From a virus (Duplodnaviria > Caudoviricetes), in the IMG/VR virus record IMGVR_UViG_3300028591_000078, positions 160,001 to 224,000 of that record: a stretch of 64,000 nucleotides of DNA; one strand, written 5' to 3'. Positions 1 through 64,000 of this stretch are shown piece after piece. Under the pieces are notes generated by a model. It ran no database searches and was not told the origin of the DNA. It was given only the letters and a program-made list of their open reading frames with translations. Numbering within the stretch: the stretch's first letter is position 1; the number at the start of each line of letters is the position of its first letter. The translations under genes and the position numbers were made by a program.

Positions 1-156
1 GTTAAATATGTTGGAGAATTATTCAAAACAATAAAGGAGACTAATTCTCCGTTAACCGAAGATCTTGGTGCTTATAAATTTGCTTTACCAAATGACGTTA
101 TGTTTCATGATCACTTAAAGAAATTAGACAAAGACCCTTTTAAAGATGAAGAATAA
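1..156 (+). CDS. 3' end of a hypothetical protein (partial)
   Basis: Frame 1 open from window start to TAA at 154-156 (..DKDPFKDEE*). Confidence 0.5.
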   Translation, partial: VKYVGELFKTIKETNSPLTEDLGAYKFALPNDVMFHDHLKKLDKDPFKDEE

Positions 157-279
157 TCGTGGATAGATATTCTATTTATATTTATAAATCTGGAGAGATA
201 ATTAAAGTATTTGAAATAACTCCGATGTCTTGTGTTTATCATTGGACATTAGTAACATTTCTTATTAGGAGGTATTAAT

Positions 280-603
280 ATGGTTATAAATTTTGATGGT
301 CCTATTGCAAAAATGGCGGCAGCATATACTATAGAACCTTTGGCTAAACCTGTACAAGTGAAATTATGTTTTGAACCAGATATAATATTATTATTCGATG
401 ATTATGTTAGATATGGGTCACAGCTAGGACTAGATATCAAAGAGCTTGAACAAGGCGAATCTATGATATATGGGCCAATGACTATTAAGCTTGATAAAGA
501 TAGTGTCTTTATAGAGTATAGTGAAGATATTGTCAAGCGCTATGCATTTATTGCAATAAAGTTTACAGAAGGAATTGTTATATCTAAGGATCTTGGAGAA
601 TAA
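280..603 (+). CDS. hypothetical protein
   Basis: ORF with AGGAGG RBS. Confidence 0.7.
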   Translation: MVINFDGPIAKMAAAYTIEPLAKPVQVKLCFEPDIILLFDDYVRYGSQLGLDIKELEQGESMIYGPMTIKLDKDSVFIEYSEDIVKRYAFIAIKFTEGIVISKDLGE

Positions 604-604
604 T

Positions 605-1309
605 ATGAATCCATTTGAACACATTGAAATTGTACAACACTCTAAAACAAATAGAGTATATAATCCATGCTTGAAGCTTACCATAGATATCAAGAATATC
701 CCTACATTCAATGATGAGGTCGCTAAGATAGCATGGTTAAAGTATATATTAGATAATAATAAGATTACTAAAGTATCTAGATTATGTAATAGATGCAGAA
801 GAACCCTATTAGATAATGAACAATATTGCTCTAACTGTGATTCTAAAAATATAAGGATATCTAAAGCCCAATGTATAGATATATTAATCACTAACACTAG
901 ACAGATATTAGAGATTCCTGTATCTATACAGAATATGGGTAAGAATTATTATACCTTAATAAATAGATTTGTTTTATTATTCCCAGGAGAATATTTAAAT
1001 ATCTTCGCAGCAAATGGAAAGAATATTGTAACTTATCCGAGCTTCACAGACTTCCCAGATGTGGAGGATGTAGAAACTATAGATTTGCTGGGAACGATTT
1101 TTTACGATGAATCGACTGGAGATACTTATATATTAGATTTTGAAGATATATACGAGTCTCTAGAAGATTTTTATCCAGTATCAGCAATGTATAATACTAT
1201 GGGATATAGATATGGGTTAAATTATATAAAGACAAAACCAGAAAACTTTCGATATATACTTGAACGATTTATATATTGGAATGATGAGAAATGGCAAAAT
1301 AAAGAGTAG
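605..1309 (+). CDS. hypothetical protein with zinc ribbon
   Basis: CNRC..CSNC motif; start at MNPFEH after GGAG; followed by hairpin terminator. Confidence 0.7.
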   Translation: MNPFEHIEIVQHSKTNRVYNPCLKLTIDIKNIPTFNDEVAKIAWLKYILDNNKITKVSRLCNRCRRTLLDNEQYCSNCDSKNIRISKAQCIDILITNTRQILEIPVSIQNMGKNYYTLINRFVLLFPGEYLNIFAANGKNIVTYPSFTDFPDVEDVETIDLLGTIFYDESTGDTYILDFEDIYESLEDFYPVSAMYNTMGYRYGLNYIKTKPENFRYILERFIYWNDEKWQNKE

Positions 1310-1336
1310 GGTCTAACCCTACTCTTTTTATTTTTA
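1301..1336. terminator. bidirectional intrinsic terminator
   Basis: aaagagtaggg-tctaa-ccctactcttt with flanking A/T tracts between convergent genes. Confidence 0.75.
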
Positions 1337-1438
1337 TTCTTCTTCGAGAGCCTTTCTTACAGCTTCACGCCATCTCAGCGGAACCTCTTCAAGAGTCATC
1401 TTACCCTCACGGATTCTTCTTACATAAATAGCAACCAT
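1334..1438 (-). CDS. CD1375/XkdX-like small tail-associated protein (34 aa, not in ORF track)
   Basis: Manual translation MVAIYVRRIREGKMTLEEVPLRWREAVRKALEEE; GGAGG RBS; directly downstream of XkdW-like gene. Confidence 0.8.
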   Translation of the reverse strand: MVAIYVRRIREGKMTLEEVPLRWREAVRKALEEE

Positions 1439-1451
1439 GGTTTCTTCCTCC

Positions 1452-1958
1452 TTAACCTATTAATCCAGCAAGCTCTACGATAGCATCCATATTTTCTTCT
1501 ACCATAGCTGTCTGCCTACGCTGATTCTTTTCAAGTTCAGAAAGTCTTGCAATCTCTACAGTATACAGAGGAATATACTGAGGATTAGGCATAGTAACTT
1601 CCTGAGTGTTTTCAGGATCTGTCTCTTCGGGCTGAGGAGGAATAAGTGTATACTTAGACTCGTCAAATACGAGCTTGCTAAGAAGTACAAACTCCTCAAG
1701 CAGTACCTTAGAATCCTCTATAACCTCACCCTGAGCTTCTTCAGAATCATCTGTTACAACAGTATGAACTTCGATCTCTGCAGTGTAATCTTCAGATTTG
1801 AAAATATTCTTAAGCTGATCAAAGTTTTCTACCTGATAACGATTGAAAGTAAATGTAGCAACTTCACGATCAGCCTTCTGGAACGATCTCTGGCTCTTAT
1901 TGAATGAAAGAGCTTCAAGAGTAGTTCCATTCTTAAATGTAATTGTAATCGTCTTCAT
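1452..1958 (-). CDS. putative tail fibre assembly/chaperone protein (XkdW-like)
   Basis: C-terminal coiled coil ending AIVELAGLIG; paired with CD1375-like gene; late promoter at 1987-1998. Confidence 0.55.
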   Translation of the reverse strand: MKTITITFKNGTTLEALSFNKSQRSFQKADREVATFTFNRYQVENFDQLKNIFKSEDYTAEIEVHTVVTDDSEEAQGEVIEDSKVLLEEFVLLSKLVFDESKYTLIPPQPEETDPENTQEVTMPNPQYIPLYTVEIARLSELEKNQRRQTAMVEENMDAIVELAGLIG

Positions 1959-1986
1959 TACAACAATTCCTCCTTATAGAATTATT

Positions 1987-1998
1987 TATTATAAAGTT
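1987..1998 (-). promoter_or_regulatory. late-type phage promoter AACT-N6-TA
   Basis: AACTttataaTA; motif recurs upstream of at least 13 other genes. Confidence 0.6.
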
Positions 1999-2030
1999 AG
2001 CTAAGTAGTGTTAAACTTGAATATTTTGAT

Positions 2031-2041
2031 TACATACTATA
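2031..2041 (+). promoter_or_regulatory. early-type phage promoter (ATAYTAT)
   Basis: attttgatTACATACTATA; same motif at 26253, 53440, 56719, 61054, 63490 and on the minus strand near 31135, 32990, 52960. Confidence 0.55.
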
Positions 2042-2061
2042 AAGATGAAAGGAGTAGTAAT

Positions 2062-2490
2062 ATGGAAACTGCAAAAGAATTTTTTGATGAGTTCTTAGAT
2101 ATGAGAGAAGACCTTCCTGAGTTAGTATTTGACAAGTCTAGTTCTAAAGTATATAAAGTAGATAGTGACACATTACATCAGATGAATTTGCGTCTTTATG
2201 ATTCAAATGACAGCAATTATTTTGAGATAAAGATAAATGTATCTCTTTTAAAAGAAGATGATTCTGGTGAAGAAATAGAACGTATGTGGATACATATATC
2301 AAAAGATGGTAAAGATAAAGGTGGTATATACCTTCGTATGTATAATTGGTCTAACTACTATTCTATATATAAGGATAAGATCAAAGATATTATATGTGAT
2401 ATATGGAAAAAATATGGAACAGATTCTGATTTCATAGATTTTGCATGCGATCTAATAAAGATTATCCATAATCATTGTCTAGGTATATAA
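2062..2490 (+). CDS. hypothetical early protein, paralog family A
   Basis: AAGGAG RBS before METAKEFF; highly similar to N-terminal third of next ORF. Confidence 0.75.
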   Translation: METAKEFFDEFLDMREDLPELVFDKSSSKVYKVDSDTLHQMNLRLYDSNDSNYFEIKINVSLLKEDDSGEEIERMWIHISKDGKDKGGIYLRMYNWSNYYSIYKDKIKDIICDIWKKYGTDSDFIDFACDLIKIIHNHCLGI

Positions 2491-2519
2491 TATACGTAAT
2501 AACAAAAAGGAGTAGTAAT

Positions 2520-3800
2520 ATGGAAACTGCAAAAGAATTTTTTGATAAATTTTTAAACATGAGAAAAGCTCATCGTGAGCTAGTATTTGACAAGTCTAGT
2601 TCTAGAGTATACACACCAAATAGTAATATATCGCATCAAATGTTTTTACGTCTTTGTGATTTAGATGATAGCAACTATTTTGATATAGAGATAAATATAT
2701 ATGCTTTAAAAGAGGACAATTCTTGTGAAGAAATAGAACGTATGGTGATACATATAATGAAAGATGATGAAGAGGAAGGAAATATATATCTCCGTATGTA
2801 CCACTGGATCAATTATTATTTTATAGATGTAGATAAGATCAAAGAGACTATATATGGTATATGCAGAAAATATGGAGTAGATTCCAATTTCTTAGATTTT
2901 ACATGCAATCTAATAAAAATCATCGATAACTATTGCTTAGGTATGTATCCATATACAATAACAGAAAGGAATGATAATATGGAGCATTTAAATTTAGATA
3001 AGGCATTTAATATTATCTTTGATAAGAAAATGTCAATGGCCAAAATAACCTATGAGGTATCATTTTATGAAAACTCTGTATGTAATTCAGTTAGTGCAGA
3101 TGTCTATATAACTAACCCTAAAGTATTTTCTATTCACTTTACTCATTATATTAAAGAGAAAGATAAAATTCGGGTTATAAATTACAATGTCAAGGATTCT
3201 CTATTTACCCCTCCTGATATAATGGTTGATAATAAAACTGGTGATATAGATATATTTACCAATTCTAAAAATGGAGATGAAGGATTCAAAAGAATATCTG
3301 TAGAAGAACTGAGCGTTATACTCAATAAGCATGCTTTAAATAAGGAAGTGTCAGATCTTTTTAGTGAGATTACCTTATTAATAGGAGATATGCAAGAGTT
3401 TGCTAAGACTCGAATAAAACCATCCGGCCCTGATATTATAGAGTGTATAAGCAAATATGGATATAAAGTCTATAATATAAAAGCCACTGATGATAGTCAG
3501 GCATCTATTATAATTAAACGTCATGAGCCTGATGCTGAGTGCGAGGATGGGTATGATATATTAGTAAATACTATAGAAAAAGAAGGAGATATTCTGATTA
3601 GTAAAACTAATACAGAGAAATTCTTGATAGATATTGATGATCTAATATCTAATCTCTATATCTTTGATAAAGAAAATAACCTGTATAAGCGTATTAGTGG
3701 AAGTGATTTATTTGATACTTATTATATAGAAGGTCATTTTCCAAAACTCTTAGATGCAGAACTTCGTTATGCTATCTATGATATATGCTTTGAATTATAA
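2520..3800 (+). CDS. hypothetical early protein, fusion of family A and family B paralogs
   Basis: N-part repeats 2062..2490; internal RBS plus ATG at 2979; C-part ends FPKLLDAELRYAIY like 3815..4648. Confidence 0.7.
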   Translation: METAKEFFDKFLNMRKAHRELVFDKSSSRVYTPNSNISHQMFLRLCDLDDSNYFDIEINIYALKEDNSCEEIERMVIHIMKDDEEEGNIYLRMYHWINYYFIDVDKIKETIYGICRKYGVDSNFLDFTCNLIKIIDNYCLGMYPYTITERNDNMEHLNLDKAFNIIFDKKMSMAKITYEVSFYENSVCNSVSADVYITNPKVFSIHFTHYIKEKDKIRVINYNVKDSLFTPPDIMVDNKTGDIDIFTNSKNGDEGFKRISVEELSVILNKHALNKEVSDLFSEITLLIGDMQEFAKTRIKPSGPDIIECISKYGYKVYNIKATDDSQASIIIKRHEPDAECEDGYDILVNTIEKEGDILISKTNTEKFLIDIDDLISNLYIFDKENNLYKRISGSDLFDTYYIEGHFPKLLDAELRYAIYDICFEL

Positions 3801-3814
3801 GGAGGTATAATACT

Positions 3815-4648
3815 ATGACAGAATTAAACAAATTATTTCAGATGGCATTTCTTAGAGGTGCAGAGAAGAAAGCTTATGCGCCTGTAACTCTTGAAACCAG
3901 TTTCTATGATGCAGAGGGCACAACTAACAATATCAGCGTAGATATCTATATACAAAACTCTGGAAGCTTTCTGTTTCACTTCGATAATGAAGTAGTTGGT
4001 AATGATGTATTTGATATTAAATCTAATGCATTATTACCTGATATAAAAATAGATGACCATACCGGTCTTATATACGTAGAAACAGAAAGTACAGAGACTG
4101 CTCACACCTATACACAAACCAACTTTAGTGAGATAAATACAAGAATCTCTAATCTTGATATTATTAAAAGATTACCTCCCAAATCAGAATCAAGAGAAGA
4201 AGTAGATAAATTCTTCGATAGGATAATTACACTGATGCATCAGATGCAAGAATTTGCGACTAATCGCTTAAAAGTATCTGGTGATGATATCAGAAATGGT
4301 ATTGCAATGGATAGGTATAAAGTTTATAATATACAACATGCATATCCTAACTGCATGGCTACTATTATAATTAAAGAAGTTCCGTTAACAGAAACAAAAA
4401 AGCATTGGATTATAGAAGTAAGATCTATTGAATCTAGTAGATTTTATAAGAATGCTTATATAAACAGCTTTAATTCCGAGAGTTTTATGATTAAGGATGA
4501 TCAGTTGTATATCTTCGATAAAGAAGAAAGTGTATATAGACCTATCAATAGAGGTATACTCTGGGACGATGTAATAACGACAGATTTCCCTAAGTATTTA
4601 GATGCAGAGCTTCGTTATGCTATCTATGAGATATGGTTTAACTTATAA
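3815..4648 (+). CDS. hypothetical early protein, paralog family B
   Basis: AGGAGG RBS; shares MQEFA, YKVYNI and LDAELRYAIY motifs with previous ORF. Confidence 0.75.
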   Translation: MTELNKLFQMAFLRGAEKKAYAPVTLETSFYDAEGTTNNISVDIYIQNSGSFLFHFDNEVVGNDVFDIKSNALLPDIKIDDHTGLIYVETESTETAHTYTQTNFSEINTRISNLDIIKRLPPKSESREEVDKFFDRIITLMHQMQEFATNRLKVSGDDIRNGIAMDRYKVYNIQHAYPNCMATIIIKEVPLTETKKHWIIEVRSIESSRFYKNAYINSFNSESFMIKDDQLYIFDKEESVYRPINRGILWDDVITTDFPKYLDAELRYAIYEIWFNL

Positions 4649-4658
4649 GGAGGATAAT

Positions 4659-5057
4659 ATGGAACTTGATAAAAAATTATTCGAAAAGGTAATAGATTTA
4701 AAGGGATCATTTGATATTATAACTGATGAAAGAATGGTCTGTGTAGGACCATTATATTATAAGAAGGCTAAATTAGCTATCAATATAATTTCTTTTAAGA
4801 ATGCTGATAATGATCATTTAATCATGGCTGATATCACAATACACGAATCAGACTATGGTAAAGATGAAGAGAAAACGAATCTTACGCTCAGGTTATATGT
4901 AAACACTGGAGTGTTCTTGTTTAACTTACCATATAGATCACTTGGGCTAGAGAAAGATAAAGATGCAGTTTTATATAAAATGAACCGTCTTACTTACCAA
5001 GAGTTCGAGGATGTAAACAAAGCGGTTATAGATCTAATGTATAGCTATATCAAATAA
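4659..5057 (+). CDS. hypothetical protein, paralog family C (1 of 4)
   Basis: MELD..FDIITD..FEDVNKA motifs; AGGAGG RBS. Confidence 0.75.
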   Translation: MELDKKLFEKVIDLKGSFDIITDERMVCVGPLYYKKAKLAINIISFKNADNDHLIMADITIHESDYGKDEEKTNLTLRLYVNTGVFLFNLPYRSLGLEKDKDAVLYKMNRLTYQEFEDVNKAVIDLMYSYIK

Positions 5058-5068
5058 GGGGGTATAAT

Positions 5069-5476
5069 ATGCAGTTTGATAGAAAAGTAGTAGATAAGGT
5101 GCTGAGTCGAAAACGGACATTTGATATAATAACAGATAAAAGACTCTGCACTGATTCTGACTCAGTATGCCATACTGTTAAATTGGAGATCAATATAATA
5201 GCATATAAGAACAAAAAAGGTATTCTTGAAGATGTCATTGCTCATATATTGATATATCATGATAACTCTAAAAATGAAGTATGGCGTAAAGTTGAATTTG
5301 ACTCCCAAAAGGGGTCATTTTTGATCTATTTTACTAGACCGGATAGTTGGTCTGCCTTGACAAGCATCTATTATGATAAGGATGTAGTTATCGATAAGAT
5401 AAATAGCATTACCGGTAAAGAGTTCGAGGATGTAAACAAGGCTATTGTCGAGCTAATGCTAAGCTACAAAGATTAA
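5069..5476 (+). CDS. hypothetical protein, paralog family C (2 of 4)
   Basis: Same motifs. Confidence 0.75.
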   Translation: MQFDRKVVDKVLSRKRTFDIITDKRLCTDSDSVCHTVKLEINIIAYKNKKGILEDVIAHILIYHDNSKNEVWRKVEFDSQKGSFLIYFTRPDSWSALTSIYYDKDVVIDKINSITGKEFEDVNKAIVELMLSYKD

Positions 5477-5488
5477 AAAGGAGGTATT

Positions 5489-5884
5489 ATGGAACTTGAC
5501 AGAAAAGAAGTAGACAAGGTATTAAGGCTTAAAAGAACGTTTGACATCATAACAGATAGAAGACTCTGTATTGATTCTGATTTAATATCTCATGATGTCA
5601 AATTAAAAGTCAATATAAGATCCTATAAGAATAGCTATCACGATCTTATAATTGTTTCTAATGTTACAATACAATATGATTCTAAAAATCACGGTTTTAG
5701 TATTAAGCTTAATGCAGACAGAGGATCATTCTTGATCAATCTTACTTCGGCTACTTTGTCTACACCAGTAGGAATATTTTATGATGAGGATGTAGTTCTC
5801 GATAAGATGAATAGTTTTACTTATAAAAGATTTAATGATATAAATAAAGCTGTTGTTGATTTGATGATGAGCTATATCGAATAA
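5489..5884 (+). CDS. hypothetical protein, paralog family C (3 of 4)
   Basis: Same motifs. Confidence 0.75.
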   Translation: MELDRKEVDKVLRLKRTFDIITDRRLCIDSDLISHDVKLKVNIRSYKNSYHDLIIVSNVTIQYDSKNHGFSIKLNADRGSFLINLTSATLSTPVGIFYDEDVVLDKMNSFTYKRFNDINKAVVDLMMSYIE

Positions 5885-5898
5885 AATGGAGGTACAAT

Positions 5899-6315
5899 AT
5901 GGAACTTAGTAGAAAAACGGTAGATAAGGTATTGGGATTAAAAAAGACCTTTGATATCATAACAGATAAAAAACCAATTCGCCTAAAGTATGACGCCGAT
6001 TTGGTAAGTGATATCGAAGCTAAACTAAAGATCAGTATAGCATCTTATAAGAATACTGATGGTGATCTTATAATTATTACTATCGTCAAAATGTATTATG
6101 TAGATCATAGACTACTCTTTTTTAATATTAAGCTAAATGCAAATAATGGAGCATTTTTAATTGATCTTATTAGGCCCCGAAGGTATTGGTCTGGCCAGGA
6201 AGTAGTATTTTATGATAAAGATGATGTTCTTGATAAGATGAACTTTCTTACATCTCGGGAATTTGAAGATGTAAATAAAGCCATATTAGATCTGATGTCG
6301 AGCTACAAAGAATAA
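5899..6315 (+). CDS. hypothetical protein, paralog family C (4 of 4)
   Basis: Same motifs. Confidence 0.75.
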   Translation: MELSRKTVDKVLGLKKTFDIITDKKPIRLKYDADLVSDIEAKLKISIASYKNTDGDLIIITIVKMYYVDHRLLFFNIKLNANNGAFLIDLIRPRRYWSGQEVVFYDKDDVLDKMNFLTSREFEDVNKAILDLMSSYKE

Positions 6316-6351
6316 AATAATAAGGTAGGCGTAATGCCTACCTTATTTTTT
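6316..6351. terminator. bidirectional intrinsic terminator
   Basis: aataaggtaggc-gtaat-gcctaccttatt between convergent genes. Confidence 0.8.
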
Positions 6352-6357
6352 GTATAA

Positions 6358-9300
6358 TTATGAATGATAACCATACCAAGCGCCAGAAGGACAGTTAGTA
6401 GTCGTTGCCGCTGCAGTACCAGAAGCAAGATGTCTAAGAGCCTGAGTTCCGTATGCTGTAGAATGGTGATCATGTGATGCAGCCGCATATGCTGTAGAAG
6501 CAGTATATGCTGCAGATCCAAGTCCCTTAACAGCAACATTAGCACTAGTACCATTGGTATTTACACTAATTGTACCATTTGAAGAACCTGTAGCTATAGA
6601 TCTTACACCAGAGTTAGAGAAAGTTGTACCACTAAGAGATATACCAGTACCTGCAGAATAAGTGGTATTTGTATCAGTAAACTTCGGCGAAGATCCTACT
6701 GTAACGCCATTGATCTGTGTAACATTAAGGTTACCAGTAGAAGGATTAAAAGTCAAATTACTATTCTTTCTAGCTCCTTCTGTTCTAGTGGTGTTATCTG
6801 CTGTTACAGAAAACAGAACTTCATAGTTTGCATTTGTAGAAGTAGCTGTCTGAGTAACCGCATTATTAGTATTTGTATCAGCAGGAGTTGTAAATATAAT
6901 AGATTTACCACCAGCTGTAAGCTGATACTTAGTATTAGCGGCGAGGGATATAGAACTTGTACCACTAGAAGCGGCAAGAGCTATAGTATGGTCATGTCCA
7001 GTTGGAGCTGCACCTACTTCACTTGCAGTATATGTAGGCTTGGTAGATGCTTGCGCCCATGCATATACTGTAGGAATGTCTGATGTATAAGCAATTTTCT
7101 TCCAAGCTTCCCATGATGTTGTAGCACCTATACGATGGTAAAGGCCAGTATCATTGAAAGCTAATTCATGAGACTTACCACCAGAATTATCAGACCAACC
7201 TCTAAGGCCAATAAGATAAGAGTAAGTATCATCAGAAGGAGATCCTATTGTAGCCTTTGATTTAAGGCCCATAAATGTAAATGTATTGGAATAGCTATTA
7301 GGTGTTGTTGCAACATTTCTTTGATCTCCAATAGTTGCAAGACTATAATGTGTATGACTAGCGGCCGCGGCACCTATACTTGCTGGTGTATGACTATGAG
7401 ATGAAGCGGCATATGCTGTAGAGTCGGTATATGCTGCAGATCCAAGACCAAGTATAGTCTTTATATTTGCAAGAGAACTCTTTCTAAGATATCCATCAGA
7501 GTTAGCATATATAATATAGCTAGATGTAGTCGGAGTTTCTGCACCAGATGACTGGTTTAGATAAGTGGCAAATATATAACCACTAGAGGTACGCTTAACA
7601 AGTGTAGAATTTGTAGCACTATCTGAAATTGTAGGAAGATCAGTAATCTGAGATACTGTATGAGTATGACTTGCAGGTGCGGCATAACTAGACCAGTTAT
7701 TAGTGTCTAATAATGTAGCCCAACCAGACCAAGTTTTTTGATTCATATACCTATGACCAATGGTAAGACTATTATCATCAATATATATCTGATGACCATA
7801 AGAATCAGACCATGGTATATCTATTATCATACCATCTGTATAAGATCCACATACCGAATTAGATACTTTACAAGCAGTTACATATCCAGGATAATGGAAT
7901 GCATTTGCTGCATCAGCAGTTGTACATTGAGCTCTCATAGCCATTTCAGTATGATCATGTCTAGTAGGCGCAGCTCCAACTTCAGATGCAGTATAAGTAG
8001 GCTTTGTACTTGCTTTGGCCCACGCATATACATCACTTGCAGGCATAGATGACGGGAAATCTGTAATCTGAGACTTAGTATGAGTATGCCCTTTAAGTGA
8101 CGGAGGCTGAGCAGTTACAGTAGTCTGAAGAGTTGTAAGACTGGATACATTGCTTATTGTAAAGAGTCCTGCAAAATTATCTATCTGAGTATAGCCGTTA
8201 GTCACATTACTAATGGAAACACCAGTATAATCACCACCATCGAATCCTACCCAAAGATTATTAGCAGAATCGTATCCAAAGTATACATTAATAGCAGCAT
8301 TAGTAGAATCTCCTAATACAACTGCTGTTGGAGAATACCAATGACTGTTACCATACTGATATCCAGATATAAGTACAGATGTAGCTCTATAGCTCTGATA
8401 CAGGTTTACTACAAATGAAAGCATCCAAGAAGTAGTACTATTAATCTTTATCTTAATCTTAGTAGTATTGCCTGTTCCACCATAATGGAATTTATGAGTA
8501 TATACTGTATCATGGTTGTGACCAGATGTTGCAGCTCCTATATTTGCAGGAGTAACTCTCTGCCATGTATTATCGTTTCTAAGGAATATCGAATTATTAG
8601 CAGTCTGTGTATCAGGTACATGGTTACCATGTGAAGTAAGTGCATAATCACCAGCATTCTTAGTAACAATAGTACCAAAGGCACCTTTCTTACAATATTC
8701 AAGATTAGAACTCGTATCCGCATATGCACCATTCCAATATGCTAATGTATTAGAAGTAATCAGTATATTGTCTGCCGAAGTTGAAGTCCATCCTAATGGA
8801 CCGCCCTTAGTATTATTTCTAGCAGTTACATTAAATGTAGTTCCAGAGAGTGTCAAATGTGTACCAGCAGAATAAGTAGTATTATTATCAGCAGGCATAG
8901 TAAAGATATATGACTTACCGCCAGCTGTAATCTGATACTTGCCACCATGTGCCAGAGTAATCTGATTAGTTCCTGTAGATTCAGCGATACTTATAGCATG
9001 TGTATGGCCACTAGTAGCTGCATAACTACTATAGTTGCTTGTAGTCAGAACCTCATTGATATTCTTCCATGTAGTAGTATTACCTTTAGCACCATTAAAC
9101 AGGAACATTCTAGGAGCAGCATCTTGCTTAATTATACCTAAACCTGTAGACCACGGTACATCATTACCTGAATAAGTATCCATGAGCAAGCAGTCTGCAT
9201 AAGTCGGGAATCCAGAAAGACCCTTAGGATTATTCATCATAACGAATCTTACTGTTGCATTAGATACAGCAGAAGGTGTAAGCTGTCCACCATTACCAGA

Positions 9301-12300
9301 ATAAGTACCAGCTACATTAGTTGCAGGGCCACCAGCAGAAGCTGATCCAGCATAGTTATGCGTATGAGACTTAGGGGCATAAGCAGAATCATGGTTATGA
9401 GATGTTGGAGCAGCTCCAATATTACCAGGAGTAATATTGATAGTGCTAGCACTAGACTGGTTAGCAGTAAATGTGCCAAGACTTGTACCATTGCCCTGAA
9501 TAGTAAGTGTACCATTGTTTACGGTATAAGTATGATCTGTCCATGGTACATTAACAGCAAGATATCCAGACTTGTCTAAAACAACAGGATATATTCTGCC
9601 AGCAGTTTCTGTAGCAGCTGCTGAGTCATTTGTAAGGGCTGTTTCAGATTTGAGTTTTGTCTTAAATGTAGTTCCACTTAAAGTTAAACCAATACCAGCA
9701 GAATAAGTAGTGTTATTATCTGCAGGCATGGTGAATATATATGACTGACCACCAGCTGTAATAGCATACTTACCACCATGAGCAAGTGTAATCTGATTAG
9801 TACCAGTAGATGTAGCTATACTTATAGCATGCGTATGGTTACCCGGAGCTGCATCAGTTGCACCAGTACCAACAGGTCTCCATGTATTCGTATCAGCAGG
9901 AGTTGTAAAGATATACGACTTACCACCAGCAGTGAGCTGATACTTGGTATTAGCTGCAAGAGCTATTGAACTTGTACCACTAGAAGCAGCAATACTTATA
10001 TCATGAGTATGACCACTAGTAGCAGCTCCAATATTACCAGGAGTAATATTGATAGTGCTAGCACTAGACTGGTTAGCAGTAAATGTGCCAAGACTTGTAC
10101 CATTACCATGAATGGTAAGAGTACCATTGTTTACAGTATAAGTATGGTCTGTAGGTGTAGTGAATATAATACTCTGACCACCTGCAGTGAGTTTATACTT
10201 TGTACTCGGAGATAATGTAATAGTGCTTTCACCATTATCTGCAGCAAGTGCAATACTATGAGTATGACCAGTAGGAGCAGCTCCAATATTGCCAGGAGTA
10301 ATATTAATGGTACTATCACCTGCCTGGTTAGCAGTAAACGTTCCAAGACTTGTTCCATTACCCTGAATGGTAAGAGTGCCATTGTTTACAGTATAAGTAC
10401 TATTTACAGGTGTAGTAAAGATTATTGACTGACCACCTGCAGTAAGCTTATACTTTGTGCTAGGACTAAGAGTTATAGCACTGGTTCCAGAATCTGTAGC
10501 AAGTGTTATACCATGAGTATGATTACCATAAGCGGCATTGGAAGCTCCTGTGCCGAGAGCAGGGCTAGTAATAGTAATATTACCATTTGCATCACTAGTT
10601 ACAGTTGTTCCACCAGCACCAGCAATCTTTCTTCTATCTCTAGCAGTACCATTGTCGCAGATAATCAGATAAGTATTGCCATTAGTAGTTGCAGCATTTG
10701 CATTACCATCAGAAGCTCCAGCATAAAGATGTGAAGTCCAATGAGTATCTGCAGGTGTTGTAAATACATAAGAGGTTCCACCAGCAGTAATAGCATACTT
10801 TGTAGAAGCAGCCAGACTAAGCTGATTAGTTGCACTAGAAGCAGCTATAGATGTAGCATGAGTATGATTACCATAAGCTGCAGTAGTAGCAGATGTGCCA
10901 AGAGATGGCATTGTCATCGTAGTGGTACCCTTACCTGTTACATGACCCTGAGCATCATAAGATACTGTAGGAATGGTAAATGTATCGCCAAATGTAAGAG
11001 TCTTAGTAGCAGAACCAGATGCAGTGCCTGCAGTAATAGCATTAGTGTGCTGGAATGTCAAACCATCATCAGCAATTTCAATACCACCACCGGCAGCAAA
11101 TGTAGGAAGTGTAACAGTGGTTGTACCTTTACCAGTTACATGACCCTGTGCATCATAAGATACTGTAGGAATACTAAAACTTCCACCATTACCTATGGTT
11201 GCTGTAGCAGAACCACTAGCAGTACCAGCAGTAACGGCATTAGTATGCTGGAATGTCAAACCATTTAGCTTAATACCAGTATTAGCTGTATAGGTAGGAA
11301 TTGTTATAGTAGTGGTACCCTTACCTGTTACATGACCCTGAGCATCATAAGATACTGTAGGAATACTAAAGCTTCCGCCATTACCTATAGTTGCTGTAGC
11401 AGATCCACTAGCAGTGCCAGCAGTTACACTATTAGTATGGCTTATCTTATTGCTAGCTAAGCTTATACCTGTACCTGCTGTAATAGCTGTCGAAGATCCT
11501 ACATGGCCATGAGCTGTAATACCTATAGCATAGAGTGCTTCAGATTTAGCTGTAGTATTTCTAGCAGAATCTGTAGCATGTGTATATGCAACAGCACCTC
11601 TATCTCCACGATATGCTGTAGAAGATGTTTCACCGAGTGCAAGATGAGAACCAATCGGAATATATGATTCTCCACCCCAACGATACTGAGTATTAGTAGC
11701 CTTAGCTACATATATCTTACCCTCTTCACCAGTATCAGGGAAATCATCTACTGTATCAAAATTCAATACGTCATCATAAGATCCAGGTATCTGAGAACTA
11801 GGAATCTTACCAGAAGAATCCAGAGTAGCGATACCATTATTGGATCCCATCAATGCTGTAACTGTGCCGATAGCCTGTGCAACAGCCTTACCAGATGTAG
11901 GTGTTGTACCAGTACTGGAATAAGTATCGGTTGTATCCATGTATGCAGAAGATCCAAGTCCCTTAACTGCTACATTAGCACTAGTACCATTAGTATTTAC
12001 ACTGATAGTACCATTAGCTGTACCTGTAGCTATAGATCTTACACCAGAGTTTGTAATAGATGTTCCAGAAACTGTAACACCATTAGACCCAGTATAAGTA
12101 GGAAGTGTGATCTTAGTAGTACCCTTATCTGTAATATGACCTTGTGCATCATAAGTAATAGTAGGTATTTCAAAGTTTCCACCATTACCAAGTGTAGATG
12201 TAGCTGTACCAGAAGCAGTACCAGCAGTAATAGCATTAGTGTGCTTAAAATTCAGACCATCAAGCTTGATACCATCACCTGCACCAAACTTAGGTGTAGT

Positions 12301-14916
12301 AATAGTAGTAGTTCCCTTGGTAACTATATGACCATGCTTATCATAAGATATGGTAGGCATGCTAAAGCTTCCGCCATTACCTATAGTAGATGTAGATGTA
12401 CCAGATGCTGTACCAGCAGTTACATTATTTGTATGCATGAAGGTAAGACCATCTTCACCGATCTCGATACCACCATCAGCAGCATATTCAGGAAGGGTAA
12501 TCGTATTAGTTCCCTTTGCTGTAATATGACCCTGAGCATCATATGTAATAGTCGGAGTTGTGAAGCTACCACCATTAACAAGAGTGCTAGTAGCAGTACC
12601 CTGAGCAGTACCAGCAGTTATAGCATTAGTATGCTTAAAGGTAAGACCGTCTGTATCTATCTTAACACCATCACCAGCCTTAAATGTAGGCAGAGTCATG
12701 GTGGTTGTACCCTTAGCTGTAATATGACCTTGAGCATCATAATTTACAGTAGGCATATTGAAGCTAGCACCATTTGTGAGAGTCTTACTAGAAGATCCTG
12801 CAGCGGTACCAGCAGTTATTGCATTAGTATGCTTAAAGGTAAGTCCATCTTCATCGATTTCGATACCATCTGTAGCTGCATATTCAGGAAGAGTGATTGT
12901 ATTAGAACCACTACCTGTAACATGACCTTGTGCATCCCATGTAACAGTCGGAGTCGTGAAGCTACCACCATTTTCAATAGTGCTTGTTTCTGTACCCTGA
13001 GCTGTTCCAGGAGCTATAGCATTAGTATGCTTAAAGGTTAAGCCATCCGTATCTATCTTAACACCATCACCAGCCTTAAATGTAGGAAGTGTGATAGTAT
13101 TGGTTCCCTTTTCTGTTACGTGACCCTGAGCATCATAAGTAACAGTGGGTGTAGTAAAGCTTCCGCCATTAGCAAGTGTAGATGTAGCAGTACCCTGAGC
13201 AGTGCCTGCTGTAACAGCATTAGTATGCTTAAAAGTAAGACCGTCTGTATCTATCTTAATACCATCTCCTGCAGCATATGTAGGATTGGTTATAGTAGTT
13301 TTACCATGTGCAGTTACATGACCCTGATCATCCCAAGTAACAGTAGGAATATCAAAGCTTCCACCATTAGCAAGAGTGCTAGTAGCAGATCCAGATGCTG
13401 TTCCAGTACCTACAGCATTAGTATGCTTAAAGGTCAGGCCATCAGTATCTATTTCAATACCATCTGTAGCTGCATATTCAGGAAGCGTAACAGTAGTGCT
13501 AGCATTGCCAGTTACATGACCATGCTTATCCCAAGTAACAGTAGGAAGATCTATAGTACCACCATTCTCTATGGTAACACCTTCAGAACCCTTAGCTGTA
13601 CCAGGAGTTACATTGTTAGTGTGCTTGAAAGTAAGCCCATCGGTATCTATTTTAATACCATCGTCTGCAGCAAATGTAGGAAGTGTAACAGTTGTTTTAC
13701 CCTTAGCAGTAACATGACCATGCTTATCATAAGATACTGTAGGAATATCAAAACTATCACCATTATCTGCAGTAAATGTAGCAGATCCAGATGCAGTGTC
13801 TGGAGTTACATTATTAGTATGCTTAAATGTAAGTCCATCAGTGTCAATCTTAACACCATCATCAGCTGCAAATGTAGGAAGTGTAATAGTATGTGTACCC
13901 TTACCAGTTACATGTCCCTGAGCATCGTAGCTAACTGTAGGTGTGGTGAAACTTCCACCATTAATAAGCGTACTTGTATCTGTACCTTCAGCAGTACCAG
14001 CAGTAATAGCATTAGTATGCTTAAATGTAAGTCCATCTTCATCAATTTTGATACCATCAGATGCAGCAAACTCAGGAAGAGTTACTGTAGTGGTACCCTT
14101 GCCAGTTACATGACCCTGAGCATCATAGCTAACTGTGGGTATATCAAAGCTATCACCATTCTCTGCAGTAAAGGTATCAGAACCCTTAGCCGTAGAAGGG
14201 CTAATAGCATTAGTATGAGATATCAGAGTTCCACCAGTAACCTGAATACCATTGTTTGCAGAATATGTAGGCAAGGTCATGGTGGTTGTACCCTTATCTA
14301 TAATATGACCCTGAGCATCATATCTTACTGCAGGAATCTGGAAAGATCCACCATTGCCAAGTGTAGTAGTTGCACTACCCTGAGCAACGCCAGGTTCAAT
14401 AGCATTAGTATGCTTGATCTTATTGGTATTATCCATAGTAATGCCATCGCCCAGAGTTACAGCTTCTACTTCATGTACATGACCATGTGAAGATGTAGAC
14501 ATCTTATACAGATTCATAGGCATAGCAGTATGAATCTGATCAGGGTCATCAGTATGACTATCAGAATCTCCAGAAGATGATACTAAGATCTTACCAGTAG
14601 CATCAGAAGTTACAGTTACATTACCAGCACCAACAATAGGTACTTCAGTAATAGGATTATCAAATACAGTTTCTAATCTAAGACCAGCTTCACCATTAGT
14701 AGCGTTAGCTTTCTTAGATACAAGGTTATACAGATCCATTGTAGTGAGACGTTCTGCAACAGAAGTATCTACTCCATAGTCTTCCCCATCAGGATCCGGT
14801 ACTATCTTATAATTGGTAGCATTCAGCGGAGTAATTTCTCCAGCTTCGATTTTTCTCTTCCATTCACTAATGGTTATAGTAACCCTAGTGGACTCAGAGA
14901 GGTTCTCGCCAGCCAT
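6358..14916 (-). CDS. giant long tail fibre protein (2852 aa)
   Basis: G/T/S/A-rich; ~66-aa repeats, many HxH motifs, KPTYTASEVGA and HTHTKSQITDFP fibre motifs; AGGAGG RBS. Confidence 0.85.
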   Translation of the reverse strand: MAGENLSESTRVTITISEWKRKIEAGEITPLNATNYKIVPDPDGEDYGVDTSVAERLTTMDLYNLVSKKANATNGEAGLRLETVFDNPITEVPIVGAGNVTVTSDATGKILVSSSGDSDSHTDDPDQIHTAMPMNLYKMSTSSHGHVHEVEAVTLGDGITMDNTNKIKHTNAIEPGVAQGSATTTLGNGGSFQIPAVRYDAQGHIIDKGTTTMTLPTYSANNGIQVTGGTLISHTNAISPSTAKGSDTFTAENGDSFDIPTVSYDAQGHVTGKGTTTVTLPEFAASDGIKIDEDGLTFKHTNAITAGTAEGTDTSTLINGGSFTTPTVSYDAQGHVTGKGTHTITLPTFAADDGVKIDTDGLTFKHTNNVTPDTASGSATFTADNGDSFDIPTVSYDKHGHVTAKGKTTVTLPTFAADDGIKIDTDGLTFKHTNNVTPGTAKGSEGVTIENGGTIDLPTVTWDKHGHVTGNASTTVTLPEYAATDGIEIDTDGLTFKHTNAVGTGTASGSATSTLANGGSFDIPTVTWDDQGHVTAHGKTTITNPTYAAGDGIKIDTDGLTFKHTNAVTAGTAQGTATSTLANGGSFTTPTVTYDAQGHVTEKGTNTITLPTFKAGDGVKIDTDGLTFKHTNAIAPGTAQGTETSTIENGGSFTTPTVTWDAQGHVTGSGSNTITLPEYAATDGIEIDEDGLTFKHTNAITAGTAAGSSSKTLTNGASFNMPTVNYDAQGHITAKGTTTMTLPTFKAGDGVKIDTDGLTFKHTNAITAGTAQGTATSTLVNGGSFTTPTITYDAQGHITAKGTNTITLPEYAADGGIEIGEDGLTFMHTNNVTAGTASGTSTSTIGNGGSFSMPTISYDKHGHIVTKGTTTITTPKFGAGDGIKLDGLNFKHTNAITAGTASGTATSTLGNGGNFEIPTITYDAQGHITDKGTTKITLPTYTGSNGVTVSGTSITNSGVRSIATGTANGTISVNTNGTSANVAVKGLGSSAYMDTTDTYSSTGTTPTSGKAVAQAIGTVTALMGSNNGIATLDSSGKIPSSQIPGSYDDVLNFDTVDDFPDTGEEGKIYVAKATNTQYRWGGESYIPIGSHLALGETSSTAYRGDRGAVAYTHATDSARNTTAKSEALYAIGITAHGHVGSSTAITAGTGISLASNKISHTNSVTAGTASGSATATIGNGGSFSIPTVSYDAQGHVTGKGTTTITIPTYTANTGIKLNGLTFQHTNAVTAGTASGSATATIGNGGSFSIPTVSYDAQGHVTGKGTTTVTLPTFAAGGGIEIADDGLTFQHTNAITAGTASGSATKTLTFGDTFTIPTVSYDAQGHVTGKGTTTMTMPSLGTSATTAAYGNHTHATSIAASSATNQLSLAASTKYAITAGGTSYVFTTPADTHWTSHLYAGASDGNANAATTNGNTYLIICDNGTARDRRKIAGAGGTTVTSDANGNITITSPALGTGASNAAYGNHTHGITLATDSGTSAITLSPSTKYKLTAGGQSIIFTTPVNSTYTVNNGTLTIQGNGTSLGTFTANQAGDSTINITPGNIGAAPTGHTHSIALAADNGESTITLSPSTKYKLTAGGQSIIFTTPTDHTYTVNNGTLTIHGNGTSLGTFTANQSSASTINITPGNIGAATSGHTHDISIAASSGTSSIALAANTKYQLTAGGKSYIFTTPADTNTWRPVGTGATDAAPGNHTHAISIATSTGTNQITLAHGGKYAITAGGQSYIFTMPADNNTTYSAGIGLTLSGTTFKTKLKSETALTNDSAAATETAGRIYPVVLDKSGYLAVNVPWTDHTYTVNNGTLTIQGNGTSLGTFTANQSSASTINITPGNIGAAPTSHNHDSAYAPKSHTHNYAGSASAGGPATNVAGTYSGNGGQLTPSAVSNATVRFVMMNNPKGLSGFPTYADCLLMDTYSGNDVPWSTGLGIIKQDAAPRMFLFNGAKGNTTTWKNINEVLTTSNYSSYAATSGHTHAISIAESTGTNQITLAHGGKYQITAGGKSYIFTMPADNNTTYSAGTHLTLSGTTFNVTARNNTKGGPLGWTSTSADNILITSNTLAYWNGAYADTSSNLEYCKKGAFGTIVTKNAGDYALTSHGNHVPDTQTANNSIFLRNDNTWQRVTPANIGAATSGHNHDTVYTHKFHYGGTGNTTKIKIKINSTTSWMLSFVVNLYQSYRATSVLISGYQYGNSHWYSPTAVVLGDSTNAAINVYFGYDSANNLWVGFDGGDYTGVSISNVTNGYTQIDNFAGLFTISNVSSLTTLQTTVTAQPPSLKGHTHTKSQITDFPSSMPASDVYAWAKASTKPTYTASEVGAAPTRHDHTEMAMRAQCTTADAANAFHYPGYVTACKVSNSVCGSYTDGMIIDIPWSDSYGHQIYIDDNSLTIGHRYMNQKTWSGWATLLDTNNWSSYAAPASHTHTVSQITDLPTISDSATNSTLVKRTSSGYIFATYLNQSSGAETPTTSSYIIYANSDGYLRKSSLANIKTILGLGSAAYTDSTAYAASSHSHTPASIGAAAASHTHYSLATIGDQRNVATTPNSYSNTFTFMGLKSKATIGSPSDDTYSYLIGLRGWSDNSGGKSHELAFNDTGLYHRIGATTSWEAWKKIAYTSDIPTVYAWAQASTKPTYTASEVGAAPTGHDHTIALAASSGTSSISLAANTKYQLTAGGKSIIFTTPADTNTNNAVTQTATSTNANYEVLFSVTADNTTRTEGARKNSNLTFNPSTGNLNVTQINGVTVGSSPKFTDTNTTYSAGTGISLSGTTFSNSGVRSIATGSSNGTISVNTNGTSANVAVKGLGSAAYTASTAYAAASHDHHSTAYGTQALRHLASGTAAATTTNCPSGAWYGYHS
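10920..14415 (-). repeat. 15 copies of a ~66-aa (198-nt) tail fibre repeat (12 + 3)
   Basis: HTNAxTAGTA...[YW]DAQGH[VI]TxKG...DGxKIDxDGLTF repeated with a ~198-nt period. Confidence 0.85.
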
Positions 14917-14998
14917 ATAATATTCCTCCTTAAAATTTTTTATTAATTATATGTGGAAAAGCCACGGCATGCATTTTGCACGCCGTGGTTTGTATATA

Positions 14999-15784
14999 TT
15001 AAGCCGATTTAAGGTCTTTAAGTAATACCCAGCTATACAGCTCTTTAATGAGCGCTTTTTCTCCACTAACTTTAGTAATTGTATAAGTAATCTTATCACC
15101 CTTATATGCTGTAGGTATTCTAGTAGATATACCAGCATATGTAGTAGCAGTAGATAAAATCTTAACCCTATCATTAGCTTTGAACTTAGCTTTTGGTGTA
15201 ACACTAGGTACTGTAGGTACAGTTTTAGGTGTGGTGTCTATGAGACCTCTAACTCCCGCTATGATCTTATCATAAGGGAATTGTTTTCCAGGACACGCTG
15301 CTCTGGTTATAGGATCTATTTCACAATGTCCGATGAAATGATCCCTATCATATTTTGGAGTAACTCCATGCATCTTCATATTGGGTATAATGACTTCTTT
15401 GATCAGCTCAACTGCAGCATGAATCTGAGCATCATTAATATTTCCCCACTGACAATGCACGAACTCCATTGAGTAGGTGAAATAGTTAGCATTTGTTTTT
15501 CTTGCTTTGACAAGCCTACTTGTAGCCAAACCATAGTAAAGTTTCTGACCAGGTGTCGTTCGAGTGCCGTTGCAGTAAGCGGCATTGTTTGGATTAACAA
15601 GCTGATATATAGTGCCGTCTACATCTATTACCCAGTTAGGACTGCACTGTGCATTAGGATTAAGGTACCATTTTAATGCACCTTCTAAACTGGTAGTGCC
15701 AGTCTGATGAAAGACAATTACATCAGCCTTCCATCCATTTCGCCCATTATAGTGATTTGGGCTATTGAGATATTTTATTTTCAT
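14999..15784 (-). CDS. endolysin, N-acetylmuramoyl-L-alanine amidase (Amidase_2) with C-terminal cell-wall-binding domain
   Basis: IVFHQT, IDVDGTIYQLV, IGHCEI and ACPG Zn-amidase motifs; SH3-like C-terminus. Confidence 0.85.
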   Translation of the reverse strand: MKIKYLNSPNHYNGRNGWKADVIVFHQTGTTSLEGALKWYLNPNAQCSPNWVIDVDGTIYQLVNPNNAAYCNGTRTTPGQKLYYGLATSRLVKARKTNANYFTYSMEFVHCQWGNINDAQIHAAVELIKEVIIPNMKMHGVTPKYDRDHFIGHCEIDPITRAACPGKQFPYDKIIAGVRGLIDTTPKTVPTVPSVTPKAKFKANDRVKILSTATTYAGISTRIPTAYKGDKITYTITKVSGEKALIKELYSWVLLKDLKSA

Positions 15785-16109
15785 CTTTTTTAGTTCCTCC
15801 TTCTAAGTATGCCGCAACCTTGGAGTTACTATCTTTTATAGCATTCATTTGTTTAAGTGCATGGTTAACCCACATAGAGAATATAAAGAACGGAAAAATA
15901 GAGGCGATGACGGGGAACTTTTTGATAAATAAGTCGTATACCATACGAAGCTTAATTTTACCAGTTCCCCCACCCATCTCTTTTTCCGATACTGTACATG
16001 CATAGATTAACCATTGATGTATTTTGGAGCCATTAGTTATAGATAAGTACCCAAGGAGGACAGCTAATATATATGGCCAGTTCTCCTGAAGAAACTCACC
16101 TATAGTCAT
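15762..16109 (-). CDS. holin-like protein
   Basis: N-terminal TM, EKEMGGGTGKIKL motif, adjacent to endolysin; start re-assigned to MTIGEF after GGAGG. Confidence 0.6.
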   Translation of the reverse strand: MTIGEFLQENWPYILAVLLGYLSITNGSKIHQWLIYACTVSEKEMGGGTGKIKLRMVYDLFIKKFPVIASIFPFFIFSMWVNHALKQMNAIKDSNSKVAAYLEGGTKKDENKISQ

Positions 16110-16482
16110 AGTCGTCTCCTCCATCATTATTATAAAGATTATTCTGATCAAATTCAGAATTCTCATTATTCATTTCATTCTGAAGTTTCTGCTCTTCGAG
16201 TTCTATCCCCAGAATTTTTGTAGAAGTATATGCTCTAACACTATTTTGTACTGCATAGCTAACGAACGATACACCACTTGTACCCCAGAGGGTTTGAATA
16301 ATTGCAACAGCAATCTCTGATACAGGATTCTTATCAAAAAATGCAAGTACATAAGATGCTATTGTAAATATACAAGATATTGCAATCACAGATATGAGCC
16401 ACTTTTTAGAGAACTCCATCTTGTTCTTGTTAGTCCTGAAATCAGTGTTCGAATCTGCTGGTCTTTTACTATAATCAGCCAT
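16096..16482 (-). CDS. two-TM membrane protein (holin/lysis accessory)
   Basis: Two hydrophobic helices; in lysis cluster; start at MADYSK. Confidence 0.55.
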   Translation of the reverse strand: MADYSKRPADSNTDFRTNKNKMEFSKKWLISVIAISCIFTIASYVLAFFDKNPVSEIAVAIIQTLWGTSGVSFVSYAVQNSVRAYTSTKILGIELEEQKLQNEMNNENSEFDQNNLYNNDGGDDYDYR

Positions 16483-16726
16483 GATCGTGATACCTCTTAT
16501 CCAGGTCCGAAAACTTTTCCTTGAGGGTTCTAAGTTCAAGATCGTAGAGTTTGTTTTCCTCTTCCACCTTGTACATTCTCTCAACAAGATTATTATGCTT
16601 GTCAACTTTCTTTTCTAGCTGCTCAATACGATAATTACTTAACTTAGAGCTCACCATAATTCCTACAAAGGTCGAAACAAGTGAGCAACTTCCAGCAATC
16701 AATGCAGAAATAACTACAGGATCCAT
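16475..16726 (-). CDS. small membrane + coiled-coil protein (XhlA/BhlA-like holin accessory)
   Basis: N-terminal TM then YRIEQLEKKVDKHNN. Confidence 0.6.
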   Translation of the reverse strand: MDPVVISALIAGSCSLVSTFVGIMVSSKLSNYRIEQLEKKVDKHNNLVERMYKVEEENKLYDLELRTLKEKFSDLDKRYHDHG

Positions 16727-16759
16727 TGGATGTCACCACCTTTAATTATTTTATATGAC

Positions 16760-16885
16760 TTAGGCTTCTTCCTTAAAGCCTATAAGTCTCTTGTGTTCTT
16801 TAACGCGCTTGTTTATATGCGCTACTGAGATCAGAGTCCCTAGAACAGCTCCGAATCCAGAGCAAATAGAAATAATAGCCATCAT
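16760..16885 (-). CDS. small membrane protein (41 aa, not in ORF track)
   Basis: Manual translation MMAIISICSGFGAVLGTLISVAHINKRVKEHKRLIGFKEEA; GGTGG RBS. Confidence 0.5.
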   Translation of the reverse strand: MMAIISICSGFGAVLGTLISVAHINKRVKEHKRLIGFKEEA

Positions 16886-16920
16886 ATTTTCACCACCCTT
16901 CGTCATATATTTGATGTATA

Positions 16921-18294
16921 TTACAAATAATACTTCTCAACTGTATCTACTTCAAATACGAAGAGGTCTCCGTCATTCGTAGTGTAGTCTAACAGTCTGA
17001 TAGTATTATCATAGACAACGTAATTAATATCATCAAATAGGCGAAGGTTGTTCTGATATACTCTTAAAGTTGTAATACCAGGCAGATACTGAGGAATATA
17101 AAAAGGTATAACTCCTAAGTTAGCATCTACTCTAGTAGCATAAGAATGAGTTGTAATCTTATAATCACAATACAGCTTGACATTATAGGCATTCTGCTCA
17201 GCAGAATATACAAGACAGATATAATCACCCTTCTTATATAATCCTGTTGCTCTTGTGCCGTTTACATATACAATAGTTTCAGCTAATGTATTAAGTCTTA
17301 CTACAGCATTGTTATTAAGATTTCTTGTAAGTTTTACATTAATCTCAGTACCATCCTGAAGATTAATATCTGGTATGGTAAGTACTATAGTATCACCTGT
17401 ACCACTAGAAACAGTCTTATAAACCCCACGATAATTAGTAGCTATATCATCTATCTTATCATTGAGTTTATTATATACACCATTTACTGCAGCTGCTGTA
17501 GCAACTGTACTAGCATCATCTATAAGATAACTAGAAGTTGTTGAAGCAAGTCTGTTAGTAGGTATAGAATATTTGGTAATATATCCACCCTCTATAACTG
17601 TCTGATATCTTTCAGAACCAGATATATTGGTAGAATTGAAAGTAAAATCAAATGTGACTACATCATTTACTCTAATATTGCTGGGATCTAAGAATACCAA
17701 CATTCCATCAGCAGAAATAGTATAGTCAGATTGTCTATTAAGTCTAATACCATTCAGATATACATCCATGATATTTCCACCAGCGAAATATTCATCAAAT
17801 GGGAATGGTATTAATACAGAACTAGTACCATCATAACCAATTTTGGTCAGAGCTACATAGTTTCCTAAACGATATGTATTTGCTATAAGAGCTTCTACAC
17901 TCTCACCAGAAGATGTATATACACAACTAGCAAGAGTTCTAGGAGCAAGCTTCATACCAGTGATCTGATTCTCCATAGTAAAAGGCACCATGGAATAAGA
18001 TCCATATAAAGCATCTGCTTCTTCATTAGTAAAGATTCTTCTGAAGCCAGTAGCTTCATATACATAGAATCTCTGAACTGGTTCAAGATAATAAACCTTT
18101 CCCAATACACGATCAGTTATATAATCGGGTACTAACTGAGCTTCTATTGAAAAGTTTACTTCTATACGTACACCATCAGCAATATCATAGAATGCTCTGG
18201 TGCTATCTGTACATGCTATATACTGACCAGGAACTATATTAGTTTCTGGTACAAGTCGCAAAAGAGTTTTGACAAGCGATAACTCAGACGCCAT
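16921..18294 (-). CDS. putative virion structural (tail/baseplate) protein
   Basis: Beta-rich repeats IPFPF..Y..GGN..DVYLNG; paralogous to next gene. Confidence 0.6.
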   Translation of the reverse strand: MASELSLVKTLLRLVPETNIVPGQYIACTDSTRAFYDIADGVRIEVNFSIEAQLVPDYITDRVLGKVYYLEPVQRFYVYEATGFRRIFTNEEADALYGSYSMVPFTMENQITGMKLAPRTLASCVYTSSGESVEALIANTYRLGNYVALTKIGYDGTSSVLIPFPFDEYFAGGNIMDVYLNGIRLNRQSDYTISADGMLVFLDPSNIRVNDVVTFDFTFNSTNISGSERYQTVIEGGYITKYSIPTNRLASTTSSYLIDDASTVATAAAVNGVYNKLNDKIDDIATNYRGVYKTVSSGTGDTIVLTIPDINLQDGTEINVKLTRNLNNNAVVRLNTLAETIVYVNGTRATGLYKKGDYICLVYSAEQNAYNVKLYCDYKITTHSYATRVDANLGVIPFYIPQYLPGITTLRVYQNNLRLFDDINYVVYDNTIRLLDYTTNDGDLFVFEVDTVEKYYL

Positions 18295-18402
18295 TGTTAT
18301 TCCTCCTCTACATAATTCAAAGATATTAATATAATGTTTTCCCAAATCAAGCCAGTTGACGTTAGATAAGAAATCTGGATGGCATTATAGCCATCCAGAC
18401 TT

Positions 18403-19227
18403 TTATTCTGTACCGCTTTCAGAGTCATTAGACTCTTCAGTAGAATCAGATTTTGTAAGATCAACAACGTTCTGAGCAATACTCTTATGAGTAGAAACTT
18501 CATCCATAAGAACCATTACTGCCTGCTGAATTGTCATACCGTTCGCTAAGTAAACATTCGATGCAGGTAATGTAACAGAGTCAGGATTATATGCTGATCC
18601 AGAGTAATCATTATACCAGAATATAAAACGAACTACTTCATTTGTATTCAGAGCTAAACTCTGATCTACAGTAAGTGTGTCACCGCTTATACTATAAAGA
18701 GTCTCATCAATTAACTTGGAATCAATAAGAACTTCTACATAGTTTCCAGCAGCAAGGTAGTTCTGAAAAGGGAAAGGAATTGTAAACTGGGTCTGACCAT
18801 CACTAGTAGCAACAGTTCTACCAGTTCTTCTTCCAATCTTTGAGATACCTGCTAATTTATCTTCTACTGTATGTCCATCAGCTGTATATACACTAGAAGC
18901 TTTAGTGTGCAGAGGAACCCACTCGTCGTCTAAATACAACCAGCCAGTACCAGTATCTCTAGTTATATATAGCTTATCATTCAGTGGTGATATAAGATCT
19001 GTGCGATCCTCCTCACTGTCTACAAAAATAACGTCCGAAACTTTGTTTCGGACGCCATTCTTTGTATCGACATAGTAATCTTTGGTATCCGCACAGAAAA
19101 TCCATTGTCCTGGAGTTATATCCACATCATTGAGAGCACTCTTGTTACACTGAACAAAGTGCGTAACTACGGGAGCATTAGCTTTGGCAGTCTTTATACT
19201 CCGCATAAATTCTTCCAATGGACTCAT
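18403..19227 (-). CDS. putative virion structural protein
   Basis: Shares PGQ.I.C.D N-domain and IPFPF..Y.A.GN domain with 16921..18294. Confidence 0.6.
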   Translation of the reverse strand: MSPLEEFMRSIKTAKANAPVVTHFVQCNKSALNDVDITPGQWIFCADTKDYYVDTKNGVRNKVSDVIFVDSEEDRTDLISPLNDKLYITRDTGTGWLYLDDEWVPLHTKASSVYTADGHTVEDKLAGISKIGRRTGRTVATSDGQTQFTIPFPFQNYLAAGNYVEVLIDSKLIDETLYSISGDTLTVDQSLALNTNEVVRFIFWYNDYSGSAYNPDSVTLPASNVYLANGMTIQQAVMVLMDEVSTHKSIAQNVVDLTKSDSTEESNDSESGTE

Positions 19228-19257
19228 ATGCAAGAACCTCCAGATTTAAAGATTAGG

Positions 19258-20547
19258 TCAATCTTCTACGATCTCCCATGACAGGAGGTCTACAACAGCT
19301 GCTGCAGAAGCAACCTGCGTATCTGTAGGTGTGCCTGTTGTGAGATCTGTATTGATAGAAGTCTTGGCTACATACTTGTCATCAGCAGCTGTAGCAACAC
19401 CATCAGCATATGCCTTAACAGCAGCCTCTGTAGCAAGGGTATTAGCAGTAGGTGTAGCAGCGATTGTAGCTCCGCCTATTGTCTTACCAGAATCAGCAAG
19501 ACCACCATCAGCACCTACAGTAGCGATATCGCCAGCTGTGAATGTTGTAAGTCTTGCAGCCTTGGTATCAGCATAAGCCTGAACAGCAGCCTCTGTAGCA
19601 AGAGTATTAGCATCAGTTGTAGCAGCAAGTGTAGCGCCACCAACAGCCTTGCCAGAATCCTGGATGTTGCCACCAGCAACGAAAGTAGCAATGTTACCAG
19701 CAACAGCAGCTGTAACCTTGTCTACCTTACCAGAAATGTCTACATAGAGACCTTCCTCACCCTCATTTGAGAGAGTCTGGATAGCATTACCAGTCTTAGC
19801 GGAGATACGTACATTAACCTGAATCTGAGTCTGACCGCTAACGTCTGTAACTGTTGTAACAGCTGTAGCAGTTGTCGAACCATAGTAGATATCGATAAGA
19901 GCAGATACAGGAATAGATACTGTAGTACCATTCTGCATTTCAAGTACGAGGTTCTGAGTAGCAGAATCATAGTGACCATCCTTAACGAAGTTGTCAAGCG
20001 GAATGTTAACTGTCTTCAGTACATTACCCTTAACGTCCTTAAGAGAGATCACACCTGTAGAACCATCATAAGCGATGTCTGTAGCGATCTTGTCAAGCTC
20101 AACCTGGAATGCTACCGTCTGGGCATCATCCTTGTATACCTTGAGCTTTCTAGCCTCGTTATCCCACTCTACGTTTGTTACATAGTCAGAGAAGTCGATG
20201 CCACCAACAGCATTATCGATAGCAGTATATACTGCACCAGATGTTACGAGGTTTGTAGAATTCTCTGTAACAGTAGTATCGATAGCAGGGATTACAACTC
20301 TCCATGCGGAGCCTGTCCAGGTCTTAGCTTCAGAAGTAGAAGCCTTGATGTAGATAACACCCTGAGCCTGGTTAGTTGCAGGGAAGTCTTCAACTACACG
20401 AACTGCTTCAGTGTAGTCCTGTGCACCACGATAGATCTTACCTGTGTTCTTGATGAAGTAAAGCGTCATCGGGTCCTTAGTCTCAAGACCAGCATACTTA
20501 GCCGCCGAGATATAGACCATCTTTAAAAGCTTAGATACATCAGCCAT
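19258..20547 (-). CDS. putative virion fibre/decoration protein
   Basis: Ala/Thr-rich, duplicated DSGKxxGGAT..ANTLATEAAV repeat. Confidence 0.6.
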   Translation of the reverse strand: MADVSKLLKMVYISAAKYAGLETKDPMTLYFIKNTGKIYRGAQDYTEAVRVVEDFPATNQAQGVIYIKASTSEAKTWTGSAWRVVIPAIDTTVTENSTNLVTSGAVYTAIDNAVGGIDFSDYVTNVEWDNEARKLKVYKDDAQTVAFQVELDKIATDIAYDGSTGVISLKDVKGNVLKTVNIPLDNFVKDGHYDSATQNLVLEMQNGTTVSIPVSALIDIYYGSTTATAVTTVTDVSGQTQIQVNVRISAKTGNAIQTLSNEGEEGLYVDISGKVDKVTAAVAGNIATFVAGGNIQDSGKAVGGATLAATTDANTLATEAAVQAYADTKAARLTTFTAGDIATVGADGGLADSGKTIGGATIAATPTANTLATEAAVKAYADGVATAADDKYVAKTSINTDLTTGTPTDTQVASAAAVVDLLSWEIVED

Positions 20548-20592
20548 AATATTTTTCATCCTTTCTGTAAAATTGGTTTAAAATTTATTATC

Positions 20593-21498
20593 TCAAGACT
20601 CACTGGAATCAAGGGAATCCTCAGGGGTGAGCCAAGAAATCAAAGTATTAACCTCGTCTTTAGTATATACCTTAGGAGATATAGCATCAACGAGGGCATT
20701 GGTATAAGAATCCTGATTATACTTAGTTTTCTTAACCAACCAGGACTGACCATAATTATATGTTTCGAATTCAAATACATAAGTGCTACCAGAATCAACA
20801 CTAGCATCACTCTTGTATTCAAATACTACGTTAGGCTGGAACTCTAATACTAAAGGATATGCACTAGTATCAAGTCTCCATTTAAAAGCAAAATACTGGC
20901 TACCACATACAGGGGGATATACCTGAACAGTCATGCTACTAGCAAGACCAGAGGTTCTCTGTATCTGTTTTCCAAGTAACTGTAATATTCCCATATCTGG
21001 AGAAACATCATAAACAACTAGATCTTCTCCACCACCGCCTCCTCCACCAGAAGAGTAGGTTTTCCATGTAATAGTATCTCCAAGCTTTACAGGAACTGTA
21101 TTGTCTGCAGCATTAGAGAATCCTACTAACTGAATCTTCTTATCCTTGTTAGTTATAGACATAAAGTCTACATTATAACCAGTAACAAGTTCACCAGGTT
21201 CAGTTCCTAAATCTGTTATATTTATAAGGCTATGCATTATATGCTCTAATGCATCACCAATAAGAATAGTACCAAGATCTTGAACAAATACAGTACATTT
21301 GTCTATTGACATTCCTTCTTTTGTAATTGCTTCTTTGATCTTGGAAGTAATATCATAAACATTTTCGCCGTTCTTTATATAGATACGACCATTGTTATAA
21401 TCGCACAATAATTCTCGTTCTTTTGCCAGCTGAATTCGCTCATAAGGTAATGGCGAGACCGCTATTCTGACATTAGAATTCGTAACATCATTGTTCAC
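20593..21498 (-). CDS. putative virion structural protein
   Basis: Late promoter at 21531-21542; poly-Gly linker; C-terminal motif similar to that of the 19258 gene (LxSW). Confidence 0.55.
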   Translation of the reverse strand: MNNDVTNSNVRIAVSPLPYERIQLAKERELLCDYNNGRIYIKNGENVYDITSKIKEAITKEGMSIDKCTVFVQDLGTILIGDALEHIMHSLINITDLGTEPGELVTGYNVDFMSITNKDKKIQLVGFSNAADNTVPVKLGDTITWKTYSSGGGGGGGEDLVVYDVSPDMGILQLLGKQIQRTSGLASSMTVQVYPPVCGSQYFAFKWRLDTSAYPLVLEFQPNVVFEYKSDASVDSGSTYVFEFETYNYGQSWLVKKTKYNQDSYTNALVDAISPKVYTKDEVNTLISWLTPEDSLDSSES

Positions 21499-21584
21499 GA
21501 AACATCCTCCTTCCAATAGAGTAAGTTCATTATATTAATGTTGCAAGACTGAACCGATGGGTTTTACACCCATCGGTAAGCCTT

Positions 21585-24500
21585 TTAGTTATTCATCAAA
21601 CCATTATCATCAGGAATATTAGCTCTTCTATCATTGTCAAGAACTGTAGAGATATATACTCCATCCTTATCAAAGTAATCCTTATCTTCATACTTATACA
21701 AGAACGGATCTGCATCTACAGACTCCTGATCCATATAGAAGTCAAGAATAACTCCATTATAGATCATTTCAGGTTCAATGTCATAGATCATCTCTTCTTC
21801 TGTATCACTAATACCATTATAAGTACCATGCATAGCATTGATATGATCTAAGTCTGCTCCTAAAGTACTGATCATGAAGAGATCATGCTCAGATTTATAC
21901 TGACTAACATCAATCGGCCAGTCTTCAGGATTAGCAATTCTTACTACATTAAGATTCTGGAGAGACTGTACATCTTTGGTTACTTTCATAAGAGAAGAAG
22001 ATATTCTCATCAGATCACTCTGAAGAACCTTCTTACCATTAATCCATACCAATACAGTCTGAGGAGATATTCCTATAGGAGCTTCATGTCTTCTGATACG
22101 AATATATCCATTACCGAATACTCCTAAATCATTTCCTCTATATCTGAAATAGAATACTATTACATAGGGGAGTATGTTAAACATACTACTCAGCTTAAAT
22201 CTAAGCGAGAGTCTAAGGTTAGAAGGCTTTCTAAAGGACTCTTCTACCATTCTATGGAATAGATCTATAATATACTTAGGTTCTTCACCGAACCATTCAT
22301 CTACAGAATCATGAAGCTGCTTCTTTATAAGAGGAGATCTCTCATAAAGTACAACGTCATCAAGTTCAGCATTATATCTAGATCTAGTAATCTGATAAAT
22401 ATGCTCGATCCAGTCATCAATTCTGTTATTGACAGCTATATATATAAACATCTCTGGCAGATGTTCTCTAAGAGACCACTCTGTAAGATTAGGTTCCATA
22501 TAAGCATCATCTACCATCTTATGAAGTATATCAAGTATTCTTGTAGGTTGGCCTTCAAAGTCCTCTTCTACCCACTGATGAGCCTTTTCTATAAGACCAG
22601 GATCAGTTGTATAGTAGATCTTATCAATACCACGCTCAGAATCATCCCAACGCTCAAATACTTGCTCTTCATATACAAAGTATCTATCAACCCTACCGAT
22701 AAACATATTAAGTTTATCTATAAGATCTCTATATACTACTTGGTCTTCCATAGGATCCAGGAACATTTCAGGCAATCCTTTTCTCAAAGACCATTCGATC
22801 TGAGAAGGAGTCTCAAATGCATTATCTACCATCTTATGGAAGAGTGTTAATATAGAATCAGATTCGTATTCAAAGCACTCATTTACTAAAGCATGAGCTC
22901 TAGCCAGTACTTCAGGATCTGTTGTATAGTAAATATCATCTACTCCAAGCTCTGTATCATCCCAAGACTTATATGCACAGTGCTCGAAGTCCATGATTTC
23001 ATCGATAGCTTCCATAAATATAGGAAGTTTATCTGATACTCTTATATAATCAAACTGGTCTGCAAGATTCTTTCTAAGAGCCCACTCTATTAAAGCAGGA
23101 CCATTGTAAGCATCATCAACCATTCTATGGAATAGTCTAAGTATACCAGCTCTTTCATTACCGAAGAACTCATTTACGAGATTATGAGCACTCTCTATTA
23201 CATCTATATCATCAGTATAATAGAACTCATCTGCTGCTACAATCTCATTAGAGTCTATATTTCTGAATGCATCTGTTGTAGCACTCATCATATTCTTTAT
23301 TCTAGACATAAACTCATCAAACTTGAACTGGAATGCAAGCTCGATTCTAGAATATCCAAGGAAAGTAACGGTTTTATTTGTGTAGTCTACTTCCATATTC
23401 TTGATCGGAGCACCATATTCATTAGTTATATCAACAGAGTTCTTGTCTTTAAAAAAGTCATCATAGGGCACAGGTATCTTATACTGCATTACATTAGGAT
23501 ATGTATATACTCTTCTTACAAGGTTGTATGTAGGTTTGAGCATATCCATCTTAATGCCTTCAGGCAGATAGAATACATCTACATAATCCCCAGCTTCATA
23601 TTCAAGCTCAAGATATATAGTAGTACCATGTACAGGAGAATCAGGTGTAGGTCTTACTATGCCAAAGCCAGGATTCATTTTCCTACCATTTACAAATACC
23701 ATATAATTAGCATGCTCATAGTAATACTTAAAAGTACCACCAAGATAGATTCTATTACTGGTATTGCTCATGGTATATCTAGCATATTCGAAGTGATTCT
23801 TAGTTACAATGGTTACAGTCTTACCATGGTAATATTCATCCTCAACTTTAAGCTTATCACCTTCTACTGTAAAGGGTATTGAATAGTATGCATATCCAGA
23901 ATCCTTAACAGTATATCTATTATTATCATGATCATCTGAGAGTATGGTGATATTAGCAGCAGGTAAAGTAGACTCTACATAAGGTATATATCCATTCTCA
24001 TCAATCGGAATATTCTCAAGAACTGTATTCAAGATATTCTTATAGAATATAAACTCGAATACATCATCATCTTCAATGAATTGAGGATATGCCTTAAAGT
24101 AGAACTGATGAAGTTTATATCTTACTGTATCAGATCTATTATAAAGAAGACCATTCTTGAAGATCATTACACTATTATCCATAGGTCTAGCAGTATATCT
24201 AACCATATGTACATAGTGCTGATCATCAATCATATCTTTAATCTCTTTACCAGACTTTACTACTATATCAGCAATAGTCTCAGGATCCTGCTCTAAGAGC
24301 TGGGAATTATATCTAGAGATATAATCAGTAGACTCTACCATATTAGTATAGTCAGACTTCTCAGGATCTCTATCAAAGTCAAACTCTTTGTTGAATACTT
24401 CAGGAAGTCTTCTAGCCTTATTGAGCTCTTTAGTAGCATAGTCCTGAAGATATTCTGTATTATCTCCAAGATGATATACATTATCATGCTTCCATTCTAC

Positions 24501-25259
24501 ACAATTAGCATAGAATATCTTGTAAGTAGCTACATACTGTATAACTCCAAAGCCCATAGTAATGATATTCAGAGGATTTACATGGAGAGTATAATCATGA
24601 TAGAGTAATCCATCTTTGAATATGAGGAAGTTTTCAGGCTTAAGCTTATGCTCAATCGGAACAGGCATAGTCTGATTAATAAGATCTTCATTAGTATCTA
24701 CAGAGAGAAACTGTATATCGCTATACGGATTCATATATACTACGATATCACCAGAGATATCAAGGTTTCCAAGCTCATTGAATCTAAATATCTCTACATA
24801 CTTAGAGTCAACTGTCTCATTAGTCTCTGTATACTTTACATTGAAAGGTAACTGGAGTATATCAGGATAATATACTACATCTCTGATGTAATCTCTACCA
24901 GTTATACACATAAAAGTAGCTCTTCCATCAAACTTGATCTTGATGTCAGACCACTTTACCATTCTACCATTCAGCCATAAGATAAAAGGCTGAATAACTT
25001 TAAGCCTGACGAGGGTAGGAACACTACCCTCGACAGGTCTATTCATATACTTAGGAGTGAGTAAGAATCTGATTCTATCAGTCTCGAAGACAAGTTCATG
25101 GAACTTATTCTTCATTCTCTTACCATTGAAATGATAATCGAATACTCTAGTTATATTCTCAGTAGAGAAATAGGGGATAGAACCATCCTGAACATCTCTA
25201 TTTCTAGAGGCAGTCTCTGATTCCAACCATCCTATTCTCTGACTAGGATTTAAACTCAT
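21585..25259 (-). CDS. large virion structural protein (1224 aa) with four internal helical repeats
   Basis: Repeated [IV]FxNG beta motifs; late operon context. Confidence 0.6.
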   Translation of the reverse strand: MSLNPSQRIGWLESETASRNRDVQDGSIPYFSTENITRVFDYHFNGKRMKNKFHELVFETDRIRFLLTPKYMNRPVEGSVPTLVRLKVIQPFILWLNGRMVKWSDIKIKFDGRATFMCITGRDYIRDVVYYPDILQLPFNVKYTETNETVDSKYVEIFRFNELGNLDISGDIVVYMNPYSDIQFLSVDTNEDLINQTMPVPIEHKLKPENFLIFKDGLLYHDYTLHVNPLNIITMGFGVIQYVATYKIFYANCVEWKHDNVYHLGDNTEYLQDYATKELNKARRLPEVFNKEFDFDRDPEKSDYTNMVESTDYISRYNSQLLEQDPETIADIVVKSGKEIKDMIDDQHYVHMVRYTARPMDNSVMIFKNGLLYNRSDTVRYKLHQFYFKAYPQFIEDDDVFEFIFYKNILNTVLENIPIDENGYIPYVESTLPAANITILSDDHDNNRYTVKDSGYAYYSIPFTVEGDKLKVEDEYYHGKTVTIVTKNHFEYARYTMSNTSNRIYLGGTFKYYYEHANYMVFVNGRKMNPGFGIVRPTPDSPVHGTTIYLELEYEAGDYVDVFYLPEGIKMDMLKPTYNLVRRVYTYPNVMQYKIPVPYDDFFKDKNSVDITNEYGAPIKNMEVDYTNKTVTFLGYSRIELAFQFKFDEFMSRIKNMMSATTDAFRNIDSNEIVAADEFYYTDDIDVIESAHNLVNEFFGNERAGILRLFHRMVDDAYNGPALIEWALRKNLADQFDYIRVSDKLPIFMEAIDEIMDFEHCAYKSWDDTELGVDDIYYTTDPEVLARAHALVNECFEYESDSILTLFHKMVDNAFETPSQIEWSLRKGLPEMFLDPMEDQVVYRDLIDKLNMFIGRVDRYFVYEEQVFERWDDSERGIDKIYYTTDPGLIEKAHQWVEEDFEGQPTRILDILHKMVDDAYMEPNLTEWSLREHLPEMFIYIAVNNRIDDWIEHIYQITRSRYNAELDDVVLYERSPLIKKQLHDSVDEWFGEEPKYIIDLFHRMVEESFRKPSNLRLSLRFKLSSMFNILPYVIVFYFRYRGNDLGVFGNGYIRIRRHEAPIGISPQTVLVWINGKKVLQSDLMRISSSLMKVTKDVQSLQNLNVVRIANPEDWPIDVSQYKSEHDLFMISTLGADLDHINAMHGTYNGISDTEEEMIYDIEPEMIYNGVILDFYMDQESVDADPFLYKYEDKDYFDKDGVYISTVLDNDRRANIPDDNGLMNN

Positions 25260-26185
25260 ACTGAGCGACCCCCTATTTCGAGAATTGCCTTGGTAAATGC
25301 AACCATTTCACCTCCGCAAACCTTCTCGATAGTCTTCTGATTGTTGAGATAAGATCCTACATATGCATCAGTAAGCATCTGAGCAAATGAGGGGAAGAGT
25401 TCAAGAGCAAATACTGTAGAAACTCCGAAGAGATACATCCACTTTTCAAGTATCATATCTATAGTAAGAGTTCCTACCTTAAGTACATCTGAAAGGCTCT
25501 CTACGAAGAACTTGATATTTGTGTAAGTATTTTCATTACACATCATATTTATAATCTCTTCTTCTCTTTCAGATATACCAGCTATCTTTCTAGCAACCTG
25601 ACAAGTTCTTTCAGACTTAGCATCCTTTTCGAGTATGCATACCATATAATACATAGCACACATATACATAGCTCTAGCCTTAAGTCCAGGTATCGTAGAT
25701 ATCTTATGGATATATTCTAATACATGGCAGAAGAGCTTTCCGAAAGCCATAGCACCGGTATCACTGATAGTATAATTATTAGTGATTCTAGTAGGATCAA
25801 GATAGTATATAGTAGAAGTCATAGCAGAAACAATATATGATATCAGTACATCAGGATGATCACATACCCATACACCATTAGAATCATATACTACTCCTGA
25901 TACATCTATAAAAGTTCTGATCTTCTTATCAGTTTTTATATCCTTACAAGTTACTACTTTGAACTGCTGGGATATAGACTGACCTGTACAGAGTACTACA
26001 TTCTTAGACTTCAGAACCTGTACAAGAGAAGATGAAATCTGTCTCTTCTTTACGTCTATAAAGACGTCTTCAAACTCCTTAGAGTTTACATCTATTCTTT
26101 CAGACCTCATAATGAAGTCCATAAGCTGCTTTTCATACTTAGGATATTTATTGTATAAAAAGGTATTGGCAAATGATTTAGCCAC
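25256..26185 (-). CDS. conserved jumbo-phage protein, probably virion-associated
   Basis: GTG start with AGGAGG; late promoter at 26213-26224. Confidence 0.55.
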   Translation of the reverse strand: MAKSFANTFLYNKYPKYEKQLMDFIMRSERIDVNSKEFEDVFIDVKKRQISSSLVQVLKSKNVVLCTGQSISQQFKVVTCKDIKTDKKIRTFIDVSGVVYDSNGVWVCDHPDVLISYIVSAMTSTIYYLDPTRITNNYTISDTGAMAFGKLFCHVLEYIHKISTIPGLKARAMYMCAMYYMVCILEKDAKSERTCQVARKIAGISEREEEIINMMCNENTYTNIKFFVESLSDVLKVGTLTIDMILEKWMYLFGVSTVFALELFPSFAQMLTDAYVGSYLNNQKTIEKVCGGEMVAFTKAILEIGGRSV

Positions 26186-26314
26186 GATATTTCCCTCCTT
26201 TAGGAATTAGATTACTTATATGTTTCGAGATGTAAAAGTAACCATTTTGACTGATATATTATAGTATTGAATAGAGGTCAAACGGATCTCTAAAGTGTAA
26301 AGGAGGATCATATT

Positions 26315-27388
26315 ATGATTTACATGTGCAAAAAATGTGGGAACCTCATATTCGATAATGAGATTCCTGAACAGAAAGGTTTTCATGAGGTGAAAGAGGT
26401 ATCATCCTGCTGCTCTGTCTATTCATGTAACTCTAATGAAATGATAGAGTTTGATGGCATCGAAAATGTCCCGCAGGCTCTTCCTATGTTGCTCGCGATA
26501 GGGAAATCTAAACAGTTTCATCAGATGGCAATCTATGCGATGAAGACAATCCTCAAAACAAAGTGCATCTCATTACATGTTGAGATGAACTATAATGAGG
26601 ATAAGGCTTCATATATTTATAAATATATGAAGTTAGCCATCGAAAAATTAAAAGCTATGCCTCATATATCTATCAAAGATTTCGGCTTTGAGAAAGATAC
26701 AACGTATGATAGCAAGGGTAATGTACGTTGTATAACATCGTTTGATGCTTGTGTAAATGAGTCATATCAGAGCACAGCTGAAACATGGGCCGTGATAAAC
26801 TCTCTTGTAGAAAAGAGTTTGGAATTTCTTACCATTGTTATCCTTAGCTGCATAGAGATAGATAATAGCGATGACGTAGAAAAGGAATATGAAAAGCAGG
26901 AGAAAGACCTGCTTATATTGTTCCATGAGGAAACTCCTGAGAAGGAAAAGGCCAAGGAAGAAGTCGAAGAAAAGGTAGAAGAACCTGAACCTGAGTCTAC
27001 TGTAGAGTCATGGAATCCTTTCGATGATCCTACTCCTAAGAAGGAAGAAGCTAAGGAAGAAGAGGCTGAACCTGAATCTGCTGAAGAGGAATGGAATCCT
27101 TTCATCGATAAAGAAGTCAAAGAACCGGAGCCTGCTCCTAAAAAGAAAAGAGCTAGCAGAGATGAGATATATGCTGCTCTTGATAAAGGATATACGAAGG
27201 AGCAGATAATGGAGGAGTTCAAGGTCAGCACAAAAACCTATAACAGGAGGAAAGAGGAATGGCTGGCCAAGAAGAAGGACAATATAAATGATGTGCCTGA
27301 AGCCAAAACATCTAAGGTTATACCTGAAATGGTTAAACCTAAAACTTCAGGCTACGAATGGAAGAAATTCAAACGGGAGGAAGACTAA
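26315..27388 (+). CDS. early protein with N-terminal Zn finger, acidic linker and C-terminal HTH
   Basis: CKKC..CC..C; IYAALDKGYTKEQIMEEFKVSTKTYNR. Confidence 0.65.
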   Translation: MIYMCKKCGNLIFDNEIPEQKGFHEVKEVSSCCSVYSCNSNEMIEFDGIENVPQALPMLLAIGKSKQFHQMAIYAMKTILKTKCISLHVEMNYNEDKASYIYKYMKLAIEKLKAMPHISIKDFGFEKDTTYDSKGNVRCITSFDACVNESYQSTAETWAVINSLVEKSLEFLTIVILSCIEIDNSDDVEKEYEKQEKDLLILFHEETPEKEKAKEEVEEKVEEPEPESTVESWNPFDDPTPKKEEAKEEEAEPESAEEEWNPFIDKEVKEPEPAPKKKRASRDEIYAALDKGYTKEQIMEEFKVSTKTYNRRKEEWLAKKKDNINDVPEAKTSKVIPEMVKPKTSGYEWKKFKREED

Positions 27389-27390
27389 GG

Positions 27391-28116
27391 ATGATTAAAA
27401 TCAATATCGATGTATCAGAAGATATGGTCTTGAGAAAGATAATAGGAGAATCGATTCACAAATCCCTGGTAGGGTCTCCGGCTTACATTAATAATGAAAT
27501 ACTTCTTAATGTAGATGCCAGCCCAAATAATATCATTCTCATCGTTGGTAAAGATAATGAGAATGATACTGAACTTAACGTTAAGTTCAGATCAATATCT
27601 AAGATAACTGAGGTAAACGAGGATACGTCAAAAGACTACAAGTTCAGCAATTTTAGTAATAAAAATGAGGTTTTGCTGAATTCTATCTTTTCATCTATCA
27701 CTGATGGCTTGCTCTCAGCACAAAATAAACGTGTGTTATCGACTTCTGATAAACCTCTGTGTTCTGGATGCTTTGAAGACAAGAATTCAGTGTGGGTTCA
27801 GAAATTCGTAATAGTATTCGATAAAGATCTTGAAGCAGCTATAGATAGACTGCTGATTGAATTCGGTACCAAAAATATATTATCTGAAAAATCTACAAGT
27901 GCATTTGAGTATGCACAGATGTCTGTAGATACGGGATATGCAAAGATAAAAGATGATGGTAACACTATCTATATCTTCGTTGTTTCTAAACCTAAGAAGA
28001 TGATTGGTGGGGATTTAGAGTTTTTGCAGAAAATACTCTACTCAACGATACATCGAATAATATCATCGTTACCTGATAAGTTCTTCAATGATCATTACTC
28101 AGACTATTATGAGTAA
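27391..28116 (+). CDS. hypothetical protein
   Basis: ORF following previous gene; ends at terminator. Confidence 0.65.
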   Translation: MIKINIDVSEDMVLRKIIGESIHKSLVGSPAYINNEILLNVDASPNNIILIVGKDNENDTELNVKFRSISKITEVNEDTSKDYKFSNFSNKNEVLLNSIFSSITDGLLSAQNKRVLSTSDKPLCSGCFEDKNSVWVQKFVIVFDKDLEAAIDRLLIEFGTKNILSEKSTSAFEYAQMSVDTGYAKIKDDGNTIYIFVVSKPKKMIGGDLEFLQKILYSTIHRIISSLPDKFFNDHYSDYYE

Positions 28117-28158
28117 TAAAAAATTAAAGGGTGGCTTAGCGCCGCCCTTATTTTTTTA

Positions 28159-28860
28159 TTAGAATAGCTTGTTGAATCCTCTCTTGACTGTGTATATATT
28201 ATAGTATAAGTATACAAGAGAGAAGAATGCCCTAGTACAAGCTTCAATGAATTGATATTCTTCCTGATTCTCAAAGTCAAGAAGATATTCATTGTATTCA
28301 GGTTTAACTTTACTGAGCTGTAATACTAAGCATCCATTTATAGATATACCTTTATTTACATAAAGCATATATCTATATGCTGCTAACTGTAAGAAGTACT
28401 TATATCCTACATGGTTAGAAGTCTTAAAGTCAATAAGATATACTTTATCATCTATAGATACAAGCATATCATAAGTACCACCGAAATATGGACATACAAG
28501 TTTCTCTTCTTGTCCTAATATACTCACTTTATGATTCATATTGAGTTTATTCCACCATACCATGAATGCTTGGAATGATATATTATCCTTGTCAACTTTA
28601 TCTTTCTGATCTTCAGAGAAGAATTTCTCTATGTTACTATGAGCTGCTGTGCCTATATTAGAAGCTTCGGTCATTATATCTGCATATCTTTTATGCTTGA
28701 CCAAACCCATATAGTTAGCCCATCCAAGAAGATCAGCCATATCTATAAAACTTAATATTTCTGTAACTCTCGGTACTGGAATTCCATCAAAAGTATAATG
28801 TGGGTCTCTAATCTCCATAGGATTAGAGTCTATCATCTTAAGTATATCCTCATTTTTCAT
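28159..28860 (-). CDS. PD-(D/E)XK exonuclease (Cas4/RecB-like phage nuclease)
   Basis: GTAAH, GGTYD, IDFKTS and QLAAY motifs. Confidence 0.85.
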   Translation of the reverse strand: MKNEDILKMIDSNPMEIRDPHYTFDGIPVPRVTEILSFIDMADLLGWANYMGLVKHKRYADIMTEASNIGTAAHSNIEKFFSEDQKDKVDKDNISFQAFMVWWNKLNMNHKVSILGQEEKLVCPYFGGTYDMLVSIDDKVYLIDFKTSNHVGYKYFLQLAAYRYMLYVNKGISINGCLVLQLSKVKPEYNEYLLDFENQEEYQFIEACTRAFFSLVYLYYNIYTVKRGFNKLF

Positions 28861-28952
28861 CCATATTACCTCCGAATTTATTACTAAAAGTTGATGGACA
28901 TGCAAAAAATAAACATGGCATGAAAGCCATGTTTATTTATATTCCTCCTCTC

Positions 28953-29972
28953 TTACGGCATCTGAATACCATATGTATTGAGAAGCTCTACAGCTGCATC
29001 ATAACGTTTCTTGGCTTTTTCGGCAGACTGATATTTCTTGCAGAAATCTGAATCATAGTTCCACTGGTATACAAATAAGTATTCTGCTTTTGCTTCTCTC
29101 TGAAGTTTCTTTGGCAGCTTAAGCAGATTTGGATATCTAAGCGGAGGCTTATTAATATGATAGCCACCTCTATAGTCAGCGTTTATCTGCATAAAGTCAG
29201 TACCCGCAAATTCACCTGTTTTCCAGGACATATATGTCACCTTATCTTCCTCTTTTTTAGGAGTCGACTCTGTATGTGAAGATGAAGTCTGAGCAGCCCT
29301 AAATTCAGACTCCCTACGCATAAGTGTGGTATTAGAAATACCATACTTAGTACATATCTCCTTACGAGGAGTACCCTTGCGAAGTTCTTCATAGATTAGC
29401 CCTTTGTCTACAAGAGTGTGCTTCTTCTTAGGAGGGGTAGATACTTCTGTAGGAGTTACATCTATAACAGGTGCTATAGATGTAGTCTCTATAGTGACAG
29501 GAGCAATCTCTTCTACTACTTCAGGTTTAGTAATATCTTTGAGGATATTACGCTTGTTGGAAATTACAGGATCTCCATTAAGCTCTGATAGAGCCTGATC
29601 GAGCTGATCTTTAAGCAACTTTATAGCTTTCATTGTCGGAGCTTTGAGAGCTTCCTGATGAGGTGATACAGTTACATCTCCCACTTCTACTGTAATCATC
29701 TGCATTACCAGGAGTTCTCTGAGTGTATCACTCTCATCAGCATACCACACTCTATTCTTCACGTTAAATGATGAGAGTGACTTCTGTGGGACAATCCAAA
29801 TTACTCCAAGGAATTTGGACACCCAACTGGGAGACAGAACCACATAAGGTCTACCAGCTTTCTTTGCCAGGATTGTGGTGTTATCCTGGCTGCGAATATC
29901 GAGCTCTTTCTTAAACAGAGAGCCTTCTTTAGGGAACACTAAAGTTCCCGGGTAAATAGTTGTATTTGTCAT
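28953..29972 (-). CDS. protein with PemK/MazF-like N-terminal fold and central HTH
   Basis: GRPYVVLS..IWIVP; IYEELRKGTPRKEICTKYGISNTTL. Confidence 0.5.
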   Translation of the reverse strand: MTNTTIYPGTLVFPKEGSLFKKELDIRSQDNTTILAKKAGRPYVVLSPSWVSKFLGVIWIVPQKSLSSFNVKNRVWYADESDTLRELLVMQMITVEVGDVTVSPHQEALKAPTMKAIKLLKDQLDQALSELNGDPVISNKRNILKDITKPEVVEEIAPVTIETTSIAPVIDVTPTEVSTPPKKKHTLVDKGLIYEELRKGTPRKEICTKYGISNTTLMRRESEFRAAQTSSSHTESTPKKEEDKVTYMSWKTGEFAGTDFMQINADYRGGYHINKPPLRYPNLLKLPKKLQREAKAEYLFVYQWNYDSDFCKKYQSAEKAKKRYDAAVELLNTYGIQMP

Positions 29973-29986
29973 TTTGAAATCCTCCC

Positions 29987-31072
29987 TTATCCTTGAGATT
30001 TATATTTGTCATCTATATACTCTTTTGCCGAATTGTATATATCTGTAAAAGAGTACTGGTGCATATAATAACTATAGCTTACTCCATCATTCATTATGGA
30101 TTCTCTCGAACAGCCTCTAAGTGATGTCATTCGATGTTTTGATTGTTGTTTAGACAACCTCTTGATTTCATCCCTGATGCTCTCAGCTTCGCACCTATGA
30201 AGCCATAAATATTGATCAAGAGCTTCTTGCTTTGCTTTCTGGGCTTTGTACTTTTCTTCCTGCTCTTTTTCAAAGAGCTCTCTTTCAGCCTTCTCAGAAA
30301 GCTTCTTGGTCGCTAAAGCATCTTTTAAAGATGCAAAGTTTTCTTCAGTAATACAATTACCAAAGAATTTATATATCTCTTCACATTCCTTTCTTTTAGC
30401 TTTCCAACCATCAGGGATTGGAAATGCAAAGTCCCAGAAACTTAAAGAGTAGACATACTTTTGTTTCATCTTCTTATACTCTTCACCATTATTAGCAAAG
30501 AGATATTCTAGATGTATTATGTCATTCCTACTCAGCATGCTGGTATCTTGTGGCATCTCTCCACGATCTAAACAATCACGGATTGCATTATTTTCCCGAA
30601 CTACTTTATCTTCGATGTAATTTAAATAATCTTTGTTAGAGTATTTCAGGGTAAATTTGAAATTATATGGAACTGTTATTGCTCCGATTCCGATAAGAGC
30701 AGTAATATACTCCAGAGTATTCAACTCCTCATCGATCGAGTTGAAATTATACGGAGTTTTATTATTATTGAAGTGATCAAGAACCTTCAATGTTTTTGGG
30801 AGTTCTTCGTTGCAGAATTCCTTTAGAGTGCCGCTATATCTAGCGGCCAACGGGAGTAGAAATGTGGCCTGGAGTATTTTCTTCTTAATACTATTTACAT
30901 CATTAGTATTAGACATATCTTGATCGCCTGTACGATATCTTCTCCACATTATATCGTAAAACTTATTGATCATGTATGTCAAATTTACATTTAGATCCAT
31001 GCAAGCTTCTATTAGTGTTATATCTCCCAATTTGGCTATGCATTTTTTTAGGTCTATACTTACAGTTTCCAT
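29987..31072 (-). CDS. hypothetical early protein
   Basis: AAGGAG RBS; early motif upstream. Confidence 0.65.
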   Translation of the reverse strand: METVSIDLKKCIAKLGDITLIEACMDLNVNLTYMINKFYDIMWRRYRTGDQDMSNTNDVNSIKKKILQATFLLPLAARYSGTLKEFCNEELPKTLKVLDHFNNNKTPYNFNSIDEELNTLEYITALIGIGAITVPYNFKFTLKYSNKDYLNYIEDKVVRENNAIRDCLDRGEMPQDTSMLSRNDIIHLEYLFANNGEEYKKMKQKYVYSLSFWDFAFPIPDGWKAKRKECEEIYKFFGNCITEENFASLKDALATKKLSEKAERELFEKEQEEKYKAQKAKQEALDQYLWLHRCEAESIRDEIKRLSKQQSKHRMTSLRGCSRESIMNDGVSYSYYMHQYSFTDIYNSAKEYIDDKYKSQG

Positions 31073-31208
31073 AGTATGACTTTACTCCTTTCGGTTTTGT
31101 AATATGAGTTGACAATCTCATATCCACCTATATATTATATAAATGAAAATATCGAGTTTAACTAATCTTAAAACTTACCAGTAATAATGGAAAGGGAGTC
31201 TTATACTT

Positions 31209-32372
31209 ATGAATTTTGGTATGAATCCGTTCATTCATATTGATGCAGAACCAGTAAAGAGAGGAACCTTAACAGAGGTTCATATTTCAGATATTCACTT
31301 TGGTGTATTTGATCCCAAGGTTCAATTTGATATATTATCAGAGCAATTCTTAGCAAAGATTGCTCCATTACATTTCGATGTAGTATCTGTAGATGGAGAT
31401 CTATTTGACCACAAGTTTTTATCAAATTCAGATGCAGTAATGTATGCAACTAAGTTTGTTGAAGCATTGGTGTGGTTATGTAGAGGCAATGGTGCTACTT
31501 TAGTATTACTCCATGGGACAGAGTCTCATGATGCTAGACAGTTAAAATTATTCTATCACTATCTTGGAACTCCAGGATTAGATATAAGAATAGTAGAAAC
31601 TGCAAGGTTTGAAGATATAAAAGGTATGAGAGTATTATGCTTACCCGAAGAATATGGAAAAGGTAAAGCATATTATCAGAGATTCTTATATGGGTCAGGA
31701 CTCTATGATACTGTGTTTATGCATGGTAATCTTAAAGGTGGATTATTTGGAGCAAATGAAGAAGATCTTGATGCAGTTAAGAATCCTACATTTGATATTA
31801 ATAGCTTTGGATTATGTACAGGTCCTATAATTGCAGGGCATGTACACATAGCAGGATGTTTTGATAAGTATATGTATTATAATGGATCTCCATATAGATG
31901 GAACTTTGGTGAAGAACAGCCTAAGGGATTCATGATAATACTTCATAATCTAGATACTGGTGAGCATTATGCTCACTTTGAAGAGATTACATCATTTAGA
32001 TATGATACAATCAATCTAGATAATATGGTGAACTCTGATCCTAAACAAGTAGTAGAATATATCAGACAATTACAAGCTTCTGGTATTGATAATATTCGTG
32101 TAGAGTTCACTATGGGTGAAGCTGAGTGGTTAGAGATAATCCAAAATTATTATAAAAATAACCCTACAATAAAGATCAAGGCAGACACTGCCTCAGTACG
32201 TGAACAAGCTAAACAGGAAATTGAGTTCGAGGAAAAATATAAACAGTATGAATATATACTTGATACAAGTTTATCTCCACAAGAGATACTCTGTAGGTAT
32301 ATAAATCAGAATAAGGGATATGTTTATATCACTGCCGAAGAACTTATTAAGATCTTGGAAGACGAGACCTGA
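31209..32372 (+). CDS. sbcD: SbcD/Mre11-like metallophosphoesterase nuclease
   Basis: SDIH, DGDLFD, HGTESHD, MHG, AGHVH and YNGSP motifs. Confidence 0.85.
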   Translation: MNFGMNPFIHIDAEPVKRGTLTEVHISDIHFGVFDPKVQFDILSEQFLAKIAPLHFDVVSVDGDLFDHKFLSNSDAVMYATKFVEALVWLCRGNGATLVLLHGTESHDARQLKLFYHYLGTPGLDIRIVETARFEDIKGMRVLCLPEEYGKGKAYYQRFLYGSGLYDTVFMHGNLKGGLFGANEEDLDAVKNPTFDINSFGLCTGPIIAGHVHIAGCFDKYMYYNGSPYRWNFGEEQPKGFMIILHNLDTGEHYAHFEEITSFRYDTINLDNMVNSDPKQVVEYIRQLQASGIDNIRVEFTMGEAEWLEIIQNYYKNNPTIKIKADTASVREQAKQEIEFEEKYKQYEYILDTSLSPQEILCRYINQNKGYVYITAEELIKILEDET

Positions 32373-32394
32373 AATCTTCCAAGATCTTTTGTGT

Positions 32395-32633
32395 GTGTTG
32401 ATAGCCTGATAAGCAGTTTCATTTTCATTAACCCATAAAGACAGCAGTCAAGCCTCCTGATCTTTTCAAGTTTCCTATATATTTTGCTAAGTTTAAAAGT
32501 TTAACACTTTACGCTTCTGATTTCTAAAGCGTATTGTGCTAGGGATTTTCATTCAGTTTTGCCCTGGCGGGCAATACGTTGGGGTCTTTAGCGTAAAAAA
32601 TAACCGTGGGAGAGATCCCACGGTTTTCTTTTT
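32395..32633 (+). ncRNA. candidate antisense/regulatory RNA (or degenerate cassette leader) complementary to tip-cassette leaders
   Basis: 24-nt exact complement to 38786-38809 and 47239-47262; further leader matches; nested G-U-containing stem at 32508-32598; terminator at 32602-32633. Confidence 0.5.
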
Positions 32634-32634
32634 T
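32595..32634. terminator. bidirectional intrinsic terminator
   Basis: aaccgtggga-gaga-tcccacggtt with A- and T-tracts. Confidence 0.8.
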
Positions 32635-32959
32635 ATGCTGGATATGTACCAGCATAAACATTTTGCATCATCTTGGTATTTTCGATCCTTATCAGATCGA
32701 GTAAGAATGCAAGCTGCTGTCTGAACCTGTATCCTCTGATTGTAAGAGGACTCGATAATTTCCAGAGCTCTCTATAATATCTAGAGTTCTGGATAGATGC
32801 TTTGTCTCGCATCCACTTTGTAAGCATATCAATATTCTCTATATTGATATACTTACAGAGTACAGGAAGAGTGTAATTTATGTAATCTTCCTGATTAGAC
32901 TTGGTGCCGATTCTCACCAAGTCATCAAATGCGTCAGCTAAGGCTTTTTCTTTAGTCAT
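32633..32959 (-). CDS. hypothetical early protein
   Basis: Start re-assigned to MTKEKA after AAGGAG; early motif near 32990. Confidence 0.65.
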   Translation of the reverse strand: MTKEKALADAFDDLVRIGTKSNQEDYINYTLPVLCKYINIENIDMLTKWMRDKASIQNSRYYRELWKLSSPLTIRGYRFRQQLAFLLDLIRIENTKMMQNVYAGTYPA

Positions 32960-33065
32960 TTTATCAACTCCTTTCATGACCACTATTATAATATATAATT
33001 GAAATCTTCTAGAGTTGCAAAAGACGTCCATGGCTATATTAGCCATGGACAATATATTGTATGTC

Positions 33066-33329
33066 TTAATTAACTACGTCAAAATACTCTGAAATCAGAT
33101 CGAAGTTAAAATACTCCAGATCAGCATTCAGAATAACTTCACATATATCTCCTTTTCGGAGAACTAAAGAAAGAAGTCCTAAGAGACTTTTGGCATTGCA
33201 AGTTCTAGACTCGCCCTGTTTTTTGAGATATATTGCAGATCCATTCGGCACTTTGTTGAATGCACTGCATACTTCAGAAGCACATCGACGTGTTATATCT
33301 ACTTTGCAAATAAGTGTCTTTGTTATCAA
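33066..33329 (-). CDS. HPr/Crh-like phosphocarrier-fold protein
   Basis: CNAKSLLGLLSL (HPr Ser46 region) and KGD motif; HPr-like size; lacks His15. Confidence 0.7.
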   Translation of the reverse strand: MITKTLICKVDITRRCASEVCSAFNKVPNGSAIYLKKQGESRTCNAKSLLGLLSLVLRKGDICEVILNADLEYFNFDLISEYFDVVN

Positions 33330-33479
33330 ATCTTATCTCTCCTTTCTTATTGTTATGTTATGTTATTACGTGTTATCTATTATTCATAATTCTACCAATT
33401 TAGATCGAATTATGAATGGAAAGTATTGAAAATAATCATTATATAAACAGTATAGTACAGGAAAATCTAAGTGTAAAGG

Positions 33480-35273
33480 ATGGTACTGTTTGATATGGAA
33501 ATATCAGTGAGGGAGAAATATAAAAGTAATAAAACTCCGACTAAAAATAAGCCAAAGTCGGATGTAGATTTCTCATTGTTTATGCTTCAAACTATCTGTG
33601 ATTATACAGTTAGTGAGAATAGAAATATAAGAAAAAGTCAATTGATGTCTCTGAGAAAGCTTATGGGTATATTAGATATACCTGGAAAATATATGCAAGA
33701 TGCTCAGAGAATGGATAAGATAGATTTCATCAATAAAGCTTTAACAGCTAGAATTGATTTAAATCTTAAAGATAGAAATATGATATTAACGTATGTATTG
33801 GGTTCTAGTGTAGATCCTAATACATATGGGCCAGATAAACTGGATAATGACTCATTGAATTGGGTTAATGACACAGTTACCGAGGCACTTAAAGATAGTT
33901 TCATATGTGAGGACATAGATGTCCTTGCAGGAATATTAGACGAGTTCAAATCGACCGAATATAAAGATAGAGGTCCGGTTGTAAAGAGACTTGAAGCTGC
34001 GATTGTAGATATGAACAATAAGTTCAGAAATGCAAGAGTAGAAAGAACAAGTGAGTCTATATTCAGTTTACGAGAAGGAGTCTTTGAAGATTGTGTAAAA
34101 GACTTCCATGATCAATTAATGAATCCTGCCAATAAGTTAATGACTGGAATGGTAGGATTGAATGAGATGCTTGCAGGTGGATTTGAGTCAGGAAGAACTT
34201 ATATGCTATTCGGCCTTCCTGGTGAGGGTAAGTCTACAAGTATGCTTGATATAGCATATCAGATTAAGAAATATAACAGAAACTTCAAGACAAAGGATCC
34301 GACTAAGATACCTTGTGTAGTATTATTAACAATGGAAAACTCTCCAAGAGAGAGTTTTGAAAGATTGTTTAATATGGCAGGTAGTACTGATGATATAATC
34401 AACTACTCTGCAGATGAAGTAATACAGTTATTGAGAACGAATGGTGAATTATATCTGTCAGATGATAACCCGATAGATATAATAATCAAATATGTTCCAG
34501 GTAATAGTGTAGATACAAGTTATCTGTATACATTAACTGAAGATCTCGAAGATGAGGGATATGAAGTTATATGTATGATACAAGATTATGTAAAGAAGAT
34601 TAACTCAACTAACTTTCATTCATCTCAGGAAGTTAGACTTGAGTTAGGAGCAGTGGTAAATGAGTTTAAGTCATTTGCAATTGCAAAAGATATTCCGATC
34701 ATATCTGCATCTCAGTTGAATAGAGATGCCACTAAGCATATAGATGAGGGTAGAAAATCTACTAAAGCTGATCTTGTTAGACTTCTTGGAAGGTCTAATA
34801 TAGGTGAGTCAATGTTAATGCTTGAAAATATAGATGCGGCATTTATGATAGCGCCAGAATGGACTGAGAATAATACTCATAAATATCTTGGTATTCAGAG
34901 TATTAAAGCTCGTTATAAGACATCTGGTAGACAGTATATCTATCAGCCATATGTACCTGGTAATTCAATCAAGTTGGTTGAAGATCTTTATATGGCAGAG
35001 CCTGCATTCAAGGATTCTCTTGCTGTAGCAGCAAAGATGAATGTTGGAACAGTTGCAGGTATAGCAAGTAAGAGTGGATATATGATCAATGATATTACTG
35101 ATCTTGGAACTCAGAAGCTTGGTAAGACTACTAATATATTTGAGTCTAGCAATGCAATTACTATTGCAGACTTTGATGATGAAGAAGATGATGAGATTGA
35201 GATGAGAGTAAGGCCTTATTATAATCCTTATATGGAAAGAGAAATTATCAATCCATTCATCCATGTAGCATAA
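33480..35273 (+). CDS. dnaB: DnaB-like replicative helicase
   Basis: Walker A GLPGEGKS, LTMEN, IQDY and ASQLNR motifs. Confidence 0.9.
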   Translation: MVLFDMEISVREKYKSNKTPTKNKPKSDVDFSLFMLQTICDYTVSENRNIRKSQLMSLRKLMGILDIPGKYMQDAQRMDKIDFINKALTARIDLNLKDRNMILTYVLGSSVDPNTYGPDKLDNDSLNWVNDTVTEALKDSFICEDIDVLAGILDEFKSTEYKDRGPVVKRLEAAIVDMNNKFRNARVERTSESIFSLREGVFEDCVKDFHDQLMNPANKLMTGMVGLNEMLAGGFESGRTYMLFGLPGEGKSTSMLDIAYQIKKYNRNFKTKDPTKIPCVVLLTMENSPRESFERLFNMAGSTDDIINYSADEVIQLLRTNGELYLSDDNPIDIIIKYVPGNSVDTSYLYTLTEDLEDEGYEVICMIQDYVKKINSTNFHSSQEVRLELGAVVNEFKSFAIAKDIPIISASQLNRDATKHIDEGRKSTKADLVRLLGRSNIGESMLMLENIDAAFMIAPEWTENNTHKYLGIQSIKARYKTSGRQYIYQPYVPGNSIKLVEDLYMAEPAFKDSLAVAAKMNVGTVAGIASKSGYMINDITDLGTQKLGKTTNIFESSNAITIADFDDEEDDEIEMRVRPYYNPYMEREIINPFIHVA

Positions 35274-35297
35274 AAAGTAACCTCTAGGCATTATAGC

Positions 35298-35720
35298 CTA
35301 GAGGTTATTCTCTGTTTTGTCGTTATATTGTGCTAAGAAGTCCATCTCACTACTGTAGATAAGGCCTAAGAGATCACTCATATCTTTTTTAGAAAGCATT
35401 TTGATTCTCTTTATATCAAACTCTTTCACAGAACACATATTATTTAGCATAAGTATAACGAAATATAATTCAGCATTACCGTATATATCTACAGCAAGGA
35501 GTTTAGGCTTATACTTATACTTCCAGAACTCCTGATCATTAAGCACCACTGTAGTAGATTTGCCTAATAATTCAAATAGGTAATCACTGACTACATTATA
35601 TATCGGAATCTTTATATCACCAGTTTCATCCAGCATACTTAAATTAGCATAAGATATAGTAACAGCACTACCAGCTTCGATAAACTGTTCCAAAGTAGAA
35701 GTACTTTTAAGACTTGCCAT
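35298..35720 (-). CDS. baseplate wedge-like protein (T4 gp53/LysM-like)
   Basis: PKLLAVDIYGNAELYFVILMLN motif. Confidence 0.55.
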   Translation of the reverse strand: MASLKSTSTLEQFIEAGSAVTISYANLSMLDETGDIKIPIYNVVSDYLFELLGKSTTVVLNDQEFWKYKYKPKLLAVDIYGNAELYFVILMLNNMCSVKEFDIKRIKMLSKKDMSDLLGLIYSSEMDFLAQYNDKTENNL

Positions 35721-36069
35721 GATTCTGATACCTCCCCACTATAATAGGCTTGGTGACATCTCCACCAATAAACTCTACTATCCAGAGTGTTCCAGCAGGA
35801 ATATATTTCTCTGGATAAGTAAGTGCTACATATTTAGGAAATGGTATAAAGAGTAGTCCATTATCACCATAGGAGTTTACCACAACTTCAGAAGGCTTCT
35901 GATTCTTAAGAGGTGTTTTAGAGATAGCAGGATCTCTAGATACATCAGGAGCATCAGACTGATAAGGAGATAAATTTGGTACATAGAATGGATGTATATA
36001 TGAATGATACTTGTTTACCATTACAACAAGTTCAGCAACTTCAACAAATTCGTGTCTACCTTGAGACAT
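35707..36069 (-). CDS. putative baseplate hub/spike OB-fold protein
   Basis: PAGTLWIVEFIGGDVTKPIIVG resembles the gp5/gpV N-terminal OB motif. Confidence 0.45.
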   Translation of the reverse strand: MSQGRHEFVEVAELVVMVNKYHSYIHPFYVPNLSPYQSDAPDVSRDPAISKTPLKNQKPSEVVVNSYGDNGLLFIPFPKYVALTYPEKYIPAGTLWIVEFIGGDVTKPIIVGRYQNHGKS

Positions 36070-36142
36070 TAATAATCACATCCTTGGAAACATAAATTTA
36101 ATAAATAGTTAAACCTATCTAAAATGATAGGTTGGAAAGGGT

Positions 36143-36424
36143 GTGCTTTTTATGGTAGAAATAAATACAGCGCCGACATTTGATCAAGCGTGCGAAATTA
36201 TAAAAAATTGCAATGAGGAAAGTTTAAAAGATATCAAGAAAGATATTATAAAGGTAGAAATGGATAGAATGCTGACATTTGATCAAGCATGCAGTAAAGC
36301 ACGTTGTACAGAAGAAGAATTAAAGAATCTTATAGAATCTGGAAGAATAAGACCGTTCTTAACAGATGGATATTATTTAATATCAGAATGGGGTTTAGAG
36401 CAGTGTTGTGATAAACTCTTTTAG
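36143..36424 (+). CDS. excisionase-like HTH DNA-binding protein
   Basis: MLTFDQAC..LIESGRI..YLIS pattern; TFDQAC duplicated. Confidence 0.55.
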   Translation: MLFMVEINTAPTFDQACEIIKNCNEESLKDIKKDIIKVEMDRMLTFDQACSKARCTEEELKNLIESGRIRPFLTDGYYLISEWGLEQCCDKLF

Positions 36425-36439
36425 GAGATTGGAGAGTTA

Positions 36440-36907
36440 ATGATGAGTAATAGTACAGATTTTGCAATCAAGATGATGCAAGAAATCGGACTTGAATTAG
36501 GTCCGAATAATTATGTAGTAGATCAGGATACTGGAGATGCTCTTATGTTTAAGGGCAAGAGAACCAGATTTATAACAGATCCTACAGATATGCAGTATAG
36601 ACGGGATGATGTACCATTCGACCCATTAAATAATAATAATATGATGAGTAATCTCTTCCAATACTATGCAACTAAACTCGAAGAGCAAGATGATAGATAT
36701 ATCTCTGTAGTATATCAGTCTTCTCAAGAGAGGTTTGAGAAAGGTACTGTAAGTTGTAGAGAGGGTAATGATACTATACAGTCAGATGAATACTATAAAG
36801 ACTCTCTTAAGTATGGTAGTCTGATCTGTAAGCTTAATGGTGGAAATGAAAGATTTGATGAGTTTGATGCTCCACCGATAGTTAAAAAACGAGGAAAGAA
36901 GAAATAA
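36440..36907 (+). CDS. hypothetical protein
   Basis: ORF with RBS in operon. Confidence 0.7.
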   Translation: MMSNSTDFAIKMMQEIGLELGPNNYVVDQDTGDALMFKGKRTRFITDPTDMQYRRDDVPFDPLNNNNMMSNLFQYYATKLEEQDDRYISVVYQSSQERFEKGTVSCREGNDTIQSDEYYKDSLKYGSLICKLNGGNERFDEFDAPPIVKKRGKKK

Positions 36908-36908
36908 T

Positions 36909-38111
36909 ATGGGTATCATATTAAACCCTGGACAAAAATATATAGTACAAGAAGCTAAGAAATGGTATCGTAGTGCTAATGAACAAGTCTTTCAGATACA
37001 AGGACCACCTGGAACTGGAAAGAGTGTTACATTAAATGCTATCATTGATGAGCTTAAATTAAATAGAGATCGTGTAGCCCCAATGTCATTCATTGGGGCT
37101 GCAGCAATTAATATGAGAGTAAAAGGTTTCTATAATGCTAAGACTATTCATTCATGGTTATATTGGCCTGTAGAAGAAGTCATGTTAGACGAAAATGGTA
37201 AACCTATAATAGATTCATACTTTAATAAGCCTAAGAAACATTTAGTCTTTGAACCTAAGCCTTTAGGAGATATAGATCTAATGGTTATAGATGAGGCTTA
37301 TGCTACTCCATTATCTCTTAAAAAAGATATAGAATGTAGGAATAAGCTTATATTAGCTGCAGGTGATAAAGATCAGTTATCCCCAGTGAAAGATGCTCCA
37401 GCATATCTTGTAGATGGTAGAATATACTATCTAGATGAGATAATGAGACAAGAAGAAGGATCTGCTATCATATATCTATCTCAGAGGATTAAACAAGGAT
37501 TACCAATACATTCCGGATACTATGGTAATGTATTAGTAATAGAGAATGAAGAGTTGAATGATGATATAATCTCACGAGCAGAAGTAATAATCTGTGGTAG
37601 AAATGAAACTAGGGATATGATGAATCATCATATACGACAAGATATTCTAAGAAAGACTTCTAGAGTACCAGAGTATGGTGAACGAATGGTATGTAGAAAG
37701 AATAATTTCCATCTAGAAGTAGATGGAATATCTTTGGCAAATGGATTAATGGGTAAAGTAACTTCCCATGTAGATCCAAGTACTTTCAATGGTAAGACTT
37801 ACACAATAGATTTCCAGCCAGATTTAATGGGTAGACCATTTCAAAGAGTACAATGTGATTATAATTATCTCTTAGCAAATAATGATCAACGACAAAAATT
37901 AAAGTTAGATAGGTTTTCACGAGGAGAGAAGTTTGAGTATGCTTATGCTATTACATCTCATATCTCTCAAGGAAGTGAATGGGATAAAGGTGTATATCTT
38001 GAAGAGCATTTAAATCCTAGCATGGATGCAAGGTTAGCATATGTAGGACTGACTCGTTTCAGAAAGTCTTGTATCTTTGTCAAGGCTAAACGTAGAAAAT
38101 ACTATATCTAA
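36909..38111 (+). CDS. Dda/RecD-like SF1B DNA helicase
   Basis: GPPGTGKS, IDEA, GDKDQL, IMRQ, YAITSHISQGSE and YVGLTR motifs. Confidence 0.9.
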   Translation: MGIILNPGQKYIVQEAKKWYRSANEQVFQIQGPPGTGKSVTLNAIIDELKLNRDRVAPMSFIGAAAINMRVKGFYNAKTIHSWLYWPVEEVMLDENGKPIIDSYFNKPKKHLVFEPKPLGDIDLMVIDEAYATPLSLKKDIECRNKLILAAGDKDQLSPVKDAPAYLVDGRIYYLDEIMRQEEGSAIIYLSQRIKQGLPIHSGYYGNVLVIENEELNDDIISRAEVIICGRNETRDMMNHHIRQDILRKTSRVPEYGERMVCRKNNFHLEVDGISLANGLMGKVTSHVDPSTFNGKTYTIDFQPDLMGRPFQRVQCDYNYLLANNDQRQKLKLDRFSRGEKFEYAYAITSHISQGSEWDKGVYLEEHLNPSMDARLAYVGLTRFRKSCIFVKAKRRKYYI

Positions 38112-38150
38112 CTTTATAGTAAAATAATTCTATAAGGAGGAATTTTTATC

Positions 38151-38606
38151 ATGGCCGAGGAAACAAAACCCGTGGTTGATATTAAGTCTTTTATACAGTT
38201 TGTAGATGGGACTGTTCTCAGAACACTTGCTGTATACAGTTATAAAGAATGGTTCAGCGGAGCAAATAGAGACGTATTTGAGATCCGTATGCCTGAAGAG
38301 GAAACCTCTTTTGAACAGATAAGGCAGATCGTCGACAAGGAGAACAATACTCAGCTTCTCATACTTATTGAAAGACATTATGATGAAGATGTAACTATCG
38401 TCAAGGAAAATAAGTTCCAGCATGGCTTCTATACACTGGTAATTGATAGTGGTATCAAATATATAGAAGACTTCGGTGAGTGCTTTGTTCTCAAGCTTGC
38501 TCAGATGACAAAGGAAGAACAGCAGGAATGGCTTACAGCTCTTGATATCGATGAACAGGGCGCTGCTATAGTAGAACTTGCTGACATCATTGCTAATATG
38601 CAGTAA
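38151..38606 (+). CDS. putative tail fibre chaperone, paralog of 1452..1958
   Basis: FxDGTxL, R[ED]V and C-terminal AIVELA motif shared; late promoter at 38110-38121. Confidence 0.55.
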   Translation: MAEETKPVVDIKSFIQFVDGTVLRTLAVYSYKEWFSGANRDVFEIRMPEEETSFEQIRQIVDKENNTQLLILIERHYDEDVTIVKENKFQHGFYTLVIDSGIKYIEDFGECFVLKLAQMTKEEQQEWLTALDIDEQGAAIVELADIIANMQ

Positions 38607-38610
38607 AACA

Positions 38611-38640
38611 ATAGTCCTAGGGAATTATCCCTAGGACTAT
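38611..38640. terminator. hairpin terminator (CCTAGG family)
   Basis: atagtcctaggga-atta-tccctaggactat. Confidence 0.7.
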
Positions 38641-38670
38641 ATTTTATATACCTATATTAAGGCAATATAT

Positions 38671-38756
38671 GACTGTGCTCGAAAATGAGCACAGTCTTTT
38701 AAATTATTTTCTACAACCTATATAACTTAAGTGTTTTACACTTAAGTTATATAGGT
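38671..38756 (+). promoter_or_regulatory. type-A cassette leader: 10-bp hairpin plus 19-bp palindrome with GTTTTAC centre
   Basis: gactgtgctc/gagcacagtc and acctatataacttaagtgt-ttt-acacttaagttatataggt. Confidence 0.75.
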
Positions 38757-38784
38757 GTAAAATTTTCGAAAGAAGGTTTGATAT

Positions 38785-39513
38785 ATGTCTTTATGGGTTA
38801 ATGAAAATGGAGTAATGAAAGAGATTACTGATGTAAATAAAAGCAATGCTATAAATATAGTAAAACTTGGAATAGATGATCTTGATGTAACTGCTGATCA
38901 GGTAAAAAACTATATTATAAATTGGACTGGTTGGAATAAGGCAGCTTTTAATGATGAATATAAAGGTGAATTACTAATTCCTATAAAAACGGTTAATATT
39001 GGATGTGCCCCTGAGCTTATAGGAATTAATTATACAAGAGAATATTTTTATCAAGATGATATAGATGATAGTAATGATTATTCAAGTTATGACCTTTTTA
39101 TATTATCTAATACAACAACTACGGTAACAAAAACAACTATAGAAAGAATCGGATATAGCTATGTAGAAAGAGGAGATTTTGGAATCTCTGTAGATCTTAA
39201 TATATTACGTCAAGGAAAGTATGCTAATCTTAAAGCAGAATATTCTTATAGCATGCCTTTTACAACAGAAACTAATCAGGTTTCTACAACACGCAATGGT
39301 CGAACTATTACATATAGACCGGTAATGACACCTATGAAGTGCGTTGTAATGCATTTATCTGGATCAAATCTTATATTCTATCAGTCAGCAAATATTTATT
39401 CATATGGCGGAGAACATGAAACTACTTCTGCACTTAGAAATAATCTTAGAGTTCAAGCTAGTTCGACTGGTGGTAAAGGTATAGCAATGTACACTATACC
39501 TATATTACATTAA
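38785..39513 (+). CDS. variable tip cassette protein 1 (putative receptor-binding adhesin)
   Basis: MSLWVNENG N-terminus; body related to 46283..46972. Confidence 0.7.
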   Translation: MSLWVNENGVMKEITDVNKSNAINIVKLGIDDLDVTADQVKNYIINWTGWNKAAFNDEYKGELLIPIKTVNIGCAPELIGINYTREYFYQDDIDDSNDYSSYDLFILSNTTTTVTKTTIERIGYSYVERGDFGISVDLNILRQGKYANLKAEYSYSMPFTTETNQVSTTRNGRTITYRPVMTPMKCVVMHLSGSNLIFYQSANIYSYGGEHETTSALRNNLRVQASSTGGKGIAMYTIPILH

Positions 39514-39602
39514 GTAAATATTTCCAATTAATCTATGTATAACTTTATAATACTCTTGTACATATAGTCTTAGATGACTATATGTATAGGAGGTTATTAT
39601 AT

Positions 39603-39875
39603 ATGTCTAATAATAAGCAACCATTTTTATTTGACATAGATTCTGGAAATATTGGGGTAGGAGAAGATACTCCAATTATACAATTTAAGCATCCACCAAA
39701 GATTGTAGTATTATATCTATATGATACAAGAAGTATTTATAATCCTATGAAAGTTATAACTCTTCATCAAGATACTTCTAAACACATCTTTGGTACTAAC
39801 TATGTAGAACTACAAGGAAAATATCTAATATTTAATATGAGTACCGATGGTTTCTCATGGCTAGCATTTTTCTAA
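39603..39875 (+). CDS. tip-like domain lacking the conserved N-terminal peptide
   Basis: PKIVVLY similar to PKFxxxFY/PKAFVVAY of cassettes; own plain late promoter at 39541-39552. Confidence 0.5.
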   Translation: MSNNKQPFLFDIDSGNIGVGEDTPIIQFKHPPKIVVLYLYDTRSIYNPMKVITLHQDTSKHIFGTNYVELQGKYLIFNMSTDGFSWLAFF

Positions 39876-39879
39876 AACT

Positions 39880-39909
39880 AATCCCTAGGGTATTAATACC
39901 CTAGGGATT
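39880..39909. terminator. perfect 30-bp palindrome / bidirectional terminator
   Basis: aatccctagggtatt-aataccctagggatt. Confidence 0.75.
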
Positions 39910-39916
39910 TATTGTT

Positions 39917-40345
39917 TTAATAGAAGATGATTAGTTCACCATCTTCATATTTATAACTACTGCTACCATACGTTGTAGAATCGGATCCATTTGAAATTTC
40001 AATAGATAATTTTTTAGTTGAATCATTATAGGAATATTTATAATGATATCGTCCAGTACTACCATTATTATTATTTATTCCTACAAAGCTACCACTAGAC
40101 CCTGAACTAGTATCTATGTTTAATCTGTCAACTCCATCACTATTAATACCAGAAGAACTTGGTTCTGTATATCTATAAAAACACATACAAAATTTTGGAG
40201 CGCTAGGAAGATCAACAGTTTTATTTAATGAACCAGTACTGGTTGATGCTTTAAAAGATTTTATTCCTGTTAATCCAGAACCAGCAGCAAGATATTCATC
40301 AGTTAAACTAGTTACAGTACCATCTTCATTAGCATATATTGCCAT
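39917..40345 (-). CDS. variable tip cassette protein 2
   Basis: MAIYANEDG; body related to 40930..41337. Confidence 0.7.
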   Translation of the reverse strand: MAIYANEDGTVTSLTDEYLAAGSGLTGIKSFKASTSTGSLNKTVDLPSAPKFCMCFYRYTEPSSSGINSDGVDRLNIDTSSGSSGSFVGINNNNGSTGRYHYKYSYNDSTKKLSIEISNGSDSTTYGSSSYKYEDGELIIFY

Positions 40346-40393
40346 AATAAGCCTCCTTATGAATGTAAATAAATTTTATTCCTATTTATTTTG

Positions 40394-40423
40394 CTAAACT
40401 TAAAAGTAAACTTTTAAGTTTAG
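40394..40423 (-). promoter_or_regulatory. type-B leader palindrome
   Basis: ctaaacttaaaagt-aa-acttttaagtttag; identical copies at 41386 and 47019, inverted copy at 48960. Confidence 0.8.
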
Positions 40424-40505
40424 TCGAAAATTAAAAATTACATACTCACATGCTGCCTAAGTATATGAGTGGTAAAAATTTTTGATCAAATTAATTTTTA
40501 AATGA

Positions 40506-40534
40506 CTAAACTTTCAGTTTTACTGAAAGTTTAG
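40506..40534 (+). promoter_or_regulatory. type-C leader palindrome
   Basis: ctaaactttcagt-ttt-actgaaagtttag. Confidence 0.75.
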
Positions 40535-40557
40535 GAAAGAAAGAGAAATGCATTTTT

Positions 40558-40890
40558 ATGGCTGTATATGCTAATGAAGATGGTACTATTAAAAATCTGA
40601 CTGATATAACTAATACTGGTTTTACAAAAATTACAATGGGAATTATAGGTTCTAAGGGTACTATATCAAAAAATGTTGGTTTTACTATAAAACATTGTTT
40701 ATTTATTGGAATTAGAGAAAGTGGCGGAGACAGTTATCCTGAAATACAGTCTAATACATTTGCGGTTGATAGTGGATCTATATATGTAGGAGGATATGAT
40801 TACGCAAATGTATCATTTTCTGGAACTACTATTTCCTATAGTAATAATGGTAGTAGCAACAGAAATGTTGTTTATATAGCATTTGGATAA
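40558..40890 (+). CDS. variable tip cassette protein 3
   Basis: MAVYANEDG; ends in YIAFG. Confidence 0.7.
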   Translation: MAVYANEDGTIKNLTDITNTGFTKITMGIIGSKGTISKNVGFTIKHCLFIGIRESGGDSYPEIQSNTFAVDSGSIYVGGYDYANVSFSGTTISYSNNGSSNRNVVYIAFG

Positions 40891-40895
40891 ATAAA

Positions 40896-40922
40896 ATCCC
40901 TAGGGTAAAATACCCTAGGGAT
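40896..40922. terminator. bidirectional terminator, near-identical to 39880
   Basis: atccctagggta-aaa-taccctagggat. Confidence 0.75.
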
Positions 40923-40929
40923 ATTTATT

Positions 40930-41337
40930 TTAATAAAAGACTATCATTAGACAATCCTCATATTTTCTATCTTCTGAAGTTTGATTGGTACCAGCGTGTC
41001 CATTATTTATACTAATTACTAGCTGTTTTGTTGATTCTATATAATTATAGGTATATAAATAACTGTTTGGTATACTTCCATTTGAATCAAATTTACCAAC
41101 CCAATGGCCACTTAGATTAACAGAATATCCTAGATATGAGTGATATTCAAGGCCACCAGCAGTACCACTTATAAGTTTATTATATGTATAAAAACATAAA
41201 ACAAATTTTGGCTTGCTATCAAGCGTTATAGTAGTCGATTTAGTAAAAGCTTTTATTCCTGTTAGCCCAGAATCAACAGCAAGATATTCACCAGTTAAAT
41301 CAGATATAGTACCATCTTCATTAGCGTATATAGCCAT
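40930..41337 (-). CDS. variable tip cassette protein 4
   Basis: MAIYANEDG. Confidence 0.7.
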   Translation of the reverse strand: MAIYANEDGTISDLTGEYLAVDSGLTGIKAFTKSTTITLDSKPKFVLCFYTYNKLISGTAGGLEYHSYLGYSVNLSGHWVGKFDSNGSIPNSYLYTYNYIESTKQLVISINNGHAGTNQTSEDRKYEDCLMIVFY

Positions 41338-41385
41338 AGTAAACCTCCTTATGAATGTATTTTATTTTTATTCCTATTTATTTTG

Positions 41386-41415
41386 CTAAACTTAAAAGTA
41401 AACTTTTAAGTTTAG
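41386..41415 (-). promoter_or_regulatory. type-B leader palindrome
   Basis: Identical to 40394-40423. Confidence 0.8.
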
Positions 41416-41522
41416 TTGCTTGTAAAATTTTACATATGGCCATACTGCCTAAGTATAAGAATGATTAAAATTCTATATTTGATTAAATAATAAAGCCGTA
41501 GGGAAATTCCCTACGGCTAATT

Positions 41523-42107
41523 TTATTCATCATCGTATACACTAGAAAGTTCTTTTCCAATATCTGTAACTCCAGCTTCATCATTAGATATCTGCTCTGT
41601 TGCTTCCTCATCTTCATTAAATGATTTTGCTGCCCATTCAGATATACCAATATCTTTAGTATCTTGGACGAATTCATCTTTACGAGTATATACTTTTATA
41701 GCATCAAGTACATATTGATCGAGCTTCATAGCATCTATGAGTTTTAATATATTAGGACTCAATCCATACTCTGACCCACATTCAAATAAACGCTCTTTAG
41801 CAACTCCAAGTATTGCCAGATAATACTCATCTTCAGTATTGAAATCACGTCTATTTAAAGATGCTATCTTGATTGCATCCTGTGCTACCTGATCAATCTG
41901 TTCGAGAATAAGTGTAAGATAGTCATCTACATCCATAGTGACTTCAGATTTTGCAGACTTCTTTCTACGAATCTCTAAGATCAACATAGCAAGATTTACC
42001 ATTACAAGTACTACTACTGCTACTATAAGTAAAACACTAGTAGCCTCATTCTCAGGTGTCATTACCTCGGGATGAGATTCTGCACTAAGTAAAATAGTAT
42101 TCATCAT
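41523..42107 (-). CDS. single-TM membrane protein
   Basis: Hydrophobic helix followed by RRKK; acidic C-terminus. Confidence 0.6.
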   Translation of the reverse strand: MMNTILLSAESHPEVMTPENEATSVLLIVAVVVLVMVNLAMLILEIRRKKSAKSEVTMDVDDYLTLILEQIDQVAQDAIKIASLNRRDFNTEDEYYLAILGVAKERLFECGSEYGLSPNILKLIDAMKLDQYVLDAIKVYTRKDEFVQDTKDIGISEWAAKSFNEDEEATEQISNDEAGVTDIGKELSSVYDDE

Positions 42108-42124
42108 CTTAAACCCTCCTCTTA

Positions 42125-43777
42125 TTAGCATACATAGTTATTATTCGTATTATTATTAGCAACAATTCCAGACAGTCCTTTACCTCTTAAGAGGTTATTG
42201 CTGAAAATGTTGTTCTGGCCATTTACATATATTGTATACTCATCATCTTTGTAGTCTTTAGGATCACCATTTCCACGGACTATAGTATTATATGCAAAAA
42301 TATTGTATTTCGGTACTACATCTGTAGAACCCTGAGCAGCATTCAGCAGAGCGATACCAATCTTGCAATTAATAAGATGATTATTCTCTATCTTATTATA
42401 CTGAGTATTAGAGTAGAAAGATGCTACATAGATACCAAGATTACAATCTATGGCTTTAGAGAATACTATAGAGTTTGTATAGCAAGGAGTATTGACATCA
42501 GATATTATCCAGAAGCCATACTTACAATTCTTAGCAGTACAGTTCTCTATAATATTATTATCTCCAGTAATCTTGATACCATGTCTACACTCTACAGTAA
42601 CATTCTCGATTCTATTATTGTTACCATGTACACATATATTACCCCAAGGACGTTCAATAGGACCAATAAGTCCCATAGAAGATATACTGAGATTTCTAAG
42701 AGTTATTCCAGAACCCTTGATATCAAATACATACTGCTCAGTCTTCTTATCAAACATATCCATATGTATAGAGTTGGTAATCTTAACACCAGATTCACCT
42801 ACTATTTCAACATCGTTTCTATTGATAATAATAGGCTTTCTGGTAGTATATGAATTATATGCTTTAAGAAGAACTATCTTTCTAGCATTCACATTATTGA
42901 GCAGCTTGGCAAATACTTCATGAAGAGAATCATCCTGTCCAACAACGAAGTCTGCACCTGTATATTCAGGACCTATAGTATATACCTTAGGTTCGAGTCT
43001 TACTATCGGAACTTTAGTATCTCTATATACTAACTGATTACCCTCAAACTGAATAGCTTCGAGTTTCATCAGCATTTCAGGAGACATAAGTCCAGACTTA
43101 TAATAGGTTACAAGGTTATTATCAGCCTTACTATCCCAAGATGAAATCTGCTCATCAGATACATGACGGATATTCTCATTAGAAGGATGGATATAATTAT
43201 TAGCATTATAGTCTATAGACTTAAGCTTATCATAGTCCTTTGCTGTAATAAGACCATCGATCTCACTAGTAGCAAGAGGATAAGTGAACATCTTTAAAGC
43301 TACCCACTTACCAGCAGTGTAACGATATCCTATGCCTTCATCATTTACTGGCACAAACCAGCCCTCTTCTATATTACTAAGACCAGAATACTTCTGTTTA
43401 AATTCTTCAGTATTCTTTACTGCTGGCTGCCATTTCATACCCATAGTAGCAGCTGCAATTTTATTATCAGTTTCACTACGAGTATACTTATCAAAGATCT
43501 TAGATCTTTCTTCTTTAGTAATATGAATAATAGCGTTATTAGTATGGGATCTAAGCTCAGATCTTACAAGGTCTGCTTTAGCCTTAGAGCCCTTAACAGA
43601 CTCTTTATTATTCCATTCATCAGTCTTCTCTTTAGTAAGATGAATATTCTGATTAGTTATATGAGCGAGCATTCTCTCATATATTATAGGATCAACAGAG
43701 ACATTCTCCTGAGTAATATTAGTAGTAGTTTCTTCTGCCTTAGAAGAATTGTCTGATATAATTCCAATCGGTTTCAA
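42125..43777 (-). CDS. tail spike with pectin-lyase-like beta-helix (putative depolymerase)
   Basis: N-terminal HITxEE..W/GLMS fibre motifs; C-terminal GxNNxIEN beta-helix repeats. Confidence 0.7.
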   Translation of the reverse strand: MKPIGIISDNSSKAEETTTNITQENVSVDPIIYERMLAHITNQNIHLTKEKTDEWNNKESVKGSKAKADLVRSELRSHTNNAIIHITKEERSKIFDKYTRSETDNKIAAATMGMKWQPAVKNTEEFKQKYSGLSNIEEGWFVPVNDEGIGYRYTAGKWVALKMFTYPLATSEIDGLITAKDYDKLKSIDYNANNYIHPSNENIRHVSDEQISSWDSKADNNLVTYYKSGLMSPEMLMKLEAIQFEGNQLVYRDTKVPIVRLEPKVYTIGPEYTGADFVVGQDDSLHEVFAKLLNNVNARKIVLLKAYNSYTTRKPIIINRNDVEIVGESGVKITNSIHMDMFDKKTEQYVFDIKGSGITLRNLSISSMGLIGPIERPWGNICVHGNNNRIENVTVECRHGIKITGDNNIIENCTAKNCKYGFWIISDVNTPCYTNSIVFSKAIDCNLGIYVASFYSNTQYNKIENNHLINCKIGIALLNAAQGSTDVVPKYNIFAYNTIVRGNGDPKDYKDDEYTIYVNGQNNIFSNNLLRGKGLSGIVANNNTNNNYVC

Positions 43778-43836
43778 TTGAAGTCCTCCCTTCAAAATTT
43801 GGTGGTCGGGATAGATATCTATCCCGACCGATTTAT

Positions 43837-45054
43837 TTAAAGATCTTCAGGATGGATCTCAGCATCATAAGAGTATCCATGAGGATGCATTGCAGTTGTA
43901 GGAACATGACGCATTGCAGGTCTAAGATCATGATGGTCAAGATCCCATCTGTCCTTAGATATCTGGTAATATCTCATACACTTAAGAGATTCCAAGCAAG
44001 GATCAGGTACAGTAAACAGCGATGCAGATGTACCAGCTTCAAGCTTGATATATTCTATAGTAGCATCTGCTTCAGAAGAAGCCATAAGTCCTACATAGTA
44101 ATTATCTACAGGCTCAGCGATATTGAATGTATACATATTCAGACCACTAGCACCACAGAGCTTAGTACCATTGGTAGCAGTAAGCAGATAGATATTAGCA
44201 CTACCAGTAAGCTTAGCAGAAAGTGTATAGTTTCCAGCAGGAAGATGCTCTATGTACTGTACTATATTACCACCAGTAGCAAATCTTACTCTGATAGGAT
44301 TGGACAGATAGAGTCCAGTATCATCAGCAAATATCTTACAACCATTAGTATACCATCTATCAACAGTATAACCAGTGATATCATAAGATACTTCTTCTCT
44401 CTGATTTATATAGAAAGAAGGATTGATAAGTATATTAGGTTTAGATGTAGACTGATCATAGGTAGCAGAACCACCTTCAGATTCTGTATTACATCTTACA
44501 AGTTCGAGTGCAGGATCAGGATCTACATACATAGTACCATTTTCACCATGCTCGATCTTTACATACTGAAGAATTATATCTTCACCAGAGTACACTCTGA
44601 TAACGAACTCATTGGTTACAGTATTATATACTATTCTAGGACCAATCTGAGTTACCTGTTCCTGATAGAAATAGCTATTATTGGTAGCATCTCTAATAAA
44701 TGCATCCCATGTAGCTTCATATCCAACAGTCTTACAAGAGATAGAAAAGAGACTTCCTACCTCTATATTTCTAGTAAGCTTCTGAGATATATTAATATAA
44801 GCATCAGAAGTACCACTTACTCTTACTCTGAGACCCTGTTCTACAGGATTTATCTCAAAAGATACATCAGGAGACTGAGAGCTTGTAACAGTCCAGTTAT
44901 TTACACATGATTTATTGAATTCTGTATAAGAATCTTTACCCGAAGTATTGATCTTAAAGTTTGAATTGATCAAAAGATTGGGGTTGCATATAGTATTAGG
45001 CGAGACGATTCTGGCATTTCCAGCAATCATGTTGCTTCCAATTGCAAGAGACAT
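43837..45054 (-). CDS. tail protein with two carbohydrate-binding-like modules
   Basis: Duplicated PNLLINxxFxIN..YxKxExG..PDP..E..C module typical of phage tail fibre CBM domains. Confidence 0.65.
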   Translation of the reverse strand: MSLAIGSNMIAGNARIVSPNTICNPNLLINSNFKINTSGKDSYTEFNKSCVNNWTVTSSQSPDVSFEINPVEQGLRVRVSGTSDAYINISQKLTRNIEVGSLFSISCKTVGYEATWDAFIRDATNNSYFYQEQVTQIGPRIVYNTVTNEFVIRVYSGEDIILQYVKIEHGENGTMYVDPDPALELVRCNTESEGGSATYDQSTSKPNILINPSFYINQREEVSYDITGYTVDRWYTNGCKIFADDTGLYLSNPIRVRFATGGNIVQYIEHLPAGNYTLSAKLTGSANIYLLTATNGTKLCGASGLNMYTFNIAEPVDNYYVGLMASSEADATIEYIKLEAGTSASLFTVPDPCLESLKCMRYYQISKDRWDLDHHDLRPAMRHVPTTAMHPHGYSYDAEIHPEDL

Positions 45055-45141
45055 ATAGGATTTCCTCCTTTTGAATTGATATTTAATATAAAGTTAAGAG
45101 AAGCAATATTAAACCCTACCCATATGGGTAGGGTTAATGTA

Positions 45142-46176
45142 TTAGGTATGAGTTCCATACAGGTATCCAGCAGGACAAGTTGTAGTATCTGCAGCTCTAG
45201 TACCAAATCCTATATTTCTTAAACAGCTAAGATAATAGTAGCTATCACCAGTAGAAGTCTTATGATTCTCAGTTGTTTCAGCAAGACTACTTGCATAGTT
45301 TGCATTTATTGCATTTAATGCAGAGCCACCAGCAGAATCTGATCCGGCATAATTATGTGTATGGGACTTAGGAGCATAAGCAGTGTCATGGTTATGAGTA
45401 GCAATAGCAAAGTATGAATCAGGTCTATATGCCGCGCTATCTATAGCATGAACCTTTATATTCTGAACAGAACCATTTATAGTAAACTGTATATTACCAT
45501 TTATAGAGCTTTCAGCAGCACTTGTAACACCAGTATTAGTGATTGTAGATCCAGTTACATTTATACCAGTACCACCAGTATATGCAGTACCAGCAGGCAG
45601 AGGTGCAGTTGCAGTATGATCATCACCATATGTATATACAATATTACCGTTTTCGACATTGATAGACTTTACATATGTACCCTTGATATTATTACCGCTC
45701 TGATCAGCAATAGCCTTATCAGCAGTACCATGAATATTACCAGTAAATCCATACTGCGATCCAATGCTACCATCATCACATACATAGAGATGTCCTATAA
45801 CAGCGCCATCGTGAAAGTATATATGCTTAGCGATATGAGTTTCACCCTGATCATTTATAAGGGCAATACCAGTTTCACCAGTATCAGAGATCTTATATCC
45901 ATTGATTGAATCTGCATTCAGATCAGGCATAGAATCTACAGTAGTTTTCAACCATTCTTTATCTACAGATATAGTACCAGTAGATGCGATATAGATTATA
46001 CCTTCACCGGCCTTAATAGATGATCCACTACCAGGATCTACATAGTCATCATATATATAATATACTGTCTTGGTGTTATGATTAATCTCACCAGTACTAA
46101 TCTTCAAAAGCCATTCGGATTTCTTTATTGGAACAGGCTCATTATTACGATTTTTAAGTCCGTTTATTACAGGCAT
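45142..46176 (-). CDS. short tail fibre protein
   Basis: Shares HNHDxAYAPKSHTHNYAGSxSAGG and the C-terminal LRxxxxGTxAAxTTxCPxGxxYGxH motif with the giant fibre. Confidence 0.7.
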   Translation of the reverse strand: MPVINGLKNRNNEPVPIKKSEWLLKISTGEINHNTKTVYYIYDDYVDPGSGSSIKAGEGIIYIASTGTISVDKEWLKTTVDSMPDLNADSINGYKISDTGETGIALINDQGETHIAKHIYFHDGAVIGHLYVCDDGSIGSQYGFTGNIHGTADKAIADQSGNNIKGTYVKSINVENGNIVYTYGDDHTATAPLPAGTAYTGGTGINVTGSTITNTGVTSAAESSINGNIQFTINGSVQNIKVHAIDSAAYRPDSYFAIATHNHDTAYAPKSHTHNYAGSDSAGGSALNAINANYASSLAETTENHKTSTGDSYYYLSCLRNIGFGTRAADTTTCPAGYLYGTHT

Positions 46177-46250
46177 TGAATACTCCTCCTTTTATAAAGT
46201 GTATTTTAATATAAAGTTAATACTCTCCAAATAGCTAGTGATAGAAGAAT

Positions 46251-46278
46251 TACCCATGTACCAATTGGTACATGGGTA
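46251..46278. terminator. perfect 28-bp palindrome / terminator
   Basis: tacccatgtaccaa-ttggtacatgggta. Confidence 0.7.
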
Positions 46279-46282
46279 TATA

Positions 46283-46972
46283 TTAATCATCAAAAGTAAG
46301 AATATTGAATACTCTAACTTTATCATTACCTGGATATACAGATATATTTGATTTGGCTTGAGATTTTGTAACACTACTATTTAACTGAAAAGCTTGTGAT
46401 ATAATAAAATTATTACCACTAAGAGTATATAGCATTACATTACTGTCAACTCCTCTAAATCCTGGTTTATATGGATATATAATGTATTGTGATTGCCCAG
46501 AACCTATTTGAATCGGAGCTCCACTTAATTCGAGCATAGCCCACGAATAACCAGTATTATTGGAATAATAACTTTGACCTTGTTTTAACTTATACCATGA
46601 CTGGGAACTAATAAGTTCATTTTGAAAACTATAAATAGTATTAGTACTTGTGGCTGTCAAACTTGTATATACTTCATCTGTATAAGTAGTTGCATCAGCA
46701 TCTGGATCATCACTTCGAAAATTTAAAGCAATATAAGAAGGTGTACATCCAAGATCTATAGTCTTTATTGGAATTACAAAATTTTCCATATTTGCATATG
46801 TTGATGTAGGAGTTTTAGTTCCCCATCTAGGATAATTATTAATTATAGTGCTTCTAAATTCAGCAGGACTCATATCACAAGTATCGCTAGTAATTTTAAA
46901 AGTTTGAAAGAACTTGGCACTTGCTTTACTAAGATCTTTAATACTACCATTCTCATTAACATATACTGCCAT
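46283..46972 (-). CDS. variable tip cassette protein 5
   Basis: True start MAVYVNENG after GAGGTG. Confidence 0.7.
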   Translation of the reverse strand: MAVYVNENGSIKDLSKASAKFFQTFKITSDTCDMSPAEFRSTIINNYPRWGTKTPTSTYANMENFVIPIKTIDLGCTPSYIALNFRSDDPDADATTYTDEVYTSLTATSTNTIYSFQNELISSQSWYKLKQGQSYYSNNTGYSWAMLELSGAPIQIGSGQSQYIIYPYKPGFRGVDSNVMLYTLSGNNFIISQAFQLNSSVTKSQAKSNISVYPGNDKVRVFNILTFDD

Positions 46973-47018
46973 ACTAAGGCACCTCACGTTCATTAAATTT
47001 TTATTCCTATTTATTTTG

Positions 47019-47048
47019 CTAAACTTAAAAGTAAACTTTTAAGTTTAG
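47019..47048 (-). promoter_or_regulatory. type-B leader palindrome
   Basis: Identical to 40394-40423. Confidence 0.8.
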
Positions 47049-47091
47049 TCGAAAATTAAAAATTACATACGGCCATAGCGAGGCAATATAT

Positions 47092-47220
47092 GATCATACC
47101 CATTTTAGGGTATGATCTTTGAAATATTTTTCTATAACCTATATAACTTATTGGTTTTACCAATAAGTTATATAGGTTTAAATCGTGTAAAACACTTAAG
47201 TTATATAGGTGTAAAATTTT
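47092..47220 (+). promoter_or_regulatory. type-A leader (covariant hairpins plus extra flipped half-palindrome)
   Basis: gatcataccc/gggtatgatc; aacctatataacttattggt-ttt-accaataagttatataggtt; gtgtaaaacacttaagttatataggt. Confidence 0.75.
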
Positions 47221-47237
47221 GAAGGAAGGTTTGATAT

Positions 47238-47990
47238 ATGTCTTTATGGGTTAATGAAAATGGTACTATGAAAGAAATTGCTACAGATAAGGATAGTACT
47301 GGTGCATATAAATGTACTAGAGATCTTGTATACTGTAAATGGTCATATAACAATGTAGCACGAGAAGGATATCAAGGATATCAGGGTATTACTGCTGCTA
47401 CATTAGGATTAACAAAAACTATATTAGTTGATAAAAAGACTGGTTCTGGTCAGAGTGGATCTTATTCATATCCATCTCGTGATATAAGTATAAAAGATCT
47501 TGATGAAAGTTATAAAAAGACTATTTATACTGGAACATTTCCTCGTAATATGTGTCCAAATGCAGCAATGGTATCACAAATCAGAACTGATACACTAATC
47601 AGTTCTGATACTGGTTTGGTTTTAAAACAATATTTTATTAGTAATACTGCTGAATTTGATAAGTTTTTAGAAGTTGGTGATTCTTTTAGTAGTATTGTTG
47701 GATGCGGATACCCAATTGCAGATGATTATAGTAATAATGCCTCTAAATCTAGTGACCCTAGAAATTGGTCGTCAAAAGTTGAACTGAGAGCTATGGGAGA
47801 ATGCTTAGATGGTATTAATTATAGATTCTATGTAGTACTAGCTAGAACTTCTGACATTACAGAACAGGCAGCTTTAACTACAAAACTGTATTCTTATCAT
47901 AGATTAAATTCTCCAGGATTTGATTATAAATGGATTGGTACTTATTTAATTCAACATATACCATCATACACTGAATATACTATAGAATAA
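47238..47990 (+). CDS. variable tip cassette protein 6
   Basis: MSLWVNENG; body unrelated to cassette 1. Confidence 0.7.
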   Translation: MSLWVNENGTMKEIATDKDSTGAYKCTRDLVYCKWSYNNVAREGYQGYQGITAATLGLTKTILVDKKTGSGQSGSYSYPSRDISIKDLDESYKKTIYTGTFPRNMCPNAAMVSQIRTDTLISSDTGLVLKQYFISNTAEFDKFLEVGDSFSSIVGCGYPIADDYSNNASKSSDPRNWSSKVELRAMGECLDGINYRFYVVLARTSDITEQAALTTKLYSYHRLNSPGFDYKWIGTYLIQHIPSYTEYTIE

Positions 47991-47996
47991 TATAAA

Positions 47997-48021
47997 ACCC
48001 GTGTACCATTGGTACACGGGT
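47997..48021. terminator. terminator, covariant copy of 46251 palindrome
   Basis: acccgtgtacca-t-tggtacacgggt. Confidence 0.7.
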
Positions 48022-48053
48022 ATATTATTTTATTGAAAGCTCATTACGTTACC

Positions 48054-48371
48054 TTAATTGTATGCCTTTGTCTGTAAGTATATGATCTCATAGCCATATT
48101 CTTTTGCACAGATGTGTTCTATATTACATCCACGTGCAGTATTATATCCATCTACAAATGCAACGACATCTGCATTAGACATAAGCTTGAGACTGTCTGC
48201 AAGATACCATAATGGCTTAGCATCTACAGGAGCATCCTTGAAGAAACTATCGATGATTTCTATCTCTTCTTCTCTATATCTTTCCTTTATTTCCTTGATT
48301 GCCTCTTCTCGTGTAGCAAGAATCTGCTCATCTGAGAGACTTCTCATCGGCTGAGAGATAAATACCTTCAT
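48054..48371 (-). CDS. DUF4406-like (nucleoside deoxyribosyltransferase-fold) protein
   Basis: MKVFISQPM..ADVVAF..ARGCNIEH motif. Confidence 0.7.
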   Translation of the reverse strand: MKVFISQPMRSLSDEQILATREEAIKEIKERYREEEIEIIDSFFKDAPVDAKPLWYLADSLKLMSNADVVAFVDGYNTARGCNIEHICAKEYGYEIIYLQTKAYN

Positions 48372-48425
48372 AACTATATCATCCTTTCTTTTGAATATAT
48401 TATATAGTTATTGAGGATTTGCCTT

Positions 48426-48830
48426 TTAATACACTACAAATACACCATACTTTATTGAACTGTCACTTTTTACAATTAGTGTTGTTGCATTATTTGTATC
48501 TTTTGCTAAGTTAATATATGCTCCACCTCTACCAGCATTAACACTATAGTTCCAACCTATATTTCTACTAGTAATTTCCTCACCATTATAAGTAGTAAAT
48601 ACCATATCTTCAACTTTTATTATTACTGGAACTCTTACTGTAGTTTCTGTCTCCACATGGAGAGGTATAAGTACTATATATTTATAATTAGTATAATTAG
48701 GTATACTAACAGAATCATCCGTTGTTCTAGTACCAAAATATTTGATACCATTTATTACAAATCCATTACTATAATCTGTTTTTTCAGTTAAGTTTTTTAA
48801 AGTTCCATTTTCATTTGCATAAATAGCCAT
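48426..48830 (-). CDS. variable tip cassette protein 7
   Basis: MAIYANENG; DYxxGFVINGIKY subfamily. Confidence 0.7.
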   Translation of the reverse strand: MAIYANENGTLKNLTEKTDYSNGFVINGIKYFGTRTTDDSVSIPNYTNYKYIVLIPLHVETETTVRVPVIIKVEDMVFTTYNGEEITSRNIGWNYSVNAGRGGAYINLAKDTNNATTLIVKSDSSIKYGVFVVY

Positions 48831-48845
48831 AAAATCAAAATCCTC

Positions 48846-48877
48846 CTAAACTTTTCAAGTAAACTTGAAAAGTTTAG
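48846..48877 (-). promoter_or_regulatory. type-C leader palindrome
   Basis: ctaaacttttcaagt-aa-acttgaaaagtttag. Confidence 0.75.
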
Positions 48878-48959
48878 TCATTTAAAAATTAATTTGATCA
48901 AAAATTTTGGCTATTCATATACGGCCACAATGTGGTCGTATGTAATTTTTAATTTTTGA

Positions 48960-48989
48960 CTAAACTTAAAAGTTTACTTTTAAGTTTAG
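48960..48989 (+). promoter_or_regulatory. type-B leader palindrome (inverted copy)
   Basis: ctaaacttaaaagt-tt-acttttaagtttag. Confidence 0.8.
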
Positions 48990-49037
48990 CAAAATAAATA
49001 GGAATAAAAATTATTTACGATCATAAGGAGGCTTACT

Positions 49038-49493
49038 ATGGCCGTATATGTTAATGAGAATGGTACAGTGCAAACGTTAGCTACAGATGGCGAACCATTA
49101 AACATGTCAGTTCAACATTATACAGCAAAATTTATTTATGCATATGCTCAGAGTAATCCATGGCGTGGATCTGGCTTTGAAGACCAAAGTTTTACTTTAC
49201 CATTTACTCCAAAAGCTTTTGTTGTAGCTTATGATAATGCAAAAATGCCAGTAGAACACGCTGACAGTACAAACAGTCATCGTATTATAACATCAAGAGA
49301 TATTGCAATAGGTGATAACTCAATAGATATAACTGCCTCTTTTACCACTAACCATAAAAGCGTTTATTATCATTATTTTAAAATTAATGGTAATACAGTC
49401 ACTATACCAAAGACTACATATACTAGTTTTGCTCTTCCTTCGGTAGCATCTCACACTTTCATAATAAATTTTGATGTAATCTTTTTCTATTAA
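49038..49493 (+). CDS. variable tip cassette protein 8
   Basis: MAVYVNENG. Confidence 0.7.
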   Translation: MAVYVNENGTVQTLATDGEPLNMSVQHYTAKFIYAYAQSNPWRGSGFEDQSFTLPFTPKAFVVAYDNAKMPVEHADSTNSHRIITSRDIAIGDNSIDITASFTTNHKSVYYHYFKINGNTVTIPKTTYTSFALPSVASHTFIINFDVIFFY

Positions 49494-49531
49494 ACAAAAT
49501 TTACCCACAGGGAAAACCCTGTGGGTATTTA

Positions 49532-49966
49532 TTATGTAAGTCCGAATACAAGATACTTAGGATAATAGTTTGCACCATTGTCATGAAACTTAATATTTAA
49601 TCCAGTAGAATTTATTAGAGTTGCTTTTATTATTAATCCACCTCTACCAGCAGAACCACTATAGGCCCATCCAACAGATCTAGTAGTTGCTCCATTAAGG
49701 CCTCCAGAAGTTTGAAAAGTTAAAGGTGTTTCTAATATAAACATTCCACAAGAAAGTCGCATGCTTGCGGTAGGATCATCAGGCTGTATAGGAAGTCCTA
49801 TGATATATTTATATCCTGTATAATTAGCAATATCAATTCCGACTTCAGTACTAGCATGCTCTACAGTACCAAGATACTTGATACCATTGATTACAAAACC
49901 ATCACCATAGTCAGTCTTGTTGGTCAGTTCTTTCATTACACTGTTTTCATTAGCATAAATCGCCAT
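49532..49966 (-). CDS. variable tip cassette protein 9
   Basis: True start MAIYANENS; body related to 48426..48830. Confidence 0.7.
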   Translation of the reverse strand: MAIYANENSVMKELTNKTDYGDGFVINGIKYLGTVEHASTEVGIDIANYTGYKYIIGLPIQPDDPTASMRLSCGMFILETPLTFQTSGGLNGATTRSVGWAYSGSAGRGGLIIKATLINSTGLNIKFHDNGANYYPKYLVFGLT

Positions 49967-49991
49967 AACTCTTAAATCTCCCATATATAAA

Positions 49992-50074
49992 ATTTTCAGT
50001 TTTATGGCTTAAGAATTATTACTAAGAACTTCTTAGTAATAATTCTTAAGGTGAATTATGATAAAACTGAAAAT
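49992..50074. promoter_or_regulatory. type-D shared leader: 21-1-21 palindrome inside 14-bp outer inverted repeat
   Basis: cttaagaattattactaagaa-c-ttcttagtaataattcttaag (50008-50050); attttcagttttat/ataaaactgaaaat. Confidence 0.75.
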
Positions 50075-50096
50075 AAAATCATAGAAGGTTTTATTT

Positions 50097-50531
50097 ATGG
50101 CAGTATATGCAAATGAAAATGGCAATATTAAGGAATTAACTAGTAAGGTAGACCTTGGTAATGGCTTTGTTATAAACGGTATAGAATACTTAGGAGAATA
50201 TCTTCCTTCTCAAAGAGATGGAACTTTTACTTTACCAAAACCATATACAAGCTATAAGTATTTAGTTGTGTATGATTTCTATGGTAAGAAAAATAATGGA
50301 GAAGCTAGCTGGACTAATGTAAAACAGCATTCATGCCTAGAATTTATAGATACATCACTGATTAATCCAAGTGATAGATACACATATGATGGATATATGG
50401 TTGGAGGGGATGATCCAACTACAAGTAACAAATTATGCTGTATTATTGAATTTGGTAATACTACGACATTAAGTATAGACTGTGGAAATTATTATAGTTA
50501 TAATAGTATAAAATTTTTCGGTATATACTAA
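50097..50531 (+). CDS. variable tip cassette protein 10
   Basis: MAVYANENG; GFVINGIEY subfamily. Confidence 0.7.
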   Translation: MAVYANENGNIKELTSKVDLGNGFVINGIEYLGEYLPSQRDGTFTLPKPYTSYKYLVVYDFYGKKNNGEASWTNVKQHSCLEFIDTSLINPSDRYTYDGYMVGGDDPTTSNKLCCIIEFGNTTTLSIDCGNYYSYNSIKFFGIY

Positions 50532-50568
50532 AAAATAAACGGGTGGAAGTTCCACCCGTTTTATTTTA
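50532..50568. terminator. bidirectional terminator
   Basis: aaacgggtggaa-g-ttccacccgttt. Confidence 0.75.
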
Positions 50569-50572
50569 TGTC

Positions 50573-52669
50573 TTAGTCAATTACTAAAGCCTTGAAGTTC
50601 TCTTTATCCTCATCAGTCTTAAGCTCACCTATTCTTATAAGCTCCTTATATTCATAAGGAGTTATATAATAGATATACTTATAATACATCTTAATATCCT
50701 TGATAGGCCTAATTCTGTTGAATGGTAAGATCTTTCCAGCTGATAAGCGTAAGCGATGTAATATAAACAGATTTTTAATAGCACTACTTGGAAGATCAGT
50801 GCTATTGTTTATATCACCTAAGATACATTGTACTGTATCATTGCGAAGCGATATTATCTGATCTATATACGGAAATGCATCATTTACACTTGCCGTGTAA
50901 ACATAGTCAGAAAATAAATCATAAAACGTCGCTCTATTGGGAGCAAATCTACCAAAATAGTTCATTGGTTCTACCGCATTCATATATGTCGAAAGATCTA
51001 TCTTCTTGTTTATAAAGAGTCTAGGATTCTTTATAATTATCTCACGGCCATTATCTTCAGAGAAGTGATCGCATAAGATATTTACAAAGCTTACAGGAAT
51101 ATTAGGGTTATTAGCCCATTTTAATCCTCTAAAGTGAAGGACATCATTCCAGTATCCTAAACAAGACAATATGATATTGTACCCAGCATGGCTATAGTAT
51201 GCTCTATAGAAACTTATAGCATCATCTGTCATATAAGTCTCATTTGTATTAGCGAACGCATTTCGATAATCAACAGTTTCAGGATGCTTCTCCCACTGAT
51301 ATTGAGTGATTACGAATGAGGATGCTGCACCCCAATCTATATACTTATCGAATGTAGCTGCAAACAGCTCAGTTATAGCTACAGATCTTGATACAGTCTG
51401 AACAGCCTTGTGCTTATAAGGTTCTTCAAGCAATTCCAATATTGGAATTATAAGATTTATATCGATCTGTGCTAATTTATAAATCAAGCTATTTATATAG
51501 GAAGGATACAACTTGACTGCATCTTTGAGCATCTCTGCTACATTAGCATACTTATAAGATTCATCAAGTATCCGATTAATTATGAATTCATTTGCATTTA
51601 TTACTATATCAGATACCATGTTGTCTAAGTTCTTATCTTTCCACTTAGACTCTTCTTTAGATTCCTGATACAGATTGAATTCTTTATAGCAATACTTCAG
51701 CAGATCATCTAATACTGTAGTAGTAATATGAGGATCTCCAAGGAAGATACACATATCAGTGTGACACATACCAAGCCCAGTATCGAAACAAGAAATGAAT
51801 CCGATCTCACTGTCGATTACTCTTTTAAAGATAGCTTTATACTCATTAGTAGTAAACTTTCTCATTCCTTTTACCACCATAGTTGCAGCTATATGAGTAG
51901 GAATTTCAGATATGTCCTTATCTACCATAGTTCTGGCCATATCAATATCGCTCTCAGTGATACCACTTCTACGAATATACCAGTCTACACCTGTGCCGAG
52001 CTTGTATTTGCTTATATTTATATTCCTATCATCAGAGTTAGACTTGCCATCCATTATACCTTTGACAATCTTAGAAGTAAGCTTATTAGAATACTTGTCA
52101 AAGAAGCTACGCTCTATAAAGAATGGCGTATAAGTTGCTAATGCATTCCAGAAGATTCCTTTTTTCTGACTTTCCATATCCTCAAGTATCATATTGACAC
52201 TAGTCTCATGATCATAGATCTTGACTATATCAATATTCTGAGCACTGAGAAGCCGGAAATGATGTGCTATATTAGTATATTCTGGTGCATATATAGCTTC
52301 TTGTTTTATCAAGCCGTAAGCTTTTACTTTAACAAGCCGATAAGTATTTGAAGCTAGTAACAGAGGAAAAGCTTTATCCCTATAAGCTATAGCCGCTTCT
52401 TTAGGGGTAGTACCTATATTGATAGAATACTCACCATAGTTAATATTATTGTAGCTGAAATGCCTATTGCTATTAGTATTAAAGTACTCATTTGCAATCA
52501 TGGTGATTCCAACTTCATCAATATGGGAGTTGTCAATGTCACCGAATTTGTCTAACAAGACATATGCATCAAGTGCATCTTCTTTCTGAAGATAGAACGG
52601 AAAGTCAATGTGATAGTCTCTTACCAGCGGGCTTTCAATATTAAGATTCTGAATCTCTATAGGTTTCAT
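50573..52669 (-). CDS. hypothetical protein (698 aa)
   Basis: Long ORF with GGAGG RBS. Confidence 0.7.
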   Translation of the reverse strand: MKPIEIQNLNIESPLVRDYHIDFPFYLQKEDALDAYVLLDKFGDIDNSHIDEVGITMIANEYFNTNSNRHFSYNNINYGEYSINIGTTPKEAAIAYRDKAFPLLLASNTYRLVKVKAYGLIKQEAIYAPEYTNIAHHFRLLSAQNIDIVKIYDHETSVNMILEDMESQKKGIFWNALATYTPFFIERSFFDKYSNKLTSKIVKGIMDGKSNSDDRNINISKYKLGTGVDWYIRRSGITESDIDMARTMVDKDISEIPTHIAATMVVKGMRKFTTNEYKAIFKRVIDSEIGFISCFDTGLGMCHTDMCIFLGDPHITTTVLDDLLKYCYKEFNLYQESKEESKWKDKNLDNMVSDIVINANEFIINRILDESYKYANVAEMLKDAVKLYPSYINSLIYKLAQIDINLIIPILELLEEPYKHKAVQTVSRSVAITELFAATFDKYIDWGAASSFVITQYQWEKHPETVDYRNAFANTNETYMTDDAISFYRAYYSHAGYNIILSCLGYWNDVLHFRGLKWANNPNIPVSFVNILCDHFSEDNGREIIIKNPRLFINKKIDLSTYMNAVEPMNYFGRFAPNRATFYDLFSDYVYTASVNDAFPYIDQIISLRNDTVQCILGDINNSTDLPSSAIKNLFILHRLRLSAGKILPFNRIRPIKDIKMYYKYIYYITPYEYKELIRIGELKTDEDKENFKALVID

Positions 52670-52926
52670 GCTTTTATTCCTCCTCTTCTTTCAATCACAT
52701 CAGTTGAGATAGCTAATGCATCAGAAAGCATCTGAATAGCAGTAGCTTTTTCCTCTGCCGAAATATTAGGATTTGCAAGCATTGCTGATGCTTGCTGCGT
52801 CATCATACTAGCTTGTACTAAGTTAGGATCTACAGGCGATGAGTACTGGTGTATTCCAGTACACTTTGGGTCTCCGCAACTACAGATATTGCCTCTTGTT
52901 GCGCATGTCATCATTTCAGGAATCAT
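52666..52926 (-). CDS. small hypothetical protein with Cys cluster
   Basis: Start re-assigned to MIPEMM after GAGGAGG; CSCGDPKC; early motif upstream. Confidence 0.6.
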   Translation of the reverse strand: MIPEMMTCATRGNICSCGDPKCTGIHQYSSPVDPNLVQASMMTQQASAMLANPNISAEEKATAIQMLSDALAISTDVIERRGGIKA

Positions 52927-53004
52927 ATATGAATTCCTCCTTTCTATTACACTATAATAGTATATATCTGAATTTATTTTAAATATCATAATAAACACTT
53001 GAAT

Positions 53005-53390
53005 AATGAGTCTAAAAGATTTATTTGGAAGTGATTCCAAATCCATAAAACGGTTGTTGTCTTATAAAACAATAAGCAGTAAGAACGATTAAGGAAAAGG
53101 TTGACTGCTGTAATCTGTATAAAAGTTTCTACGATATGGATAGTTTAAATTCTGCAACATTTTGAAGACCAAAGAGAGATTTTATCTTACATATCTAAAT
53201 TCACGTTGTACAGGCAACTTCTTAATCAAGACCAAAACAACTATCACTTGGGTTGTGGTCCATAAAAACAAAGCGACAATATTCAATAACCGATAACTCA
53301 ATCAAATCAATATATTGTATTTCGGTAATCTTTTAAACTCATTACGTTATCTAAGAGTCTCCAGTAGCATCATAGCTACTGGAGATTTCT
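53005..53390 (+). ncRNA. candidate large structured ncRNA (~340 nt plus terminator)
   Basis: Late promoter at 52994-53005, terminal stem 53004-53021/53327-53344, several nested G-U-containing stems, terminator at 53358-53385, no substantial ORF. Confidence 0.6.
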
Positions 53391-53504
53391 TCTATGATAC
53401 CAAGGTTATATTTGACAAATGGTTAAACTTTATAATGAGTATATATTATTGAGATGAAGAGAAGCAGTGCTTCTCTATCTTAAATATTCAAAGGAGGATT
53501 TACT

Positions 53505-53900
53505 ATGAGTAAATCACCATATAAGATGTCAGTGCTCTTATTAGAGCACGTACTTGAGGCTGTTAAGTCTGATTTACTGATTGTGTGTGGATCATACAAA
53601 GCAGTTGTAGACGTTTTCATTCCTGAAAACGACAGAGAAGAAATATTTCTGATAGTAGATGACATCGATAGTGAAGATGTAATGACTACTGGAGAAATGG
53701 TCAATAAACTTAAGACCATTAAATCTGACTACAGTGTATCACTCGCAAAAGAGAACCCTGATGATAAGGGCGAACTCTATAAACTCTGTGACCTTGCTCA
53801 GACCATTATGCTTCTTGAGGGAACAGATAAAGATGATAAACCTGTAATACGTGTAGGCCTTATGGCAATGCCGAATCATAATGGAGGATTAAAGATATGA
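53505..53900 (+). CDS. hypothetical protein
   Basis: AGGAGG RBS; early motif at 53440. Confidence 0.7.
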   Translation: MSKSPYKMSVLLLEHVLEAVKSDLLIVCGSYKAVVDVFIPENDREEIFLIVDDIDSEDVMTTGEMVNKLKTIKSDYSVSLAKENPDDKGELYKLCDLAQTIMLLEGTDKDDKPVIRVGLMAMPNHNGGLKI

Positions 53901-54298
53901 ATAGAATGATAAGAATGACAAACCAGAACCTGATTGATGAACTTGAAAAGGTTTCAGATAAAACTAAGAAGGTTCTTGTAAGAGACTATGATGACGATAA
54001 AGCTGCTATTAGAGGTGTAAGACCTGAAACTGATGAACATGAAGATATTAATATGGTACTTCAGATCACAAAGTTTATTCCATATATAAACTTTGAGAAA
54101 GACTTTGATAGGGATGCATATACCTTATCTTGCGAACAGCTTATTCAGCATCTTAAGCAGTTTGATAGAGAGCTTTTCACCATAATTGGTATAGATGTTG
54201 GTGGATACTATATTCAGTCTGTTACAGAAGATGATAAGCATGTAATTATCTCTTCTAAGATAGAAGAAAATAATGAAGAAGGAGAATCTAATGGTTGA
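53897..54298 (+). CDS. hypothetical protein
   Basis: Coupled ORF; similar two-repeat pattern to previous gene. Confidence 0.7.
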   Translation: MNRMIRMTNQNLIDELEKVSDKTKKVLVRDYDDDKAAIRGVRPETDEHEDINMVLQITKFIPYINFEKDFDRDAYTLSCEQLIQHLKQFDRELFTIIGIDVGGYYIQSVTEDDKHVIISSKIEENNEEGESNG

Positions 54299-54911
54299 TG
54301 AAGGTAAAAGAAGTCTACAAGCTGCTGTAGTTCAGCAGCCTGTAGCAACAAAGGCAGAATCTATTAATCCCTTTGTACACATGACCGAAGAAGAGGTCGA
54401 GGAAAGAAACAAGGTCATGATTCCTGCACAGGATCAGCTGATCGAAGAAGTAAAGTCTAGACCTGCAATGGTGACAGATGCAGGTACAGAAACGGAGAAA
54501 AAGAAAGATGCAGAGGAAAAATACTACATCATTCTCTTCGTGTTCGCAGACAATGAAGGCGATGCAAACTGGTGGCAGAAAGTTCTTGGTAGAAAAGCTG
54601 CCTATGAACGCATCAAAGACAATATAGATGGATGTGATATATATTCATCATTTGTCTTAGTAGAAGGTATAGCTATAGAAAAAGCTGTAACTGTCTATGA
54701 GTTTATGAAGTATTGTCAGGATAATGATTTCTTTGAAAAAGACTCTAGCTTCGATATCGAAGACTATAATGTCGGTTACGAAGAAAGTTCTAACAAGACT
54801 GAAGATGGTATTCTGCCGACTCTTATTGAGCAGACAGAAGACTCCACTAATGAAAGACCAAAAGTAGTCAATCCATTTACCCATATAGGTATGGAAGAAA
54901 AAGATGTTTAA
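54291..54911 (+). CDS. hypothetical protein
   Basis: AAGGAG RBS before MVDEG; two NPFxH motifs. Confidence 0.7.
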   Translation: MVDEGKRSLQAAVVQQPVATKAESINPFVHMTEEEVEERNKVMIPAQDQLIEEVKSRPAMVTDAGTETEKKKDAEEKYYIILFVFADNEGDANWWQKVLGRKAAYERIKDNIDGCDIYSSFVLVEGIAIEKAVTVYEFMKYCQDNDFFEKDSSFDIEDYNVGYEESSNKTEDGILPTLIEQTEDSTNERPKVVNPFTHIGMEEKDV

Positions 54912-54927
54912 GAAAGGATGATACACC

Positions 54928-55377
54928 ATGGGACAGAAAAATGGTGGCAAGAAGAGAAAGAATTGGTTTGAACAGCAGATCGAAAGATATGGTTCAGACT
55001 TCATTCATTCTATCAGAGCTGATGAAGCTCAGAAAGGCGCTGTTAAGGTATTCGGAGATCTCGCCAGAGGTAATATAAATATATCTACTGAAGGTGGATA
55101 CTTCCTTGATCCTCAGTTCCTTGATAATTGTATTATAGCAGCTAATTCTAAACAGGTGTTTTATAAGTATCTCTACGAAGGTCTTAATGCCTCTGTAAGA
55201 GAGAATCCTAACACTGCTAACGATCAGAGCTTCCAGGCTGTATATAGAAATATATCTAACAGTCTGAGCGCATTCTCTTATATCTATCAGGCATTACACG
55301 GGATTAAAGATACTGGAAATCTTCAGTACCTCTATACTCTTGTAAGTCAGCTTGCTCCCTATAAGTACGTAATCTGA
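54928..55377 (+). CDS. hypothetical protein
   Basis: ORF with RBS. Confidence 0.7.
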   Translation: MGQKNGGKKRKNWFEQQIERYGSDFIHSIRADEAQKGAVKVFGDLARGNINISTEGGYFLDPQFLDNCIIAANSKQVFYKYLYEGLNASVRENPNTANDQSFQAVYRNISNSLSAFSYIYQALHGIKDTGNLQYLYTLVSQLAPYKYVI

Positions 55378-55381
55378 GCAA

Positions 55382-55768
55382 ATGCAAAAAATGAAGCTAA
55401 AAGTGACTTCACATCTTAATAAGAGGCGGAAGCGCTTAGGCTTTAATAAGCAAGGATTTAAATCTTTCCTGGAGAAGGCCTGGTATAAAGGCCTTCGACT
55501 GAAAGATTTGAAAAGTAAACCCGACCTCTATAAGTATATGAAGAGATTAATCAGACCTGGGTATTATCCAATACTTTATGACAAGTTTTGTATTGTAGTA
55601 TCGGAGCATACACACTACGGTATAACTGTTTTAAAGCTTAATCCCAAGTACTGTATTATGCTACAACAAATCTTAGGAGGAAAGCCTGATGGAAAAAGAC
55701 ATAGTAATCGCTCTCAGGAAGAAGCTGAAGATGGGGAAGAATCGCCCCCTTATTATACGAAGCGATGA
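55382..55768 (+). CDS. basic hypothetical protein
   Basis: Lys/Arg-rich ORF filling operon gap. Confidence 0.55.
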   Translation: MQKMKLKVTSHLNKRRKRLGFNKQGFKSFLEKAWYKGLRLKDLKSKPDLYKYMKRLIRPGYYPILYDKFCIVVSEHTHYGITVLKLNPKYCIMLQQILGGKPDGKRHSNRSQEEAEDGEESPPYYTKR

Positions 55769-56609
55769 AAACTACATGATAGATGAGAGAACTAATCTTG
55801 TCATGTGGGATGATGCTAATTCTATATTATACTCTGCTGGTGCAAATCAGAACAGAGAAACTAATGTATCAGAACCTGCTACAATGATTGCCATCTCTTA
55901 TGATAATATCGTAAAGATGGAAAGCACTTATGGTTCTGAGGACTTTAAAACACTGCTTGATAGTTTTGTATCTGATGGTAAGACCAATGCAGAGTCAGTA
56001 GAAAGAATGATGGACATGCTCTTCAACCTTACAGATATGAATACTTATGTAGCAGCTAAGGATAGAAATCCTGACATCCTTAAGAAGGTGGACGTGGCTA
56101 CTGGTCATTACTCTAATGAGAAGGCTACACCATATATACCGCCTGAGGAAAATACTTTGGAGGTGAATCCGGTGATAACAGATATGTCATCTCTTACCAA
56201 TCTTGATGAACTGTATAGCGAAAAGCTTGCTGCTCATCAGGCACAGGTTAAGAACACACTGAAAGATCCTGTACATCCTGTAGAGCCTGAAAAGACTTAT
56301 GAGGATAGAAGAACTCCTAAAACAGAACCTACTACAACAGAAGATACTGGTGCAGGTGCTGGAACTGTAAGTGGTGGAGGTACAGACCTTGATGATACTA
56401 CATCCGATACTGGTGCTGGAACAGGTACAGTAGATGGTGGTGGTACAGATCTTGATGACCTTGATGATACTACATCTGATGCTGGTGCAGGTACTGGAAC
56501 TGTAAGTGGTGATGGAGCAGATCTTGATGATCTGGATGATACCACTGAAGGTAGTACTACAATATCAGGTACTGGTGATGGAGTTATCGACTCTGATGAA
56601 GATAACTAA
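55689..56609 (+). CDS. hypothetical protein with acidic Gly/Thr/Asp C-terminal repeats
   Basis: AGGAGG RBS; DTGAGxGTVxGGGTDLDD repeats. Confidence 0.7.
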   Translation: MEKDIVIALRKKLKMGKNRPLIIRSDENYMIDERTNLVMWDDANSILYSAGANQNRETNVSEPATMIAISYDNIVKMESTYGSEDFKTLLDSFVSDGKTNAESVERMMDMLFNLTDMNTYVAAKDRNPDILKKVDVATGHYSNEKATPYIPPEENTLEVNPVITDMSSLTNLDELYSEKLAAHQAQVKNTLKDPVHPVEPEKTYEDRRTPKTEPTTTEDTGAGAGTVSGGGTDLDDTTSDTGAGTGTVDGGGTDLDDLDDTTSDAGAGTGTVSGDGADLDDLDDTTEGSTTISGTGDGVIDSDEDN

Positions 56610-56778
56610 TTCACTTACCTAAACACATTAAAACTCATGCGATTATGCATGAGTTTTAATACCCCGATTTGCAATTAAAAATAATTGCAAAATATTATAA
56701 GTTAAACATACTTATAATCATATACTATAAGTATGGTTAAAAGACCAATAATATTAATCCAATAGGAGGAAACGAACC

Positions 56779-57720
56779 ATGTATAACAACAACTTTTATC
56801 AGCAGCCCTTTGGTGGCAACCAGTATTACAGTATGCAGCCTACTCAGCAGCAGCCTGTAACTCTGAGCAATCCGCTTACTAAGGAGCAGCTGGAACTTCT
56901 CAAGAAGAGAACTGATAAGCTTTCGCTTGTAGTAACTCCTCTTGAGGTAGCAAAAGCAATTTGCACCCACAAGCAGGGTAACTCGATCTGCCTCTACAAC
57001 GAAGATCCTGCTAACCCTGAAAGGGTAACTTGCTCGATCTGCGGTGAAACCTTTGATCTTACCAATGGTGATCAGGCAGCCGTAGAAGGTGCAGTAGAAC
57101 TCATCACAAACATAATCCAGACCATCAAGACATATTGGCTCGATGTTCCGGACGATGTAGCAAGAGAACTCTTCACCATACTTCCCCTTATACAGAGACT
57201 TCCGAAAGTCTATGCACTGGCTACAAAGAACTTCAACTCTGTACAGGATATGCACAGAATGTCTGAAGTTAATCAGCCCTATGGATTTGGTATGCTCGGC
57301 AATATCATGAATCCTATGGTAGGTATGGGATATGGTGCTTATGGATATCCTCAGCAGGGTATGGTACAGCAGAATCCTTATTATGGACAGCCTGCTTTCC
57401 CGAACCCGATAGGTTATCCTCAGCAGGGGTTTGTTCCTCAGCCTAATGGCTATGCGATGAATCCTGTTATGATGCCTCAGCAGCCTGTTCAGGCTCCTAT
57501 GTATGATCCTGCAGCTGCAGGTGTAAATCCGTTTGGATATAATGTGCCTACAGCTCCTCAGCAGACTCCGTACAATGTACAGCCTCAGCAGCCTGTAGCA
57601 CCTGTAGCTCAGCCGGCTCCGGCTCCTCAGGCAGCTCCTACAGCTCATCCGCCTCTGAATGCTCAGGGTGTTCCTGCACCTGCAGCTGATGCGGTAAATG
57701 AGAAGATGTTCAACGTATAA
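56779..57720 (+). CDS. Zn-finger protein with Pro/Gln-rich C-terminus
   Basis: CTH..CSIC; low-complexity P/Q tail; early motif at 56719. Confidence 0.7.
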   Translation: MYNNNFYQQPFGGNQYYSMQPTQQQPVTLSNPLTKEQLELLKKRTDKLSLVVTPLEVAKAICTHKQGNSICLYNEDPANPERVTCSICGETFDLTNGDQAAVEGAVELITNIIQTIKTYWLDVPDDVARELFTILPLIQRLPKVYALATKNFNSVQDMHRMSEVNQPYGFGMLGNIMNPMVGMGYGAYGYPQQGMVQQNPYYGQPAFPNPIGYPQQGFVPQPNGYAMNPVMMPQQPVQAPMYDPAAAGVNPFGYNVPTAPQQTPYNVQPQQPVAPVAQPAPAPQAAPTAHPPLNAQGVPAPAADAVNEKMFNV

Positions 57721-57862
57721 TCGCATAGATAAGAATAAAGAGATGGGTTCGCCCATCTCTTTATCTTTTATCAAATACAACTAAATTTTATCTCACCAGA
57801 TAACTGAAAATGAATAGCCACAGGAATGGCAACTTTACAGTAATCGAAAGGAGTGGATATGC

Positions 57863-60506
57863 GTGTCTAGGAAGACAGACATAACAAATACAACACTAGA
57901 GGAAGAGATAAAAAATTATGGAAACTCTATAGTTTCTATAGATGACCCTGTCCAAGCAGTGCGTCAAATAGCAGATGTCTATATTGGGGCACTTGGAAAC
58001 CCCGCCTTTTTGACTATGACTAGAGAGATCATTCAGAACTCATTTGATGAAGATATGAAAGGTTTTTCTAGTAGTAGAAACGTTTATGTATGGTTTGATG
58101 AACGTGATCTGAGAGTTACTGTCCAAGATTCTGGTCGAGGAATTCCTGAAGGAATGATCGATACATTATTTGGAAAACTTCACTCGTCCTCAAATTATAA
58201 TAAAAAGCCAGGTGAGTATTCTGCAGGTAAGAATGGTCAAGGTGGTAGCTTAGTTAATATGCTGTCACATACATTTACTGTAGATACATTTGTTCTTGGG
58301 AAAGGAAGACATGCTGAGTTTATTGAAGGACATATGTGGAAGAAGGGAGAAGTTCCTATTCCTAATTCTGAAGGTAAACAAGGTACAATTATAAGCTTCG
58401 TACCTAACCAGGATGTTATAGGTCAGTTGACTATAACTTGGTTAGATGTATATAAACTTATAGAAGTCATTATGCCTGCAACCAGAATAGGTCTGAATAT
58501 ATTTATGGAGTTCATTGATAAGAATGGTAAACTTCATAAAGAATCTTTGACTAATACTGATGGTATAATGCATCACTTGTATAATATGACTCAGTCTCCT
58601 CTCATTAAGCCAATCTTAATGAGCGCTGATACTGGATATTTCAAGGCAGATATAGCATTGACTTATGATAGTACAATGACTTTTACAGATGAAGAAATTA
58701 TAGGATTATGTAATACATGTCCTACTGTAGGAGGATCTCATATAGAAGGTCTTCTTAATGGTGTATGTAACTTCTTCCGTAAGTATATGAATAATATATT
58801 CCTTGCTGGACAGAAGTCTAAGAAACCTCTCACTGTAATGAATTCTGATATAAAGGCTGGACTCAAAGCAAGTATATCAGCATTCTGTCTTAAAGCGTCT
58901 TATACAGGTCAGTCAAAAGAAGTTCTCTATGTTCCTGAAATGGTGCCTTTCGTATCAGGATTGGTTACTAAAGAACTTGATAACTGGGCTAAGACTAATC
59001 CGAACGACTTAAAGAAACTCTGTCAGTATTTCAAAGATATTGCAGAGGTTAGAAGTAAGTCTGAAGAAGGTAGAGTAAAACTCTCTACTAAGTATGCTAC
59101 TAGTGTAATTGGTGGATTACCTAAGAAGTATGTAAAACCGAATGGTAAAAAGAATCTTGAACTCTTTATAGTTGAGGGAGATTCAGCTCTTGGTCCTGCC
59201 AGATTAGGTAGAGATCCTGAGAGGCAAGGTATATTCCCTATAAGAGGAAAAATATCTAATGCTATAACAACTCCAAGAGATAAGTTCTTACAGAATGAAG
59301 AAGTAAGTGCTATTCTTAATATCTTGGATGCTGGATATGGTAGATCTTTTGATATCAATAAATGTAAGTTTGAAAAGGTAGTAATGATGTGTGATGCAGA
59401 CCCTAGACCGTTGGGGCTTCGGGGAGCGATCCTCGTTGAAAAATCTCTTTAACTGCTGGAAGTGTCTAATGCTTGATTGACTACAACATAGCTTGAAAAG
59501 GCAAGTGTGAATGTGACGAAAGTCGGAAAGAACTAATCAAGATAGTATATGAGGATAGTAACTCTAAGTACTTTATAATGTACTGATCAGCAGCCAAGAT
59601 CCGCTAAGGATAAGGTTCAACGACTAGTTGAAAAACGTAGGGCCGAAAGGTTCGAAATGGGAGACATCTCTATGAGATGATGATATAGTCTAACCAACAA
59701 TGTTGGACGGCAATCACATTAGATCATTACTTCTCCGCTTATTCTTGCTTTATTGTGAACCATTAGTAGCCTCTGGAAGATTATATGGAGCAGTTCCGCC
59801 TCTGTATAATATGACTAAGAATGGTAAGAATGTATACTTCACTGATATGAAGGACTACATCGATTATGTACAGAAAGAGTTCATGAAGAACAATGTAATC
59901 TGTGATGTAAATGGAAAGCAGTTACCTTATGCACAGCTTTCTAGAGTACTCAGAGATAATATGTATTATGTAGAAACTCTGGAGAATACTGCAACAACCT
60001 TTGCAATAGATCCTGTTCTCTTAGAGATCGTCCTTATTAATAAGGATATGCCTTTCAATAAGTTTAAAGCTTATATTGAAAAGCTCTATAGATTTGTAAC
60101 TGTATCTAAGAATGGTAATACAGTTATCATATCTGGTATAGTAAATGGTCTTATGGATAATATCTTCCTTGATGATCGTTTACTTAGTTTCTGTGGATCT
60201 ATACTGCAGGCTATCAAACATTCGCCAAACTACTTTATTATGAATGGGCAGATGGTTTCTTTGTATGGATTGCTTAAAGCATTTGATACTACAAAGCCTC
60301 CTCATATAGAACGTAATAAAGGTCTTGGTGAGATGGACCCTGACCAGTTATCAGAATCAACCCTGTACCCTGGATCTAATAGAACTCTGATTAGATATAC
60401 TGTAGAGAATATCAAGAAAGAGATCGAACAGATTAGATTCATTGATGGTAACAGATCCGAACTTCTGAAGGACGTAAAAGTTACTAAGGAAGATGTGCTT
60501 GGATAA
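57863..60506 (+). CDS. gyrB: type II topoisomerase GyrB/ParE-like subunit, spliced: join(57863..59404,59706..60506)
   Basis: EIIQNSFDE, DSGRGIP, VEGDSA, PIRGK and KGLGEM motifs; splicing restores DADP|DGNHI. Confidence 0.9.
59405..59705 (+). mobile_element. group I self-splicing intron (301 nt, no homing endonuclease)
   Basis: 5' exon ends in U and intron ends in G; P aactgctggaa (59451), Q atcagcag (59586), R gttcaacgacta (59615), S atgatatagtc (59680); IGS ccgttgggg pairs with both exons. Confidence 0.9.
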
Positions 60507-60518
60507 AGGAGAACAACT

Positions 60519-60989
60519 ATGGATGAACAGCAAACAACTGGCTTTTATATTGAATCAAATCCTGTAACACTTGTAGGTACTGGAGTAGAGGCTACTGATT
60601 TCATAGAACAGATTAAAAAGCAGGATGCTACAAATCAGAAGATCTATAATAAGATCAATAAGGTTAATACTAATCTTACAAAGACTCAGAAACAGCTCAG
60701 TGAGACTATTAAACTTATGGAGTCTGCTGGAAATGTCATTCACGATCAGGGTGAGAATATAGAATCACTTCTGAATGTGGTTGAAAAGCAGCAGGATAGT
60801 TTGACTGAGATCGTTAATCAGATGGCATATATGAAAGAATGTGATAATACACAGCTTCAGGCTATCAATGCTATAGATAAAAAGACAGGTAAAGAGTTAG
60901 TAAAGCTTTATGGTTTCTCTATCTTTGTAGTAGCATTAAATATTGTTGAATTCTTTCTGGTAGCATTTCATATAGGACTGATTAAGTGA
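60519..60989 (+). CDS. coiled-coil protein with C-terminal TM anchor
   Basis: Heptad-rich body, hydrophobic C-terminus. Confidence 0.65.
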   Translation: MDEQQTTGFYIESNPVTLVGTGVEATDFIEQIKKQDATNQKIYNKINKVNTNLTKTQKQLSETIKLMESAGNVIHDQGENIESLLNVVEKQQDSLTEIVNQMAYMKECDNTQLQAINAIDKKTGKELVKLYGFSIFVVALNIVEFFLVAFHIGLIK

Positions 60990-61107
60990 TAGATATAAAC
61001 AGGTGGTTTCTACCACCTGTTTTCTTTTTTGTAAATCTTATTATTTTGAGTTGCATATTATAATGATGTATTAGGTTAAAGACATTAAATTAAAAGGAGG
61101 AATACTT

Positions 61108-61662
61108 ATGGCTTATCCTAATTTAAAAAATGTATACTCATTGATGGCTAAGTTCGATGATTCGCTCGAAGTTCTTGGTTATCATGATAGAACCGAAAAA
61201 GAGAGAATCATGGATTATCTCTACAAAGAAAGTAATTATGATCTCTATACGAATGACACAGAAGAAGAAATCTGGACTGCTATCGAAGGCTTGTCTGATA
61301 ATATTAAAAATCAGGCAGAATATGCAAGTAAAATAAGGAATCTTATCGATACCTCAGGACTGCCCAAATCATCCTGCGAGCATGTAAGGGATAATTTTGA
61401 AAAGGCAATCAAATTAGATTGTCCTTATGTAGTAGTAGCATACCTCTGTGGTGAAATAATAGGGGTGATGGCTCATACTCCCACAAAAGACAAAAGCAGC
61501 ACTTCTCAGAAGAAAGCAAGGCAGGACGGTATAGGGGCTATATATGATTATATGGAACTTGTACTTCCTGTAAGCGTATTTGACGAGCTCTTCATGGATA
61601 AGAAGGAAGCTCCCTATAAGGTCGAGGATACTAATACTACTGTATCCGAGGAAGAAGAATAA
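61108..61662 (+). CDS. hypothetical early protein
   Basis: AGGAGG RBS; early motif at 61054. Confidence 0.7.
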   Translation: MAYPNLKNVYSLMAKFDDSLEVLGYHDRTEKERIMDYLYKESNYDLYTNDTEEEIWTAIEGLSDNIKNQAEYASKIRNLIDTSGLPKSSCEHVRDNFEKAIKLDCPYVVVAYLCGEIIGVMAHTPTKDKSSTSQKKARQDGIGAIYDYMELVLPVSVFDELFMDKKEAPYKVEDTNTTVSEEEE

Positions 61663-61719
61663 GCAACAATTCAGCATCAGGATAACTCCTGATGCTGATA
61701 AATTTTCAGGAGGTAAAAA

Positions 61720-61923
61720 ATGGCTGTTAAAAAATGGAAGATCTACGGACAACTCAACCACGATGCTCAGAAAGTAGTTACCATAGAGGTAAAGGCAAAT
61801 GGACGTCGTAAGGCTGAGGAAAAGGGTGAGGATATGATGAAGAAGAAGTTCAAAGCATCCTTCACATCTGTCCTCAAAGTATGCCAGATCGATGATGATG
61901 GCAATGAGATAAAGGAGGTCTAA
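61720..61923 (+). CDS. small hypothetical protein
   Basis: AGGAGG RBS. Confidence 0.65.
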   Translation: MAVKKWKIYGQLNHDAQKVVTIEVKANGRRKAEEKGEDMMKKKFKASFTSVLKVCQIDDDGNEIKEV

Positions 61924-61924
61924 T

Positions 61925-62887
61925 ATGAATATAGCAGTCTTTCACCATACAGATTTCGATGGGTATGGTTCAGCGGCTGTTATTTATAACAGCCACTTAA
62001 TCAAGGAAGATGAATTCAAGTCGATATCATTTATTCCTGTCAACTATAATGATAAACTCGTTAAGTGCGATAGGATTGATGAATTCGATGAAGATGATGA
62101 TACTAATATCATCTATATCGTTGATCTGTCACTGACAACTCTTGATAGCCTCAAGGAAGTTCAGAAGATGATCTCTAAATATAACTGCAAGGTTGTATAT
62201 ATTGATCATCATGTAACCTCTATCGAAGCCTGGAAAGATTATATCAACTATCCTGAACTCAGCGTTCTGAGAGAAGCAGAAGAGTCAGGACAACTTGAGA
62301 AGATACTCGATATAAACAGATCAGGCGCCTGGCTAGCTTATGATCATCTTATCGGTAATGATTATCCTGATATAATTACCTATATAGATGACTATGATCG
62401 CTGGGTGCACAACTACCCTGAATCAAAGATGGCTAACACGGCATTCTATGCATCCACCAATCTTACAGATCCTACTGATGGGGTATGGAGTGATATGCTT
62501 GCTGATGATACAGAAACTGAAGGCTTTGTTGAAAAAGGCAGAGCTATTATGGAATATGTAGCATCTAATAATAAGCGCTACAGAGACTCATATATGTATC
62601 AGAGTACTATAACAGATGAGAATGGGAAAACATACCCTTGTGCAGTACTCTCATATAAGACAAATTCAGATGTCTTTGGTGCAGCATATGATGAGTATCC
62701 GATCGTAGTAGCCTGGGCATTCGATGGTGAAAGGTTCGTATATTCATTATACTCGAACCTCAAAGATCCTAATATCAACTGTGCGGCTATAGCCAAAATG
62801 TATGGAGGTGGCGGTCATACAGGTGCTGCAGGATTCACATCTGATACTCTCTTATTCAAAGGAAGTCTGAAGCTTAAGGGGTTTTAA
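61925..62887 (+). CDS. DHH-family phosphoesterase (DHH/DHHA1)
   Basis: HTDFDG, IVD, IDHH and GGGGHTGAAGF motifs. Confidence 0.85.
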   Translation: MNIAVFHHTDFDGYGSAAVIYNSHLIKEDEFKSISFIPVNYNDKLVKCDRIDEFDEDDDTNIIYIVDLSLTTLDSLKEVQKMISKYNCKVVYIDHHVTSIEAWKDYINYPELSVLREAEESGQLEKILDINRSGAWLAYDHLIGNDYPDIITYIDDYDRWVHNYPESKMANTAFYASTNLTDPTDGVWSDMLADDTETEGFVEKGRAIMEYVASNNKRYRDSYMYQSTITDENGKTYPCAVLSYKTNSDVFGAAYDEYPIVVAWAFDGERFVYSLYSNLKDPNINCAAIAKMYGGGGHTGAAGFTSDTLLFKGSLKLKGF

Positions 62888-62970
62888 TTATAACGATGCA
62901 CATAACTATTCATTAGAACACGTTTGTACGTCGTTTAAATAAATTAATTATATTGTAGGAGGAATCTGAG

Positions 62971-63441
62971 ATGGGATTTCAGAAAACAAACAACAATAAC
63001 GGCAAAAAGTTCGTCAAAAAGGAAAAGCCTAAGACCTTTACAATAACATATCCGATGGATATGTCTGGGACGCAGGGAGATAGGCAGTATGATACAGAGA
63101 CTCTTGTAGCACTTCTTAAGAGTGTGCCGTGGGAGAAAATCTCTTTCCCTATCAGCTGCGCTAAGGATCTGGTCTTTGAAGATCAGAATAAGACTGGCAC
63201 TACAAATGTCGGCTATGTAAATTCAGTTGAGGCTAAAGAATCTAAAGAGGGTACAGAGGTATATCTGACTTGTACAATCTTCCCGAAGAATGTACCTTCA
63301 ATCGAGAAACTTACATGCCCTTATGTATGGCCTAAAGTAAGGACCAATCGTTCTGGTGAAGTAGAAGTGATTATAAGCTTCGAGATCATGAATGATGATA
63401 GTTCTGCTACTTCTTCTACTGAAGAAACACAGAATAACTAA
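62971..63441 (+). CDS. hypothetical protein
   Basis: AGGAGG RBS; late promoter matches at 62904 and 62917. Confidence 0.7.
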   Translation: MGFQKTNNNNGKKFVKKEKPKTFTITYPMDMSGTQGDRQYDTETLVALLKSVPWEKISFPISCAKDLVFEDQNKTGTTNVGYVNSVEAKESKEGTEVYLTCTIFPKNVPSIEKLTCPYVWPKVRTNRSGEVEVIISFEIMNDDSSATSSTEETQNN

Positions 63442-63560
63442 CAACATACACCAGCAGGTTTCGGCCTGCTGGTTATTTTTTGTATTGATTATATACTATA
63501 GATGTGGAAATATAGTGATTCAAAAACTATATATTAATCATTTTAAAGGAGTATAGAATC

Positions 63561-63929
63561 ATGGCTAAATTTGAAAAGTTATCAAAGACAAACCGCATAT
63601 ATGATATGGTAGAAAATTTTAATATACAATATGCTGAAGTTACTCATCCTGATAAGCCATTTAGAGTGATTTCCGCATCTGATGATATGAAAAAGGCTAA
63701 AGGTAATAAGTATATGGTATGCATAACTTATACAGATACTCCTTGTTATATAACTATTATAGACACTATTGCAGATAATGAGTATAATAAACCTCTTAAG
63801 AATGTCACTGCTAGTTTCTATCAGGATACATTAGTATTATCTGATTATCTAGACAATACAATTATAGATAGTATAGCATTCATAAAAATAAATATGGAAA
63901 GTGAGGACAAAAACAATGCCAGCGATTGA
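63561..63929 (+). CDS. hypothetical protein
   Basis: AAGGAG RBS; early motif at 63490. Confidence 0.65.
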   Translation: MAKFEKLSKTNRIYDMVENFNIQYAEVTHPDKPFRVISASDDMKKAKGNKYMVCITYTDTPCYITIIDTIADNEYNKPLKNVTASFYQDTLVLSDYLDNTIIDSIAFIKINMESEDKNNASD

Positions 63930-64000
63930 TAAGAATCTTAATTTTCCTGCTGGAGCTCCACTGCTCGAATACTTTATAAATATGGTAAGAGGACAAGGTG
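63916..64000 (+). CDS. 5' end of a hypothetical protein (partial)
   Basis: GAGG RBS, MPAIDKNLNFP.., open to window end. Confidence 0.45.
   Translation, partial: MPAIDKNLNFPAGAPLLEYFINMVRGQG

Follow-up and report, generated by a model that had tools for sequence, protein, structure and literature searches.

The element at positions 32395-32633, a ~240-base non-coding stretch in the tail of an early gene's transcript, is very probably the 5′ relic of an eleventh member of a phage gene family whose ten intact paralogs lie elsewhere in the window. The window is the 64,000-nucleotide stretch of DNA that was analysed (bases 160001-224000 of a 238,365-bp contig, 34.7% G+C). The best explanation of the element's present state, held with about even confidence, is that the relic is a passenger in the transcript tail between two terminators (T1 and T2), the functional parts of which are the terminators themselves and a stem-loop of the plus strand. 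The contig was recovered from sheep gut metagenomes, related sequence is present in many ruminant gut runs, and the phage carrying the element is a rumen jumbo phage with a DnaB-like helicase that shares ~34% identity with its counterparts in the Bacillus jumbo phages AR9 and PBS1.

Thirteen strain contigs with a ≥90% identical SbcD-like protein were compared, all of which carry the element. Group 1 consists of ten sequences including the window, and group 2 of three (L015, L020 and L021); run contigs of X2, X3 and X20 look like group 1. The element and its surroundings contain the following features.

31129-31145, plus strand: early-type promoter TATATATTAT-N6-G from the genome-wide motif list, 80 nt upstream of the SbcD-like gene.
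31209-32372, plus strand: gene for an SbcD/Mre11-like phosphoesterase of 387 aa (Pfam Metallophos, E=0.0012, below the curated cut-off).
32177-32195, both strands: small hairpin with a GGCAG-ACA-CTGCC core, flagged by the scan as terminator-like on the minus strand.
32350-32399, plus strand: T1 hairpin over the stop codon, with a stem at 32351-32362 / 32375-32386, a 12-nt loop and a TTTTGTGTGTGTT tail.
32400-32419, minus strand: spacer without family homology; in the alignments, homology to the family genes ends at 32420.
32420-32443, minus strand: exact 24-nt copy of the starts of the A-type genes at 38785 and 47238, invariant in the ten group 1 sequences and broken by deletions in group 2.
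32442-32444, minus strand: CTG replacing the family ATG, fixed in group 1.
32450-32458, minus strand: ribosome-binding site (RBS) AGGAGGCTT, identical to the type-B RBS at 9/9 positions; group 2 reads AAGAGG or AATAGG.
32453-32471, minus strand: type-C-like arm ACTTGAAAAG-N3-AGGAGG, common only to the leader of gene 48830.
32472-32500, minus strand: a single arm of the palindromic type-B leader together with flanking CAAAATATATAGGAA; its partner arm is absent.
32505-32598, plus strand: nested 90-nt stem-loop, stable only on this strand and unique in the genome.
32602-32633, both strands: T2, a bidirectional intrinsic terminator found by the terminator scan (hairpin 32602-32625, T-runs on both sides).
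32633-32959, minus strand: convergent gene of 108 aa; the HPr-like gene that precedes it has a late-type promoter motif upstream, at 33359.

Read along the minus strand, the element presents T2, the stem-loop region, the type-B arm with its flank, the type-C-like arm with AGGAGG, the type-B RBS, CTG and eight codons, after which family homology stops abruptly. The 24-mer represents nt 2-25 (codons 1-8, SLWVNEN) of two genes starting MSLWVNENG. As the initial annotation had stated of this reverse complement, it is exact: the window holds precisely three copies, at 32420-32443 on the minus strand and at 38786-38809 and 47239-47262 on the plus strand, and none of 100 shuffles contained such a match. 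Similarity around the 24-mer reaches 39-41 nt at 83-85%. The codon ahead of it on the minus strand is CTG instead of ATG, and AGGAGG stands 8 nt ahead of this CTG. The earlier assignments of the remaining left-half segments stood up equally well. Plus-strand AAGCCTCCT at 32450-32458 complements the type-B RBS, the pattern CCTCCT-N3-CTTTTCAAGT of the type-C leader occurs in the window only at 32453 and 48842 (and 0 times in shuffles), and the 29-nt stretch at 32472-32500 shares 90% identity with four type-B leaders while keeping a single palindrome arm. No cassette body follows the CTG.

The right half had been described as a nested stem that favours the plus strand through G-U pairs and ends in a U-tailed terminator, and this too was borne out. 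The fold of 32505-32600 is predicted at -37.0 kcal/mol on the plus strand (z -5.0) vs -22.8 kcal/mol on the minus strand, and 6 of its 32 pairs are G-U and hence present only on the plus strand. The terminator proved to be bidirectional. In contrast, the loose complementarity claimed between the loop and the type-D leaders did not hold: no ungapped match was found at ≤3 mismatches, the loop motif had at least one match in 40/100 window shuffles (i.e., no better than chance), and duplex energies to the two D-type leaders ranked only 15th and 46th of 216 gene starts. The best Rfam match of the element scored 23 bits vs a threshold of 56, so that none reached the gathering score, and a tRNA scan of the element found none.

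The family to which the left half belongs is recognized by the N-terminus M-[AS]-[VLI]-[YW]-[AV]-N-E-[ND]. Its ten intact MAVYANENG/MSLWVNENG paralogs lie at 38.7-50.5 kb, and a search with the N-terminus returned the copy at 32444, with its CTG start, as the eleventh match. No Pfam or PHROG family was found for the paralogs. The two genes that share the 24-mer, both potential antisense targets, are as follows.

38785-39513, plus strand: A-type family gene 1, 242 aa (predicted duplex -52.3 kcal/mol, rank 2 of 216).
47238-47990, plus strand: A-type family gene 2, 250 aa (predicted duplex -55.6 kcal/mol, rank 1 of 216).

The 242-aa A-type protein has only three matching clusters among 5.8 billion proteins, namely its own cluster, that of an L010-type genome (91%) and that of L012 (84%). 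Searches of phage records by megablast, distant blastn and tblastn with the A-type protein returned no close relative, and IMG/VR searches and prokaryote genome contigs yielded no match. Since the element is absent from the relative L006 and A-type proteins form only three clusters, the A-type genes and the relic are both young and restricted to one and the same lineage.

Array size varies among relatives. For example, L006 carries two family genes (7455-9784) between the helicase and a 706-aa gene, as compared with ten in the window; the two belong to the MAIYANENG type, each preceded by a type-B palindromic leader. At the strain level, a ~1-kb duplicated unit (window 40237-41229) is missing in L012, as judged against window 40465-41244.

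Comparison with relatives settles how the element arose. In L006 and L009, whose SbcD-like proteins are 81% and 73% identical, the gaps to the convergent gene measure 88 nt and 50 nt, respectively, and hold only a homologous bidirectional terminator. Nucleotide homology of the relatives to the window ends at 32365 and resumes past T2. Since these gaps hold the terminator only, ~220 bp (32373 to ~32591) were inserted in the window's lineage, and the element is a lineage-specific insertion of that size. T2 is ancestral, since it is present at the same position in relatives without the element. The corresponding gap of more distant relatives is either empty or occupied by small genes of other kinds, which makes the site downstream of the SbcD-like gene a variable spot.

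A decayed eleventh cassette, which had been listed among the alternatives in the initial annotation, is the origin that fits best. Leader arm, RBS, start and the first eight codons are collinear on the minus strand; coding capacity has been lost, in that the start is gone, the body is absent and group 2 has a broken frame; and the nearest relatives, L006 and L009, lack the element. Decay has gone further in the sister lineage represented by group 2, where deletions have broken the 24-mer and left the stretch 22 nt shorter, the RBS is degraded and the minus-strand frame no longer runs through, while the type-B arm, stem-loop and T2 are retained. The SbcD-like gene of group 2 has 91-92% nucleotide identity to that of the window and differs at 25-29% of four-fold sites.

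Two other interpretations of the left half were rejected. Gene conversion is an unlikely cause of the 24/24 identity with the A-type genes, since the adjoining 15 nt carry 5 stable mismatches in four group 1 sequences; the invariance of the 24-mer stretch in group 1 counts further against it. The minus-strand frame of 57 codons beginning at CTG was dismissed as a gene because its family similarity ends with codon 8, group 2 does not keep it intact and its length is near chance. By rough estimate, an open frame of this length is close to expectation for a sequence that is codon-for-codon complementary to a gene.

An empty docking or expression site had also been proposed, at which cassette bodies would be moved or inverted onto the leader by way of the 24-nt and leader repeats. 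The exact inverted 24-bp repeat, together with leader-like sequence that lacks a cassette body, is what such a site would offer, but the homology is confined to the 5′ side and neither an ATG nor a promoter is present. Contigs of two DNA runs contain no rearranged joints with cassettes, though rare variants might be missed there, and the arrangement of SbcD-like gene and element is kept in 13/13 strain contigs. Moreover, L010 and L012 follow the window collinearly from the element up to and including the first A-type gene, and two helicase genes would be turned around by an inversion between 32.4 and 38.8 kb. A docking site of the type used by shufflons and in pilin and vls antigenic variation is accordingly very improbable.

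The phage's own promoter motifs were derived from the whole genome. The early class, TATATATTAT-N6-G, has 24 intergenic copies genome-wide, most of which are then followed by the same TGA start signature. The late class, AACAT-N5-TAA, typically stands 23-58 nt upstream of a start codon. Sites of the form AACA-N6-TA are intergenic in 53/156 cases, whereas intergenic sequence makes up only 9.4% of the genome, and when T[AG] is permitted at the start point, 37 intergenic late-type sites lie at most 80 nt upstream of a same-strand gene. Both classes agree with the AR9 consensus motifs, i.e., early AAATATATATTAT-N6-G and late AACA-N6-T[A/G] (PMC5312081). Examples in the window are early promoters at 31129 and 53440 and late promoters at 33359, 33446 and 36089.

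Neither strand of the element carries an early or late phage promoter motif, the best late-promoter score within it being 5.1 vs a training median of 14.5. A candidate early promoter on the plus strand, TATATATTTT at 32476, was discarded because the conserved A of motif position 9 and the starting G are both missing; only one other intergenic copy deviates at position 9, and it too is without the downstream signature. The relic is also without the palindrome half that carries a late-like motif in complete type-B leaders. This motif, AACT-N6-TAA, has a score of 10.4 in the type-B palindromes at 40394-40423 and 48960-48989, where it faces away from the adjacent type-B gene and towards a gene ~160 nt off. 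Most family leaders hold no good canonical late motif on their own strand.

Plus-strand transcription into the element probably begins at the early promoter at 31129, which is overlapped by a sigma-70-like TTGACA-16-TATATT. Downstream of this promoter lies the SbcD-like gene, some homologues of which are named SbcCD nuclease subunit by JGI. Between this gene and the relic stands T1, a modest terminator formed by a 12-bp A/U-rich hairpin with a TTTTGTGTG tail (-19.6 kcal/mol, z -4.1); in L006, a hairpin at the T1 position has no T tail. On the far side of T2, the late-type motifs at 33359 (-) and 33446 (+) precede neighboring genes. The 87-aa HPr-like protein encoded at 33066-33329 (-) adjoins the 108-aa gene in all relatives fetched with the region, and its orthologues match PF00381 (PTS-HPr).

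RNA-library contigs from two different studies bridge T1 into the element, and these contigs carry no strand. The X10 contig spans 32188-32426 at a depth of 32 with the adaptor abutting 32188, and the X20 contig spans 32188-32584 at a depth of 7.2. DNA runs cover the whole stretch; parts without RNA-contig cover in X10 and X20 were not used as evidence. Given the chemistry of random-primed libraries, run-off at an RNA 5′ end would be expected to yield a sharp, adaptor-abutted end. The contigs point to a discrete RNA end at 32188, either a processing site or a terminus, with no promoter motif nearby. Late-like motifs at 32160 (score 3.9) and 32212 (score 8.7) were considered and rejected as a misfit with this end. 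The position at which both contigs stop falls in the loop/3′ arm of the small hairpin within the SbcD-like gene. The balance leans slightly towards plus-strand RNA, since the end is sharp and abutted by adaptor and the early promoter is the only one in reach. A minus-strand reading is less likely, although 32188 sits in the hairpin flagged as terminator-like on that strand.

In the fullest version of the latter, the relic leader might start or stabilize an RNA that crosses T1 in antisense and then covers the final 185 nt of the SbcD-like gene as far as the hairpin at 32195-32177, i.e., a late antisense transcript against an early gene, as for some AR9 genes. In variants of the idea, the dead start would be a decoy that captures some factor specific to family leaders, or else the 57-codon CTG frame would be translated. 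The contig end inside the hairpin would be expected of such an RNA; the X10 depth of 32 at 32188-32426, against 2.2 on the contig of the neighboring 108-aa gene, and the strong AGGAGG ahead of the CTG are in keeping with it, and late promoters of AR9 do drive antisense transcription (PMC5312081). However, the minus strand offers no early or late motif, the palindrome half with the late-like motif is absent, and T2, a strong terminator, shields the element from minus-strand genes upstream. The fold favors the plus strand, and the CTG frame has the defects noted above (destroyed in group 2, no family similarity past codon 8, near chance). A role for the minus strand is thus improbable, if less so than a docking site.

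The most ambitious claim of the initial annotation was that a single trans-acting RNA could pair with all leader classes. Duplex energies of element segments were therefore predicted against 216 gene starts. For segment 32415-32460, if the plus strand is transcribed, the predicted energies are -55.6 kcal/mol with the A-type start at 47238 and -52.3 kcal/mol with that at 38785, as compared with a mean of -16.1 (sd 3.9) and a best of -32.0 for the background of 206 other starts. Six family starts are in the top seven, the four beyond the A-type pair falling within ranks 3-7, and segment 32461-32504 places the four type-B starts at ranks 1-4. The prediction of very strong pairing with the A-type starts thus stands, as does that of above-background pairing with type B and one type-C start; type-D starts are not distinguished. 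With no type-D pairing, no promoter in the element and the pairing segment lost in group 2, a master regulator of all ten genes is not supported. Since the left half of the element is the inverted 5′ end of a family gene, its complementarity to leaders and start codons stems from common descent and not from design, and the predicted pairing restates homology and adds nothing beyond it. Moreover, the element is the only orphan intergenic copy of a coding-sequence start in the whole 238-kb genome; it is therefore not a general regulatory device.

A narrower proposal is that the relic, now part of a 3′ UTR, has come to be used against the two A-type paralogs, as a regulator of a subset and not of all ten genes. 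This is possible but doubtful. The early SbcD-like transcript would read through T1, end at T2 and perhaps be processed at 32188. Its loosely folded portion at 32415-32504 would pair with the A-type RBS and start and, more weakly, with the type-B leaders and one type-C leader, and would block translation or create double-stranded RNA for cleavage, keeping late genes down early in infection. The picture, likewise tentative, is of a tail-tip-like paralog whose dead 5′ fragment was captured in inverted orientation by the 3′ UTR of an early DNA-repair gene. It is no more than a minority prospect that this pseudogene-born RNA acts in trans to shut off the two youngest (A-type) paralogs early in infection.

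Several features recommend this proposal. The duplexes with the A-type starts lie far beyond the best background value, family starts are top-ranked, and a 3′ intrinsic terminator is preceded by a stable stem-loop that is specific to the plus strand. The early promoter at 31129 lies upstream, RNA-library contigs bridge T1 in two studies, and the A-type genes and the element are both restricted to the window's lineage. Against it, the contigs are strandless, the element has no promoter and follows T1, and group 2 circulates in at least 3 samples without the pairing segment.

Strain diversity bears on the same question. Within group 1, 5/203 element sites segregate (2.5%) vs 34/124 four-fold sites (27%) in the adjacent gene (Fisher p = 2e-11). 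The variable sites in contigs are 32404, 32499, 32576, 32583 and 32584; two more, 32470 and 32566, are seen only in runs. Diversity is zero in the 24-mer and RBS (0/41 sites at 32420-32460 among the ten sequences). Such low diversity would favor a pairing function, but the conservation signal is only marginal when set against a local low-diversity block. Silent diversity already drops in the last quarter of the SbcD-like gene, where 8/96 third positions are variable (32082-32369) vs ~19/97 for the first three quarters. A block of low diversity, or an additional constraint, may therefore begin upstream of the element; by the local silent yardstick of 8-11%, the deficit in the element is only about three-fold, with a rough Fisher estimate of p ~0.03.

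Covariation between element and targets offers no help, as both the 24-mer and its targets are invariant among the strains and leave nothing to read. The invariance of the pairing segment in group 1 is uninformative, and the segment is lost in group 2. In the stem, 99.3% of cells are paired in 8 distinct sequences, with two group 2 cells unpaired. The changes comprise one compensatory pair (G-C to A-U) and five one-sided changes that still pair; a shuffle control gave 71/500 and is weak because of the few sequences. The group 1 stem variants at 32566, 32576 and 32584 are G/A exchanges facing U, with which the plus-strand fold stays between -37.0 and -37.5 kcal/mol, and the fourth, at 32583, only turns G-U into A-U. 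Every group 1 stem variant thus leaves the fold unchanged, a point in favor of an RNA acting from the plus strand.

Beyond T2, the convergent 108-aa gene is hypervariable, with 35% of sites segregating among 4 strains vs 4-5% for the core genes on either side. This hypervariability is probably why many metagenome contigs stop directly past T2.

The passenger explanation, which we return to as the preferred one, can be put together as follows. The left half is the inverted and truncated 5′ end of an eleventh MAVYANENG/MSLWVNENG member, deprived of its gene body and comprising half of a type-B leader palindrome, a type-C-like arm, an RBS, a start mutated to CTG and the first 8 codons. The right half is the stem-loop, which folds on the plus strand only. 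The whole was inserted between the stop codon/T1 of the SbcD-like gene and the ancestral T2. Lacking a promoter of its own, the relic would be transcribed as a passenger whenever T1 fails to stop the early SbcD-like transcript. The finishing and stabilizing of that transcript would fall to T1, the stem-loop and T2, the last of which also ends the convergent gene. We infer from this arrangement that transcription is by read-through on the plus strand and that the relic probably has no dedicated regulatory role.

Some observations sit uneasily with a mere passenger. A neutral relic should be more variable than the group 1 element is. The 24-mer has been kept at 24/24 while the neighboring 15 nt differ from the A-type genes at 5 positions, and the region is represented in the RNA libraries of two studies. 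By analogy, the succession of a loosely folded pairing segment, a stem-loop and a terminator may be said to resemble the layout of base-pairing small RNAs.

Among known systems, the element is most readily compared with phage gene remnants (5′ pseudogene fragments). Like these, it is the truncated front end of a multi-copy gene with an inactivated start, it is lineage-specific, it lies in a variable gap between core genes and it is eroded in a sister lineage. Unlike them, it is less variable in ten strains than the silent sites of the neighboring gene and is likely transcribed antisense to its parent genes.

Base-pairing small RNAs derived from bacterial 3′ UTRs include UhpU (PMC12704781) and CisR, which acts on CTX phage mRNA (PMC13250501). 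The element shares with them a location downstream of a stop codon, a stem-loop followed by an intrinsic terminator, and a segment complementary to the translation starts of mRNAs encoded elsewhere. It differs in being known from sequence and strandless contigs and in having a complementarity of 24-41 nt inherited from a gene copy in place of a short evolved seed. The terminator-like T1 stands between gene and element, and the pairing segment is lost in group 2.

Giant phages also produce small and antisense RNAs. For instance, most antisense RNAs reported for AR9 overlap their own target genes (PMC5312081), and small RNAs are found in 201phi2-1 and phiKZ, those of 201phi2-1 being mostly derived from 5′ UTRs (PMC11512511). 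The element likewise belongs to a jumbo phage with AR9-type early and late motifs, but the candidate RNA lacks its own promoter and would work in trans on targets at distances of 6 and 15 kb.

The c4 RNA of P1/P7 is a phage antisense repressor of translation, a dedicated and processed immunity RNA with short sites that co-vary with their targets. The parallel is that an RNA made by the phage would bind one of the phage's own mRNAs at its ribosome-binding region. Dedicated processing, short matched sites and target covariation would set c4 apart from the candidate RNA.

If the element is only a relic, it marks the growth of a ten-gene array by duplication, ectopic copying and decay in one rumen jumbo-phage lineage, and it serves as a warning that striking complementarity may be inherited and not designed. 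If the relic is used, it would provide a dated case of a regulatory RNA arising from a pseudogene fragment in a giant-phage 3′ UTR, with natural lineages "with" and "without" it to compare, the sister lineage displaying the state in which the pairing segment has been lost. In that event, members of a receptor-binding-like family would be selectively silenced at the RNA level.

Two further features of the window may be mentioned. A 23-nt exact inverted repeat (1965-1987 and 38122-38144) lies just upstream of the unrelated genes 1958 (-) and 38151 (+) and looks like a shared leader or promoter element. Finally, a group I intron (Rfam RF00028, 62 bits) is located at 59394-59706 on the plus strand, between the ORFs 57863-59452 and 59700-60506.

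Follow-up and report, generated by a model that had tools for sequence, protein, structure and literature searches.

The array described here lies in the 238,365-bp genome of a jumbo phage of ruminant-gut origin (IMG/VR record IMGVR_UViG_3300028591_000078) and was analysed in a stretch of 64,000 nucleotides (positions 160,001 to 224,000 of that record), hereafter the window. A first-pass annotation had described ten genes that begin with a common N-terminal peptide and then diverge; all ten ORFs were found where it had placed them, and all are intact (Table 1). A six-frame scan of the whole genome with the peptide motif M[AS][IVL][YW][AV]NE[ND][GS] returned 10 occurrences, all at ORF starts between 38785 and 50531, and none elsewhere in the 238,365 bp. 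The shared peptide (the tag) and the diverging bodies are both real: ~16 conserved residues (~33 in one subfamily) are followed by a divergent beta-rich body, with a mean identity between bodies of ~20%, and no Pfam or PHROG family was matched by the cassette proteins. Cassettes 1 and 5 are homologous over their full length, at 26–27% identity. Each gene has its own insulated unit, in which an AT-rich perfect palindrome, an RBS and the ORF, in this order, are framed by a terminator on either side.

Table 1. Features of the array and its neighbours (positions in the window)
Feature	Coordinates	Strand	Description
Two terminator hairpins	38611–38640, 38671–38696		shield cassette 1 from upstream late gene
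P1	38716–38756		stem 19, loop TTT; 5′ of cassette 1
Cassette 1	38785–39513	+	242 aa; tag MSLWVNENG
Untagged small beta protein	39582–39875	+	97 aa; canonical late promoter
Cassette 2	39917–40345	−	142 aa; tag MAIYANEDG
P2	40394–40423		stem 14, loop AA; adjoins cassette 2
P3	40506–40534		stem 13, loop TTT, N5 spacing; adjoins cassette 3
Cassette 3	40558–40890	+	110 aa; tag MAVYANEDG
Cassette 4	40930–41337	−	135 aa; tag MAIYANEDG
P2	41386–41415		adjoins cassette 4
Bidirectional terminator	41494–41518		upstream of cassette 4 unit
556-aa protein	42125–43795	−	putative depolymerase spike; weak NosD-type beta-helix match, E 4e-4
405-aa tail fibre protein	43837–45054	−	PHROG 4492, E 2e-19; canonical late promoter at 45095
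344-aa fibre-like protein	45142–46176	−	canonical late promoter AACTTTATATTAA at 46218
Cassette 5	46283–46972	−	229 aa; tag MAVYVNENG
P2	47019–47048		adjoins cassette 5
Central hairpin + U-run	47092–47117	+	cassette 5/6 intergenic, between two palindromes; z −5.0
P1′	47136–47178		stem 20, loop TTT; 5′ of cassette 6
Half copy of P1	47185–47210		after P1′; loop in opposite sense
Cassette 6	47238–47990	+	250 aa; tag MSLWVNENG
Cassette 7	48426–48830	−	134 aa
P4	48846–48877		stem 15, N7 spacing; adjoins cassette 7
Central hairpin + U-run	48917–48943	+	directly upstream of cassette 8 palindrome
P2	48960–48989		adjoins cassette 8
Cassette 8	49038–49493	+	151 aa
Cassette 9	49532–49966	−	144 aa; subfamily of cassettes 7 and 10
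P5	50008–50050		21-nt arms, one centre base at 50029; common to cassettes 9 and 10
Cassette 10	50097–50531	+	144 aa

Within the tag, M1, N6 and E7 are invariant, G9 is almost invariant, and positions 2–5, 11, 12, 14 and 15 show conservative changes. Pairwise differences in codons 2–9 amount to 83 synonymous vs. 118 non-synonymous, and the Ala at position 2 is encoded by four different codons; such synonymous variation shows that it is the peptide, and not the underlying DNA, that is under selection. One explanation of such a tag, which we consider improbable, is that it is a targeting or processing signal (for capsid targeting, as a propeptide like those of T4 internal proteins, or as a cleavage site), the cassettes encoding injected or internal effectors, e.g., anti-defence proteins, in a hyperplastic region shuffled by PeSL-type regulatory cassettes. 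The A/V-N-E of the tag fits the S/A/G-X-E motif of the phiKZ head protease, and a multisubunit RNA polymerase is encoded in this genome as in those of phiKZ and AR9 relatives. The short constant N-terminus on unrelated bodies, the repeated promoter/stem-loop units and the gene replacement between phages of 95% identity also resemble T4 internal-protein loci and PeSL (PMC2839356). However, conservation extends beyond the putative cleavage site (G9, h11, K12, L14 and T15, and ~33 aa in one subfamily), fibre genes lie between the cassettes, whose promoter-like elements are of the late type only, and the bodies are modelled as beta-sandwiches and predicted trimers whose best matches are receptor-binding heads.

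Cassette 7 was modelled with AF2 (pLDDT 74): residues 27–134 form a beta-sandwich, whereas residues 1–25 have pLDDT <50 and the tag region is disordered; the model of cassette 1 has a pLDDT of 32. Eight of the nine best structural matches of cassette 7 are C-terminal domains of phage receptor-binding proteins, led by the phi812 baseplate (Z 6.0) and phage K gp144 (Z 5.4), and further fold matches include the K64, Kp9 and Fri1 spikes, a monocin fibre, T7 gp17 and a phage P1 spike; these matches to distal domains are weak (Z 4.2–6.0), Z being <8 throughout, and matches at such Z can come from any beta-sandwich. The homotrimer prediction gave an ipSAE of 0.84 vs. 0.18 for the best control, in a job with its own alignment and three copies that differed from the set-up of the calibration, where that mark was reached by 20 of 30 one-chain-pair structures and 1 of 23 single-chain structures. 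The trimer runs had at least 78% of their contacts in common, with partner pLDDT at least 79, and the predicted interface (residues 18–33, 55–95, 103, 127 and 131) does not involve the tag; cassette 7 is predicted to form a homotrimer with a free tag.

The suggestion of the first-pass annotation that the cassettes encode receptor-binding tips is favoured by the weak distal-domain folds, the predicted homotrimer and the tail-fibre neighbourhood, whereas no anchor protein or docking domain for the tag was identified. On this basis we infer that the products are receptor-binding tips, probably virion components with a host-binding role. As to the neighbours, which are only in part as that annotation had them, the 405-aa protein matches a tail-fibre PHROG and the 556-aa protein has its weak NosD match, but the 344-aa "short fibre" matches no family, its repeats being in common with a 2852-aa giant protein, and the fibre-chaperone-like reading finds no support, its 151-aa product being without any family match. 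Scattered among the cassettes are tail-fibre genes that have canonical late promoters, and the untagged 97-aa protein is kept as a 92-aa protein in a second lineage.

The dedicated palindromic leaders noted previously were confirmed, in that perfect palindromes precede all cassettes and are near-exclusive to the array: there are 9 in the array vs. ~3 weaker ones in the remaining 226 kb, and BLAST of the leaders against the whole genome found no further copy. They are AT-rich (GC 0.20–0.28) with stems of 13–21, and the differences between P1 and P1′ are compensatory. The claim that the cassettes have their own terminators likewise agrees with a count of 20 terminator-like hairpins vs. 3.9 expected; at cassettes 1, 6 and 8 the palindrome directly follows a strong U-run hairpin, that of cassette 8 with a 62-nt fold of −20.8 kcal/mol (z −5.4).

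Lavysh et al. (2017, PMC5312081) give the late promoter of the AR9 non-virion RNA polymerase as AACA-N6-TA/G, transcription starting at the last A. In the present genome, AAC[AT]-N6-TAA is found 15–70 nt upstream of genes 44 times vs. 3.2 expected; motif and gene distance are the same as in that AR9 account and strongly enriched, whereas AACT is here as acceptable as AACA. The palindromes contain matches of 10.9–16.4 bits in one direction only, with the spacings of P3 and P4 departing from the N6 norm. The P1 match (10.9 bits) is on the minus strand, facing away from cassette 1; P2 at cassette 2 has a 16.4-bit match on the plus strand; P2 at cassette 4 has a 16.4-bit match aimed into the bidirectional terminator; and P5 with centre C has the match AACTTCTTAGTAA (13.3 bits) directed to cassette 10, the opposite strand reading AAG (6.6 bits). 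In all eight single palindromes of the window the consensus promoter faces away from the adjacent gene. No early promoter was found within the array, and the loop-TTC palindromes of the second lineage (3–4) match the promoter consensus in neither orientation and show no flips.

The chief new finding is flipping of the palindrome centres. Two assemblies from run ERR2027900 (L005 and L006) differ at 1 position in 10,980 nt, the P5 centre, and six contigs of that clade are identical over 1,243 nt except for this base. Among the sequences compared, six have C at the P5 centre and five have G. The P2 loop at cassette 8 is AA in L008 and L009 and TT in L011 and L012, the sole difference in 663 nt; at a shared palindrome of the second lineage, four samples have AAA and six have TTT, the sole difference in 1,841 nt; and the P3 loop is flipped in L005 relative to the window, the two lineages being ~5% divergent. 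No flip of P4 was seen across ~10 samples. Thus, the flipped unit is 1–3 bases at the palindrome centre, between otherwise identical genomes and even within one run, which provides direct sequence evidence for the switching element. Since the flipped bases fall on the start site or the invariant C of the late-promoter consensus, each flip should reverse the promoter direction. Of the switching code proposed earlier, then, the flips themselves are seen, whereas the promoter activity is only deduced. The same proposal had set the array apart from shufflons and DGRs; a genome-wide search found no serine or tyrosine recombinase (invertase, integrase) and no reverse transcriptase, and the classic shufflon and DGR readings are thereby excluded.

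The centre flips suggest a recombinase-free switch choosing host-binding proteins. We tentatively propose, giving it nearly an even chance, a contingency array of at least ten small virion host-binding proteins in which promoter-palindrome flips select the tip. The bodies would be homotrimeric beta-sandwich heads akin to the distal domains of phage receptor-binding proteins, and the free tag would dock every tip on one common tail or baseplate site, as do the conserved peptides of branched receptor-binding proteins. Each palindrome would comprise two opposed AR9-type late promoters (AAC[AT]-N6-TA, last A as start site), and since the centre is common to both, only one of the two directions could fit the consensus in a given state. 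If the loop underwent a micro-inversion, probably through a hairpin or template-switch error of replication, the promoter would be reversed: at a single palindrome the flip would mean ON or OFF, the OFF promoter firing into a terminator, and at one shared by a divergent pair it would pick one gene or the other. The phage population would then be a mix of genomes expressing different tips. With all eight single palindromes pointing away from their genes, the switch model can hold only if the majority genome has most of its cassettes OFF.

It is possible, though unlikely, that the tagged proteins are virion tips without switching, all ten being co-expressed on a multivalent virion, with the palindromes acting as 5′-UTR RNA hairpins or operators whose U-rich sense loop is functional and with the flips as frequent, neutral or mildly harmful by-products of perfect palindromes. 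On the sense strand, each single palindrome of the window (8 of 8) has a T-rich loop and those of the second lineage (4 of 4) read TTC, also where this makes no promoter consensus, a bias which could instead point to a functional RNA hairpin. Shared palindromes could then drift to near 50:50, as one of the two genes has the U-rich loop in either state. GC-rich terminator loops are also complement-different between the window and the L005 clade, suggesting that loop flipping is in part a general property of palindromes; however, within the clonal clade variation is confined to the promoter palindromes and the terminators are constant. Co-expression is further opposed by the lack of canonical early or late promoters upstream of the palindromes and by the strong terminators directly upstream of those of cassettes 1, 6 and 8. 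The regions around shared palindromes, of 103–130 nt, leave at most ~40 nt upstream of each palindrome and contain no other promoter match, and chance would hardly give matches of 10.9–16.4 bits in five palindrome types, as scores of ≥14 occur at only 35 positions of the genome.

Relatives of the array are confined to ruminant-gut jumbo phages, among which, as the first-pass annotation had asked to be compared, cassette content, order and orientation differ. In the second lineage (~240 kb), a homologous array carries a tag variant peculiar to it, MA[IV][HN][VT]N. In the sister contig L005, the cassette 2 slot holds a 126-aa protein of only 41% identity and the cassette 4 slot a 142-aa protein 77% identical to cassette 2; L013 has a 153-aa allele (56% identical) in the cassette 8 slot; and one entire unit is replaced and inverted between strains. 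In L050 the body of cassette 10 is exchanged between a constant N-terminal ~35 aa and the C-terminal FGIY, and distant relatives keep the N-terminal ~33 aa and a C-terminal FGI[YR] around differing middles. Over longer times, recombination has swapped the bodies within the constant ends and the repeated leaders. Such movement, inversion and replacement, together with a second-lineage copy frameshifted right after the tag and the narrow phage group of the homologues, would also fit selfish or decaying repeats, i.e., small mobile ORF-plus-palindrome modules without a role in the infection cycle. We give this very little credence: ten of ten ORFs are intact, the tag is selected as a peptide, the array is retained in two lineages with diverged tags, and neither a transposase nor a homing nuclease accompanies it.

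The contingency array resembles the branched multi-RBP systems of K1E/K1-5/SP6 and the Klebsiella KP32, KP34, Menlow and PhiK64-1 groups (Latka et al. 2019, PMC6872550; PMC13352976), in which a short group-specific N-terminal peptide (7–29 aa there, ~16 here) is carried by otherwise unrelated proteins whose genes lie beside tail-fibre genes and are swapped between relatives. However, those proteins are 600–1200-aa depolymerase spikes on a T4gp10-like branching domain, of which none was found in this phage, whereas the present ten are single-domain proteins of 110–250 aa with their own palindromic promoter units. BppL of the lactococcal phages TP901-1 and Tuc2009 is a homotrimer of ~160–170 aa whose conserved N-terminus plugs into the baseplate and whose variable beta-sandwich head sets host range; it is one gene per phage without switching, and the cassettes have no sequence relationship to it (no Pfam match).

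As in Mu Gin/G segment, P1 Cin, plasmid shufflons, fimS and Bacteroides invertons, a heritable, reversible inversion would pick the adhesin or fibre product, but there a site-specific recombinase is required and the inverted segment measures hundreds to thousands of bp, whereas here only 1–3 bases between abutting 13–21-bp arms invert without one. The T4-type PeSL (Arbiol et al. 2010, PMC2839356) similarly flank small non-core ORFs with promoter-plus-stem-loop repeats and bring about modular replacement between ~95%-identical phages; they combine sigma70-like early promoters with terminator stem-loops, in contrast to an AR9-type late motif inside a perfect palindrome and ORFs of one tagged family. 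In the accessible portion of the AR9 study (PMC5312081), palindromic or invertible promoter forms, such as those of this array, are not described. The minute loop inversions of chloroplast non-coding DNA behave likewise in that a few bases between perfect inverted repeats invert. Such inversions, like template-switch mutation at (quasi)palindromes, are recombinase-independent and recurrent among close relatives, and those of chloroplasts are regarded as neutral homoplasy. A related paper is PMC10710096. Unlike in chloroplasts, the bases inverted in this array are the start site or the invariant C of a promoter consensus.

The array of ten tagged genes, together with its private cis-elements, is real and unusual, and micro-inversions of its palindrome loops are seen directly in the sequence. 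All ten open reading frames (cassettes 1–10) which the first-pass annotation had described as sharing an N-terminal peptide, i.e., the tag, were found at their coordinates. When all six frames of the genome were scanned, the pattern [AS][IVLM][YWF][AVI]NE..[GSN] matched only ten times, each time at the start of an open reading frame within the array. The consensus across the ten proteins is M[AS][IVL][YW][AV]NE[ND][GS]xhKxL[TAS], in which M1, N6 and E7 are invariant, G9 is nearly so, and positions 11, 12, 14 and 15 vary conservatively. Identity between the bodies is about 20%, and profile comparison restricts homology between subfamilies to the first 45–55 residues. Because the copies differ in synonymous tag codons (four different Ala codons are used at position 2, for example), it is the peptide that is conserved, not the DNA. 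The ten cassettes have in common with multi-RBP systems a short N-terminal peptide on otherwise divergent proteins of one phage, and none of them matched a Pfam or PHROG family. The A/V-N-E at tag residues 5–7 resembles a phiKZ-type protease site; conservation runs past it to residue 15 and, in one subfamily, to about residue 33.

The AF2 model of cassette 7, built from a nine-sequence alignment, has a pLDDT of 74, with a beta-sandwich at residues 27–134 and a pLDDT below 50 at residues 1–25. In an exhaustive structural comparison, eight of its first nine matches were C-terminal domains of phage receptor-binding proteins. The top matches were the phi812 baseplate (Z 6.0) and phage K gp144 (Z 5.4), and further matches included the K64, Kp9 and Fri1 spikes, a monocin side fibre, T7 gp17 and the phage P1 spike; the receptor-binding-domain matches span Z 4.2–6.0, and the tool warns that a Z below 8 can mean a common arrangement only. 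Foldseek against PDB and BFVD gave nothing at E ≤ 0.001, and an ESM Atlas shape search added no information. Predicted as a complex of three copies, cassette 7 passed, scoring 0.84 against 0.18 for the best control; in a calibration set up otherwise than this job, which used a custom alignment and three copies, that mark was attained by 20 of 30 proteins whose solved structures are pairs of one chain, and by 1 of 23 whose structures are single chains. Across the trimer runs, at least 78% of contacts agree and pLDDT for the partner does not fall below 79, with the predicted interface on the body (residues 18–33, 55–95, 103, 127 and 131), away from the tag. With its trimeric beta-sandwich head and its N-terminal peptide left free, the cassette 7 model resembles small receptor-binding proteins. 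That the tag serves such heads as a docking peptide is, taken on its own, a reading we slightly favour. The cassette 1 model is unusable (pLDDT 32), and a language-model hint of an aerolysin/ETX-like cassette 1 (score 0.94, 158 shared features) was dropped, being without Pfam support.

Among the genes interleaved with or next to the cassettes, a 405-aa protein is a tail fibre protein (PHROG 4492, E 2e-19), the depolymerase of the first-pass annotation (556 aa) has a weak NosD beta-helix match only, and its chaperone-like gene (151 aa) matches nothing. A 344-aa fibre-like protein shares repeats with a 2852-aa giant protein, which may itself be a giant fibre or belong to the tail, and which is a candidate anchor. 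PDB sequence searches of three fibre proteins for an anchor with a T4gp10-like docking domain gave nothing useful. An untagged 97-aa protein was considered as a relative of the tagged family and rejected, the hhalign comparison being not significant; in the second lineage, another ~240-kb jumbo phage with a homologous array, untagged 115- and 95-aa proteins come after its 92-aa homologue.

Features of the locus and side observations (window coordinates unless a contig of a related phage, L035, is named)
Feature	Position	Strand	Remark
Ten tagged cassettes	38785-50531
Cassette 7	48426-48830	-	134 aa
Palindrome P5	50008-50050		common to cassettes 9 and 10
Giant protein, 2852 aa	6358-14916	-	peptidase-like segment; three stretches 40-50% identical to the L005 orthologue of the 344-aa fibre
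Fibre-like protein, 344 aa	45142-46176	-
Patch in the 344-aa fibre gene	45312-45373		60 nt swapped for 75 other nt in two other samples; local mosaic patch in the fibre shaft
Untagged small beta protein, 97 aa	39582-39875	+	inside array; canonical late promoter
Second-lineage homologue of the 97-aa protein, 92 aa, and the two untagged proteins after it	L035:531-1534		homologue well conserved
DUF4406 / nucleoside 2-deoxyribosyltransferase-like gene, 105 aa	48054-48371	-	between cassettes 6 and 7; PHROG 355, E 1.5e-16; own late-promoter-like motif
Membrane protein, 202 aa	41523-42131	-	one transmembrane helix; overlaps stop of depolymerase-like gene; kept in second lineage as 191 aa
Terminator hairpin centres (GC-rich, bidirectional)	50537-50561, 47997-48021, 49502-49527		differ between window and L005 clade
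Early-promoter-like motif, example	32998	-	..AAAGATTTCAATTATATATTATAATAGTGA..
Early-promoter-like motif, example	73019	-	same motif
Frameshifted second-lineage cassette	L035:8012-8440	-	tag MAVNVNE; frameshift in the five consecutive A's that immediately follow it

Neither megablast of the region nor tblastn of a 698-aa neighbour matched any phage record, a related-locus search of IMG/VR found none, and a word-indexed search returned only sister phages at ~95% identity. Scans of IMG/VR and JGI metagenomes for the tag DNA pattern gave chance internal matches only, never N-terminal ones; some of these sit inside what, on a reading of the sequence, we presume to be SspB-type proteins. An exhaustive profile search recovered distant members (P0016–P0019 and P0021), which keep the first ~33 residues and a C-terminal FGI[YR] and have different middles, while P0020 (1496 aa), a repetitive dockerin protein, looks spurious and was discarded. 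P0019 belongs to the second lineage, whose module is alike (depolymerase-like protein, CBM-type fibre, short fibre, membrane protein, untagged small proteins) and holds six or seven tagged cassettes with the tag variant MA[IV][HN][VT]N... The tag is uniform within each lineage and different between them, which fits co-evolution with a partner. One second-lineage cassette is frameshifted; it would be a pseudogene or else a further ON/OFF site, of the slippage type. Near-identical DNA was found in gut metagenomes of sheep, cattle and goat from 16 studies.

Cassette content and orientation vary between related phages through slot replacements. Contig L005 has different alleles in the places of cassettes 2 and 4, with 41% and 77% identity to cassette 2, and L013 has an allele with 56% identity in place of cassette 8. 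In L050 a different cassette 10 body has been inserted, its limits being precisely the constant N-terminal region and the final ~20 nt of the gene, and in L051 a different cassette occupies the cassette 1 slot in the opposite orientation.

The dedicated leaders and terminators of the first-pass annotation were both borne out. Ahead of every cassette lies a perfect AT-rich palindrome (stem 13–21 bp, GC 0.20–0.28), and 9 of the ~12 such palindromes in the genome fall in the 12-kb array stretch; BLAST found no leader copies elsewhere in the genome. Between palindrome types, perfect pairing is kept by compensatory changes (P1 versus P1′; P2 versus P3 and P4). Terminator-like hairpins number 20 against 3.9 expected. 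Cassettes 1, 6 and 8 have a strong hairpin and U-run directly upstream of the palindrome on the sense strand (z about −5), weaker hairpins precede the other palindromes, and a strong terminator lies ahead of the cassette 4 unit; the palindrome is therefore the only room left for a promoter. A TATAC element upstream of the palindromes was provisionally set aside as a less likely promoter; it lies either way round with respect to the genes and is an arm of the central hairpins. Of the three terminator centres in which the window departs from the L005 clade, two are exact complements (C/G, A/T) and the third an approximate one (TTTT versus AAAG), and all are constant within a clone.

Two promoter classes are clear in the genome, early and late, and an RNA polymerase beta′-like protein is encoded just upstream of the window, which spans bases 160,001–224,000 of the IMG/VR virus record. 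The early motif TTATATATTATAATAGTGA, with its flanks, occurs in ~15 copies genome-wide, none of them in the array. Some 15 copies, again with none in the array, were counted of an early-promoter-like motif that is long and highly conserved (see the table for examples) and resembles the AR9 early consensus. The late motif AAC[AT]-N6-TAA occurs 44 times against 3.2 expected, 15–70 nt upstream of genes, with no enrichment at spacings other than N6. PMC5312081 gives the AR9 late consensus as AACA-N6-TA/G with the last base as the start site, and promoter motifs of this type (AAC[A]-N6-TA, ~25–45 nt upstream of late genes) are present here. In the fibre genes and the two untagged genes of the locus the late motif lies ~41 nt before the ATG, and the ten cassettes lack it there. 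Scored with a weight matrix from 52 late-promoter sites outside the array (training median 13.9 bits), the palindromes reach 16.4 bits for the four P2 copies, 13.3 for P5, 11.7 for P1′ and 10.9 for P1, and P3 and P4 have a non-standard promoter spacing. The P1, P1′, P2 and P5 palindromes match in one direction only, because the asymmetric centre supplies the start-site A (in P5, the C of AAC). Sigma70-like sites show no excess (62 versus 75 expected from shuffles), ribosome-binding sites of the phage are a strong AGGAGG, and coverage in the sole RNA run consists of scattered contig pieces.

The asymmetric centres were found both ways round. In L005 and L006, two assemblies of one run, the single difference in a 10,980-nt overlap is the P5 centre, and six contigs are identical over 1,243 nt apart from that base. 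With the window, L013 and L050 counted in, this centre is C on the cassette 10 strand in six sequences and G in five. Between L008/L009 and L011/L012, the cassette 8 palindrome loop changes from AA to TT as the only change in 663 nt, and the P3 loop is flipped in L005, which is ~5% divergent from the window. In the second lineage, AACTTTAGTGTAA (11.6 bits) is found in a palindrome common to two divergent genes, and its loop is AAA in four of the samples but TTT in another six; L040 and L042 are identical over 1,841 nt apart from this loop. Contigs with no other difference thus carry the 1–3 nt between the inverted repeats in either orientation. Assembly is unlikely to have produced the flips, because the arms are shorter than the assembler k-mers plus flank, and the flip states recur across several assemblers. 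Second-lineage palindromes with a TTC loop match the promoter in neither orientation and were never flipped. With the terminator centres differing in like manner, inversion of the loop seems to be a mutational mode that palindromes of this phage have in general.

No site-specific recombinase was found. In agreement with the first-pass view that the locus is neither a shufflon nor a DGR, serine and tyrosine recombinases (PF00239, PF00589) are absent from the genome, the 238,365-bp record being an estimated 97% complete, with positive controls, as is reverse transcriptase (PF00078), and the bodies hold no TR/VR-like direct repeat. Among the assembled contigs there are no inversion joints, only the known slot replacements.

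Each palindrome may constitute two opposed late promoters with a common centre, the loop orientation picking the active one. All eight single palindromes of the window face away from their gene and into terminators, which would be an OFF state, while P5 faces cassette 10; in sister genomes, cassette 9 would be on instead of 10, or cassette 8, or cassette 3. The shared palindromes are near 50:50 in both lineages, as expected if both states express something. A mostly-OFF majority state is uncomfortable for the promoter toggle. The spacing of P3 and P4, the TTC-loop palindromes of the second lineage and the complementary terminator centres count against it as well, and an RNA hairpin could instead be the selected feature, the loops being T-rich on the sense strand. 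Weighed by itself, the promoter toggle seems to us a little better than an even chance, and its holding jointly with the docking tip comes just short of even. More tentatively, with the balance tilted against it, we propose a recombinase-free switch, in which spontaneous 1–3-base micro-inversion would flip promoter direction, ten switches would control trimeric receptor-binding heads with one docking peptide, and one lineage would continuously yield virions of differing host specificity. On that same tentative footing, the array would be a contingency locus of a virus that works by a new type of mechanism.

If true, this would add a third route to host-recognition variation in phages, besides invertase-driven fibre switching and DGR mutagenesis, and a minimal promoter toggle without an enzyme of its own, which synthetic biology could imitate. 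The principle of the conserved docking peptide, so far one of two or three large spikes, would also reach to ten small heads at one site, a point of interest for engineering the host range of phages. Minute loop inversions have long been seen in palindromes, and this locus is a directly testable case of their possible use in regulation. Even without the promoter reading, a palindrome centre as the sole variable base in 11 kb of otherwise identical genomes calls for caution when variants are called in viral metagenomes.

Of known systems, three come closest, and the locus departs from each in a defining feature: phages with several receptor-binding proteins on short conserved docking peptides (PMC6872550, PMC13352976), fibre switches driven by an invertase, and PeSL shuffling. 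Recombinase-driven switches (Gin/Cin, shufflons, invertons) likewise have a segment in both orientations, whereas here no serine or tyrosine recombinase is encoded. In T4-type internal proteins with a capsid-targeting sequence, conservation is confined to ~10 N-terminal residues ending at a protease site; the tag has an A/V-N-E that resembles such a site, but is conserved beyond it. The slot replacements resemble the modular shuffling at repeated regulatory cassettes in T4-type phages (PMC2839356), and the array is like PeSL in that repeated promoter and stem-loop units flank small ORFs and replacements occur between close relatives; however, PeSL has a sigma70-like early promoter, whereas the palindromes here carry the late motif.

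Follow-up and report, generated by a model that had tools for sequence, protein, structure and literature searches.

Probable mirror-symmetric late promoters with invertible cores in a jumbo phage gene cassette: a possible switch without an enzyme

The palindromes in the leaders of a phage gene cassette are probably mirror-symmetric late promoters, in which a core of 1-3 bp sets the direction of transcription and is inverted now and then without a recombinase. We favor this reading, which comes from sequence comparison, with modest confidence. Such palindromes may be tiny gene switches that need no enzyme, because related genomes carry the same palindromes with the central bases flipped. One observation goes against a switch: eight of eight palindromes point away from the adjacent gene in this genome, which the idea does not predict.

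The window, the whole 64,000-nucleotide stretch that was analyzed, contains ten paralogous cassette genes between 38785 and 50531. Five are on the plus strand (38785-39513, 40558-40890, 47238-47990, 49038-49493, and 50097-50531) and five on the minus strand (39917-40345, 40930-41337, 46283-46972, 48426-48830, and 49532-49966). They share a constant N-terminus, MA(V/I)Y(A/V)NENG or MSLWVNENG, followed by unrelated bodies, and they flank a tail-fiber operon (41523-46176, minus strand). Fold comparison linked the cassette proteins weakly to receptor-binding and baseplate proteins of phages, and action at the tail tip is weakly supported.

Perfect palindromes with arms of at least 13 bp number 16 in the genome, and 12 of them lie inside an 11.5-kb cassette stretch. 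Ten genomes simulated with a first-order Markov model contained 0-1 such palindromes, so the real count is far above chance. The eight that had been described in an initial annotation, all of them AT-rich, were recovered with perfect arms. A1 (38716-38756; arms of 19 bp around a 3-bp center) and A2 (47136-47178; 20+3+20) are paralogues, as are C (40506-40534; 13+3+13) and D (48846-48877; 15+2+15), the latter abutting the ribosome-binding site of gene 48426-48830. Palindrome B (14+2+14) occurs in four sequence-identical copies with both orientations represented: the predicted promoter is on the plus strand in pair 1 (40394-40423), pair 2 (41386-41415), and pair 3 (47019-47048), and on the minus strand in pair 4 (48960-48989). 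A ninth palindrome, E (50008-50050; 21+1+21), has its predicted promoter on the plus strand, and a half-palindrome fossil (47185-47210, plus strand) consists of the A1 right arm with the center in the opposite state. The compensatory arm changes between A1 and A2 and among B, C, and D are as first described, and no arm contains a G-T pair.

The phage, with a genome of 238 kb, belongs to the jumbo phages of the AR9/PBS1/phiR1-37 type. It carries split beta and beta' genes, and the nearest relatives of its beta' piece are phiR1-37, AR9, and PBS1. Throughout the genome, many genes have the motif AAC[A/T]-N6-TAA at a distance of 41-48 nt upstream of their ATG. Its spacing is strict, with 61 N6-TAA sites upstream of same-strand starts compared to 3-14 for other spacings. 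Besides the palindrome cassettes, about 60 genes are preceded by this motif. One ordinary, non-palindromic example (45080-45099, minus strand) fronts the tail-fiber gene 43837-45054; others are located at 46203-46222 (minus), 38106-38125 (plus), and 39537-39556 (plus). The AR9 late promoter is 5'-A(-11)ACA-(6N)-U A/G(+1) (PMC5449584, PMC7598289, PMC9209446). Substitutions at -11 to -8 abolish its transcription, and substitutions at +1 strongly reduce it (PMC5449584, PMC9209446). By sequence, the phage motif matches this published promoter (PMC5449584), with AAC[A/T] at -11 to -8, six bases, T at -1, and a purine at +1 (PMC5449584, PMC9209446). The positions essential in AR9, -11 to -8 and +1, are those held by the palindrome cores. 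The phage differs in accepting either A or T at -8, and palindromic promoters are not described for AR9 in PMC5449584, PMC9209446, or PMC7598289. Two features are new compared to AR9: a further conserved A, at +2, and a second arm that mirrors the first. The initial annotation recognized no named motif, which no longer holds, as B, A1, A2, and E match the AR9-type late promoter (PMC5449584).

Palindromes were scored with a weight matrix of the late motif, and start sites were predicted by homology with AR9. For B, A1, A2, and E, the motif is matched by a single strand. The two strands of B score 17.6 and 9.2, and four of the only ten genome sites that reach a score of at least 17 are B copies. 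E scores 14.0 on the plus strand (AACT-N6-TAA) versus 8.9 on the minus strand, which reads AAG; its central C is the -9 C of the motif, and the predicted start (50038) is 59 nt before the ATG at 50097. On the minus strand of A1, AACT-N6-TAA scores 9.7 and AACA-N6-TTA scores 11.5, and on that of A2 AACT-N6-TAA scores 11.1 with a predicted start at 47158. The fossil at 47185-47210 has AACA-N6-TTA on the plus strand (score 11.5), 36 nt before the ATG at 47238; such a copy would be fixed in the direction of the gene. Two of the eight palindromes, C and D, score below 6 in either state. The poor match of C in both states arises because its center occupies -1, +1, and +2 of the promoter register, and D is out of register by one base on both strands.

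The promoter would be read by a non-virion multisubunit RNA polymerase of the AR9 type, with the consensus A(-11)AC[A/T]-N6-T(-1)A(+1)A(+2). Because the -11 element is present in both arms, docking of the polymerase would in principle be possible in either direction. The sole asymmetric bases would then be bases that the promoter needs: +1 and +2 in B, A1, and A2, -1, +1, and +2 in C, and the C at -9 in E. Read from the opposite strand, the GTTT(T)AC center of the gene strand supplies T(-1)A(+1)A(+2), so the predicted promoters here point away from the adjacent gene. For A1 and C, for example, the center reads TTT on the strand of the adjacent gene (38785 in the case of A1). In its present state, B would send transcription across the intergenic region, either to the partner gene in the divergent pair or into a terminator. 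In pair 1, the predicted start (40408) leads away from the adjacent gene 39917-40345 and towards 40558; in pair 2, it (41400) faces a terminator (41494-41518); in pair 3, it (47033) leads away from 46283-46972; and in pair 4, it (48975) leads away from 49038 and towards 48426-48830. The away state implies leaders of 145-205 nt to the far gene, compared to the usual 26-33 nt, which counts against the favored reading. After a flip, the B start would be 62-64 nt from the adjacent ATG, which is similar to the distance in E. With all eight pointing away, genes 38785, 39917, 40930, 49038, and 49532 would be left without a consensus promoter. Also against the favored reading, the homologue of 48426 in the relative L126 has D upstream but lacks B. 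With a flip, one of two divergent paralogues would lose the strong promoter and the other would gain it, which might serve to change the tail-tip protein that is expressed.

Comparison with related, near-identical metagenome contigs revealed palindromes whose core is replaced by its own reverse complement, with unchanged arms and 100% identical flanks. The candidate toggles seen flipped in nature are E, B pair 1, and B pair 4. The center of E is C in five samples and G in five; it differs between two assemblies of one run (ERR2027900), and all four combinations of this allele with SNP 972 occur, so the two are incongruent. The B center is reversed in two of seven related samples at pair 1 and in two of four at pair 4; the reversed sites adjoin the 126-aa and 151-aa genes (two samples each). 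These B flips share linked SNPs, and each fits a single ancestral event. The C center, TTT here, is AAA in eight related samples. A1 (6 samples), B pair 2 (6), and D (10) were not seen flipped, and overall A1, A2, D, and two B sites showed no flip across 3-10 samples. In strain-2 contigs, 5/20 core positions are variable compared to 44/20,361 other positions (p = 1e-9). The initial annotation had described the center as orientation-fixed. GTTT(T)AC does read on the strand of the adjacent gene in 8/8 palindromes of this genome, a count that represents fewer than eight independent cases because B contributes four copies of one sequence and A1/A2 and C/D are paralogous pairs; the reversals of C, two B sites, and E in relatives show that the orientation is not fixed.

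Conservation and arm identity were also compared. In a 92%-identical relative, 0/146 palindrome columns differ, compared to 50/445 flanking leader columns (p = 3e-7), and the arm sequence itself is conserved, beyond mere pairing. Indels are mirrored in both arms. Template switching homogenizes arms and inverts spacers reversibly (PMC8604942, PMC8794818). The Watson-Crick-only arms, mirrored indels, and flipped terminator loops point to such homogenization at the DNA level (PMC8604942, PMC8794818), and the apparent covariation can be explained by template switching that keeps the arms identical. The core inversion would most likely arise by replication template switching between the two perfect arms. 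The earlier proposal that the structure is under selection is right in that the palindromes are constrained, but the perfect arms and mirrored indels can be accounted for without selection for an RNA fold. The initial observation is partly confirmed, and its interpretation is partly supported.

Several other explanations deserve consideration. The palindromes may be real late promoters whose symmetry and flips are by-products of template switching at AT-rich inverted repeats, with no switch at a useful rate; core inversions would then be occasional mutations, sorted by drift or host-range selection. We consider this possible, though rather unlikely. Terminator loops also flip between strains in this lineage, so flipping alone is no proof of a programmed switch; the B flips may be single events, several sites are unflipped in all samples, and such inversions are treated as mutations in the literature (PMC8604942, PMC8794818, PMC12371153). 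Against this, none of about 80 other promoters with the late motif is a perfect palindrome, and the only asymmetry falls on an essential base in each of two registers, the start site for B and A and the -9 C for E. The palindromes are far more conserved than their flanks, and in contigs with at least 99.8% identity, flips are confined to E and two B sites and spare the terminators. The even split of E, its difference within one run, and its incongruence with the nearby SNP also speak against mere by-products. The initial idea, that the palindromes are RNA hairpins in 5' leaders (acting in stability, processing, or translation control) or protein-bound DNA cruciforms with stems selected for pairing, appears improbable. 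Folded as RNA, the hairpins are very stable (-12 to -25 kcal/mol), they are conserved, transcripts from the far promoter would contain the full hairpin, and C and D, neither of which fits the promoter register, sit directly before the ribosome-binding site. However, 102 distinct stem pairs include no G-U pair and no mismatch, unlike the adjoining terminator hairpins, and loop orientation varies among relatives. In B, A1, A2, and E the bases line up exactly with a top-scoring promoter, a transcript started at the center has one arm only, the arm sequence is conserved beyond pairing, and an Rfam search, the check suggested with that idea, matched the palindromes to no family.

The dyad symmetry, the position before every family member, and the outer half-sites CTAAACTT / AAGTTTAG common to B, C, and D would be explained if the palindromes were operators, bound by a dimeric DNA-binding protein that regulates the cassette family. 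We regard this as very unlikely, as the half-site distance varies (13, 14, and 16 bp) and would place the half-sites on different helical faces, the A1/A2 and E arms are unrelated except for AACTT, arms of 19-21 bp far exceed the need of an operator, and the shared AACT is the -11 element of the promoter. Slightly less credible still are hix/gix-like crossover sites (half-sites of 12-14 bp, 2-bp core) for an invertase that shuffles whole cassettes. The arrangement of B and D is indeed 14/15-2-14/15 around an AA/TT core, B occurs in both orientations among its four copies, and one related contig (L165) carries an inversion between two B copies, with the B of the 151-aa gene continuing into the inner flank of a different B. 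That junction, however, lies in an identical repeat of at least 53 bp, so homologous exchange is sufficient. In L126, the rearrangement breakpoints are not at palindromes. Also against such sites, the cores measure 1, 2, or 3 bp and the arms 13-21 bp, the commonest variant is a core-only flip with intact flanks that a two-site crossover cannot produce, and no serine or tyrosine recombinase gene was found in the genome, which is 97% complete.

Invertible promoters, or invertons, such as fimS of E. coli, hin of Salmonella, and the Bacteroides capsule promoters are about 180-1000 bp and use a dedicated serine or tyrosine recombinase. The phage palindromes are similar in that a promoter lies between inverted repeats, both orientations occur in natural populations, and orientation would select the active surface or host-interaction gene. 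In the phage, however, the inversion covers 1-3 bp, the promoter is itself made up of the repeats, and a search for a recombinase gene was negative. In the Gin/G segment of Mu, Cin of P1, and Min of p15B, coding C-terminal segments are swapped behind one fixed promoter by site-specific recombination. The phage likewise has alternative tail-fiber-related genes in which a constant N-terminal part precedes variable bodies, head to head beside tail-fiber genes, but whole genes keep their own leaders and it is the promoter direction that would change. Also comparable are template-switch inversions, known from the yeast SPO75 AA/TT flip (PMC8604942), rRNA/miRNA hairpins (PMC8794818), and chloroplast minute inversions (PMC12371153). 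As in the phage, perfect arms of at least 11 bp surround a spacer of 1-5 bp that is reverse-complemented while the arms stay unchanged (PMC8604942, PMC8794818, PMC12371153); the events are reversible and recurrent, need no recombinase, and erase arm mismatches. Those cases are neutral or protein-coding mutations, whereas here the affected base is a predicted promoter start site or -9 base between divergent paralogues, and a flip would redirect transcription.

Further hairpins accompany the palindromes. Terminators lie just upstream of palindromes on the strand of the adjacent gene, so that this gene would depend on the palindrome for a promoter. The second hairpin of the A1 leader (38671-38696, plus strand) has a 10-bp stem followed by TTTT, is terminator-like on the gene strand, and may shield the cassette against upstream transcription. 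Its A2 counterpart (47092-47117, plus strand) is terminator-like by analogy; only the 38671 copy was flagged by a terminator scan. The two stems differ at most positions, always with compensation, and the loop of one is almost the reverse complement of the other. The compensated changes first reported for this hairpin are confirmed; with its stem and T run on the gene strand it appears to be an ordinary intrinsic terminator. A third hairpin in pair 1 (40436-40466, minus strand), read on the strand of the gene next to B, is a stem that leads into a T-rich run; it shows one compensated pair change in strain 2. Its equivalent in pair 4 (48917-48943, plus strand) is terminator-like towards 49038, contains one G-T wobble, and shows 2-3 compensated pair changes in strain 2.

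The record containing the window is 238,365 bp long and 97% complete. Ten paralogous genes lie within 38.6-50.6 kb; they have the first nine or so residues in common, MA(V/I)Y(A/V)NENG or MSLWVNENG, and little else. These cassette genes flank a minus-strand operon with tail-fibre matches, in which phrog_4492 matches 43837-45054. Eight palindromes had been described in the leaders of the genes, and a perfect-palindrome scan recovered all of them and added a ninth, E, at 50008-50050. With arms of at least 13 bp and a spacer of at most 3 bp as the counting criteria, 16 palindromes occur genome-wide, 12 of them inside the 11.5-kb cassette stretch (nine AT-rich leaders and three terminators), and simulated genomes contain 0-1 each. 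The leader palindromes are of the types A1 (38716-38756) and A2 (47136-47178), B (four identical copies, at 40394, 41386, 47019, and 48960, belonging to pairs 1 to 4), C (40506-40534), D (48846-48877), and E. The six distinct sequences are all perfect, with arms of 13-21 bp and a core of 1, 2, or 3 bp. C and D share the outer arms and the centre with B and differ from it in the arm interiors. The compensatory arm changes of the initial annotation are real, as every difference between types is mirrored in both arms and no G-T pair occurs in any arm. Its GTTT(T)AC centre also holds for the window genome, where 8/8 palindromes show it on the same strand as the closest family gene.

The genome encodes beta and beta' pieces of a multisubunit RNA polymerase (PF00562 and PF00623 matches), and no match to sigma-70 region 2 was found in it. 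The beta' piece has its closest counterparts in phiR1-37, AR9, and PBS1 (30-32% identity). Expectation-maximisation on the sequence upstream of each of the 224 called genes yielded the motif AAC[A/T]-N6-T-A-A, mostly 41-48 nt 5' of the ATG. This motif has 136 genomic occurrences, of which 78 are intergenic and 61 lie 25-90 nt upstream of a same-strand start; each spacing other than N6 gives 3-14 sites upstream of same-strand starts, so N6 is strict. The late promoter of the AR9 non-virion polymerase, which reads the template strand, is 5'-A(-11)ACA-(6N)-U A/G(+1) (PMC5449584, PMC7598289, PMC9209446). In that promoter, substitutions from -11 to -8 abolish transcription and those at +1 reduce it strongly, while -1 is less important. 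Judged by its sequence, the genome motif is the published AR9-type late promoter, and B, A1, A2, and E of the leader palindromes, in which no named motif had been recognised, match it. A second motif, (a/t)tttcaat-TATATATTAT-aatagtGa, stands about 37-90 nt before many genes, for example at 53440(+), 32997(-), and 26254(+), and probably serves the virion polymerase as its early promoter. This early-type motif (TATATATTAT followed by aatagtG) was not found in the cassette leaders.

All nine palindromes carry AACT in each arm, which agrees with the AAC[A/T] element at -11 to -8. The remainder of the promoter, N6 followed by T(-1) and a purine at +1, is present on one strand only for the four B copies, A1, A2, and E. 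B, A1, and A2 have T(-1) as the final arm base and place the centre at +1/+2(+3); an AA(A) centre gives a consensus start and a TT(T) centre gives none. A GTTT(T)AC centre on the gene strand is thus equivalent to T(-1)A(+1)A(+2) on the opposite one. With a weight matrix built from the window genome's own upstream regions, B scores 17.6 on the strand opposite the adjacent gene and 9.2 on the gene strand, and four of the ten sites genome-wide that score at least 17 are B copies. The one-base core of E supplies the C at -9, and E scores 14.0 on the plus strand and 8.9 (AAG) on the minus strand. From the matrix and AR9 homology, transcription is predicted to start at 40408(+), 41400(+), 47033(+), and 48975(-) in the B copies, at 38737(-) in A1, at 47158(-) in A2, and at 50038(+) in E. 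B, A1, A2, and E are probably mirror-symmetric late promoters whose direction would be set by the core.

Since the consensus start is on the strand opposite the adjacent gene, B faces the more distant member of its divergent pair (40558, 47238, or 48426) with predicted leaders of 145-205 nt; the copy at 41386 faces a terminator instead. All eight originally described palindromes point away from the adjacent gene in the window genome, which would leave five paralogues without a consensus promoter. When the core is flipped in silico, that is, replaced by its own reverse complement, B scores 16.0 toward the adjacent gene with a leader of 62-64 nt, which resembles the 59-nt leader of E. A half-palindrome at 47185-47210, composed of the right arm of A1 and the opposite core, reads AACA-N6-TTA with a score of 11.5 and lies 36 nt 5' of the ATG at 47238. 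Outside the cassette region, no late-motif site scoring at least 9 sits in a perfect palindrome with arms of at least 13 bp; a few such motif sites overlap short palindromes of 8-11 bp, e.g., at 187569-187590 of the genome. At 36085-36114, between divergent genes, each strand has a late-promoter match (14.6 and 9.6); the two overlap, and a single base separates their predicted starts, a natural two-way arrangement that is only quasi-palindromic.

C and D are poor matches to the promoter. The three-base core of C falls on -1, +1, and +2, and the match is marginal, with A at -1 or a five-base spacer, whereas D fails by being one base out of register; both score below 6 in either state. Because of this poor fit, and because D abuts the ribosome-binding site, C and D may be RNA hairpins or decayed copies. 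Other spacings were considered for them: the N7 needed for D occurs at background level, and the N5 alternative for C is barely above it (13 vs 3-8). GTTTAC is not a plausible sigma-70 -35 hexamer, as C and D leave just 27-37 nt to the ATG and sigma-70-like matches are not enriched (58 vs 71.7 in shuffles). Nor does GTTT(T)AC behave as an element of another promoter class, since its intergenic copies outside the cassettes have no consistent position.

Further hairpins accompany the palindromes. The second hairpin at 38671-38696(+) and the third at 48917-48943(+) were flagged as terminator-like. In both, and in their counterparts at A2 (47092-47117) and in pair 1 (40436-40466), a T run comes after a G+C-containing stem when the adjacent gene's strand is read. 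The stems fold at -16 to -18 kcal/mol, and between strains they show compensated changes with G-T wobble tolerated, as in terminators. The covariation reported earlier for the second hairpin stands, and the hairpin has the features of an ordinary intrinsic terminator. Because these hairpins lie just upstream of the palindromes, the cassette order is terminator, palindrome, ribosome-binding site, gene, terminator, and this order suggests that the adjacent gene is intended to take its promoter from the palindrome. In contig L123 (ERZ28614409), from one sample, a 20-bp deletion (11662-11681 in the coordinates of contig L127) cuts into the terminator that precedes the A1 leader.

Relatives were collected by profile search, in which the cassette family matched only ENA and Logan metagenome contigs, all syntenic. 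They include L126, which is about 92% identical to the window, and strain 2, a set of contigs from about a dozen samples that are mutually at least 99.8% identical. Strain-2 leaders are identical base for base save at the palindrome centres. The centre is not orientation-fixed, as had been proposed, because the cores of E, of two B sites, and of C occur reversed in related contigs. The E core is C in five samples and G in five (counts that include the window and L126), the core of B in pair 1, which adjoins a 126-aa gene, is TT in five samples and AA in two, and that of B in pair 4, which adjoins a 151-aa gene, is TT in two and AA in two. The C core is TTT in the window only and AAA in 8/8 strain-2 samples. 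No flip was seen for A1, A2, D, or the B copies of pairs 2 and 3 in 3-10 samples. Across a 53-kb alignment of strain 2, 5 of 20 core positions are variable vs 44 of 20,361 others (Fisher p = 1e-9). Compared with L126, the palindromes differ in 0/146 columns and the remainder of the same leaders in 50/445 (p = 3e-7). All four combinations of the E allele with a SNP 690 bp away are present, which points to recurrence or recombination. Such micro-inversions are hidden by consensus assemblies: for run ERR2027900, the ENA assembly (L139) has C at E and the Logan assembly (L148) has G, and the two differ at exactly this core base.

As in invertons, both orientations are found in nature with unchanged flanks. 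Invertons, however, have a dedicated serine or tyrosine recombinase nearby, and here no PF00239 or PF00589 match was obtained at E <= 0.1 in the 97%-complete genome. The sites of serine invertases (hix/gix) have uniform half-sites and a 2-bp core, whereas the variable cores (1-3 bp) and arms (13-21 bp) of the phage palindromes misfit a single recombinase site. Variation at hix/gix also arises by exchange between two sites, whereas here the core alone flips and both flanks are kept. A large inversion between two inverted B copies would favour invertase crossover sites, and one is found in contig L165 (ERZ28614353), where at 483-700 the B next to the 151-aa gene continues into the inner flank (hairpin 2 side) that the pair-3 B has in other genomes. 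This junction reflects an inversion of about 1.9 kb that re-pairs the cassettes, but at least 53 bp of identity can account for it. The crossover-site explanation fails on the lack of a recombinase match and on the core-only flips. Template switching during replication is probably the source of the core flips. In documented cases, it makes the two arms of a short inverted repeat alike and can turn the spacer back and forth, as in the AA/TT flip of yeast SPO75 with 11-bp arms (PMC8604942); similar inversions are described in rRNA and miRNA hairpins (PMC8794818) and as the "minute inversions" of chloroplasts (PMC12371153). The phage palindromes share the hallmarks of such events, namely perfect arms, exact reversal of the spacer, and similar behaviour of other hairpins in the lineage. 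The AA/TT, AAA/TTT, and C/G exchanges are exact reverse complements with unchanged arms. Terminator loops at 33026-33050, 35278-35307, 38611-38640, 41494-41518, and 47997-48021 are likewise reverse-complemented in L126 and/or L127 with the same stems, so loop inversion is a general property of perfect hairpins in this phage lineage. Among the near-identical strain-2 contigs, only E and the two B sites flip, and no terminator does.

Template switching would produce perfect arms, mirrored indels, and an absence of G-U pairs without any need for selection on an RNA fold, one of the initial proposals, and apparent compensatory covariation in perfect hairpins need not imply such selection. An interpretation of the palindromes as RNA leader hairpins also fails, as G-U pairs are lacking, the loops flip, and the promoter register is exact. 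No known RNA family in Rfam 15 matched 38500-50200 at the gathering score, with sub-threshold chance miRNA-like matches only. An operator, for which the symmetry might be read as paired half-sites, fails because the half-site spacing is variable. For the mirror-symmetric promoters, it is possible, with somewhat less than an even chance, that the flips at E, B pair 1, and B pair 4 are used as a switch between divergent paralogues; the alternative is that they are occasional mutations. With a similar chance, the arrangement could be a recombinase-free promoter flip-flop, in which template switching inverts the 1-3-bp core of a perfectly palindromic late promoter often enough to be useful. At least three toggles (E, B pair 1, and B pair 4) would then each pick which divergent tail-tip paralogue the jumbo phage makes.

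If cores set promoter direction, this would be a minimal form of phase variation, without a recombinase or an invertible segment. A promoter read via a short -11 element and a start site, as in AR9, would be made direction-switchable by 1-3 bases. The sole requirements of such a flip-flop would be a promoter doubling as its own inverted repeat and template switching, a mutational process in every replicating genome. It would let the phage hedge its host range combinatorially through the smallest known invertible element, and would offer a route, open to testing, for variation of putative receptor-binding proteins in uncultured jumbo phages.

PHROGs and Pfam gave nothing informative on the cassette proteins, and the ESM Atlas gave weak leads only. 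An AlphaFold model (pLDDT 68) weakly matched receptor-binding and baseplate proteins of phages (phage K gp144, T4 gp9, and phi812 baseplate), with every TM near 0.5 or below. From these fold matches and the position of the genes, a tail-tip or receptor-binding function is inferred as a candidate role. A peptide-pattern search of IMG/VR did not recover the family. The exact B pattern had no match in IMG/VR and JGI metagenome contigs, a loose palindrome pattern gave chance matches only, and megablast of the region against GenBank phages gave no match.

The relatives also differ in cassette content. L126 (3600-5150, compared with 46290-49946 of the window) lacks three cassettes (homologues of 46283, 47238, and 49038), and its block corresponding to 47965-48920 is inverted relative to the flanks. 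At the position of 49532, it has the same N-terminal codons and a different gene body, and its homologue of 48426 has D upstream but no B. None of the L126 rearrangement breakpoints is at a palindrome. In L128 (ERZ28614206), 17 SNPs are clustered in one tail-fibre gene (L127 coordinates 5439-7045) of an otherwise near-identical contig, which looks like a recombined patch. Elsewhere in the window, a 2852-aa ORF at 6358-14916(-) has marginal Pfam matches. The single Rfam 15 match over the window is a group I intron at 59394-59706 (RF00028, 62 bits), between ORFs 57863-59452 and 59700-60506. Because the first of these ORFs has GyrB/Toprim domains, the two are probably a split topoisomerase gene.

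Follow-up and report, generated by a model that had tools for sequence, protein, structure and literature searches.

Perfect palindromes in a giant rumen phage look like a very small, enzyme-free switch for gene choice

Introduction

Recombinase-driven invertible promoters lie on segments of roughly 150-1000 bp and are turned by a dedicated recombinase. In the phages Mu, P1 and p15B, a serine invertase swaps C-terminal coding segments in frame. Turning a promoter round heritably is generally considered to depend on both a recombinase and an invertible segment of at least 100 bp.

The late promoter of the Bacillus phage AR9, AACA-N6-T-A/G, is read by a non-virion RNA polymerase with gp226, and seven antisense late promoters have been described in this phage (PMC5312081, PMC5449584). 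Mutagenesis revealed that positions -11 to -8 are essential, with substitutions at -9 abolishing the activity and substitutions at +1 strongly reducing it (PMC5449584).

Here we describe a locus in a giant rumen phage (genome of 238 kb, 97% complete), in which ten paralogous genes correspond one-to-one to nine AT-rich perfect palindromes, one of them (type D) being common to a divergent gene pair. The window is the whole stretch of 64,000 nucleotides that was analysed, and positions refer to it. Judged from its sequence, the locus may be a tiny switch that chooses between genes and needs no enzyme.

Results

The ten cassette genes share an N-terminus of the form MAxYANENG/MSLWVNENG, and the family is absent from the rest of the genome. 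The structure model of the 144-aa product of the gene at 50097..50531 predicts a beta-sandwich, weakly similar to phage baseplate and receptor-binding domains; we infer that the ten genes encode alternative tail-tip or receptor-binding proteins. The palindromes have arms of 13-21 nt around a centre of 1-3 nt, with 20-28% G+C and no T tail. They lack the features of intrinsic terminators, the terminator scan calls none of them, and in Rfam they match only generic hairpins below the gathering threshold. Across the 238-kb genome, no palindrome with an AACTT arm was found beyond these nine. All four types, A to D, have only AACTT/AAGTT in common, which is the -11 element of the promoter, and the copies within palindromes are spaced 1 to 15 nt apart.

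P1 (type B1, 38716..38756, arms of 19 nt, loop TTT on the + strand) lies 28 nt upstream of the 242-aa gene (MSLWVNENG..., 38785..39513, +), which has a dN/dS of 0.31-0.55. Its promoter reading, AACTTAAGTGTA, is on the - strand, and the 83 nt that precede the ATG are the same in three lineages. P2 (type A, 40394..40423, arms of 14 nt, loop AA on the + strand) carries the promoter AACTTAAAAGTA on the + strand, pointing toward the 110-aa gene (40558..40890, +) and away from the 142-aa gene (MAIYANEDG..., 39917..40345, -), while P3 (type C1, 40506..40534, arms of 13 nt, loop TTT on the + strand) is located 23 nt upstream of the 110-aa gene. P4 (type A, 41386..41415), beside the 135-aa gene (40930..41337, -), has lost its partner cassette, and its away reading ends up in the terminator at 41494-41518. 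A distance of 46 nt separates P5 (type A, 47019..47048) from the start codon (ATG) of the 229-aa gene (46283..46972, -). P6 (type B2, 47136..47178, arms of 20 nt, loop TTT) lies on the side of the 250-aa gene (47238..47990, +); after it, a relic B1 half-site with the short stem GTGT/ACAC and the opposite loop AAA occupies 47186-47215. P7 (type C2, 48846..48877, arms of 15 nt, N7 spacing) overlaps 3 nt of the Shine-Dalgarno sequence of the 134-aa gene (48426..48830, -). P8 (type A, 48960..48989, loop TT on the + strand) has its promoter reading on the - strand, where it points at the 134-aa gene; a flip directs this reading at the 151-aa gene (49038..49493, +). In gene-sense orientation the loops of all eight A, B and C palindromes consist of T only, four on each genome strand. 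P9 (type D, 50008..50050, arms of 21 nt, centre base 50029) separates the two divergent 144-aa genes (MAIYANENS..., 49532..49966, -; 50097..50531, +). It holds two predicted back-to-back promoters that overlap at -11 to -7 and have position -9 in common, so that a central C completes AACTTCTTAGTA toward 50097 and a central G completes AACTTCTTAGTA toward 49966.

The phage encodes RNA polymerase beta- and beta'-like domains in split beta/beta' genes, and the late motif precedes late and structural genes genome-wide. AACA-N6-TA behaves as a genuine promoter signal in this genome: it has 60 intergenic matches, compared with 20 for N5 and 19 for N7 spacing, and of those 60 matches 42 are directed at a gene no more than 150 nt away. 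The extended consensus is AAC[A/T]T-www-A-[AGT]-T-A(+1)-A, with a median distance of 28 nt from TA to ATG. With a matrix trained on 54 other sites (training median 12.9 bits), the direction away from the adjacent gene scored 14.3 bits in type A, 10.8 in B1 and 11.4 in B2, against 0.4-3.3 bits toward it. For type D the values are 14.4 bits in the direction of 50097 and 7.6 bits in that of 49966. Only 4e-5 to 1.5e-4 of genome positions reach such scores of 10.8-14.4 bits. These values bear out the sequence-only reading, which had held that the late motif is spelled away from the adjacent gene (with N5/N7 spacing in type C), that the reading toward the gene is defective, and that the central base of type D favours 50097 over 49966. 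AACT is found in all nine palindromes, and T also occupies position -8 in 18 of the 54 independent promoters. The six-base spacer with T(-1) and a purine at +1 is present on one strand in type A (all four copies), B1, B2 and D. C1 (N5) and C2 (N7) fail at N6 spacing; such off-consensus spacing counts against a switch.

In the state seen in the window, type D alone faces its gene, at a distance of 59 nt, and types A and B face away; the computed leaders of A and B after a flip are 31-81 nt. Ordinary divergent gene pairs in this genome have two complete promoters 8-11 nt apart, whereas type D overlaps its two. Positions -9 and +1, which are critical by AR9 mutagenesis (PMC5449584), are exactly the positions that flip in the palindromes. 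The two geometries, one with the centre at +1 and the other with the centre at -9, each place the asymmetry on a critical promoter base.

Terminator-like hairpins are found just distal of P1 (38671..38696, +), between P5 and P6 (47092..47117, +, with a T-rich tail, facing the 250-aa gene) and just distal of P8 (48917..48943, +, facing the 151-aa gene). The first is at a position homologous to the second, but its stem sequence differs; it probably insulates the 242-aa gene from upstream transcription. The third shows compensatory stem changes between lineages. As these hairpins lie directly distal of A/B palindromes, no upstream promoter should be able to feed those genes. In paired palindromes, the intervening hairpins are predicted to pass only one of the two away-transcripts per pair, and the earlier suggestion that face-to-face promoters yield mutually antisense leaders is compatible with this layout only in part.

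Flips were counted among assembled rumen-metagenome contigs differing by 0-3 SNPs per 5 kb, several of which may be repeat assemblies from the same herd samples. The D centre is C in six contigs and G in six. Two assemblies of one sequencing run (L109 and L120) differ at this base only in 5,251 nt, and two of the four differences within 3.3 kb among L109, L110 and L111 are palindrome centres. P8, before the 151-aa gene, is flipped in two of eight contigs (AA in L111 and L127, TT in the six others). P2, before the 126/142-aa gene, is flipped in one of eleven (L131), and this flip is the sole difference from L109 over the entire intergenic region. The loop of P3 is AAA in 10/10 contigs of the sister clade, a fixed opposite state. 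In several samples it is the flipped allele that forms the assembled majority. Thus the loop-orientation polymorphism in related genomes on which the sequence-only reading had staked its case was found at four sites, D, P8, P2 and P3. P1, P4, P5, P6 and P7, five of the eight A/B/C sites, are invariant, with the T-loop in every contig (7/7 for P1 and 11/11 for P7). The arms are unmutated even in a lineage of about 91-96% identity, whose flanks do differ.

In each flip the loop is swapped for its exact reverse complement of equal length with the stem untouched. The same is seen at unrelated hairpins: five terminator loops are inverted between lineages (33026, 35278, 38611, 41494 and 47997). Loop inversion is therefore not special to the palindromes, which counts against a switch. 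Within the near-identical clade, three of the nine promoter palindromes are polymorphic versus none of about 17 terminator hairpins. The Pfam families PF00239 (Resolvase) and PF00589 (Phage_integrase), representing serine and tyrosine recombinases, have no match in the 238-kb, 97%-complete genome. In favour of a switch, an alignment of ten contigs over a stretch of 3.4 kb has just four variable columns, the D centre among them, and the four-gamete test is violated. Against it, the polymorphism of type D amounts to one C/G transversion, for which recombination between two long-standing alleles is another possible source.

Discussion

We propose, giving it an even chance, that the palindromes are overlapping AR9-type promoter pairs, turned round by heritable, recombinase-free flips of the centre that choose which cassette genes are read. 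The phage's own multisubunit RNA polymerase would read each palindrome as two overlapping late promoters whose only asymmetric bases are held in common. In types A, B and C the promoters would be convergent and have the start site in common (+1/+2, loop AA versus TT), and in type D divergent with -9 in common (C versus G). Because these asymmetric bases belong to both promoters, just one would be complete at any time. Replacement of the central 1-3 bases by their reverse complement would be far more frequent than point mutation. Since the genome has no recombinase gene and terminator loops also flip between lineages, the likely mechanism is a replication template switch between strands within the perfect arms. 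Each flip would reverse the promoter, and progeny would inherit the new direction. A flip of type D would swap transcription between the two divergent 144-aa paralogues. A flip of an insulated A or B palindrome would exchange the adjacent gene for the partner gene across the spacer, or for a dead-end short RNA. The suggestion in the sequence-only reading that loop inversion toggles the cassettes is partly supported: it gains from the natural flips at critical promoter bases, and loses from the inversion of terminator loops.

The flips may amount to an evolved switch or to a mutational by-product, the by-product being a possible but rather doubtful reading. According to this second reading, the T-loop state alone is functional, and the flips are template-switch inversions that are neutral or slightly harmful. 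The away promoter would feed the partner gene or make an antisense or short RNA, and the palindrome would act as the 5' RNA hairpin of C-type genes. The five flipped terminator loops and the five of eight A/B/C sites that keep the T-loop in every contig favour this fixed state, and the away-transcript of type A has an open path to C genes. Loop inversion at perfect hairpins is also a described mutation type (PMC8794818), and PMC12928735 cites flip-flop hairpins of chloroplasts. The default direction, pointing away from the neighbouring gene in each of the eight A/B/C palindromes, is strongly conserved, which speaks against a switch. Fast neutral flipping predicts that about half would differ between lineages, yet the T-loop is conserved, which argues that the T-loop state is selected; the flipped alleles could be mildly deleterious variants. 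However, the singletons P1 and P4 keep the away state into terminators, where it serves no gene. The D centre, at 6:6, has no possible 'wrong' state. The excess of polymorphic palindromes over terminator hairpins in the near-identical clade and the flipped alleles that are the assembled majority in several samples do not fit mutational noise either.

It is improbable that a dimeric DNA-binding regulator controls the cassette genes by using the palindromes as operators whose likeness to promoters is incidental. Perfect dyad symmetry is a classic operator trait and the palindromes are confined to one gene family. But only the -11 element is common to all four types, no single dimer would tolerate 1 to 15 nt between its two copies, and one-strand scores of 10.8-14.4 bits are rare in the genome. 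Still less probable is that a site-specific invertase uses them for crossover, in the manner of hix/gix/cix or the shufflon sfx sites, with AA/TT as the overlap dinucleotide and whole cassettes being shuffled. Types A and C2 do resemble two half-sites flanking a 2-bp asymmetric core, and strains differ in the arrangement of their cassette blocks: in L122 the 250-aa/B2 module is fused with the A/151-aa module by a crossover within the 147-nt A module, and the [134,105] block is inverted in L114. Homologous recombination between the inverted A modules of about 130 nt explains these rearrangements, though. No single recombinase site fits centres of 1, 2 or 3 nt with unequal arm lengths, the flips occur without exchange of flanks, and no Resolvase or Phage_integrase domain turned up in the 97%-complete genome. 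Assembly artefacts at the palindromes are the least probable source of the flipped centres: although many contigs end at or inside palindromes and the orientation of the D centre is lost in graphs with k of 22 or less, at final k values of 31 (Logan) up to 127-141 the k-mers of centre plus flank distinguish the alleles and have to be present in the reads. Moreover, identical alleles turn up again in different samples and with different assemblers, and AAA is fixed at P3 in ten contigs.

Beyond the switch itself, we suggest only tentatively that it is an evolved, recombinase-free phase variation, in which flips at about 1e-5 per generation would ensure that the phage population contains, at all times, sub-lineages expressing different ones of the ten receptor-binding cassettes, as a bet-hedging of host range. 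If so, a single base pair would be the smallest invertible element. The locus suggests that a perfect palindrome can reverse a promoter through 1-3 inverted bases and ordinary replication errors, with both states seen in the wild, in ratios of up to 50:50. Provided that transcription obeys the sequence logic, phages would have a new way to phase-vary their host-recognition genes at very little cost, and this would explain why inverton finders miss such tiny switches. The AR9 promoter type, which depends on the template strand and the start site, may be unusually easily made direction-switchable.

The late motif of this phage agrees with AR9 late promoters (PMC5312081, PMC5449584) in its -11 AAC element, N6 spacing and TA start, with the difference that -8 may be T in this phage (18 of 54 sites). 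A further difference is that the nine sites lie in perfect palindromes, where two promoters overlap and one is complete; nothing of the kind is reported for AR9. As in fimS with FimB/FimE, hin with Hin and the Bacteroides invertons, both orientations occur in the population, inverted repeats bound the promoter, and the orientation is predicted to decide which flanking gene is read. Unlike in those systems, only 1-3 nt are inverted, a recombinase gene is absent and the arms carry most of the promoter. The locus resembles the inversion systems of Mu (Gin), P1 (Cin) and p15B (Min) in its presumed alternative tail- or receptor-type genes, its DNA inversion and its place beside tail-fibre genes, whereas here the cassettes are all complete genes, each having its own start, and it is the promoter that would turn. 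The exact reverse-complement loop, unchanged stem and recurrence are shared with template-switch hairpin inversions (PMC8794818) and with the chloroplast 'flip-flop' inversions that PMC12928735 cites. Known loop inversions are treated as neutral or structural, whereas the inverted bases here are a promoter start site or position -9. The terminal palindromes of parvoviruses (flip/flop) likewise have two centre forms that are reverse complements of each other, generated by replication at about equal frequency; those forms are genome ends made by hairpin transfer, while the palindromes of this phage are internal and bear promoters.

Late promoters and palindromes

The virus record (238,365 bp, 34.7% G+C; the window is its bases 160001-224000) encodes beta- and beta'-like pieces of an RNA polymerase and contains two promoter classes, an early AT-rich box and an AR9-type late motif. 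In 24.4 kb of intergenic DNA there are 60 copies of the late form AACA-N6-TA, compared with 20 at N5 and 19 at N7 spacing, and 42 of the 60 sites have a gene within 150 nt downstream. The consensus AAC[A/T]-T-www-A-[AGT]-T-A(+1)-A was derived from 54 sites, none of them from the studied region, which also served to train a late-promoter matrix (training median 12.9 bits); the distance from TA to ATG at late sites has a median of 28 nt. The mapped start of AR9 late promoters is the last A/G of the motif (PMC5312081). Substitutions at -11..-8 abolish AR9 transcription and those at +1 strongly reduce it, and the enzyme recognises the template strand, for which single-stranded DNA suffices (PMC5449584). 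Where genes of this phage diverge in the ordinary way, two complete promoters lie 8-11 nt apart (genome positions 78936/78956, 150391/150414 and 230650/230671). The early box, ..TTCAATTATATATTATAATAGTGA with a conserved AAAACTAAAAGATT part upstream, has about 12 near-identical copies, including those at genome positions 9728, 46008, 66842, 76649, 112645, 133659, 157119, 192996 (window 32996) and 233017. Several shorter TATACTATAAT-type variants of it precede other genes.

The genome contains 72 perfect hairpins with arms of at least 11 nt, the majority being G+C-rich terminators. Nine of them are AT-rich and bear AACTT (20-28% G+C, arms of 13-21 nt, centres of 1-3 nt), and all nine are located from 38716 to 50050. 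These palindromes, P1 (type B1), P2, P4, P5 and P8 (type A), P3 (C1), P6 (B2), P7 (C2) and P9 (D), match one-to-one with ten cassette genes starting with MAxYANENG/MSLWVNENG, the sole such genes in the genome, the D palindrome being common to two divergent 144-aa genes (49532..49966 on the minus and 50097..50531 on the plus strand). Neither the early promoter ..TTCAATTATATATTATAATAGTGA nor an enrichment of sigma-70-like sites was found in the palindrome region. A single sigma-70-like match in P1, TTTACA-17-TAAAAT, was set aside; types A, C and D have no such match.

The sequence-only reading had described each palindrome as a late promoter in one direction, and its sequence details all proved correct. 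On the strand leading away from the adjacent gene, the four type A copies score 14.3 bits, B1 10.8 bits and B2 11.4 bits, whereas the gene-ward strand of the A and B palindromes scores 0.4-3.3 bits. C1 has N5 and C2 N7 spacing, and D scores 14.4 bits toward 50097 versus 7.6 toward 49966. The palindromes are most likely AR9-type late promoters. Since positions -11..-1 lie within the arm and +1/+2 form the loop in types A, B and C, each such palindrome amounts to two convergent promoters with common start bases, of which AA in the loop is predicted to complete one and TT the opposite one. In D, two divergent promoters overlap at -11..-7 (AACTT versus AAGTT) and have their -9 position in common, the centre base 50029, where C would complete the rightward and G the leftward promoter. 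All eight A/B/C loops are T-only in gene-sense orientation, four on each genome strand, and the bias therefore tracks gene orientation rather than replication strand. A half palindrome of type B1, a relic at 47186-47215 between P6 and the 250-aa gene, has a 4-bp stem GTGT/ACAC and the loop AAA, the reverse of the TTT that the intact B1 copy has at 38734-38738; it appears to record an ancient flip that became fixed once the distal arm was lost.

Natural variation at the palindrome centres

Many rumen-metagenome contigs carrying the cassette family were compared with the window. The L109 clade, whose members hardly differ from one another, shares 95-96% identity with the window, and L114 represents a third lineage of roughly 91-96% identity. 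The palindrome arms are unbroken in every contig. The D centre is C in the window, L109, L111, L114, L127 and L128 (six) and G in L110, L120, L121, L126, L152 and L156 (six). P8, ahead of the 151-aa gene, has TT in six contigs and AA in L111 and L127; P2 has TT in ten contigs and AA in L131; and P3 has TTT in the window and AAA in 10 of 10 sister-clade contigs. The centres of P1, P4, P5, P6 and P7 are invariant among the contigs compared. Loop-orientation polymorphism among related genomes, named earlier as a test of a promoter switch, is thus present at D, P8 and P2, and P3 differs between clades.

Around the centres there is hardly any variation. L109, L110 and L111 have four real differences in 3.3 kb, two of which are palindrome centres. 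Across ten contigs, four columns vary in 3.4 kb, the D centre among them at 4:6, and this centre and the only other shared SNP violate the four-gamete test. The P2-P3 spacers of L131 and L109 are identical except for the P2 loop. L109 (MEGAHIT, k127) and L120 (Logan), both from run ERR2027900, differ in 5,251 nt solely at the D centre. A 19.5-kb Logan contig of the window's lineage, from SRR8436538, begins 76 nt before a 50097-type gene (77-511); this start falls inside the single-copy D palindrome, as expected of a mixed C/G centre in a k=31 graph.

A recombinase was rejected as the cause of the flips, because neither a resolvase nor an integrase domain was found in the 97%-complete genome. 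Five G+C-rich terminator hairpins (33026-33050, 35278-35307, 38611-38640, 41494-41518 and 47997-48021) carry loops or centre bases whose exact reverse complements occur in sister lineages (L114 or the L109 clade), the stems being unchanged. As terminator loops are inverted too, loop inversion is a general mode of mutation in this phage. Inter-strand template switching at perfect hairpins leaves such a loop-inversion signature (PMC8794818), and a passage of PMC12928735 cites "flip-flop" hairpin inversion as known in plastomes. Within the near-identical clade, three of nine promoter palindromes and none of ~17 terminators are polymorphic, which suggests a higher flip rate for the long AT-rich palindromes than for terminators. 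By a crude count of at least four flip events at nine centres versus ~8 SNPs in ~10 kb, the flip rate at palindromes may be several hundred times the single-base rate, the numbers being small.

Cassette genes and their rearrangement

The ten cassette proteins (242, 142, 110, 135, 229, 250, 134, 151, 144 and 144 aa) have about 15 N-terminal residues in common and little beyond. They matched no family in Pfam or PHROGs and no relatives in IMG/VR, and a search of 5.8 billion proteins returned matches only from the same species cluster; the family appears confined to this phage species. A megablast of the region against the phage collection gave no match. The pattern AACTT-N4-GTTTAC-N4-AAGTT had 108 single matches and no multi-copy locus in IMG/VR, taken as chance. 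As the exact type A palindrome had zero matches in IMG/VR and JGI metagenomes, its known occurrence is limited to rumen assemblies of this phage species in ENA and Logan.

The cassettes lie among tail-fibre-like genes, including a 405-aa protein matching a tail-fibre PHROG and a beta-helix-like 556-aa protein. A structural model of one cassette protein shows a beta-sandwich that weakly resembles baseplate proteins of phi812 and the receptor-binding domains of phage K gp144 (E about 0.02-0.05). None of the ten ORFs is disrupted, and their dN/dS lies at 0.2-0.8 for the majority of comparisons and above 1 in two low-divergence pairs, against 0.08-0.23 for neighbouring structural genes, a pattern that would fit fast-evolving or intermittently used genes. 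Inside the array, a 105-aa nucleoside 2-deoxyribosyltransferase-like gene (48054-48371, minus strand; phrog_355, E 1.5e-16) has a canonical late promoter and travels with the 134-aa cassette in an inverted block.

At two cassette positions the sister clade has very different alleles from the window: 126 aa at L109:2690-3070 against 142 aa at window 39917-40345 (dS 0.9), and 142 aa at L109:3654-4082 against 135 aa at window 40930-41337 (dS 0.6). The palindromes and leaders ahead of both are identical, which suggests that cassettes may be exchanged behind a control module that stays conserved. In L122 the B2/250-aa module is fused to the A/151-aa module, with the junction inside the 147-nt A repeat. 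At L122:430-800 the 250-aa gene and B2 palindrome face the type A palindrome ahead of the 151-aa gene, a 1.9-kb inversion between inverted A modules. L114 (rearranged at 16520-17500) is without five cassettes (110, 135, 229, 250 and 151 aa) and has the block of the 134- and 105-aa genes inverted. Homologous recombination between inverted A modules would explain the rearrangements, with no special enzyme needed.

Proposed effect of a flip

Terminator-like hairpins stand directly beyond A/B palindromes (48917-48943, 47092-47117 and 38671-38696), the first with compensatory stem changes between lineages. The adjacent A/B gene would therefore be closed to upstream transcription, and the only visible promoter of such an insulated gene is probably its palindrome. 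In the opposite direction these hairpins are not predicted to terminate, and transcription from an A palindrome that points away from its gene would have a free run across the C palindrome into the C-type gene. At P8 the alternatives would be the 134-aa and 151-aa genes, at P2 the 110-aa and 142-aa genes, at P6 the 229-aa and 250-aa genes and at D the two 144-aa genes, and the singletons P1 and P4 would drive either their own gene or a dead-end RNA of ~120 nt. The window's state is predicted to have four cassettes on and six off.

We regard it as an even question whether the flips act as a direction switch, turning the promoter round. The clean case would be D, which is symmetric and stands at 6:6, one promoter being completed in each predicted state. 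The T-loop (away) state is conserved far beyond what fast neutral flipping allows, with the centre differing at one of nine sites between the window and L109, and T-loops are therefore favoured at most sites. The excess may mean either that selection favours a switch resting in a "mostly off" state, or that the T-loop is functional and flips are tolerated errors. A truly evolved bet-hedging system is possible, if somewhat doubtful; that the flips are merely tolerated errors around a functional T-loop state we consider rather unlikely as well. Assembly artefacts are a very improbable source of the flipped centres, as k-mers holding centre and flank are allele-specific at k 31 to 141 and the alternative allele could not arise from the assembly itself.

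No link of hairpin loop inversion to promoter direction was found in the literature searched; the flips at the palindromes match the known kind of inversion. The palindromes share the motif of AR9 late promoters, and their spacing and placement only in part. Their behaviour resembles inverton-type phase variation, but they lack two features that define it, a recombinase and an invertible segment of that size.
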